IMG/VR virus record: IMGVR_UViG_2675903609_000006
DNA: 43,172 nucleotides
From: a virus
Taxonomy: Duplodnaviria > Heunggongvirae > Uroviricota > Caudoviricetes
Strand: one strand, 5' to 3'
The position numbers and the translations under genes are program-made. The notes under the pieces were generated by a model. That model searched no databases and was not told where the DNA came from. It worked only from the letters and a program-made list of their open reading frames with translations. Shown piece by piece: positions 1-43,172 of the stretch. Position 1 is the first letter of the stretch. Every line of letters starts with the position of its first letter.

Positions 1-9261: not shown

Positions 9262-10373
9262 CAGAACGGGTCCTCCTGTACTCTGGCTTTTTTCTTTTTC
9301 CGCGCGCCGGGGGCTTCGGGTTCAGGCAGATAAGCATCAGGCGGGCCGACACGGATTTCCGTCAGGGTGCCGTTCTGGTCCTGAGTAAACGTGACTTCCG
9401 AAACAAGCAGTTCGGTATTGTCGAAACCACAGACCGGATCAAAGACAATCACCCGCTGGTTGGGCTGCCACAGCGTACCGTTACCCTGTCGCCAGCCCTG
9501 CACCACATAGGTGGTTTCATCCGTCCGCGCCGCCCGTTGCCGGGCTTCAAAGTCAGCACGCGCAATACAGCCTGCCCCCGTAGCCTGCCCTGTCTGCCTG
9601 ATATACATCGGACGGTAACGGGCAATAAATGCGTCCTCTGTGCGGGCCCGCAGCGCGGTGGTGGTGGCCTCACCGAAATCATCGTCGTTTCCGGCACGCT
9701 GCCCCGCCACCTGGTAAACAGAAAATCGCTCCCGGATACTCTTCTCCGTATCGCAGGAAAGGATGTTTTCCCCGAGTACCAGCGCAGTATGTGCCCGCGT
9801 TGAGCCAATACCGCCAATCACCAGCCTGCCGTGCGGGTCGTCGTAAGCCAGTGCCTGCTGCTGACCGAGTATTTTGTTGATTACCTCAATCACCGTTTCA
9901 CCGTGATCAGGCTGAACATCAGGAATAACACCCGACGGCGCACCGCTGTTCACCACCTCAATGCCGAAAGGCGCAGCAAGCGCCTGCGCAATCTGTACCA
10001 GCGATCGTCCGTTAAACTGTGTCGGTTCGGCTGCACAGTCAATCAGGTCAGCGGTCAGACTGCGTCCGGCAATACCGGTGCTGACCGAACGGGCATCGTA
10101 ACGAACGGGCGTCGCCTCCACCCAGCCGGTGATCACCAGCTCATCACCAATCAGCACCTCCACTTTTGAACCGTTTTTAANNNNNNNNNNNNNNNNNNNN
10201 NNNNNNNNNNNNNNNNNNNNNNNNNNNNNNNNNNNNNNNNNNNNNNNNNNNNNNNNNNNNNNNNNNNNNNNNNNNNNNNNNNNNNNNNNNNNNNNNNNNN
10301 NNNNNNNNNNNNNNNNNNNNNNNNNNNNNNNNNNNNNNNCGCACCGATGTCCAGCCATTCCACTCCCGGCCAT
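9261..10373 (-). CDS. Baseplate hub (phage late control D / Mu P-like); 5' part interrupted by an N-run
   Basis: Position between the spike and DNA-circularisation genes; N-run 10181-10339 lies inside, so the start is uncertain. Confidence 0.55.
   Translation of the reverse strand: MAGSGMAGHRCXXXXXXXXXXXXXXXXXXXXXXXXXXXXXXXXXXXXXXXXXXXXXXXXXXXXXXKNGSKVEVLIGDELVITGWVEATPVRYDARSVSTGIAGRSLTADLIDCAAEPTQFNGRSLVQIAQALAAPFGIEVVNSGAPSGVIPDVQPDHGETVIEVINKILGQQQALAYDDPHGRLVIGGIGSTRAHTALVLGENILSCDTEKSIRERFSVYQVAGQRAGNDDDFGEATTTALRARTEDAFIARYRPMYIRQTGQATGAGCIARADFEARQRAARTDETTYVVQGWRQGNGTLWQPNQRVIVFDPVCGFDNTELLVSEVTFTQDQNGTLTEIRVGPPDAYLPEPEAPGARKKKKARVQEDPF
10181..10339. other. Run of N (159 nt) - gap or masked sequence
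   Basis: Literal n characters. Confidence 1.
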
Positions 10374-10397
10374 TTACCCGTAGCGTGACATTGTCGT

Positions 10398-11774
10398 TCA
10401 TTGCACTGGCACCTTCAGAGGGATCACCGGCACAAAGCCGGGATGCGTAATGGCATTACGCCGGATAATGTCCGCGTCACGCGCCGCGTTATCAAACCAG
10501 GTCGCCGCCAGCACCAGCGCGGGTAAAACCTCATCCGGTGTGCGCTGAATGATCCGTGCAGACTGTTCAAGGCGCGTGTTGATATCCGCATTCAGATCTG
10601 CTTTCACCCGGCGCAGCGCCAGAAACAGCGCATCGCTGGTTGTACGGGACAACTCCTTATCAATTGCCGTATTCAGTGTGTCGCGAATGTCAGTCAGTTC
10701 TTCCCACGTCGGCAGGTCAACCGTGTTTTTCACCGCCGGTGCATTGTTCAGTGCCGGATGCGTGACGGAAGGCCAGCAAGTGCTCTGCGCGGGTGTTGTT
10801 GCCTGCCCCACTGCGGCATTCTGCATCACCGCGGAAGTTGTTGGCGCAGGCAATCGGGTGACGGCATACGCCGCTTCGCTGATTGCGGTCGTACGAAGGG
10901 TGCTGGCAACCACGTTACGCTGCTGCGTCGCCGTGGCGGTGGTTTTACTGTCCGTTTTCCAGACGCCGCGGGGTTGCAGATCGCTGCCGAGGCTGACACC
11001 GGAAAGCGTTTTGATCATGGTGACCAGGTCGCTGGCGTTACCATAAAGGCGTTTCCCGGTACGCCACATTTTCTGCACCTGCTCAACGAAATTTTTGCCT
11101 GACGATGGCGGCGGCAGAAGTACCGAGATATCCCCCTGCAACAGCCTGGCGGCATCCGATACGGCAGAATCCACCACTTTCATCGCATCAGAAACATACC
11201 CCAGCATTATGCTGGCATTACCGATAACGTCGTTCTGCACGAAATCCGCCACACCATCGATACTGAAACCGCTGAAGCTGTCACTGATGCAGTCATCCAG
11301 TGCAGAACAGGATGACATCAGCGTCTGCGCCGTCGCCGCACCTGATGTGGGGTAAGAGAGTTCTCCCGCTTCGACAAACTTCAGGTCAAAGCGGACAATA
11401 CGCCCTTCACTCTTCGATGTGCTGACCCGAACTTCTCCGTCAACACAGACTTTCAGCTCACCGTATGTCGGATGGACAAGCGTGCCGGGACCGGGTTTAT
11501 TCAGCGCGTCAATCAGGCGATCGCGCTGGTCAAAGCAGTCATCTCCCACCACATAAGCCGTGATGGACGGGCGAAAAGTGATTTTCCCCAGGTCTTCGGT
11601 ATAGGGTTTGTCGCGGTTCGGGTATTCATGTGTTTCCACACGGCGACCGGTTCCCGCACTTTCTTCTTCAACCTTAAACGGCACGCCGCGAAATGACGCG
11701 TCCTGAAGTCTGTCACGCCAGCCTGAAGACGACGAAAGTAATGAAGGTCGGGTGGGAAATGAGGATAAATCCAT
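10398..11774 (-). CDS. DNA circularisation protein N-like tail protein
   Basis: 458 aa; N-terminal motif FRGVPF...GRRVETHEYPNRDKPYTEDLG typical of the Mu N family. Confidence 0.7.
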   Translation of the reverse strand: MDLSSFPTRPSLLSSSSGWRDRLQDASFRGVPFKVEEESAGTGRRVETHEYPNRDKPYTEDLGKITFRPSITAYVVGDDCFDQRDRLIDALNKPGPGTLVHPTYGELKVCVDGEVRVSTSKSEGRIVRFDLKFVEAGELSYPTSGAATAQTLMSSCSALDDCISDSFSGFSIDGVADFVQNDVIGNASIMLGYVSDAMKVVDSAVSDAARLLQGDISVLLPPPSSGKNFVEQVQKMWRTGKRLYGNASDLVTMIKTLSGVSLGSDLQPRGVWKTDSKTTATATQQRNVVASTLRTTAISEAAYAVTRLPAPTTSAVMQNAAVGQATTPAQSTCWPSVTHPALNNAPAVKNTVDLPTWEELTDIRDTLNTAIDKELSRTTSDALFLALRRVKADLNADINTRLEQSARIIQRTPDEVLPALVLAATWFDNAARDADIIRRNAITHPGFVPVIPLKVPVQ

Positions 11775-11798
11775 AGACTGACCTCAAAAAGGACTGCG

Positions 11799-13706
11799 TT
11801 ATCGTGGAAAACGAAAAGGGGAATACCCCACATCGTGCGTGATTTTCATCAGGGGATCGGCTTTGCCCGGTACATCAATTATCTTCATACCTGGCGGAGC
11901 ATTCTCGAACGTGACTTTCAGCTCGCTGTGCTGTGTCATGGAAGAAGATGGATTCAACAGCGGAACATTGGGTTTGTACTGGCTCAGGCTGGCCTGATAC
12001 TGCTCGTACTCTTTACGATCAAAAAAAGGCGTCCAGTCTGAAGCCAGAAACAGCCCTTTATTATCCAGCCAGTTAACCGTATCTTCAGGAACAACACTTT
12101 CCAGAGTATCTTTAACCGGCTCATACATCAGGGTTCCCAAAAAACCATATACCCCGGCCTTCCCGATAAAGCCGCGGCCTTTCCCCATCAATCCCGTTTC
12201 TGCCGATACCTTCCCCAGCGTACGCATCTCTCTGGTCACTGCGGTAATGGATTTGGTAACGTCAGCAACCCATTTGGTTGCCATAAACAGGGCAATCGCT
12301 TTCAGAACAGTTTCCCATCCCCCCATCACCTGCGCCGTTTCATCCACCACGTGCCAGACTTTTTTTATGACAGGGCCTACGGTTTCCCAATTATCAATAA
12401 TGAGGTAAGCGCCACCAACCAGAAGAGCAATCAGCCCCTTAGCAGGCGTCATATTCATCACACCGCCGAGAACTTTCATGATTCTGGACAAAGAGCCTGC
12501 AGCGGCCCCCACTGTCAGTAAAGCCAGACCGATTTTAGCAATGGTCTTAACGAGCTCCGGGTTTTCACGGACAAACGTTCTCACTTCCTCAAGGAGCGGT
12601 TTTACCGCTTCAAGACCATCATTAACCTCAGGAAGAAACGTTTCCCCCAGCGTGGAAGAAATGGCATCAAGTTGATTTTGCAGAAGTAAAAGCTGGTTTT
12701 CCGTCGTCGCTGCCCTCGAAGCATATTCCTTCTGCATCGAACTGCCATACTGCTGGGAATCCGCAACCCGCCTGAAGTTGGTACGCAACAAATCAAGGTT
12801 AGTCAGCAGAGGTGCTATCGCGCCCAGAGACTCTTTCCCGAACAGGGCATTCAGCACAGCTGCCTGTTTTTCTTTAGGCACTTTAGCCATCGCATCCAGT
12901 ACAGACAGCATGGTGCCCCGGGCATCTTTCTGCATATCAGCAGCTAATTTCTTCGGATTGATCCGCAGAAAACGCAATGCCTGTGTCTGCGATTTTGTCG
13001 CAGAATTTCCCGCGGTCAGGGAAAGCATGAAGTTCTTGACCCCTGTGGCGGCAATTTCTGACTCCACGCCCATCCCGGCAATGGTTGCCCCCATTGCCGC
13101 GATTTCGCCGGAAGCCACACCTGCAACACCACCTAAAGGACCAATACGCGTAACAATATCGGAGATTTTCTTCGCGTTCGCTGGGCCGGTATTACCAAGG
13201 TAGTTGATTTTGTCAGCCAGCCCGGCCACTTCATCCTGCGTCATATTAAACGCAGTACGCCACTGGGCCATCATCTGCCCGGACTCTTCAGCCGTGGTAT
13301 CAAAGGCCACGCCCATCTTCACCGCATCAGTGGCAAACTGCATCAGTTCATCACGTGCAATCCCGGCCTGACCGCCAGCCGCCACAATTTCCGCGATCCC
13401 GTCTGCAGACATGGGAAGCTCAGTAGACAAAGCGCGTACCTGCTCCGTCATGGCCTTAAACGCATCCGGCGTATCCAGACCGTCCACCACTTTGCGGACA
13501 TCAGCCATCTTCGATTCAAGGGTGATGGCTGATTTTACAGGGAGTGCCAGTGCCCCCATTATTGCAGTACCCGCCCCGGCAGCGCCCAGAGCAAGGCTGG
13601 AGACTTCTTTCTGAAATCCCTTAAGCTGACGCTGCATACCTTTAAGCGGGCCGGACAGCCTGTCAACAGCGGTGATGATGGCTTTCAGCTGAAAATTATC
13701 AGCCAT
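11799..13706 (-). CDS. Tail tape measure protein
   Basis: 635 aa, Ala/Gly-rich helical protein at the tape-measure position. Confidence 0.8.
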   Translation of the reverse strand: MADNFQLKAIITAVDRLSGPLKGMQRQLKGFQKEVSSLALGAAGAGTAIMGALALPVKSAITLESKMADVRKVVDGLDTPDAFKAMTEQVRALSTELPMSADGIAEIVAAGGQAGIARDELMQFATDAVKMGVAFDTTAEESGQMMAQWRTAFNMTQDEVAGLADKINYLGNTGPANAKKISDIVTRIGPLGGVAGVASGEIAAMGATIAGMGVESEIAATGVKNFMLSLTAGNSATKSQTQALRFLRINPKKLAADMQKDARGTMLSVLDAMAKVPKEKQAAVLNALFGKESLGAIAPLLTNLDLLRTNFRRVADSQQYGSSMQKEYASRAATTENQLLLLQNQLDAISSTLGETFLPEVNDGLEAVKPLLEEVRTFVRENPELVKTIAKIGLALLTVGAAAGSLSRIMKVLGGVMNMTPAKGLIALLVGGAYLIIDNWETVGPVIKKVWHVVDETAQVMGGWETVLKAIALFMATKWVADVTKSITAVTREMRTLGKVSAETGLMGKGRGFIGKAGVYGFLGTLMYEPVKDTLESVVPEDTVNWLDNKGLFLASDWTPFFDRKEYEQYQASLSQYKPNVPLLNPSSSMTQHSELKVTFENAPPGMKIIDVPGKADPLMKITHDVGYSPFRFPR

Positions 13707-13790
13707 GCTTCATCTCCTCATTTATACGGACAGCCTCTGCCTCCAGATCAGCAAAGTGGGAAATAGCCGTCCGGCGAAGTTCAAGGGGGT

Positions 13791-14114
13791 TTAATTTCCA
13801 GAACCACGCGACATTGTAGAATCGCTTCCGGAGCTCTCTTCCGTCTCCAAGCCGGTAAAAAAACGCATTACAATCATGCCTGCCTTGAAAATATCCAGCT
13901 TCGTCATCTGCGCTGCAGACGAGCGCGGGATCCCGGCCAGAAGCGGGATATATTTCAGCGCCACCTGACTGTCCATTTTCATACCACCATCAGGCGAAAC
14001 AGAGAAAGGGAACCCCAGCGCCTCAATCTCGTCATACGTAGGCTCACGTATTTCCAGCACATGCAGTGTTTCTTTGTGGGCGATGATCGGTTTTTTAAGT
14101 ACAAGCTCAATCAC
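13791..14114 (-). CDS. Tail assembly chaperone (putative)
   Basis: 107 aa between the tube and tape-measure genes. Confidence 0.4.
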   Translation of the reverse strand: MIELVLKKPIIAHKETLHVLEIREPTYDEIEALGFPFSVSPDGGMKMDSQVALKYIPLLAGIPRSSAAQMTKLDIFKAGMIVMRFFTGLETEESSGSDSTMSRGSGN

Positions 14115-14467
14115 TGGTAATCCCCTTCTTCACCGTGGAACTCAAGATCAACCGTGCCTTCTTCGGCATTATGGTTCGCTTCGCCGTGCAGCCAGGCAGA
14201 CGACAATACATAGACCTGACCGTTCGCCAGCTCGGCAGTGATGGTCATCTCATCAGACGAGGTGATTTTGCTCACCGGAAAATTCTTCGGCACCTTGAAG
14301 GTCCCTTTGACATAAGGCGCACGGTGAGTTTCCTTGCGGTCCACTGAACCGTCCAGGCCGATGATGTCATCATTGACCGTCCTGTTCATGGGCACCTCAA
14401 TGCCGCCGGTCAGCGATAGCTGCTGACCGTCAATTTTGAAATAACAGGTTCCCCCGATACGGGCCAT
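14111..14467 (-). CDS. Tail tube protein
   Basis: 118 aa immediately downstream of the sheath gene. Confidence 0.7.
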   Translation of the reverse strand: MARIGGTCYFKIDGQQLSLTGGIEVPMNRTVNDDIIGLDGSVDRKETHRAPYVKGTFKVPKNFPVSKITSSDEMTITAELANGQVYVLSSAWLHGEANHNAEEGTVDLEFHGEEGDYQ

Positions 14468-15963
14468 TATGCAGACTCCTCTGAATACTGAAGACGGAAC
14501 TGGTTAACCACGGCAAAGACACGCAACTGGTTAACATAGTCAGGCGGGAACAGCGTGTTCAGGCGGTTCGGATCGCTGGCATCACGCTCCAAAACCAGGT
14601 ACTGCTTAAACAGTTCGTAGTTTTCCACGATCCCCGCTCGCTCAAGCTGACGGTAGGTTGCCAGCAGTTCCCCTTTGATCACCGCCGGGGTGACAATCGC
14701 CTGACCGGGACCAAAGCGGGTACCGTCACTGGCAAGCTTGTGACGCCCGTACTTACTGGTAATGACGGATTTCAGTTTGCGCAGTACATACGCGCTGGTA
14801 TGCAGCGTCTCGCTGTCGAGGTAGCTGTTATCCGCAACCCCGTAAGCGTTTTTCCTGTACGTGGTGACATCACGCTGAATGCGCAGTACCCCGCTTTCGA
14901 CATACGCCGTTGCCACGCCATGAGACAGCAGGGTCTGTTGTTCGGTCATCGTGAACCGTTTCCCCTTCGGCGCAGGCAGCATACCCACCAGCTCACCGGT
15001 CTGCGTGGGACGTGCCGGATCGTTGCGAATAAACACCGCTGCGCGGGCGGTACGGCTTGCCGCCAGCTCATCGGCAGGCGTCTGGGTGTCTTTTTCGTAC
15101 CCCGCCAGGGTAATGTGCTGCTGGTTAAACTGGTCACCTGCGGTCACCAGTTCTGACAGCGTGCCGATCTTTGCCGTATACACATGACCATACAGCTGAC
15201 GCGCATAGCTCCAGCGACCGCTGGTATCGTTCATCTCGGTCACCAGCGTGTTAACGGAGGCCGTGTCGTTGAACGGCAGGCCGATATAATCAAACGGCTC
15301 ATCCGCCATTGCAGCCACCGCGCCGGTGAGAACCGGAGCACCCGTTCCGGCGGTACCCGTCGCCACGGCAATCTGTACGCCCGCTGGCAGCACTTCGCCC
15401 CCACCAAAGCCGTAGTAATTGAGGCTGACAGGAATTTCATTCCCGCAAAGCCCCTTATGACGCGCGGTCAGTGTGACCACGCCTGCCGAAGATGAAGCCG
15501 TAAACGGCAGGGCCGGAACGGCATTGATGGCATCTTTGATACTGCTGGCAATCGTCGTGACGTTATCGCCGTTGGTCACCGGAGCCTGCACGCGGGTACG
15601 TCCCACATAGACATTCACCGTGCCGCTTTCGGTTGCTTCCCCGGTCACCGTCAGCGTAACCGTTGCCGCCGCGCCTGTGGCTTCCGGAACGGCAATCACA
15701 TACAGCTCACCAAACGGGTCGGTCTGGCGATAAGCCTCGACCATACGCGCCAGCTGACTTCCCGTACCACAAATCTGGCGTGCATAGTCTGCCGACGGCA
15801 TCAGCACCAGACTGTTGGCAACAATCTCTGCACCGTTATTGGCATGACCAATCAGCAGCGATGCTCCGCTGTCCTGTGCAGTATTCGCAGCCTGGTTATC
15901 CATTTCCGCATAAAACAGCGGAACCAGCGTATTCGACGGAATGGTGTTAAAGCTTATCGTCAT
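14467..15963 (-). CDS. Contractile tail sheath protein
   Basis: 498 aa; sheath family resemblance and position. Confidence 0.85.
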   Translation of the reverse strand: MTISFNTIPSNTLVPLFYAEMDNQAANTAQDSGASLLIGHANNGAEIVANSLVLMPSADYARQICGTGSQLARMVEAYRQTDPFGELYVIAVPEATGAAATVTLTVTGEATESGTVNVYVGRTRVQAPVTNGDNVTTIASSIKDAINAVPALPFTASSSAGVVTLTARHKGLCGNEIPVSLNYYGFGGGEVLPAGVQIAVATGTAGTGAPVLTGAVAAMADEPFDYIGLPFNDTASVNTLVTEMNDTSGRWSYARQLYGHVYTAKIGTLSELVTAGDQFNQQHITLAGYEKDTQTPADELAASRTARAAVFIRNDPARPTQTGELVGMLPAPKGKRFTMTEQQTLLSHGVATAYVESGVLRIQRDVTTYRKNAYGVADNSYLDSETLHTSAYVLRKLKSVITSKYGRHKLASDGTRFGPGQAIVTPAVIKGELLATYRQLERAGIVENYELFKQYLVLERDASDPNRLNTLFPPDYVNQLRVFAVVNQFRLQYSEESA

Positions 15964-16117
15964 CGGTGTTCACCTTTTTATTCACGCGCCGGATATCACC
16001 CGCTGCTTCACGGCGCAGCCAGTAGTTGTTCTCGTCAACATTTCGCCCTTCGGCGGGCAAAAGGTCGCCGCGGGCAGGGTCAGGAACTGACCGCCCTTTA
16101 ACAGGTTTGACAAACAT
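15947..16117 (-). CDS. Small hypothetical protein (56 aa)
   Basis: ORF found by manual translation; fills the gap between the virion gene and the sheath, overlapping the sheath start. Confidence 0.25.
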   Translation of the reverse strand: MFVKPVKGRSVPDPARGDLLPAEGRNVDENNYWLRREAAGDIRRVNKKVNTDDDKL

Positions 16118-16125
16118 GATGATCC

Positions 16126-16686
16126 TCAGGAAGGAAGGGGTATTTCGGTGTGATGTTCGATATCGCCGTCAGGCCCGTTACCGGGATCGAGATAATCAAC
16201 ATCAATCGCCAGCGTTCGCAGTTCATCCAGACTGTTCAGGTCATCCTGCTGGCGGGTATCGTCTTCGGTCAGCTCGCTGATGACCGAAAAATCGAACTGA
16301 TAAATCAGCTCATGACGATTCAGATCCAGCAGCGTGCCGCCGTCATAGGTAATCGGGTTACCGCACGCTTCCGGGTTCCAGCCCAGCAGAGCCTTAAAGA
16401 GCATCTGCCGGACATCGTCCACCACATCATACGAGGCAAACTGACCGCGCTCATCACGCCCGTTACTCAGTATGACAACCACGGAGAAGCCCTCTTTCAG
16501 CTCCTGCCAGTAGTCGGTCTGACTTTTGTTTTCTCCCGGAGAGTCATCACCCGGTACCACATATGCCGCCGGGAGTTTCAACTTTCCGACCTCCGGCAGA
16601 TTTTTGAACTGGGCCGCGCCTGCCACCCGGTTTTCAAAATACAGACAGCGGGCACGCAGCGCAGCAATAACAGGAGTCAGTTTCAT
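16126..16686 (-). CDS. Virion structural protein (tail terminator/completion-like, putative)
   Basis: 186 aa, acidic, between head-tail joining genes and the sheath. Confidence 0.4.
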   Translation of the reverse strand: MKLTPVIAALRARCLYFENRVAGAAQFKNLPEVGKLKLPAAYVVPGDDSPGENKSQTDYWQELKEGFSVVVILSNGRDERGQFASYDVVDDVRQMLFKALLGWNPEACGNPITYDGGTLLDLNRHELIYQFDFSVISELTEDDTRQQDDLNSLDELRTLAIDVDYLDPGNGPDGDIEHHTEIPLPS

Positions 16687-17234
16687 GTTTTTTTCCTTCT
16701 TACAGGACGTAATGACCGCTGTAACTCACGGGACAGTAACTTTTGTGTCCAGTAACGACGCTGGTCGATGACATCAGCCATAAAGTTATTACGTGGTGCC
16801 AGCCGCCAGCGGGATGAATGCTGCTTTTTCTGGCGCTTATCCTTTTTGCTCATCCCGTATGCGGCATGACGCACACCGTAATACAGAAACGCCGGATAAT
16901 ACGCAGAACCTTCAGGAAAACGCCGGTTACCCTGCCCGTTTTTCTGGTTAGGGGAAATCCTGACCATCAGGCCAGAACGACGGGAGCTTTTACGGGGGAC
17001 GTAATAACCTATAGAACGCGCAAGTCGTCCGGTCTGATAGCCGGGGTTTTCACCTGGAGCAGACCGACCACGTCGCATCACCAGCCGCCGGGCATCACGC
17101 ATATAGACACGCCCGATTTGAACAAATGCCCTTCGGAGCCTGGCACGGTTAAACTCCATCTCCTCCGGTTGTTTGAAATCAACGTGTAAAAATGCTGTCT
17201 GATCCACTGCGTCCTCCCATTTGTTCTTCGGCAC
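16683..17234 (-). CDS. Virion morphogenesis protein (putative)
   Basis: 183 aa, strongly basic, in the head-tail joining module. Confidence 0.4.
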   Translation of the reverse strand: MPKNKWEDAVDQTAFLHVDFKQPEEMEFNRARLRRAFVQIGRVYMRDARRLVMRRGRSAPGENPGYQTGRLARSIGYYVPRKSSRRSGLMVRISPNQKNGQGNRRFPEGSAYYPAFLYYGVRHAAYGMSKKDKRQKKQHSSRWRLAPRNNFMADVIDQRRYWTQKLLSRELQRSLRPVRRKKT

Positions 17235-17589
17235 CCAGTTCCGTACACTCCAGCAGCAGAAAGCGCCGCGCCCCGTTCAGATCACGCTGACGTTTCACCC
17301 GGTACACACGGTCATCACAGACCACCTCATAATCAGCAGTGATCCCCCGGCGGTAGCGAATGGTGATGTAATGGGTGATGGCGTCCCCGGTCTGCGCGGT
17401 TTCCTGCCAGGTGGTGGCACTGGTCTGGATAACCTTCGCCCATGTCCGGAACGTAACCGGGTATTGAGGCTCCACGCCAAAGTTATCCGCGGGCATATCC
17501 ACCCGCTGGCGGATCAGGACGCGTTTATTCAGTTCACCGGGGTCCGGCAGAATGTAGGTTGCGCTGGTCTGCGCCTGACGAATTTTCAT
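17179..17589 (-). CDS. Head closure / head-tail adaptor protein (putative)
   Basis: 136 aa downstream of the gp6-like connector. Confidence 0.45.
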   Translation of the reverse strand: MKIRQAQTSATYILPDPGELNKRVLIRQRVDMPADNFGVEPQYPVTFRTWAKVIQTSATTWQETAQTGDAITHYITIRYRRGITADYEVVCDDRVYRVKRQRDLNGARRFLLLECTELGAEEQMGGRSGSDSIFTR

Positions 17590-17909
17590 TGCGGAAAGTA
17601 CCTGTACGGGCCGACAAGCCAGCCAAAACTCTGCGGCATGTCGAGTTTCTCCACTTCCGTAACCGACGAGCGGTTTTCGTAAAAATGGCTGATAAGCATC
17701 AGCATCCCCAGACGAATATCATCCGGCAGGTGCAGCCCGTCCGGATCGCTGTCCGGAATGGTTTCATCCGGTGCATAGAGCTTCCGGTTCAGATACGTTT
17801 CCGTCCGCTTTTGTGCCGCACAGGCCAGCAGTTGCAGATGGCGGTCATCAACATCGAAATCCTCATCCAGCCGGAGTTGGGCTTTAATCTCTTCCATTGT
17901 CAGAAGCAT
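17586..17909 (-). CDS. Head-tail connector protein (gp6-like)
   Basis: 107 aa, acidic, immediately downstream of the capsid gene. Confidence 0.55.
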   Translation of the reverse strand: MLLTMEEIKAQLRLDEDFDVDDRHLQLLACAAQKRTETYLNRKLYAPDETIPDSDPDGLHLPDDIRLGMLMLISHFYENRSSVTEVEKLDMPQSFGWLVGPYRYFPQ

Positions 17910-17911
17910 AC

Positions 17912-18112
17912 TCAGCCCTCTTTACTGGTCGTGGCTTTTTTCTCTTTTGTCGCTTTACTGCTTTTTGCACTGGTTCCGCGCTCTGCTAACCCGGCCTGAA
18001 GTGCAATCTCCTGCACCCGGGCAGGAAGCGCCCCGTCGTCATACTCACCGGCCCGAATGACCTCAACACGCATACCGTCCGGTGACCATTTCAGATCTTG
18101 TTTCAGGATCAT
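17912..18112 (-). CDS. Hypothetical small protein
   Basis: 66-aa ORF between the capsid and connector genes. Confidence 0.3.
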   Translation of the reverse strand: MILKQDLKWSPDGMRVEVIRAGEYDDGALPARVQEIALQAGLAERGTSAKSSKATKEKKATTSKEG

Positions 18113-18160
18113 GATTCTTCACCCGTCAGAACAGGGGCGCGGTTCCGCGCCCCTGAGTGA

Positions 18161-19369
18161 TTACGCCACTGCAATCTTCAGCAGTTTGATGGCCTGCGAA
18201 TCGACCAGCATGCCGCCGGTGCGTTTGGTGGTATAAAAACCGACAAACGGTTTATTGGTGTACGGGTCACGCAGAATGCGGGTGCCGATACGGTCAACGA
18301 TGGTGTAACCCCGTTTGAAGTTACCAAATGCAATGGCTTTCGCATCAGCGGCGATATCCGGCATCTGTTCGTTTTCAGCGATACCGTAACCCGCCAGAGA
18401 GGACGGCTGCCCCAGCTCCAGCCCCGGACGCCACAGATAGTTACCCTCGCTGTCTTTCAGCAGACGGATGGCAAACAGGCTATTGTTGTTCATCATGAAC
18501 TTCGCGCCTGTGCGGTGTGCCTTACGCAGCGTGTAAATCAGTTTGATAATGGCGTCTGCGGTCACCGCCGTCGCGTCGCCGGATACAATATGCTGAAGTT
18601 TGCCGAACGCCCGGACCTTATCGGTTTCATCCGTGGATTCATACGCCAGGAACCCTTTCGGCTTCTTGGTACCATCGCCGGTGGTAAAGGCAATTTCTTC
18701 CTGTTCGGCAAATTCGGTTGCCAGCTCGCTGTTGATCCATGCTTCCACGTTGAAAAAGGCATCATCCAGCATTTTCTGGGTGGCCTGCGGGTTACCGTAG
18801 ATTTCCCCCATGAAAGGTTCAATCAGGCCCAGTTTTGAGGTGGCAGTCTGGGAGCGCGCGTCAGTCTCGCCAACCCATCCGGAAGCCGTGCCGCCCAGAT
18901 TCACCAGTTTTTTGTAGTCGGAACCACCAACGGTGATCACCGTGGCTTCCTGGCGCATCACCACTTCATCTTTCAGCAGGGTGAGAATGTTGCGATCCAG
19001 TGCTTCCGGCACGGCATAGCCGCCGTCTTCATCGGTGCCCACCTGTAATGCCTTGCGCTCCAGATCGCGCAGACCATCTTCACGGCCTTTACGCAGGAAG
19101 CCCACAAACGCTTCTTTATGCTCGGTGGCCAGTTTATTTTGCGCACCACCTGCCGGACGTTTCAGCTCAAGCAGCTCTTTTTCAAGATCGCTTTTGAGGT
19201 TTTCCAGCTCGCTGAGTTTCCCGTTCAGGGTTTCCACCTGCCCGGCAAGCTTGCCTTTTTCCTGCTCAATCGCATCCACGCGCTTGTCGTTCTTTGCTTT
19301 GAAGTCGTCAAACTTCTGCTGCAGCTCCTGCGCGACCTGTTCGACATCTTTAATATCAACCGCCATCAT
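18161..19369 (-). CDS. Major capsid protein (HK97 fold) with N-terminal delta domain
   Basis: 402 aa; N-terminal coiled-coil scaffold-like domain then HK97-type capsid domain. Confidence 0.9.
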   Translation of the reverse strand: MMAVDIKDVEQVAQELQQKFDDFKAKNDKRVDAIEQEKGKLAGQVETLNGKLSELENLKSDLEKELLELKRPAGGAQNKLATEHKEAFVGFLRKGREDGLRDLERKALQVGTDEDGGYAVPEALDRNILTLLKDEVVMRQEATVITVGGSDYKKLVNLGGTASGWVGETDARSQTATSKLGLIEPFMGEIYGNPQATQKMLDDAFFNVEAWINSELATEFAEQEEIAFTTGDGTKKPKGFLAYESTDETDKVRAFGKLQHIVSGDATAVTADAIIKLIYTLRKAHRTGAKFMMNNNSLFAIRLLKDSEGNYLWRPGLELGQPSSLAGYGIAENEQMPDIAADAKAIAFGNFKRGYTIVDRIGTRILRDPYTNKPFVGFYTTKRTGGMLVDSQAIKLLKIAVA

Positions 19370-19380
19370 ATTTCTCCTGA

Positions 19381-20067
19381 TTAGAAGTTCAGATTTTTCA
19401 GTGCATTCAGTGCAGAGCCCACATCCTCAGCGTCGCGCAGGGACAGTGCGCCATAGCCCCCGGCCATGAATGCTTTGGCCTGGGTACGGGAGAGTCCGAC
19501 ATCACGCAGGACTCTTTCGATTTTTTTCTGTTCGGGGATTTCCCCGCGGGCCAGTGCGTTCTTGACGTCGCTGATCCGCGCCTCGTCGTTAGACGGGAAC
19601 GTCACCAGGCTGACTTCCCAGAGGTCGATTTCTTTCAGCAGAAAGGCTTCTTTGCTCCGGTCGTATTCCCAGTCTTTCAGGACGTACCCAATAGAAAGGC
19701 CGGTTAACGAACCGGCCTTCATGTGTGCATGTGCGCGTTTTGCGAGGGGATCATCATCAATAAGCAACCGTCCCCTGACGTAAAGCCCGACATCGTCTTC
19801 CTTCATTTCGGTGTAAACACCGATGGGTTCATCCATGCGGTGCTGCCAGAGCAGCGCAGGTAACGCTTTTCTGTCACTCCACGCCCGCAGGGAAGCAGCA
19901 AATGCCCCGGACATCACCACATCATCGTGGCTGTCCTTTACACCAAAGACGGAGCCATACCCTTCAAACTCACCGGAGTCACTGACAGATTTCAGACTCA
20001 GCGGTACATCAAGACGTTGTTTCGTCTGCATTGGCGTTATCCTTCTGCTTACCGGCTTTACTGCCAT
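19381..20067 (-). CDS. Prohead maturation protease (HK97 family)
   Basis: 228 aa between the portal and capsid genes. Confidence 0.85.
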   Translation of the reverse strand: MAVKPVSRRITPMQTKQRLDVPLSLKSVSDSGEFEGYGSVFGVKDSHDDVVMSGAFAASLRAWSDRKALPALLWQHRMDEPIGVYTEMKEDDVGLYVRGRLLIDDDPLAKRAHAHMKAGSLTGLSIGYVLKDWEYDRSKEAFLLKEIDLWEVSLVTFPSNDEARISDVKNALARGEIPEQKKIERVLRDVGLSRTQAKAFMAGGYGALSLRDAEDVGSALNALKNLNF

Positions 20068-21250
20068 CGGAGGGTTTCGTGGTCATGTTCATCGGTGTGA
20101 GATAGACATCACCACCGGGACGCGGATTCATATCTTCCAGGTCGCGGCAGTCATTGGGAGAGTAAATTCCCCAGTTGATCCCGGTGGCGTAGGCTTCAAA
20201 ACGGGACTTCATATCCCCGCGCAGTAACGCCCCGGCGTTAAATTTGGCGTAATAAACGCCCTGCTTACTTTTTCGTACCAGTCCGGTGTTGATCCGCTGT
20301 TCGATGCGGGTCAGATACGGCACCAGTGAATAGTTGATAAATCCCAGCCCCAGCTCTTCGATATTGTTGAAGGTGGCGCGATCGGTGTTCTGCACCATGT
20401 GCAACGGCACCCGGAACAGACGACAGATTTCTTCAAGCTGAAACTTGCGGGTTTCCAGGAACTGGCTGTCCTCGGCGTTCAGCGCCATCGACTTCCAGTC
20501 CAGCCCCATCTCAAGGATCATCGGGCGGTGAGCATTGCCAAGCCCGGTGTGACGCTCCTCAAAATCTTTCTTCAGGCGCTCATAAGCCTGATCTGACAGC
20601 GTCTGCTCTGTACGCAACACACCCGACGTCACCGCGCCATTGCTGAACAGTCTGGCCCCGTGCTCTTCGGTCGCTGCCGCCAGCGATATTGCCTCGCGGG
20701 CATAGGCGATGGGATTCAGCCCCACCAGTCCGTCCAGCGTCAGCGTGCGCACATGCCAGATATCCTCCTGGCTCAGTACATCCGTGGAGCCATCCGGGAA
20801 TGTGACCTGATAGACCGGCTCCCAGCTACTGTTAAGCTTCGGTACCACACAGCCGGGATCGACGGGCAGCAGTTCAGCCACTTCGCCAAATGCTTTCACT
20901 TTGTAGGCGTAAAAGTTTCCCCGCAGGCACAGACAGGTGACCACCAGCTCCCAGAACTCCTGCGGCGTCATATAGCCATTGGGATGCGTGGAGATCAGCT
21001 TATGCAGACGTTCGCCAGCGGCTCTCTGCTTCAGACTGCCGTTCAGGTGATACAGGTTGCAGGGCAACATCCCGACCGACTCCGCCAGCACCCTGACACA
21101 GGAAAAAACCGCCGTCAGTCGCATGGCCCGCGGGCTGCTGATCTGCTTTCCGGTATAGGTGTCGTAGGACAACCCGATAGCATCCGCCAGCTCTGCTGGC
21201 GTGGTCACCGGTGCGTCACTTTTTCGTTGAAATAATCCCGAAAAGAACAC
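20009..21250 (-). CDS. Portal protein (HK97 family)
   Basis: 413 aa downstream of the large terminase. Confidence 0.85.
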   Translation of the reverse strand: MFFSGLFQRKSDAPVTTPAELADAIGLSYDTYTGKQISSPRAMRLTAVFSCVRVLAESVGMLPCNLYHLNGSLKQRAAGERLHKLISTHPNGYMTPQEFWELVVTCLCLRGNFYAYKVKAFGEVAELLPVDPGCVVPKLNSSWEPVYQVTFPDGSTDVLSQEDIWHVRTLTLDGLVGLNPIAYAREAISLAAATEEHGARLFSNGAVTSGVLRTEQTLSDQAYERLKKDFEERHTGLGNAHRPMILEMGLDWKSMALNAEDSQFLETRKFQLEEICRLFRVPLHMVQNTDRATFNNIEELGLGFINYSLVPYLTRIEQRINTGLVRKSKQGVYYAKFNAGALLRGDMKSRFEAYATGINWGIYSPNDCRDLEDMNPRPGGDVYLTPMNMTTKPSDGSKAGKQKDNANADETTS

Positions 21251-21432
21251 TATTTACCTCCGCCGACAGACGACTGTGTACGGTCGAGATATCGCGCCAC
21301 CAGCCACGACCAGAACAGACACAACGCCCCGGCAACAACAAACCCCGCCGGGGGATAAATCAGCCAGGCACCATACGCCAGCAAAAGCGCCCCCAGCACG
21401 CCCACCAGAGGCGCGAGAATCAGCATGATCAT
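21250..21432 (-). CDS. Small membrane protein (hypothetical)
   Basis: 60 aa, two hydrophobic helices, between terminase and portal. Confidence 0.3.
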
Positions 21433-21443
21433 AATTACCTCAG

Positions 21444-23177
21444 TTAAAGCGAGCGGATCCCATAGGACTCAATGTGGTCAGACAGCGTGTCTTCTTTCTC
21501 GTACAGCATGGCTCTGCCAACCGCCATAATCAGCGCAACTGCACCATCGATTTTGTTTTCCGCCTGCTCTTTGACGGGCTTCACTAAATCATCGTTACCT
21601 GGCATGTTTTTGCCGACCACATTGCCGATACACCAGGTCATGATGGGATTGCCGTCATGATGAAAGCGTCCCGATTCAATCGCTGCCTCCAGCTCTTTCA
21701 TCGGGTCGGACATATTGGCGAAGTTCTGGACGATAGTAACGGGATTCAGGTCTTCATCAGCAAGGTCATGTGACAGCCCGGTCGCTCCGAAAGGGTCGAT
21801 GGGTGACTCACTGACCGGGCTGATTTTGTTCGCCGCTTTGGCCTCTTCGAGGATGTAGCGATAATCCACCTCTGCACCATCGGTAACGGTCAGAACGCCC
21901 ATTTCCACCCATTTCTGAAAGCGTTCGGCTGTCCGGCGATCTTCATTTTTCTCGACGCTATACACCGTGTCATACGGTACCCAGAAACGCGGGGCCACAC
22001 TGTAGTAATGCGTTTTACCGTCAATCTCGCGGGTATAAAGTCGCGCCATGCTGTTCATATCCAGCTTACGCGCCAGGTCAAAGGCCAGAATGCACGGCTG
22101 CCCCTCGAACTGCTCAAGAGTCAGTGATTTATCCTCGCAGCTCTGCCAGCTCACCAGGTTGAAATACGCCGAACGCGCCGACACCCAGATATTGAGGTGT
22201 TTTGTTTTAAAGACGTTTGCCAGACGGGCGTTATTTTTCGCACGCTGCTGCTGACTTAACAAAAATTCGCGATAAACCGACACGCCAATATTTGGATTGG
22301 CTTTTTCCAGCACCTGCGGGTCGGTCCAGTCGTCACCTTCATCAACGGTATAGATGATCCCGAACAGTTCATCGTTAGGCACCGAGCCGTTGAGCATCTC
22401 GATGACTTCCCGCCGTTTGTCGTAGCACGGCCCCTCAATGTTGTACCCGGCGGTGGTGATGGCCCACATCAGTGGCTGACGTCGCGCCCCCATCCCGGTA
22501 AGCATTGTGGTATAAAGCGCATCGGTGGCATGCTCGTGATATTCATCAACCACGGCACAGTGGGGTGATGAACCATCACCTGGGTTGCCGATCAGCGGTT
22601 CAAACCGCGCGCCATCCTCCGGACGGTTCATGTTTGAGGCGTTAACCTCAATCCCGAACGCTTCCGTCAGCATGGGTGTGCGTTTACACATCAGTCGCGC
22701 CGGGCGAAAGACTTCCCACGCCTGTTTCTCTGTCGTGGCACCGGAATACACTTCCGCGCCAAACTCGTTATCACAGGCAAAACAATACAGGGCAACACCG
22801 GCAGAGATTGCTGATTTGCCGTTCTTACGGGGGATTTCGGTGTACACCTCCCGGAAGCGGCGCAACCGGGTGCCTTTATTGACCCAGCCAAACGCACAGC
22901 AGATCACAAATAGCTGCCACGGCTCCAGCGTGATGGGCATCCGTTTGAATGCCCACTCCCCCTTGGTGTGCGGCAACAGCTGAATAAATTTCGCGGCCCG
23001 TTCAGCCAGGTCCTTGTCGAAGCGGTAACGAAACGACTTACTTTTTTCCGCCATCAGGTCATCAAGATGGCGCTGGCAGGCCTGAATCACAAACTGGCAG
23101 GCAACAATCTTTCCGCGCACGACATCCCGGGCATACTGATTTGCAGCATTTACGTTGGGGTAAGATTTCCGGCTCAT
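21444..23177 (-). CDS. Terminase large subunit
   Basis: 577 aa, ATPase plus nuclease architecture. Confidence 0.9.
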
Positions 23178-23677
23178 GATTCGATAATTTTCAGAAACGG
23201 GTTAGTGGCTTTCTTCTGCCCCGCCAGGCCAATCAGACGCTGGCGGCTGCTGGGGTCGAGTCCGAGCATTGCCCCCGTACTGCTCATCTCGGACTCCTGT
23301 TCTTTTTTGGCGGTCAGCTCCGGATTTTTGACCATGCCGCCCATTGCACCGGTGATGGTGTTGCCCTGTCTGGCAATATTTTTCACGGCACGTCGCCAGA
23401 ACTCATAGGCCACGCACCACCGCTCAAGCACTGCGAGGTCAGTCACGCACAGCAGGCCCTGACCGCAGAGTTCTTTGGTTGTCAGTTGCCACATGATCGT
23501 GGCGAGAGGGAGCTCTTCTTCAGCGAACCACTCCGGTGGCTCAACACCTTTGATGGGCGTAAAAACGGGTTCATCTTTGTTCAGGGCTCGCTTGCCGGGG
23601 TTTCCGGCCAGCGCCTTGCGCGCCGTTGGCTTGGGGCGACGCCCGGAACGCCCCGCCGTTCCAGCCATATGCGGCAC
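23174..23677 (-). CDS. Terminase small subunit (P27 family)
   Basis: 167 aa directly upstream of the large terminase with a 4-nt overlap. Confidence 0.75.
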
Positions 23678-23793
23678 TCCTGGTTAAATTTCATTTTTCG
23701 CGGGTATAAAAAAACGATGGGGCGGGCAGTCCGGAAGACGTCAGGTCACAGGGATTTGACCCGCCCCTCCCCTCTGGCAGTGGGAACTGGTTC
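23678..23793. other. Candidate cos / packaging initiation region
   Basis: Non-coding gap between HNH and the small terminase with a GC-rich inverted repeat GGGGCGGGC ... GCCCGCCCC; placement by analogy with HK97-like phages. Confidence 0.25.
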
Positions 23794-24144
23794 TTACTTC
23801 AGCCATTCACGGGCCGTCTTCGCCTTATGACACGGCCAACACAGGCTCTGTAGATTACTGTCGGCATCAGTGCCGCCACGCGCTTTAGGGATGATGTGGT
23901 CAACGGTTTTCGCCTCACGCACCACACCAGCACGCAGACATAACTGACACAGGCCTTTGTCACGCTTCAGGACACGCGCGCGGATACAGTCCCACTTCGA
24001 ACCGTAGCCGCGCTGATGACGGGACTGGCCTGGCTTGTATTGCTTCCAGCCTTCGCTTTTGTGGCTTTCGCAATAGCCTGACGAGTCAGTGGTGGTATGG
24101 GAGCAGCCGCGAACACGGCAGGCTTTTGGGGTTCGTGGGGGCAT
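23794..24144 (-). CDS. HNH endonuclease (terminase-associated)
   Basis: 116 aa with Cys-rich zinc finger and HNH motif (DHIIP...N...LCWPCH). Confidence 0.85.
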   Translation of the reverse strand: MPPRTPKACRVRGCSHTTTDSSGYCESHKSEGWKQYKPGQSRHQRGYGSKWDCIRARVLKRDKGLCQLCLRAGVVREAKTVDHIIPKARGGTDADSNLQSLCWPCHKAKTAREWLK

Positions 24145-24238
24145 ATGTACTCCAATGAAGAAACCAGCGAAATAGCTGCCTTCATTCGTAGTAAACCTTT
24201 TTCATCAACGCAGTAATGGATTCTTTGAAGAGTCGCAA

Positions 24239-24318
24239 TCAATACGACTCACTAATGGGGAGGCATGTCCAACGCGTTGGACGAGTTGCCTACTTGATTT
24301 AGGTGACACTTTAGAAGG
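24239..24318 (+). promoter_or_regulatory. T7-promoter-like (24239-24263) and SP6-promoter-like (24297-24318) motifs flanking a CCAACGCGTTGG palindrome; function unproven
   Basis: AATACGACTCACTA (24241-24254) is an exact 14-mer of the T7 promoter core. ATTTAGGTGACACTTTAGAAG matches the SP6 promoter 18-mer at 17 of 18 positions. Confidence 0.5.
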
Positions 24319-24365
24319 ACAGAATGCCTTCCTCACTCAAATAACATCAATTAAGGAGGTTCAAC

Positions 24366-24488
24366 ATGCTTCGTTCCAAAAGTCAGTTGACTGTAATTAT
24401 TACTACGTCACCTTATGCCGAAGACCTTTTCCGCTTCACTTTGAGCCTGATTCACTTCTACCTGACCGGCTCGCCTCTATCCTTCTGA
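24366..24488 (+). CDS. Small ORF (40 aa) behind a consensus Shine-Dalgarno, antisense to the late operon
   Basis: TAAGGAGGT (24352-24360) sits 5 nt before the ATG; the ORF overlaps the 3' end of the o-spanin gene on the other strand. Confidence 0.25.
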   Translation: MLRSKSQLTVIITTSPYAEDLFRFTLSLIHFYLTGSPLSF

Positions 24489-24711
24489 TCCCCGCTTTAT
24501 CCAGATTGCACTGCCCTAGCGCCGACAACAGACTGACATTCAAATCTAGGCTACCCGCATAAGTCAGCGGTTCAGAAATGGCTGGTTGCGGGGTTTCAGC
24601 GGTCAGACTCGCCGGTAACGGTATAGCCGGAACTGGCACGTAAACTGTCCGCGAACTTTCGCAACCGGTCAGCAGCGGCAGCAGGCACAGGGCGTACAGC
24701 ACAATCATCAT
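24436..24711 (-). CDS. o-spanin (Rz1-like outer-membrane lipoprotein)
   Basis: Alternate frame overlapping the Rz 3' end; lipobox LLTGC followed by a Pro-rich segment. Confidence 0.5.
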   Translation of the reverse strand: MMIVLYALCLLPLLTGCESSRTVYVPVPAIPLPASLTAETPQPAISEPLTYAGSLDLNVSLLSALGQCNLDKAGIRRIEASRSGRSESGSK

Positions 24712-24988
24712 CCGCAACAGCCACTTTGATATCAGCCTGGGTTCTCTGTGACTCCAGTGCGATCTGTTGTTTTGCATGCTGGTTAGCCTCCAGAACTGTA
24801 TTGACGATTTGTAGTGATTGCAGGACGTTATTGGTAATGGCTGTTGCTGATTCAGCATTTCGTACAGCCTCATCAGCACGTTTCTTTTCGTGCTGATATT
24901 TGCTGTAGTAGTGGTTAGCAGACCAGATGAAAGAACCGATGACAGTAAAGAAGAATGCAGAGATAGCCAGCTTATAGCTCAACTTCAT
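24596..24988 (-). CDS. i-spanin (Rz-like)
   Basis: 130 aa with N-terminal TM helix and coiled-coil periplasmic domain, immediately after the endolysin. Confidence 0.7.
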   Translation of the reverse strand: MKLSYKLAISAFFFTVIGSFIWSANHYYSKYQHEKKRADEAVRNAESATAITNNVLQSLQIVNTVLEANQHAKQQIALESQRTQADIKVAVADDDCAVRPVPAAAADRLRKFADSLRASSGYTVTGESDR

Positions 24989-25448
24989 TTACCACCCCAC
25001 CAGCCTCTTTAAACCGGGAAATCAGGTCACCGATTTTATGTTCATACTGACCGTAACCTGCACCAGGTAACGACGCCCAGATATTGCTGCAACGATCGAT
25101 AGCCTGACGAATATCGCCGCGATCAATCATCGGTAAAGCGCCACGCTCTTTAATCTGCTGCAATGCCACAGCGTCCTGGCTTTTCGGAGAGAAGTCTTTC
25201 AGGCCAAGCTGCTTGCGATAGGCATCCCACCAACGGGAAAGAAGCTGGTAACGTCCGGCGGCTGTTGATTTGAGTTTTGGGTTTAGCGTGACAAGTTTGC
25301 GAGGGTGATCAGAGTAATCAGTAAACAGTTCGCCGCCAACAATAACATCATAACCGTGGTTACGTGTCGGTTGTCGCCCGTTATCCGTTCCTTCTGACCA
25401 TGCCACCATATCGAGGAAAGCTATACGCTGGGAATTTAGTACCTGCAT
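24972..25448 (-). CDS. R: Endolysin (lambda R-type lytic transglycosylase)
   Basis: 158 aa matching recalled lambda R over most of its length (FLDM.AWSEGTDNGRQ.TRNHGYDVIVGGELFTDYSDHPRKLVTLNPKLKST...). Confidence 0.9.
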   Translation of the reverse strand: MQVLNSQRIAFLDMVAWSEGTDNGRQPTRNHGYDVIVGGELFTDYSDHPRKLVTLNPKLKSTAAGRYQLLSRWWDAYRKQLGLKDFSPKSQDAVALQQIKERGALPMIDRGDIRQAIDRCSNIWASLPGAGYGQYEHKIGDLISRFKEAGGVVNEVEL

Positions 25449-25451
25449 AAA

Positions 25452-25778
25452 TTACTCCTTAGAGCCACCAAACTTATTACCGATTACTCGCATTGCAGCC
25501 CCACGAATAGCATCAACACCGATCAGCCCCACACCACCACCAATGGCAACAGATAGTGATTTAGGCCATCCGACATACTCAAGAGCGGATGCAAAAGTCA
25601 GCGTCAGAGCGCCACAGAGTAGAATTTCGAGTGTTTTTCGCTTCCAGCCGCCACCACCGCCAAAATAGGCAATACGTAAACCAACCATAACAATCGACAT
25701 AATCACTGCGCCCAGCGGTGTGTCTCCACGCCACCAGCTCTGGAACAACTCCAGCCAAGTATTTGGGTTATGAGGCAT
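25452..25778 (-). CDS. Holin (putative, three TM segments)
   Basis: 108 aa, three hydrophobic helices, immediately upstream of the endolysin. Confidence 0.6.
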   Translation of the reverse strand: MPHNPNTWLELFQSWWRGDTPLGAVIMSIVMVGLRIAYFGGGGGWKRKTLEILLCGALTLTFASALEYVGWPKSLSVAIGGGVGLIGVDAIRGAAMRVIGNKFGGSKE

Positions 25779-25921
25779 TTGTAGTTATCTCTCACCTCGC
25801 CAATACAGGAGGTGCCAATTGAGGGAATACCACGTACCGCACATCAGAAGCGGAAACGTCAAAGAAGCCGAGTCAATGGATAAATGTGGGATAGACCAGG
25901 ACCAACGAATCCCCAGCCCAA

Positions 25922-25952
25922 GAAACGACAAAACCCGCTCGACGGCGGGTTT
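25922..25952 (-). terminator. tR'-like terminator upstream of the lysis cassette
   Basis: Hairpin AAACCCGC-TCGACG-GCGGGTTT followed on the minus strand by a T-rich tract. Confidence 0.45.
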
Positions 25953-26042
25953 AAGCTGTGTGGCGAAGTAACCACTCTTAACACAGTAATCTAGAAAATG
26001 CGGACCGCGTTAGTGATTTTTTCAACTTTTTGATTTATCTTA

Positions 26043-26070
26043 TTGAACACAAGAAACCACTGCCTATAAA
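26043..26070 (+). promoter_or_regulatory. Sigma70-like promoter for the Q-lysis cargo module
   Basis: TTGAAC (26043-26048), 16-nt spacer, TATAAA (26065-26070); an AAGGA ribosome-binding site precedes the ATG at 26140. Confidence 0.4.
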
Positions 26071-26139
26071 TCATATCAACCCAAACCATAAAAACCAAAA
26101 AATCAAATGATTACATTAACTAGATAAGGAACAAAGTTA

Positions 26140-27225
26140 ATGAAAGAAAGCCGCAGCAAGGTCATTCAATATAAACGTGCAGTCATCCCTAATTGCACAG
26201 CAACGCTTCAACAGATCATAGAATCTATAATTTCTGAAAATGGCGCAGCCTATAAAGTTAGCGCAAGAAGAGAACAGATTAACCCCTCCGATAGCAATAG
26301 TGGATTTAGAGTGGTTAACCGCAGCAGCACTTTCAAGACAGTGTTATTCGGGCAACTTATTTTGTTTGAACAAGGTAAAAGCCAAACACTTATGACAATC
26401 GCTGATGATGTCAATTATTATGACATCAATGCTATAACATCGAAGCAAATTAAATTAGCCGAAGACGAAAAAATAAGTGAAGCTGAAAAACAAAAAATAA
26501 CACGAGAATTTATTGATTCAATACTTTACTTTGGGATTCGTGATAATCATGTGATGATCGTCCAATCACCGGCTCTAAGGACTAAAGACATAGAAAGCCA
26601 TCTTAATTGGTTAATCCATTCATTTAGCACTATTTTTAATGGTGACGACTTCCTTGTACTTCAAGATAAACCAACTGAAGACACCATAAAAAAAATGCAT
26701 GAAAGTCCAGTCAAGAAAATAAATTTCGGCAGTATCCCAATCAAAAATTCTGATTCTGAAGATGTAGTTAAAATAAATAATATAAGTAACACAAACGACC
26801 TCCCCACAACAATAAAAGAACAGGTCGAAAAAGTTAAGAAAATAAAATTCATGCCAACTGGTAAAGGTGGCGATATTATAAAAGCTGCTTTTGGCGAAGC
26901 ATGGTTTAATAATTTACAACTGGAAGATTCTCTTGATGAATCCAATTTACAAGTTAATCTAGAAATAACCTATTTCCGCAAGACAAACAAAGATGGTCAA
27001 CGTGTACTCGATACTTTAGCAACTTCACTCAGAAATATAGACGATGAAGATATTAGTATAAACCTTCAAGGTGGTGGCATAATTAAAGGCAGTGATTTAA
27101 AACTATCCGGTAAAGTAAACGTCCAATATAACAATGGACTTATTGATGAAAATGATTTATATTTACAAATGCACAAATGGCTGACTTCAAAGGTTCAAAC
27201 TGGAGAAGTAAAAGTTAAAAACTAG
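26140..27225 (+). CDS. Hypothetical soluble protein (361 aa), first gene of the Q-lysis cargo module
   Basis: Long AT-rich ORF on the strand opposite to flanking phage genes; Lys/Asn/Asp/Glu-rich; no family recognised. Confidence 0.7.
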   Translation: MKESRSKVIQYKRAVIPNCTATLQQIIESIISENGAAYKVSARREQINPSDSNSGFRVVNRSSTFKTVLFGQLILFEQGKSQTLMTIADDVNYYDINAITSKQIKLAEDEKISEAEKQKITREFIDSILYFGIRDNHVMIVQSPALRTKDIESHLNWLIHSFSTIFNGDDFLVLQDKPTEDTIKKMHESPVKKINFGSIPIKNSDSEDVVKINNISNTNDLPTTIKEQVEKVKKIKFMPTGKGGDIIKAAFGEAWFNNLQLEDSLDESNLQVNLEITYFRKTNKDGQRVLDTLATSLRNIDDEDISINLQGGGIIKGSDLKLSGKVNVQYNNGLIDENDLYLQMHKWLTSKVQTGEVKVKN

Positions 27226-27563
27226 AACCAACAGGAGGCGGAAATGAGCTTCTTTAAATTTATTATAAGATTCTTATCCGCCTTCGCTTTTGGGTTTGCA
27301 ATATTTTACTTTGCATCTAGAAAAATTGACTTAAGTGGCATATCTACTCCATGGTCATTAATAACCTTATTAGCATTCCCTTTCAGTTATTGTATCGCAG
27401 CCTTTTTTAAAGTTTCTGAAGCCGACGAAAACACATCACTATCAGATAATGAACTAAGAAGATTACGACCGATAATTGATGCAAAAAAAAGACATCTTGG
27501 ATTTCTTATCTTTTTTTATCTTATTGCTGCTTTTTCAGGAGCAATTGGGGTAATGACTCCAAC

Positions 27564-28067
27564 TTATTGATAGTGTTTTATGTTCAGATAATGCCCGATG
27601 ACTTTGTCATGCAGCTCCACCGATTTTGAGAACGACAGCGACTTCCGTCCCAGCCGTGCCAGGTGCTGCCTCAGATTTAGGTTATGCCGCTCAATTCGCT
27701 GCGTATATCGCTTGCTGATTACGTGCAGCTTTCCCTTCAGGCGGGATTCATACAGCGGCCAGCCATCCGTCATCCATATCACCACGTCAAAGGGTGACAG
27801 CAGGCTCATAAGACGCCCCAGCGTCGCCATAGTGCGTTCACCGAATACGTGCGCAACAACCGTCTTCCGGAGACTGTCATACGCGTAAAACAGCCAGCGC
27901 TGGCGCGATTTAGCCCCGACATAGCCCCACTGTTCGTCCATTTCCGCGCAGACGATGACGTCACTGCCCGGCTGTATGCGCGAGGTTACCGACTGCGGCC
28001 TGAGTTTTTTAAGTGACGTAAAATCGTGTTGAGGCCAACGCCCATAATGCGGGCTGTTGCCCGGCAT
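27564..28067 (-). CDS. insB: IS1 transposase InsB
   Basis: 167-aa product recognised as IS1 InsB. Confidence 0.9.
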
Positions 28068-28261
28068 CCAACGCCATTCATGGCCATATCAATGATTTTC
28101 TGGTGCGTACCGGGTTGAGAAGCGGTGTAAGTGAACTGCAGTTGCCATGTTTTACGGCAGTGAGAGCAGAGATAGCGCTGATGTCCGGCGGTGCTTTTGC
28201 CGTTACGCACCACCCCGTCAGTAGCTGAACAGGAGGGACAGCTGATAGAAACAGAAGCCAC
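27986..28261 (-). CDS. insA: IS1 InsA
   Basis: 91-aa product recognised as IS1 InsA ([32 protein letters not shown]...). Confidence 0.9.
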
Positions 28262-28516
28262 TGGAGCACCTCAAAAACACCATCATACACTAAATCAGTA
28301 AGTTGGCAGCATCACCAGCAATTGGTATGTTCGCTATTTCCAGAGAGTCGATAGTTTATCTATATTTTATATCTGCTTGTGGAGGAGGCATTGCTGCTGC
28401 AATGTATTCTTTTTTCTTTATCAGCTCAATAAACAGCGAAATACAGAGATTTAAAAGCATCTTATTACACAGAGCTGAAGCGAATAAAAAAACGAAAGAA
28501 TTTATAGACTCATTAA

Positions 28517-28548
28517 ACAAAAAGGCGGATTGAAATCCGCCTTTTTGT
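28517..28548. terminator. Bidirectional rho-independent terminator shared by Q and the cargo module
   Basis: Hairpin AAAAGGCGGAT-TGAA-ATCCGCCTTTT flanked by A-runs and T-runs, between convergent stops at 28533 and 28554. Confidence 0.6.
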
Positions 28549-28553
28549 TTTCT

Positions 28554-28931
28554 TCAATCCATTTCTAATCTAATATCCAACATTGAAAGACAACCTTCGA
28601 TAAATCCTTCAGCCATTTTAATCTCAATGCGTATAAGTTTCTCGTCCTTTTTCTTTTCTTTAGCAATTTTTCTCTTAGAAAGACCATACAAATAATGTGC
28701 TACTAGTAACGAATGCTCATAAGGTTTTTTCTTCTTCAGCCGAGCAAGGCACCCCTCAATGATTAATCCGTCGGCATCAGTACATGAGAGTCTGTTTTTA
28801 CCTGTTTGTGGTAAAAGCCCTTTAAATCCTGCTGCGATTGGAGAATAGTCAACGCCTGAATTATCACTAGCAGCCCATCCCCCCCAACGCTCAAGAACCA
28901 TCTGAATATCACGCATCAAATTTCTCCACAA
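28554..28931 (-). CDS. Late-gene antiterminator Q (QuuD-like)
   Basis: 125 aa resembling recalled E. coli DLP12 QuuD (MRDIQMVLERWG.WAA...IAAGFKGL...ARLKK...ALDIRLEMD). Confidence 0.75.
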   Translation of the reverse strand: MWRNLMRDIQMVLERWGGWAASDNSGVDYSPIAAGFKGLLPQTGKNRLSCTDADGLIIEGCLARLKKKKPYEHSLLVAHYLYGLSKRKIAKEKKKDEKLIRIEIKMAEGFIEGCLSMLDIRLEMD

Positions 28932-28933
28932 AA

Positions 28934-29929
28934 TCAGGCCAGCACGCCAGTTGCCAGCGCACGATCGATAAAACGAAATATCAGCTCCAGCTGAGAGCCA
29001 TACTTCTCTTCAAATGCCACGGTATCCGCATGCAGCTCGTCGTGATGCTTTCTGCACAAAGGCAACACAAAGAGGTCATGCGCTTTTGTACCCATTCCCC
29101 CCTGACCGTGGCCTATCAGGTGGTGGGGATCATCAGCAGGTTTTCCACAACATGCGCACGGCTGCGTCTTAACCCAACGCGTGTACTTTTCGTTAACCCA
29201 GCGGCGACGTTTTGGGCGTAACATAAAAGAGTCCGGCGACTCCGGATCCACTTTCAGCGCCAGCACCTTTTTTGCCTTATCCTGGATGATGCTGGTGGCA
29301 GGAACCGAAGGCACAAGGTCACTTTCCCGGGTGACAGACGGCACAACAGGCTTTGGTAATCTCAGTGCCTTACGGGCTGCACTTTCCGGTAAGGCATCCG
29401 CCAGGTCATTACGAACCAGCCACCAGCACAGTTCCGGCATTGTCACAACGTGACTATCATCAAAACCGAGATCCCGACGCACAACAGACAACACCCAGCG
29501 GGCACAGTTATCCGTTGCCATTGATTCCAGCCGTTCCGTGAACTGATCGCGCAGCTGGTTATCGCAGTGCCAGCACAGACGGATTGCGCCCGGAGCGTGT
29601 CGCATTGTGGTCATGTTCTCGCTGTGCCAGTCGGAATGAGGCCACTGGCAGCCTTTTTCACGAAGTAACCAGCTTTCAAGACATTCCACGCCACCAGCAC
29701 GACGGATCACTGCCTCATTGCGGAACACGGCCCGAACGGCAGGATCATCCGCCAGCGGTTGTGATGCCGCCGGAACGGCACCGCTGGCGAAAGATGAATA
29801 ACGTTCCGGCTCAGGCTCCAGCAGGACACGCCCCTGCATAAACAGGGGCATCAGCTCTGAACCAGGTCTGAACAATACGATCACCATACGCGGGGCAATT
29901 TCAGGGGTCAGTAGTGCTCTCACAGTCAC
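28934..29929 (-). CDS. DUF968-family phage protein
   Basis: 331 aa with C-terminal Cys/His-rich motif (CACCGKPADDPHHL...LPLCRKHHDELH). Confidence 0.55.
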   Translation of the reverse strand: MTVRALLTPEIAPRMVIVLFRPGSELMPLFMQGRVLLEPEPERYSSFASGAVPAASQPLADDPAVRAVFRNEAVIRRAGGVECLESWLLREKGCQWPHSDWHSENMTTMRHAPGAIRLCWHCDNQLRDQFTERLESMATDNCARWVLSVVRRDLGFDDSHVVTMPELCWWLVRNDLADALPESAARKALRLPKPVVPSVTRESDLVPSVPATSIIQDKAKKVLALKVDPESPDSFMLRPKRRRWVNEKYTRWVKTQPCACCGKPADDPHHLIGHGQGGMGTKAHDLFVLPLCRKHHDELHADTVAFEEKYGSQLELIFRFIDRALATGVLA

Positions 29930-29930
29930 C

Positions 29931-30758
29931 TCAATGAACGGTATCGAGCAGCTTTAACAGCTCAGGGAATCGGGATTCGAAGAAATGCGGCTGCGTCTCG
30001 CGCGGATTTGCGGGACTGGTGATGTTCTTGCCGAACATGCAGCCTTTCGCTGTCAGCGACCAGAATTTTTTGATGTTGTTAATCGAGGTACGGCTGTATC
30101 GTTCGCGCTGCTCGACGATCCCCAGCTTCACCATCTGGTGATATGCCTGATTAGCCGTCAGGCGGATACCATACTGCTTCAGCAGTGCACTCAGCGACAG
30201 CGTAGGGCGGCTTGAACCATCTGGCGCATCAGCAGGTGCATCAATGGCATAGATCGGCATAAGTTCAGGAAGACCAGCTACCTTTGATAATTTCTGGTAT
30301 GCACCAAGTTTCGAGGAGTTTGACAGATTTAGAGTCTTTGCTGCTGATTCAAGCAGAATGACCCCGGATTTAATTTTGTCGGATGTGGTTTCTTCTGGTG
30401 ATGAATTATGAAGCGCATCAAAAGTACGTATCACTTTTAAGCTGAATGCCGGGCTGATCCACATTGCATATGCATAGACCAGCTCTTTACAGACATACGT
30501 CCCACCATTGCGCCCCTGAATGGTGATGACAGGAATACTACGGGAATCTCCCGTAGTTTCTTCTTCCAATAATTCCACAAGAGCCTTCGTTTCAGGACGA
30601 CGCATAAACTCGTGAACTTCCAGCGAACGGGAGGAGCGATTCTCACCAGCGGCAAGAAGAGCAGCTTTCTGAAGGTCGTTAAGACAGTAGTTAGATTCGA
30701 AGTACTGGCGCACAGAAACGCCATCAATTACAAGCAACTGATTCATTGGTTTCTCCAC
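29931..30758 (-). CDS. KilA-N domain protein
   Basis: N-terminal KilA-N signature (GGTYVCKELVYAYAMWISPAF). Confidence 0.65.
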   Translation of the reverse strand: MEKPMNQLLVIDGVSVRQYFESNYCLNDLQKAALLAAGENRSSRSLEVHEFMRRPETKALVELLEEETTGDSRSIPVITIQGRNGGTYVCKELVYAYAMWISPAFSLKVIRTFDALHNSSPEETTSDKIKSGVILLESAAKTLNLSNSSKLGAYQKLSKVAGLPELMPIYAIDAPADAPDGSSRPTLSLSALLKQYGIRLTANQAYHQMVKLGIVEQRERYSRTSINNIKKFWSLTAKGCMFGKNITSPANPRETQPHFFESRFPELLKLLDTVH

Positions 30759-30908
30759 AAATTTTTATCCACGAGCGGGACTGCACTCCCTTTTCGTTGA
30801 TGCAGGATGAACTTACTGCGATTTTTAATAGTTATCAAGGATATACTGTTCATAAATACAGTATCTTTAACGAGGTAATACCCAAATTTAGGGTGTTGCT
30901 CAATTCCG

Positions 30909-31304
30909 TTACCGAGTTGCTAATTTGCAACTCGCTTTTTCGTACTTACTGATAGTGATCTCGACCTTCCCCTCCGGGATAACCGGTCCCCACTCCACCA
31001 GCATTCTTTTCACCTGACTGTCGTCTTCCCACACACCCGCGTGGGTCAGGGCGTCAAACAGCGCCTTGTTATAGTTGTCCAGATCGCGGATCCGGTTATC
31101 CGGAGGAAACAAAACGATCTCCACTGAAGCAGGTGCCGACGTTGGTTTCGGCAGACGACGTAACTGCTCAACTATTGCTGCGCACGCCGCGCTCTGGAAT
31201 TTTCACCCCGCCGCGCTTATCAGGCTCTTACCAGCAAACGCCCCTTTGTTGGGGTGTCGCCAGTACGTGTTCACGCTGGGCGGAAAAGGAAGGATCGGCT
31301 TCAT
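30909..31304 (-). pseudogene. rusA: RusA-like Holliday junction resolvase with in-frame TGA
   Basis: ATG at 31304 encodes MKPILPFPPSVNTYWRHPNKG..., then a TGA at 31203-31205; the same frame continues into the ORF-track ORF 30909-31124 (RDLDN...FDALT...WEDDSQV). Confidence 0.55.
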
Positions 31305-31627
31305 ACTTTCAGGCCCCTCTCATGTAACCAGTGGGCTGCACGCAGCCTGGCGTTTTCCTCACCGGCAAGCAGTGAGCGGATAATCCCGACCGCCTCGCTG
31401 TCGTCGTCCTTCACCACGGTATGAAGCGTGATCCCCCGGGCCACACCACGCTTTATCGTGATGACGCCTTTTTTCTCCAGTGCGCGAAGATGCTCCACCG
31501 CTGCATTCACCGAACGGTATCCCAGCATGGTTGCCACCTCCTGATTGGTTGGCGGGAAGCCACGTTCTTTCTGATAAGAAATCAGCATATCCAGCACCTG
31601 CTGCTGGCATTGAGTTAACGTCGTCAT
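31301..31627 (-). CDS. LexA-type winged-helix DNA-binding protein without a peptidase domain
   Basis: GFPPTNQEVATMLGYRSVNAAVEHLRALEKKGVITIKRGVARGI resembles the LexA N-terminal domain; start taken at the internal Met overlapping the upstream stop. Confidence 0.5.
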   Translation of the reverse strand: MTTLTQCQQQVLDMLISYQKERGFPPTNQEVATMLGYRSVNAAVEHLRALEKKGVITIKRGVARGITLHTVVKDDDSEAVGIIRSLLAGEENARLRAAHWLHERGLKV

Positions 31628-32121
31628 TACGCCCCCACGTAATTCCCTGACAGATACCACTCATCACTCGATACAGCGCGCTTGCTGCTTTTCCGTAAAC
31701 ACTGCTCACGACGCGCCAGAAAATTGTTTCGTTCTGGCTGGGAGTGGCTTTCACGGAATGCCGCCATCCACACCGTTGCAGCACGACGGTATAAGCCCCT
31801 GGACTCCAGTTCTTCAGCCTGGCGGGTCAGGCACAAAATCTCCCGCGGGTCGTTAGTGCCGACATAGAAATTGCGCACAGGTCTGGTTTCACGAACTGGT
31901 TGCGGTTCCGCCTCCTGCGCTCTCTCAGTCAGGCGCGGGAAATGTCTGCGTGTATCCCCTTCACAACGGTGAGCCACACGCCCACTCTGACGTAACTTGC
32001 TTGCTGACTGCAGAACGCGCTGCCGTGAGTAACCTGCAAAAGCATCCGCAATGTCTCCGGAAGTACACCCCGGATGGGCTTCAATGTATTTCTGAACTTC
32101 ATTCAAAAGACTCATGATCAC
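31627..32121 (-). CDS. PerC-like regulator (putative)
   Basis: C-terminal motif LESRGLYRRAATVWMAAF resembles the recalled PerC-family signature. Confidence 0.4.
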   Translation of the reverse strand: MIMSLLNEVQKYIEAHPGCTSGDIADAFAGYSRQRVLQSASKLRQSGRVAHRCEGDTRRHFPRLTERAQEAEPQPVRETRPVRNFYVGTNDPREILCLTRQAEELESRGLYRRAATVWMAAFRESHSQPERNNFLARREQCLRKSSKRAVSSDEWYLSGNYVGA

Positions 32122-33059
32122 CCCCTGAATCCTGCCGGGATCTGGCTGTAGTCCACGTTGTCGTAACTGGCTTTGAAGTACGGGTCTTCGCGTTTTTCTG
32201 TGTACGTGCTGACGGACGGCGATAAGCGCAGGGAAAGCTCATCCCATTTTTCCCGCAGCTTCGACGGGCTGAGCACGTTACGGCACCAGAACGGATCGCG
32301 GCTGACGCGGCTGTACATCTCGCAGATTTGTTTGTGAGTACGACCATCCTGCACACACATCAGGCGAATTTCGTTTGCCCAGGCTGTCCAGTTCGGTTCT
32401 TTGGGACGAACCACCTCGCCGTCACATTCGGCGGCCTGCTCGTACAGGGCGATGATTTTTTTCCAGAGCCACTGTGCGCAGGTCAAATCATCCTGCGTTC
32501 CCCACTGGCGCTTTTTAGGGCTGAATACAACCGCATCAGGATGGCGAGTTAAAAACTCCTGTTCAGCCGTCTGCGTGTCCGGTTGCGAAGCGTCCGGACG
32601 AGAAGTTTTTTTATCTGACGGATCATGTTTTGATTTTACTGACGGATCCCCGCCAGATTCTGACGGGTGAAAACCCGCTTTTTTGCCAGATTTCGACGCA
32701 TCAAATTTTGACGGGTCAGATTTTGATGCGTCAGATTTTGACGGGTCAGAATCTGACAGTTGAGAAAATGCCGCTGCCTGAAGCTTCGCAACGTTAAGCT
32801 GATAAACATTCGACGCATTGCGGTTACCCTGGCGACGCGCCTTACGCGTTAACCAGCCTTCTGCTTCCAGCCGTGCGATAGCCGTTCTGACGGTACTCAT
32901 CCCCGCGCCAATCTGACGGGCAATGGTTTCAATTGATGGCCAGCACACACCTTCGTCATTACTGAAATCAGCCAGGCGGGCCATAATTGCCACGCTGGAT
33001 AATTTCATGCCTGACGCTGCGCAACCATCCCATACATAGCCGGTTAATTTAGTGCTCAT
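32118..33059 (-). CDS. Replication initiator (O-like) with internal origin iterons
   Basis: N-terminal HTH, a central repetitive linker (SDSDPSKSDASKSDPSKFDASKSG) encoded by the iteron array, and a C-terminal domain. Confidence 0.6.
   Translation of the reverse strand: MSTKLTGYVWDGCAASGMKLSSVAIMARLADFSNDEGVCWPSIETIARQIGAGMSTVRTAIARLEAEGWLTRKARRQGNRNASNVYQLNVAKLQAAAFSQLSDSDPSKSDASKSDPSKFDASKSGKKAGFHPSESGGDPSVKSKHDPSDKKTSRPDASQPDTQTAEQEFLTRHPDAVVFSPKKRQWGTQDDLTCAQWLWKKIIALYEQAAECDGEVVRPKEPNWTAWANEIRLMCVQDGRTHKQICEMYSRVSRDPFWCRNVLSPSKLREKWDELSLRLSPSVSTYTEKREDPYFKASYDNVDYSQIPAGFRG
32611..32762. repeat. Iteron array (about eight ~15-bp direct repeats, consensus AGATTTTGACGGGTC) - candidate replication origin
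   Basis: Four contiguous 15-bp units at 32703-32762 plus degenerate copies upstream, all inside the initiator gene. Confidence 0.6.
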
Positions 33060-33407
33060 GACCGACCTCTATTTCCCTGAATTTACGACGAAACTGTTCG
33101 AGCGGGCTGAAGCACTCATGCTCATAGCCTTCACGGAGGTAGATAACCCGTTGTGTTTCCGGCTCCCAACGAATGACTCTGACGGGCACTCCGTAGTGAT
33201 CTTTGAACCAGCGATTAACTTGTCGCAAAGGACTGTCTCCTTCTGCCGGTTGAAATCCCCCACAGCCCACTCTGCAAAGCTGTGGGTTACAATTTCCCTG
33301 TCACCTGGTACATTCACTGCATAGCAATACTCCACCTTCGCTTTTCCACCCGGTACAGGAAGCGCAATCAGTTGCGAGCGACGGTAGTGTGTTGTTAAAC
33401 TGTTCAT
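33049..33407 (-). CDS. Hypothetical protein, reading frame ambiguous
   Basis: Two overlapping ORFs (33069-33407 and 33049-33270) in different frames each look plausible; the longer fits the gene array positionally. Confidence 0.3.
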
Positions 33408-33967
33408 GCGTTAGTTTCTCCACAGTCACGACACGCCACGGCGCCCGGAGCTGCACACTCGCGGGCGTCATTACTTTCTGAAATGCAAAAAATTTTGTAG
33501 ACCAGTGCTGCATGCTCCTGCAGCTTCGAAATTGAGAGGTACAGCTCGTCGTTAATTGCTGTCTTCTCATGCGGTTCCACTACACCGTCTTCGATTGCTG
33601 AACGAATCTGTTTTGAATAACTGCCGATCTGTTCAATGACTTCCAGCAGACGCTGGTTAATATCGGCGTTGTCCACATCCTCGACGTCAGGAAGAGACAC
33701 AAAGACGCCATTTGCAGACTGCGCCACAGCGTCAGCAATGAAGTGAGTTCCACCAGCACGTTGCAAAATCATTGCCCATCCCAGCGGGAAAATCTGATCG
33801 CCATCGGCACGAAGGCGGTTAAATAATGCGTTCTCTGTTACATCCAGCCAGTCAGCTGCTTCAGCGTAACCACCCGGCAACTTTGCGATAGTTTTTCTGA
33901 CAGCTTTCACGTACCACTCAGGCTGTTTTTCTACTTTCCAGTGATGCTTACCCACGGTTAGCCTCAT
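33404..33967 (-). CDS. CII-like regulatory protein (putative)
   Basis: 187 aa immediately downstream of cro; tentative family resemblance only. Confidence 0.4.
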
Positions 33968-33998
33968 CGTTCTGTGGTTAAAAATTGAAAGTGTTCTG

Positions 33999-34199
33999 CT
34001 AATCTTTCGGATAGATATCCGGTCTTAAGTCAGATTTCGTAATTGCACCTGACGTGCATTGCTCAAGTTTTTTAGCCAGCACAAAACTGGCTTTTTTATA
34101 GCCATTGAAAACCAGCCGTAAGTAGCCAGGTGTTGAGCCAACTTTTCCGGCCAACTCGCCCTGCTGTTCTTTGGTTAAAGAGTCCCAATACGCTTTCAT
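33999..34199 (-). CDS. cro: Cro-like repressor (Cro/YdaS-type HTH)
   Basis: Divergent from the repressor gene; start taken at MKAYWDS because the ORF-track start overlaps an operator. Confidence 0.7.
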   Translation of the reverse strand: MKAYWDSLTKEQQGELAGKVGSTPGYLRLVFNGYKKASFVLAKKLEQCTSGAITKSDLRPDIYPKD

Positions 34200-34204
34200 A
34201 CAAT

Positions 34205-34274
34205 ATGTACCTCCGGTGTACATATTACATGATTAAAATGAACCTTCAAGATACTTGTACCTTAACGGTACAAG
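34205..34274. promoter_or_regulatory. Divergent immunity promoter region with two palindromic operators
   Basis: ATGTAC-CTCCGGT-GTACAT (34205-34223) and CTTGTACC-TTAA-CGGTACAAG (34254-34274) between cro and the repressor gene. Confidence 0.55.
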
Positions 34275-34289
34275 GGTTTTAATTTCGTT

Positions 34290-34964
34290 ATGAAAACAAT
34301 CCATGACATCCGGCGGTCTAACGCCAGAAAACTGAGAGATGGTGTTGGCGGGAATTCTTCCTTTGCCACTATGATTGATCGCGAGCCAACCCAGACCAGC
34401 AGGTTTATGGGAGATGGTGCTACTAAAAATATCGGTGACAGCATGGCACGACACATCGAAAAATGTTTCGACCTGCCTGTTGGATGGCTCGATCAAGAAC
34501 ACCAGACAACGAACATCACAAAAAAACCTGATGTTTCAATCACTAATAAACAAATCACATTAGTCCCTGTCATATCATGGGTACAGGCCGGAGCATGGAA
34601 AGAAGTTGGATATTCTGAGGTTGATTTGAGCACAGCAGAAACGTATCCCTGCCCTGTACCCTGTGGGGAAATGACTTATATCTTGCGGGTGATAGGTGAT
34701 TCAATGATTGATGAGTACCGCCCGGGAGACATGATTTTTGTCGATCCTGAAGTACCAGCCTGCCACGGTGACGACGTTATTGCATTGATGCACGATACAG
34801 GTGAAACCACCTTCAAAAGGTTGATAGAAGATGGGACACAGCGTTATCTCAAAGCGTTAAACCCAAACTGGCCTGAGCCTTACATTAAGATCAACGGTAA
34901 TTGCTCTATAATTGGAACTGTGATTTTCTCAGGAAAACCAAGAAGATACAAAATCAAAGCCTAA
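34290..34964 (+). CDS. cI: CI-type repressor with S24 (LexA-like) autopeptidase domain
   Basis: C-terminal domain with VIGDSM nucleophile and downstream Lys (FKRL), similar to recalled P22 C2. Confidence 0.85.
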   Translation: MKTIHDIRRSNARKLRDGVGGNSSFATMIDREPTQTSRFMGDGATKNIGDSMARHIEKCFDLPVGWLDQEHQTTNITKKPDVSITNKQITLVPVISWVQAGAWKEVGYSEVDLSTAETYPCPVPCGEMTYILRVIGDSMIDEYRPGDMIFVDPEVPACHGDDVIALMHDTGETTFKRLIEDGTQRYLKALNPNWPEPYIKINGNCSIIGTVIFSGKPRRYKIKA

Positions 34965-34975
34965 TCAATGTTTAT

Positions 34976-35000
34976 GAACCTGCTTCGGCAGGTTTTTTTA
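34976..35000 (+). terminator. Rho-independent terminator after the repressor gene
   Basis: AACCTGC-TTCG-GCAGGTT hairpin followed by TTTTTTT. Confidence 0.65.
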
Positions 35001-35003
35001 TAC

Positions 35004-35031
35004 TTGACAATGTACCCATGAGATACATAAT
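35004..35031 (+). promoter_or_regulatory. Near-consensus sigma70 promoter (pL-like candidate)
   Basis: TTGACA (35004-35009), 16-nt spacer, CATAAT (35026-35031); two ATGTACCC direct repeats overlap the spacer and the start region. Confidence 0.5.
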
Positions 35032-35120
35032 GTACCCAAGAGAAACAACGAACAGGCAGGACGCCCACGAAGTAGCCGCCTGGGGCATATAAAGTCTAGG
35101 GTGATTCGTTAGCAACAAAA

Positions 35121-35153
35121 AAGCGCCCTACAGGACGCTTAGCTCTTTAACAA
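35121..35153 (+). promoter_or_regulatory. Hairpin plus boxA-like motif (candidate antitermination element)
   Basis: AAGCGCC-CTACA-GGACGCTT hairpin, then GCTCTTTAACAA (35142-35153), which matches the recalled rrn boxA. Confidence 0.4.
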
Positions 35154-35198
35154 TCTGGTCCCCATCAACAAGTAACTGATAACTTGAGGAGGTGTGAA

Positions 35199-35405
35199 AT
35201 GCACAAAACAGAACCCAAAATCGTCGCGCCCGGATACACAAATGAGGAAATTTACGAGTGGATGGCAAAGAAGCTGGCAGCTATAAACCAGCTTCGTGAA
35301 GTGCTGTCTTATCGACAGGAAACAATAGACTCCTTAAAAAAACTGGATCAGGAAATCACGGTTTTATCACAGGATGTTACTTTAGATATTGTGCAGACAA
35401 ATTAG
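35199..35405 (+). CDS. Hypothetical protein (68 aa)
   Basis: ATG preceded by GAGGAGG; helical, coiled-coil-like product; not Arg-rich. Confidence 0.4.
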   Translation: MHKTEPKIVAPGYTNEEIYEWMAKKLAAINQLREVLSYRQETIDSLKKLDQEITVLSQDVTLDIVQTN

Positions 35406-35811
35406 GATCCCATTCATTTTCGTCAAAATCATCAAAGTGATGAATTTGTGATCTCCAGTCTCGATAATCTAAAAATTTCTGGGCGGTTACGCTTATTTTA
35501 TCAAGTGTGAGTTCATCCTGAATTGAAAGAAGAAGTTCATCAAATTTCATCTCATTAATCTGTTTTGGCATCCAGTGATGCTTCATCAGAATAAGGTGAA
35601 CCAGAGCCTTTTTCCCATTCAACTGATTATAGGGAGTGCCGAATTTCTTCCGGTGCTCATGTAAGACAAGGTCCAGAAGAGTAAGTAATGTTGCCCTTGA
35701 TTCCACTTTGCTTATTTCGACTGATGACACTACCCCACTGATTTCAATGCCCCGATACTTTCCAACATTTTCACAGTGGGATTTGTACAGCGTGTAGATA
35801 TTACCGGACAT
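35377..35811 (-). CDS. Hypothetical protein (144 aa), AT-rich cargo gene
   Basis: Convergent with and overlapping the 68-aa ORF by 29 nt; markedly lower GC than flanks; no family recognised. Confidence 0.5.
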   Translation of the reverse strand: MSGNIYTLYKSHCENVGKYRGIEISGVVSSVEISKVESRATLLTLLDLVLHEHRKKFGTPYNQLNGKKALVHLILMKHHWMPKQINEMKFDELLLSIQDELTLDKISVTAQKFLDYRDWRSQIHHFDDFDENEWDPNLSAQYLK

Positions 35812-36140
35812 TTCTTTTCCTTTTGCGTTGTTGGGGATAACCAGATTAACCGAATCCTTGTTGTTGGGGAATAACCAGGTCCACCTCGCCTGATGTGGCT
35901 AAAAGCAGGCACATAACAGCTAAGTATTTTTAACCAGAGAGAATCCTTAGCGTTGTGGTGAATGCGGCTCAGCGCACGCGGGTTAAGGTTGAGGCTGACA
36001 GTCGACCTTCTGTGGATACCCACCCGTCTGGTGTGCAACCTTCGCCAGGCACCGGGAGGCACCCGGCACCACAACTTTATGCTGTGTGTAGTCCTGGAGG
36101 TACCAGTTTGTACCCTTGCTTCCGGCTGGTACCGTCCTTT

Positions 36141-36240
36141 TTACAAAACAGAGAAGAGCATCACCGGACGACGGGCTCATAACCCAATCCATCCGGGCGG
36201 CTGCCACCGCAGGTGTTCTTCTCTGTTTTGTGGAGAAACT
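36141..36240 (+). other. Long inverted repeat (~17-bp arms, ~60-nt spacer) in a non-coding gap
   Basis: ACAAAACAGAGAAGAGCA (36143-36160) pairs with TGTTCTTCTCTGTTTTGT (36223-36240), one mismatch. Confidence 0.5.
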
Positions 36241-36279
36241 AATCGGCCTTGCAGGGTCGATATGATGAGGAGCAGCAAA

Positions 36280-36642
36280 ATGGCTAGCGAACGCAGTACT
36301 GATGTGCAGGCATTTATCGGGGAGCTGGACGGCGGCGTATTTGAAACCAAAATCGGCGCAGTTCTCAGTGAAGTCGCTTCCGGTGTGATGAACACGAAAA
36401 CCAAAGGTAAGGTCTCACTCAACCTGGAAATCGAACCATTTGATGAGAACCGTGTGAAAATCAAACACAAACTCTCATATGTTCGCCCGACTAACCGCGG
36501 GAAAATTTCCGAAGAAGACACCACCGAAACGCCGATGTATGTCAATCGCGGTGGTCGCCTGACTATTCTGCAGGAAGACCAGGGACAGTTACTGACTCTT
36601 GCCGGTGAACCTGACGGAAAACTCCGCGCAGCAGGTCGTTAA
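36280..36642 (+). CDS. Hypothetical early protein (YfdP-like)
   Basis: Start taken at MASERSTD with upstream GAGGAG; the ORF-track ORF extends further upstream through non-coding-looking sequence. Confidence 0.5.
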   Translation: MASERSTDVQAFIGELDGGVFETKIGAVLSEVASGVMNTKTKGKVSLNLEIEPFDENRVKIKHKLSYVRPTNRGKISEEDTTETPMYVNRGGRLTILQEDQGQLLTLAGEPDGKLRAAGR

Positions 36643-36707
36643 TATCGTTTTTAATTAACTGATTATTTATCTCATCACTGAATATCTTTATATAGTGAGG
36701 ACTTATT

Positions 36708-37532
36708 ATGTCTCAGAACTTAGACGCAACCGCAATTAATCAAATCCATGCCCTTATTTCTGCTCAGGGTGTTAATGAAATTATCAGTAAGATTGGTGCC
36801 GATGCTGTGGCATTGCCTGAGAATTTCCGCATTCATGATCTGGAAAAATTTAATTTAAATCGCTTCCGTTTCCGTGGTGCGCTTTCCACTGCCAGCATCG
36901 ATGACTTTACCCGTTATTCTAAAGATCTTGCAGATGAAGGCACCCGCTGCTTTATCGATGCTGATAATATGCGTGCCGTCAGTGTGCTTAACCTGGGTAC
37001 TATTGATGAACCAGGTCACGCAGATAACACCGCCACACTCAAACTGAAAAAGACAGCACCGTTCTCTGCTCTGTTGTCTGTTAACGGCGAGCGTAACTCC
37101 CAGAAGTCACTGGCAGAATGGATTGAAGACTGGGCCGACTATCTTGTGGGCTTTGATGCTAATGGTGACGCTATTCAGGCAACAAAAGCGGCTGCGGCTG
37201 TCCGTAAAATCACGATTGAAGCAAACCAGACCGCTGATTTTGAAGATAATGACTTCAGCGGCAAACGCTCCCTGATGGAGTCTGTCGAAGCGAAGACCAA
37301 AGACATTATGCCAGTGGCATTTGAATTTAAATGCGTTCCGTTTGAAGGTCTGAAAGAACGTCCGTTTAAATTACGCCTCAGTATTATCACTGGCGATCGT
37401 CCTGTACTGGTTCTGCGCATTATTCAGCTGGAGGCGGTGCAGGAAGAAATGGCTAACGAATTTCGTGATCTGCTTGTTGAGAAATTCAAGGACAGCAAAG
37501 TAGAAACCTTTATTGGTACTTTCACCGCCTGA
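36708..37532 (+). CDS. DUF2303-family protein (YfdQ-like)
   Basis: 274 aa; resembles recalled CPS-53 YfdQ. Confidence 0.65.
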
Positions 37533-37659
37533 TTTCATTACTGCAAATGCCCCTGCGGGGGCATTTATGGAAACGTAATTTACTCAATAATCGCCGGATG
37601 GTGAGGGATTCTTTTTACCAGAATTCAGCGCGGTGCAGCGCATATACGTGGAGAACAAA

Positions 37660-38196
37660 ATGTCATTTATTAAAACTTTTTCCGGGAAGCATTTTTATTA
37701 TGACAGGATAAATAAAGACGACATCGATATTAACGATATCGCGGTTTCCCTTTCAAATATCTGTCGCTTTGCCGGTCATCTTTCGCACTTCTACAGCGTC
37801 GCCCAACATGCGGTTCTTTGCAGCCAGTTGGTGCCGCAGGAATTTGCTTTTGAAGCGTTAATGCATGATGCAACAGAAGCGTATTGCCAGGACATTCCCG
37901 CACCACTGAAACGCCTTCTTCCTGACTATAAACAAATGGAAGAAAAAATAGACGCCGTAATCCGTGAGAAATACGGGTTACCCCCAGTTATGAGTACGCC
38001 CGTGAAATATGCCGATCTCATCATGCTGGCAACCGAACGCCGCGATCTCGGGCTTGATGATGGCTCTTTCTGGCCTGTACTGGAAGGTATCCCGGCAACA
38101 GAGATGTTCAACGTGATTCCACTGGCACCGGGCCATGCCTACGGGATGTTTATGGAACGCTTTAACGAGTTATCGGAGTTACGCAAATGCGCATGA
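37660..38196 (+). CDS. HD-domain phosphohydrolase (YfdR-like)
   Basis: H...HD motif (LMHDATEAY); start taken at MSFIKTF with an upstream GGAG. Confidence 0.6.
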   Translation: MSFIKTFSGKHFYYDRINKDDIDINDIAVSLSNICRFAGHLSHFYSVAQHAVLCSQLVPQEFAFEALMHDATEAYCQDIPAPLKRLLPDYKQMEEKIDAVIREKYGLPPVMSTPVKYADLIMLATERRDLGLDDGSFWPVLEGIPATEMFNVIPLAPGHAYGMFMERFNELSELRKCA

Positions 38197-38549
38197 ATGT
38201 TTTCGAAATGGAAGGGTTTCTTCGTGGGAGATGTGTACCGCGAGATCTGAAAGTAAATGAAACAGATGCTGAATACCTGGTGCGTAAATTCGATGCGCTT
38301 GAAGCTAAATGTGCAGCACAGGAAAACAAAGTAATACCAGTGTCAACTGAACTGCCACCAGCAAATGAAAGTGTTTTGTTATTCGATGCTAACGGAGAAG
38401 GCTGGCTAATTGGCTGGCGTTCTCTCTGGTACACCTGGGGACAAAAAGAAACCGGAGAATGGCAGTGGACATTTCAGGTCGGGGACCTTGAAAACGTCAA
38501 TATCACTCACTGGGCAGTAATGCCAAAAGCACCGGAGGCTGGAGCATAA
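38187..38549 (+). CDS. DUF551-like protein (YfdS-like)
   Basis: 120 aa, Trp-rich C-terminal domain; position in the early operon. Confidence 0.45.
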   Translation: MRMNVFEMEGFLRGRCVPRDLKVNETDAEYLVRKFDALEAKCAAQENKVIPVSTELPPANESVLLFDANGEGWLIGWRSLWYTWGQKETGEWQWTFQVGDLENVNITHWAVMPKAPEAGA

Positions 38550-38854
38550 TGACCACTTTTACCGACAAAGAACTGATTAAAGAAATTAAAGAGCGTATCA
38601 GCAGCCTTGACGTGCGAGACGATATTGAGCGCCGTGCTTATGAAATCGCACTCCTATCTCTGGAAGTAGAACCAGATGAACGCGAAGCTTATGAATTATT
38701 CATGGAAAAGCGTTTCGGTGACTTAGTAGATCGTCGGAGAGCAAAAAACGGCGATAACGAATACATGGCATGGGATATGACTCTCGGTTGGATCGTCTGG
38801 CAGCAACGAGCTGGTATCCATTTTTCAACAATGTCACAGCAAGAGGTGAAATAA
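38549..38854 (+). CDS. Hypothetical early protein (YfdT-like)
   Basis: 101-aa ORF with ATGA-type coupling to the upstream gene. Confidence 0.45.
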   Translation: MTTFTDKELIKEIKERISSLDVRDDIERRAYEIALLSLEVEPDEREAYELFMEKRFGDLVDRRRAKNGDNEYMAWDMTLGWIVWQQRAGIHFSTMSQQEVK

Positions 38855-39204
38855 TGGAGCCATACAGCCTCACACTCGATGAGGCCTGTCATTTTCTCAA
38901 GATATCCAGACCGACTGCCATTAACTGGATACGCACAGGGCGTCTTCAGGCAACACGCAAAGATCCCACTAAGAATAAATCTCCTTACCTCACAACACGA
39001 CAAGCCTGCATTGCGGCTCTTCAGTCTCCGCTGCATACTGTCCAGGTGAGCGCGGGTGATGGCATAACAGAGGAAAGAAAATGTCACTCTTCCGCAGAGG
39101 TGAAATATGGTACGCCAGTTTCACATTGCCGAACGGTAAAAGATTTAAACAGTCTCTTGGAACAAAGGACAAAAGGCAGGCGACAGAACTCCATGACAAG
39201 CTAA
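38854..39204 (+). CDS. Excisionase-like HTH protein (3' end uncertain)
   Basis: ATG at 38854 preceded by AAGAGG; N-terminal HTH-like segment; frame overlaps the int start by ~120 nt. Confidence 0.4.
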
Positions 39205-40244
39205 AGGCTGAAGCATGGCGGGTCAGCAAACTTGGTGAAATACCTGATATAACGTTCGAGGAAGCGTGTGTCAGGTGGCTTGAAGAGAAAGCACATAAAA
39301 AATCACTGGACGATGACAAAAGCCGGATCGGATTCTGGCTTCAACATTTCGCAGGAATACAACTAAGAGACATTACTGAATCAAAAATTTATTCAGCAAT
39401 GCAGAAAATGACGAACCGGCGTCATGAGGAAAACTGGAAACTCAGGGCAGAATCATGCAGAAAAAAAGGGAAACCTGTTCCAGAATACACGCCAAAACCA
39501 GCGTCCGTTGCAACGAAGGCTACGCATCTTTCATTTATAAAGGCCCTACTAAGAGCCGCAGAGCGTGAATGGAAAATGCTGGATAAGGCACCAATTATTA
39601 AAGTGCCTCAACCAAAGAATAAACGGATCCGCTGGCTGGAGCCCCATGAAGCACAAAGGCTGATTGATGAATGTCCGGAGCCATTAAAGTCTGTTGTTGA
39701 ATTTGCACTGGCAACAGGCTTAAGACGCTCGAACATCATCAACCTTGAATGGCAACAAATAGATATGCAGCGCCGGGTGGCATGGATAAACCCGGAAGAG
39801 AGTAAATCAAACCGCGCAATTGGCGTTGCGCTGAATGATACTGCATGTCGCGTATTGAAAAAACAAATCGGGAATCATCACCGTTGGGTATTTGTGTACA
39901 AGGAAAGCTGTACCAAACCAGACGGAACGAAAGCGCCAACAGTAAGGAAGATGCGGTATGACGCAAACACAGCCTGGAAAGCGGCGCTGAGACGGGCTGG
40001 TATTGATGATTTCAGATTTCACGACTTGAGACACACCTGGGCAAGTTGGCTGGTTCAAGCCGGAGTCCCGTTGTCAGTTTTACAGGAAATGGGAGGCTGG
40101 GAGTCTATCGAAATGGTTCGTCGATATGCTCACCTTGCACCTAATCACCTTACCGAACACGCACGGCAAATAGACTCGATCCTGAACCCATCGGTCCCAA
40201 ATTTGTCCCAGTCAAAAAATAAGGAAGGTACTAATGATGTGTAA
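39081..40244 (+). CDS. int: Tyrosine integrase (site-specific recombinase)
   Basis: 387 aa with catalytic motifs ([24 protein letters not shown]...RYAH); ends 15 nt before the tRNA. Confidence 0.9.
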
Positions 40245-40258
40245 CTTATTGATTTTAA

Positions 40259-40304
40259 TGGTGCCGATAATAGGAGTCGAACCTACGACCTTCGCATTAC
40301 GAAT
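40259..40304. repeat. Proximal attachment-site core (3' 46 nt of the tRNA)
   Basis: Identical to 433-478. Confidence 0.8.
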
Positions 40305-40334
40305 GCGCTGCTCTACCAACTGAGCTATATCGGC
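40259..40334 (-). tRNA. thrW: tRNA-Thr (anticodon CGT) - integration target
   Basis: Reverse complement reads GCCGATATAGCTCAGTTGGTAGAGCAGCGCATTCGTAATGCGAAGGTCGTAGGTTCGACTCCTATTATCGGCACCA (76 nt, CCA end at 40259). Confidence 0.9.
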
Positions 40335-40448
40335 CCTGAAAGGACATGTTCACGAACGTGAATCACGGTGGACAAGGTTAAAACTAACCGGGCGATGCGT
40401 CAATGGCCTTGTGAATCAAATGGCTACTTTTGCATCACCCGGTTTTAT

Positions 40449-41765
40449 TTACGCACGAATGGTGTAATCACCAATGCCGATCCACTTGTAAGTGGTCAGT
40501 GCTTCCAGCCCCATTGGGCCACGCGCGTGGAGTTTTTGTGTGCTTACCGCCACTTCCGCACCCAGACCAAACTGGCCGCCGTCGGTAAAACGCGTAGAGG
40601 CGTTAACGTAAACAGCGGACGAATCCACTTCGTTAACAAAACGCTGGGCGTTGCGCATATCGCGGGTCAGGATCGCATCGGAGTGTTGTGTGCCGTGTTC
40701 ACGAATATGGGCGATGGCATCGTCAAGATCGCTGACGATTTTGACGTTCAAATCTAATGACAGAAACTCATCGTCATACTCTTCGGCTTTAACCGCCACC
40801 ACCTTCGCAGGGCCTGCCTGCAACTGTGTCAGCGCAGCTGCATCTGCGTGTAATGTCACGCCGCTTTCCGCCATTTGTTTGCTTAATGCGGGCAGGAAGC
40901 TATCGGCGATGTTTTTATTCACCAGCAACGTTTCAACCGTATTACATGTGCTCGGACGCTGAGTTTTCGCGTTGACGATCACTTTTAATGCTTCAGCGAT
41001 CTCTGCACTTTCATCAACGTAAATATGGCATACGCCTATACCACCTGTGATCACCGGGATTGTCGACTGTTCACGGCACAGTTTATGCAAACCAGCGCCA
41101 CCACGCGGGATCAGCATGTCGATGTATTTATCCATACGCAGCATTTCACTGACCAGCGCACGGTCAGGATTATCAATCGCCTGCACGGCACCCGCCGGTA
41201 AGCCACAGGATTTCAGGGCGTCCTGAATCACCGCCACCGTTGCCGCGTTAGTGCGACAGGTTTCTTTACCACCACGCAGGATCACCGCATTACCGGTTTT
41301 CAGGCACAGCGAAGCGACATCAACCGTCACGTTCGGGCGCGCTTCATAAATCACGCCAATAACCCCCAGCGGTACGCGACGACGCTCAAGACGCAGGCCG
41401 CTGTCCAGTACGCCGCCATCGANNNNNNNNNNNNNNNNNNNNNNNNNNNNNNNNNNNNNNNNNNNNNNNNNNNNNNNNNNNNNNNNNNNNNNNNNNNNNN
41501 NNNNNNNNNNNNNNNNNNNNNNNNNNNNNNNNNNNNNNNNNNNNNNNNNNNNNNNNNNNNNNNNNNNNNNNNNNNNNNNNNNNNNNNNNNNNNNNNNNNN
41601 NNNNNNNNNNNNNNNNNNNNNNNNNNNNNNNNNNNNNNNNNNNNNNNNNNNNNNNNNNNNNNNNNNNNNNNNNNNNNNNNNNNNNNNNNNNNNNNNNNNN
41701 NNNNNNNAGAGTTGCGCTAATTTATACGAGGCTTGCTTCGCGGCAATGCCCATTTGTTCCAGCAT
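40449..41765 (-). CDS. proA: Gamma-glutamyl phosphate reductase (interrupted by an N-run)
   Basis: N-terminus [19 protein letters not shown] and C-terminal conserved region; N-run 41423-41707 inside. Confidence 0.9.
41423..41707. other. Run of N (285 nt) - gap or masked sequence
   Basis: Literal n characters. Confidence 1.
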
Positions 41766-41776
41766 CGGCCAGCTCC

Positions 41777-42943
41777 TTAACGGGTAATCATGTCATCACG
41801 GTGAACGGCAACCGGGCCGTATTCATATCCCAGTATTGCATCAATTTCTTGCGAGTGGTGTCCGGCAATACGGCGTAATGCATCGCTGTTGTAACGACTG
41901 ACACCGTGGGCGATATCGCGACCTTCGAGGTTGCAAATGCGGATGACTTCACCACGCGAGAAATTGCCAGTAACGCTTTTAATGCCTTTCGGCAACAGGG
42001 AGCTGCCGCGTTCCAGAATGGCGGCCGTNNNNNNNNNNNNNNNNNNNNNNNNNNNNNNNNNNNNNNNNNNNNNNNNNNNNNNNNNNNNNNNNNNNNNNNN
42101 NNNNNNNNNNNNNNNNNNNNNNNNNNNNNNNNNNNNNNNNNNNNNNNNNNNNNNNNNNNNNNNNNNNNCCTGGGCATGGAACAGCGTACCGACGGAAATG
42201 CCTTCCATCACATCACCAATAACGCCCGGCTTGCTGCCCGCGGCAATAATGGTGTCGATACCCGCACGGCAAGCCACGTCAGCGGCCTGCAATTTAGTAC
42301 TCATGCCGCCAGTTCCGAGGCCTGAAACGCTGTCACCGGCAATCGCGCGCAGTGCGTCATCAATGCCGTAAACATCTTTAATCAGTTCTGCCTGCGGATT
42401 TCTGCGCGGATCAGCGGTATACAAACCTTTTTGATCGGTCAGCAGCAACAGTTTATCGGCACCCGCCAGAATCGCCGCCAGCGCAGAAAGGTTATCGTTA
42501 TCGCCGACCTTAATCTCTGCCGTAGCGACAGCATCGTTCTCATTGATTACCGGAACGATATTGTTATCGAGCAACGCACGCAGGGTGTCGCGGGCGTTCA
42601 GGAAGCGTTCACGGTCTTCCATATCAGCACGGGTCAGCAGCATTTGCCCGACGTGAATGCCATAAATCGAAAACAGCTGTTCCCACAGTTGAATCAGTCG
42701 ACTCTGCCCTACCGCCGCCAGCAGTTGTTTCGAGGCGATAGTCGCTGGCAGTTCCGGGTAACCCAGGTGCTCACGTCCGGCGGCGATCGCGCCCGACGTC
42801 ACAATAACAATCCGATGCCCGGCGGCATGTAACTGCGCGCACTGGCGAACAAGTTCAACGATATGGGCACGGTTCAGACGGCGCGATCCGCCTGTTAGCA
42901 CACTGGTGCCGAGTTTTACCACCAGCGTCTGGCTGTCACTCAT
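41777..42943 (-). CDS. proB: Glutamate 5-kinase (interrupted by an N-run)
   Basis: Start at [19 protein letters not shown] (ATG at 42943), PUA-domain C-terminus ending DDMITR; N-run 42029-42168 inside. Confidence 0.9.
42029..42168. other. Run of N (140 nt) - gap or masked sequence
   Basis: Literal n characters. Confidence 1.
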
Positions 42944-43118
42944 GATTCTCTGCCATTCAATTTTAGGAAAAATGATATCAAACGAACGTTTTAGCAGGAC
43001 TGTCGTCGGTTGCCAACCATCTGCGAGCAAAGCATGGCGTTTTGTTGCGCGGGATCAGCAAGCGTAGCGGCAGTTGTTTACGCTTTTATTACAGATTTAA
43101 TAAATTACCACATTTTCA

Positions 43119-43172
43119 GGTAATGACTCCAACTTACTGATAGTGTTTTATGTTCAGATAATGCCCGATGAC
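43119..43172 (-). mobile_element. IS1 terminal 54 bp (second copy, continues beyond the window)
   Basis: GGTAATGACTCCAACTTACTGATAGTGTTTTATGTTCAGATAATGCCCGATGAC, the same end and orientation as the IS1 at 27549. Confidence 0.9.

Follow-up and report, generated by a model that had tools for sequence, protein, structure and literature searches.

The five small same-strand genes at 36280-38854 of the DNA analysed here (a stretch of 43,172 nucleotides, hereafter the window) can be identified by sequence as yfdP-yfdQ-yfdR-yfdS-yfdT of the early-left (PL) operon, and they belong to a prophage with no recombination module and an excess of Chi sites. We lean, if only slightly, towards a reading of the whole in which this PL-operon block damps host replication through the binding of YfdR to DnaA, in a phage that relies on RecBCD and Chi. 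The genes of the block are the following:

36280..36642, + strand: yfdP, 120 aa, obligate partner 5′ of yfdQ
36708..37532, + strand: yfdQ, 274 aa, DUF2303
37660..38196, + strand: yfdR, 178 aa, HD-domain phosphohydrolase, published DnaA-binding protein
38187..38549, + strand: yfdS, 120 aa, C-terminal DUF551 domain
38549..38854, + strand: yfdT, 101 aa

The coordinates of yfdR count from the ATG at 37660, while the GTG-started ORF begins at 37633. Neighbouring genes overlap by 10 nt (yfdR/yfdS) or by 1 nt (yfdS/yfdT and yfdT/xis), and the run continues into a P22-type xis, int and a tRNA-Thr. The encoded proteins are 98% (YfdP), 99% (YfdQ), 98% (YfdR), 96% (YfdS) and 96% (YfdT) identical to those of CPS-53 (KpLE1) in E. 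coli K-12 (b2359-b2363), where the five genes, their order and their overlaps are the same. The two blocks differ in their surroundings. The K-12 one belongs to a decayed prophage at argW, where torI, coding for a recombination directionality factor, comes next; that of the window sits in a seemingly complete, SfIV-identical prophage inserted at thrW, with P22-type xis/int on its 3′ side and an intact repressor and PL region on its 5′ side. A preliminary description of this DNA had noticed a five-gene run with DUF2303, HD-domain and DUF551-like proteins ahead of an excisionase-like gene and int, all of which the ORFs and domain scores confirm; it had not recognised the genes as the named yfdPQRST.

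YfdQ matches DUF2303 (PF10065) over profile positions 2-269 of 269, scoring 309.7 bits where the cut-off is 26.6 (E=2e-92), and can be assigned to the DUF2303/YfdQ family. The match of YfdS to DUF551 (PF04448; residues 50-117) is marginal, at 22.2 bits against a gathering score of 22.0, and its match to phrog_583 reaches E=1e-82; proteins of this type go by the name of “Eae protein” in related phages such as mEp460. The N-terminal 42 residues of YfdT are common to Ea22-type proteins and match the start of the PhiR47_1 Ea22 gene. YfdS and YfdT are best described as variable “ea”-type accessories.

The block and its neighbours lie within a prophage whose boundaries and early region are laid out as follows:

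415..478, no strand: attL copy of the 64-nt att/thrW repeat, left prophage boundary
28934..29929, - strand: DUF968/HNH protein
30909..31304, - strand: rusA pseudogene, interrupted in frame by a stop at codon 34 (phmmer to HK620 RusA, E=1e-10)
32118..33059, - strand: O-like replication initiator (phrog_391, E=1.6e-135)
34290..34964, + strand: CI-type repressor, S24 peptidase (Peptidase_S24, E=1.5e-26; phrog_4)
34976..35031, + strand: terminator-like hairpin 3′ of the repressor, then a PL-like promoter (consensus scan, pattern match only)
35184..35405, + strand: first early-left ORF, 73 aa (phrog_1744, E=6e-34)
35377..35811, - strand: ECs1072-family ORF, 144 aa (NCBIfam NF033230, E=1.7e-46; phrog_5286)
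35922..36144, + strand: STnc100-like structured RNA region in the yfdP leader (Rfam RF02076, below threshold)
38854..39204, + strand: P22-type excisionase (HTH_17, E=1.6e-08; phrog_2907, E=1e-50)
39081..40244, + strand: tyrosine integrase of P22/SfV type, 387 aa (Phage_integrase, E=6.5e-48)
40241..40334, - strand: attR repeat overlapping tRNA-Thr(CGT) thrW (ARAGORN, Rfam, att repeat)

The att direct repeat (family D2) pairs 415-478 with 40241-40304 at 98% identity and a spacing of 39826 nt, and the tRNA-Thr(CGT) gene itself (40259-40334; ARAGORN and Rfam) follows int. Over 35800-40300 the DNA is 99.9% identical to SfIV, 99.1% to SfV and 97.9% to SfII, phages with which the window shares cos packaging, gtr genes and the thrW att site and from which it shows essentially no difference. 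The prophage can therefore be recognised on these comparisons as a cos-packaging, serotype-converting lambdoid of the SfIV/SfV type inserted at thrW. In the Shigella phages the block appears as orf29-31 of SfV and gp30-34 of SfIV, and in the deposited SfIV annotation gp34 (yfdP) begins 318 nt further upstream, inside the apparent non-coding leader. A scan of viral contigs led by a window protein yielded nothing but E. coli prophages of ~100% identity.

The early region follows a lambdoid plan. The repressor gene is co-directional with the early-left operon, and the promoter-like element downstream of it (TTGACA-16-CATAAT) agrees with the consensus at 11/12 positions as a pattern match only; the layout of lambda and HK620 suggests that the elements at 34976..35031 may act as the terminator and PL. 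The 73-aa product of the first early-left ORF has no Pfam or NCBIfam match, and tblastn detects no lambda N homologue. The ECs1072-family ORF occupies the slot of lambda/P22 sieB, a likeness of position only, and its sequence resembles neither the lambda nor the P22 SieB. The STnc100-like region was considered as a conserved leader RNA and set aside: it spans the full-length RF02076 model with 38.4 bits (E=6.6e-07) against a gathering score of 47, and 0/11 yfdPQ loci from other species reach that score. The xis gene has the same length as that of P22 (351 nt) and an identical overlap with int, which is itself as long as P22 int. On the other strand, the O-like gene contains internal iterons (32687-32761, four 15-nt-spaced repeats) and is followed by genes for PerC-like and LexA-like proteins, with no P, helicase or loader gene after it.

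The absence of recombination genes, which the preliminary description had put forward for the Red and Erf types, is borne out by domain scans, homology searches and the SfIV annotation alike. The main ORFs at 26140-40244 include no recombination gene by PHROG or Pfam, tblastn with lambda Exo, Bet and Gam is blank across the whole window, and the RefSeq annotation of SfIV lists none anywhere in the phage. Seeds for phmmer comprised lambda Bet/Exo/Gam, P22 Erf/Abc1/Abc2, HK620 Sak4/SSB/NinB and RecT/YqaJ; in the ORFs of 60 aa or longer at 30001-43172 they revealed no SSAP, recombination exonuclease, anti-RecBCD protein, SSB or NinB, and their sole match in the window was the rusA remnant. An SSAP of the Bet/RecT, Erf, Sak or Sak4 kind was likewise not found in the early-left operon, either by Pfam and PHROG on the main early-region ORFs or by tblastn and phmmer with six SSAP seeds. 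Lambda-type functions were also tried as candidates and rejected, tblastn and phmmer being blank for N/SieB and for P22 Erf/Abc1/Abc2/SieB except for the same rusA remnant. This pseudogene is the only resolvase remnant and, with the DUF968/HNH protein, the only trace related to recombination. The block does fill the usual Red/Erf slot, as had been claimed, since it stands in the early-left operon between the repressor and xis/int. It has this slot, mid-PL operon from the immunity region to xis/int, in common with lambda exo-bet-gam, P22 erf-abc and HK620 Sak4-SSB-Abc2, but its proteins have no sequence or fold relationship to those of the lambda Red, P22 erf-abc and HK620 modules.

Chi (GCTGGTGG) occurs 12 times in the window against 1.6 expected from shuffles, and ranks first of the 168 possible orderings of the same letters, whose mean is 1.15 occurrences. 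The prophage holds 11 of these sites, 10 on the phage top strand and one on the bottom, and 6/10 of the top-strand sites lie in the final 10 kb on the right side of the cos-ended genome. The density of ~1 Chi per 3.6 kb is only modestly higher than the average of the E. coli chromosome, ~1 per 4.6 kb, and this counts against the scheme that we favour. The same combination of features defines a recently described class of phages. Lambdoid phages that lack a Rec module and are rich in Chi were grouped as the LLS functional type (Genome Res 2025, PMC12315714), in a work that counted 34 phages with an O-only replication module and demonstrated RecBCD-aided growth for phage LLS only. The window phage fits this type, as all four Rec functions are absent and the Chi pattern is present: neither has an SSAP, nuclease, SSB or anti-RecBCD gene or an N homologue, both carry yfdP/yfdQ/HD genes in the early-left operon and an O-only replication module, and in both Chi is abundant, co-oriented and denser toward the right end. 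They differ in Chi count (23 in LLS, 11 in the window phage), and SfIV differs from LLS by its contractile-tail morphogenesis module, annotated with sheath and baseplate genes. By analogy, the window phage probably grows through host RecBCD/RecA acting at the co-oriented Chi sites.

The preliminary description had placed the block in this slot of the operon instead of Red/Erf genes. This part of the claim does not hold: in more distant phages YfdP-YfdQ lies inside complete RecT or ERF modules, so the block is no substitute for Red/Erf, a point likewise argued in PMC12315714. In temperate phages of enterobacteria, YfdP-YfdQ rank with the commonest early genes. They form an obligate pair in 33/34 lineages. 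YfdR is frequent, yet missing from 13/34 YfdQ lineages, while YfdS is present in only 4/80 and YfdT in 2/80 species-level loci. Because YfdS and YfdT are mostly absent and YfdR is so often missing, the inhibition of DnaA is not the conserved core function of YfdP-YfdQ. Upstream of the pair, those 80 loci contain a repressor (59), a CII-like gene (60) or an O-like gene (55), and a 3′-5′ exonuclease follows downstream in 25/80.

The company kept by the pair in distant lineages gives rise to a different explanation, which we regard as a serious though clearly less probable one. YfdP-YfdQ (with YfdR, or with a DnaQ-like exonuclease, in enterobacteria) would be an unrecognised helper in the recombination or ssDNA metabolism of phages, perhaps a large oligomer that targets ssDNA, DNA ends or SSB/SSAP, and the effect on DnaA would be secondary; where the phage is Rec-less, the pair would act together with host RecBCD/RecA or in replication restart. 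Gene orders in its favour are Gam-RecT-Exo-SSB-YfdP-YfdQ in ArgO145, ERF-YqaJ-DnaQ-YfdP-YfdQ-SSB in the Vibrio podophage 34E29.1 and YfdP-YfdQ-x-x-ERF-x-YqaJ-SSB in the Xanthomonas phage Tenjo, together with RecT-RecE/YqaJ-YfdP-YfdQ (lineage L088), lambda-Exo-like-YfdP-YfdQ-SSB (L079) and Gp157-YfdP-YfdQ-SSB (L085); prophages of Pontibacterium, Kistimonas and Hahella show similar arrangements. The obligate pairing and the downstream exonuclease point the same way, as do the weak MMS and H2O2 sensitivity reported on deletion of yfdQ (PMC4776307) and PDB entry 9O7M, whose YfdQ chain matches that of the window (E=1.2e-44) and which holds 36 YfdQ chains, so that YfdQ forms a large assembly. The predicted folds of YfdQ and YfdP show no structural similarity to solved SSAPs of the Rad52/Redbeta/ERF type. 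A 251/213-aa protein of L085/L079 was considered as a Sak-like SSAP and not counted, having no Pfam match and an “exonuclease” label in PHROGs. A bolder version, to which we give a somewhat lower probability still, makes YfdP-YfdQ an unrecognised fifth component of the Rec/replication module: an obligate two-protein, high-order oligomer with a fold unlike solved SSAP, SSB or Gam, acting on ssDNA or ends or on SSB/SSAP/RecBCD-RecA, and kept by Rec-less, Chi-rich lambdoid phages such as SfIV after the loss of the annealase and exonuclease.

The reading that we favour, damping of host replication through DnaA, rests instead on YfdR. With 174/178 residues identical and an alike gene context, the protein can be taken as the orthologue of K-12 YfdR. 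It matches PHROG 318 (E=1.4e-111) and PDB 2GZ4 (E=3e-14) and can be aligned to 2GZ4 and YfbR at their HD motifs, and its H...HD...D metal ligands would place it in the HD-domain superfamily. The preliminary description had proposed an alignment of the metal-binding residues as a check on this protein; H50, H69-D70, E73, D78 and D119 are present and invariant in 56 homologues (43-100% identity), and since the metal site is intact, the objection that their loss would have raised falls away. YfdR represents an HD subfamily separate from YfbR, with 25.0 bits to Pfam YfbR-like (PF12917), just short of the 25.9 cut-off, 20.5 bits to the NCBIfam equivalog NF003009 (cut-off 122) and a phmmer E of only 0.88 to YfbR itself. 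PGAP labels it a “5′-deoxynucleotidase”. YfbR (PDB 2PAQ) and YfdR are both small single-domain HD proteins with H...HD...D ligands, and the Glu and Asp of YfdR are equivalent to YfbR E72 and D77; however, their sequences are very distant, the affinities reported for YfdR are far lower, and DnaA binding has been reported for YfdR and not for YfbR.

The K-12 protein was described as a weak 5′-dNMP phosphatase that hydrolyses 5′-NMPs and dNMPs, according to the account of Zimmerman 2008 given in PMC4776307. The latter work reported that YfdR binds DnaA domain I in a Phe46-dependent manner, in competition with DiaA and DnaB, and that multicopy yfdQ and yfdR with either yfdS or yfdT block initiation at oriC in vivo, with extracts that inhibit it in vitro. 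In the same work, the effect was found on overexpression only, deletion of yfdQRST had no initiation phenotype, YfdQ, YfdS and YfdT bound stably to neither YfdR nor DnaA, and the authors, who point to the SfV homologues and to a parallel with lambda P, concede a possible artefact. The YfdR-DnaA result was taken up as accepted in later DnaA literature. Lambda P, from a phage, and SirA, a host sporulation protein of B. subtilis, also bind DnaA and block host initiation, and SirA contacts a domain I residue equivalent to that used by YfdR (PMC4776307). Both proteins are unrelated to YfdR. Lambda P binds domain III of DnaA and is also the helicase loader, and YfdR differs from both in being an HD enzyme whose action in vivo depends on YfdQ together with YfdS or YfdT.

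The preliminary description had a different role in mind for the HD enzyme, namely the cleavage of dNTPs or of signalling nucleotides (cyclic oligonucleotides, (p)ppGpp) against host defence. The HD superfamily includes enzymes acting on signalling nucleotides, and the catalytic residues of YfdR are intact and invariant and its gene lies within an early operon. Against this, the K-12 protein (98% identical) is reported, as relayed in PMC4776307, to hydrolyse 5′-nucleoside monophosphates weakly; its nearest kin are COG1896/YfbR-like small HD proteins (2GZ4) and not the cyclic-nucleotide or dNTP triphosphohydrolase families; and 163 loci show no linkage to known anti-defence genes. PADLOC-DB gave no family at E<=0.01 for the five block proteins and four neighbours, a result that bears weakly on the idea because its models cover defence and not anti-defence. 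With these blank searches, the published dNMP activity and the binding to DnaA, we find the proposal unsupported and very improbable.

A benefit to the lysogen is only a little easier to accept, and we consider it improbable as the main role. Expressed at a low level, the block would help the cell to withstand oxidative, acid or alkylation stress better, and it would be kept in defective prophages such as CPS-53 because of that benefit. Deletion of the whole of CPS-53, of yfdQ or of yfdS is reported to make cells more sensitive to H2O2, and that of yfdQ also to MMS (PMC4776307), and the block was matched in 3300/5426 complete E. coli genomes (~60%), cryptic prophages included. The reported stress phenotypes are weak, however, the repressor-controlled PL-like promoter upstream should leave the genes silent in lysogens, and the pair is also conserved in Vibrio and Xanthomonas phages that appear to be lytic and so form no lysogen that could profit from it.

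In the DnaA-damping scheme, loss of the repressor would release transcription from PL and the block would be expressed early. YfdR, aided by YfdQ and YfdS/T, would then damp new rounds of host chromosome replication, which may free DnaB/DnaC and precursors for a phage replicon that encodes an O-type initiator only, and the Rec-less phage would use host RecBCD/RecA at its co-oriented Chi sites. What fits this scheme is the identity of the genes, the data on the near-identical K-12 proteins, the intact HD site, the absence of Rec genes, the Chi pattern and the conserved position of the block.

Much of this picture is already known, as the named genes, the binding of YfdR to DnaA and the Rec-less, Chi-rich lambdoid class have all been published. 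As the block is matched in ~60% of the complete genomes of E. coli and these points are in print, the finding matters little as such. It concerns, however, a large class of phages with O-only replicons and without a helicase loader or recombinase of their own, and the role of YfdP-YfdQ, together with the effect of YfdR on host replication, would explain how such phages replicate.

The five genes at 36280-38854 lie in the same order as in the cryptic prophage CPS-53 of E. coli K-12, and they run into the excisionase and integrase genes:

36280-36642, + strand: yfdP, 120 aa, 98% identical to YfdP of K-12 CPS-53
36708-37532, + strand: yfdQ, 274 aa, 99% identical to K-12 YfdQ; DUF2303 (E=2e-92)
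37660-38196, + strand: yfdR, 178 aa, 98% identical to K-12 YfdR; HD protein
38187-38549, + strand: yfdS, 120 aa, 96% identical to K-12 YfdS; DUF551, just over the cut-off
38549-38854, + strand: yfdT, 101 aa, 96% identical to K-12 YfdT
38854-39204, + strand: P22-type excisionase gene, directly after yfdT
39081-40244, + strand: integrase gene, after the excisionase gene

Coordinates and domain scores bear out the preliminary description of five small genes, among them ones with DUF2303, HD and DUF551 domains, followed by excisionase and int. The block is very common: of 5426 complete E. coli genomes, 3300 give megablast matches to its 2.6 kb, 1942 of them covering at least 80%, and 184 phage records contain YfdQ homologues. 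Both halves of what follows, the YfdR-DnaA interaction and the recombination (Rec)-less phage class, are already published.

A 64-nt direct repeat (415-478 and 40241-40304) bounds a complete prophage in the window, its right copy overlapping a tRNA-Thr(CGT) gene (40259-40334). The ORFs adjoining this tRNA, judged from translations only, are presumably proA and proB; runs of N, 584 in all, hide parts of both in the right flank. Over 35800-40300 the DNA is 99.9% identical to Shigella phage SfIV, a cos-packaging, serotype-converting phage of 39,758 bp, 99.1% to SfV and 97.9% to SfII. The left prophage end carries the O-antigen glucosylation genes gtrA-gtrB-gtrIV (3934-5086 and 680-3268, + strand), and, just as in the SfIV record, an IS element (annotated there as ISEhe3 orfA plus transposase) separates them from the genes for tail-fibre assembly.

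The absence of recombination genes from the early operon, also described previously, is upheld by four lines of search. Among the main ORFs over 26140-40244, neither PHROG nor Pfam profiles picked out a single-strand annealing protein (SSAP), an SSB, a recombination exonuclease or an anti-RecBCD protein; lambda Exo, Bet and Gam had no tblastn match anywhere in the window; the SfIV annotation lists no recombination genes in the whole phage; and phmmer over 30001-43172, seeded with lambda Bet/Exo/Gam, P22 Erf/Abc1/Abc2, HK620 Sak4/SSB/NinB and further RecT and YqaJ proteins, matched only a rusA remnant. This Holliday-junction resolvase gene (30909-31304, − strand), unannotated in SfIV, is interrupted at codon 34, where it has an in-frame stop, and it is intact in relatives such as mEp460 and PhiR47_1. 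The only other recombination-related remnant is a DUF968/HNH protein gene adjoining Q. Between Q and the lysis genes, in the slot occupied by stx in Stx phages, lies a low-GC (~34%) pair of ORFs on opposite strands, of 361 aa and 108 aa (26140-27570, +, with 27549-28067 alongside), which match phrog_3482 and phrog_16807 and nothing in Pfam, NCBIfam or PADLOC. A transposase ORF (phrog_720) adjoins the pair, and the 54 nt at 27549-27602, which we take to be an IS1 terminus, recur at the right edge of the window (43119-43172).

The setting of the block is that of a lambdoid early-left operon, and the replication module has an O-like initiator:

32118-33059, − strand: O-like initiator gene, with four 15-nt-spaced iterons inside it (32687-32761)
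34290-34964, + strand: S24 repressor gene, then a terminator-like hairpin
35004-35031, + strand: near-consensus promoter after the hairpin, the predicted early-left promoter (PL), from a pattern match
35377-35811, − strand: ECs1072-family ORF, 144 aa (phrog_5286 and NCBIfam NF033230), antisense to the operon around it
35922-36144, + strand: STnc100-like RNA (RF02076), matched over the full length of the model but below threshold (38.4 bits where the gathering score is 47, E ~1e-6)

The repressor-hairpin-promoter order matches the cI-tIMM-PL arrangement of lambda and HK620, and a 73-aa ORF with no assigned function comes next after the predicted PL. The ECs1072-family ORF, which follows, sits where lambda, P22 and HK620 have sieB, their superinfection-exclusion gene. 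It does not resemble SieB in sequence, gave no PADLOC match and was seen in just 5 of 80 species-level loci; possibly it is a moron expressed in the lysogen. After this ORF, between the predicted PL and yfdP, lies a leader of ~470 nt, and the order then runs from yfdP through to int. This leader contains the match to STnc100, a prophage sRNA family, over a stretch that the deposited SfIV genome presents as two overlapping hypothetical ORFs (gp34 extension and gp35); in other species, 11 yfdPQ loci all stayed below the STnc100 gathering score. In this phage, which has no N homologue, the element could be a leader or put-like element instead of a free sRNA. Next after the O-like initiator come genes for PerC-like and LexA-DNA-binding-domain proteins, and not a P, DnaB or DnaC-like gene. 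Such O-only modules occur in 34 panel phages including LLS, which also lacks an N homologue, and their way of loading helicase is unstudied (PMC12315714).

Chi octamers number 12 in the window against 1.6 expected from shuffles, and 10 of the 11 Chi (GCTGGTGG) within the prophage (415-40304) are on the phage top strand:

14985, 20941, 21297, 24997, 25731, 29420, 29691, 30995, 33750 and 38355, − strand of the window: Chi
29291, + strand of the window: Chi
2432, 2788, 8744, 25140, 29745, 32500, 33804, 34075, 37756 and 38490 of SfIV, top strand: Chi, with 1 further site on the bottom strand

This top-strand count is the highest among 168 permutations of the Chi letters (mean 1.15, next-best 6), so that the excess is not merely a matter of composition or gene orientation. 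Six of the ten sites fall in the last 10 kb on the right, on the side of the cos end, a clustering also reported for the LLS-type phages, which are rich in co-oriented Chi sites and whose namesake grows better with RecBCD (PMC12315714). The prophage fits this Rec-less, Chi-rich lambdoid class, published in 2025. LLS-type early-left operons often carry yfdP, yfdQ and the HD gene, which also occur outside this group and are missing from some of its members (PMC12315714).

YfdR matches PHROG 318 ("deoxyribonucleoside 5' monophosphate phosphatase"; 1.4e-111) and the HD protein Atu1052 (PDB 2GZ4; 3e-14), and falls slightly below the Pfam YfbR-like cut-off. Its metal-binding residues H50, H69-D70 and D119, together with E73 and D78, are invariant across 56 homologues of 43-100% identity, so the loss of metal-binding residues that the preliminary description named as a refutation does not apply. 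That description proposed that HD-domain enzymes of phage early regions may act on nucleotides or signalling molecules and could counter host defence. The block proteins have no PADLOC matches, known anti-defence genes are not linked to the surveyed loci, and YfdR is reported to act on NMPs and dNMPs, all of which makes this role very unlikely.

A different activity is on record. Noguchi and Katayama (2016) recovered yfdQRST in multicopy as suppressing hda-185 over-initiation; the effect requires yfdQ, yfdR and either yfdS or yfdT, yfdP being dispensable (PMC4776307). YfdR binds domain I of DnaA directly, in a Phe46-dependent manner, and is a moderate competitor of DiaA and DnaB; in vitro, extracts were inhibitory to replication from oriC (PMC4776307). 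The paper also cites YfdR as structurally homologous to YfbR, a 5'-deoxynucleotidase, with far lower affinities, and reports weak dNMP phosphatase activity for it (PMC4776307). These authors likened the effect to that of lambda P and noted the SfV homologues, cautioning that deletion had no phenotype and that the overexpression effect may be an artefact (PMC4776307).

Gene identity, operon position, the intact HD site, the lack of a recognisable Rec module and Chi enrichment lead us to favour, by a narrow balance, a mechanism in which the block damps host initiation on behalf of an O-only phage replicon and leaves recombination to the host. Upon induction the block would be transcribed from PL; YfdR, with YfdQ and YfdS or YfdT, would inhibit initiation at oriC as in the published work; the phage replicon would thereby be favoured; and recombination-dependent steps would fall to host RecBCD/RecA acting at Chi. 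What weakens this mechanism most is that overexpression was needed to see the DnaA effect; the effect also needs YfdS or YfdT, absent from most YfdPQ-bearing phages (YfdS is present in 4/80 and YfdT in 2/80 species-level loci). A benefit of the block to the lysogen under stress is an improbable explanation.

How the pair YfdP-YfdQ relates to recombination genes was seen in a survey of loci with YfdQ relatives, their ORFs clustered, from 80 genomes (one per species), 79 viral contigs and 3 annotated phages; including the window, 163 loci gave 34 YfdQ lineages at 80% identity. In 33 of these lineages a YfdP homologue immediately precedes YfdQ on the same strand (the remaining one is truncated at a contig end), and YfdR comes next in 21. 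Within 4.5 kb, 4 lineages have an SSAP and 8 have some Rec-type gene. The enterobacterial lambdoid lineage usually shows repressor, short leader, YfdP-YfdQ-YfdR and sometimes an Rv2179c-like 3'-5' exonuclease, with no SSAP, so the earlier impression of a block standing instead of Red or Erf was statistically fair there. It does not hold for distant lineages, whose Rec-embedded orders were confirmed by Pfam and a YfdP HMM:

Pontibacterium prophage (L088): RecT, RecE/YqaJ, YfdP, YfdQ
Kistimonas prophage: lambda-Exo-like, YfdP, YfdQ, SSB
Hahella prophage: Gp157, YfdP, YfdQ, SSB
ArgO145: Gam, RecT, Exo, SSB, YfdP, YfdQ
Vibrio podophage 34E29.1: ERF, YqaJ, DnaQ-like, YfdP, YfdQ, SSB
Xanthomonas phage Tenjo: YfdP, YfdQ, x, x, ERF, x, YqaJ, SSB

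In the Pontibacterium MAG, the RecE/YqaJ-type exonuclease directly upstream of YfdP-YfdQ (L088 4029-5615) bears a C-terminal T7 gp5.9 RecBCD-inhibitor domain (PF25708, E=2e-13) and appears, from its domains, to be a recombination nuclease fused to an anti-RecBCD module. YfdQ itself matches by sequence PDB 9O7M ("YfdQ Protein"), which was absent from the results of both fold searches and for which our literature search found no paper; its 36 chains of one 274-aa sequence, ~40% identical to YfdQ of the window, indicate a large homo-oligomeric assembly, so a DUF2303 assembly structure has evidently been determined already.

The preliminary observation is therefore confirmed and its interpretation partly supported. 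Since YfdP-YfdQ lies inside the Rec modules of distant lineages, the pair neighbours recombination genes and does not replace them, which strengthens the published case against a cryptic annealase. An accessory function in recombination or in ssDNA transactions would be compatible with this, a reading that we consider a minority possibility. Slightly beyond the literature that we found are the strict pairing of YfdP with YfdQ and its embedding in the RecT/ERF modules of distant phages.
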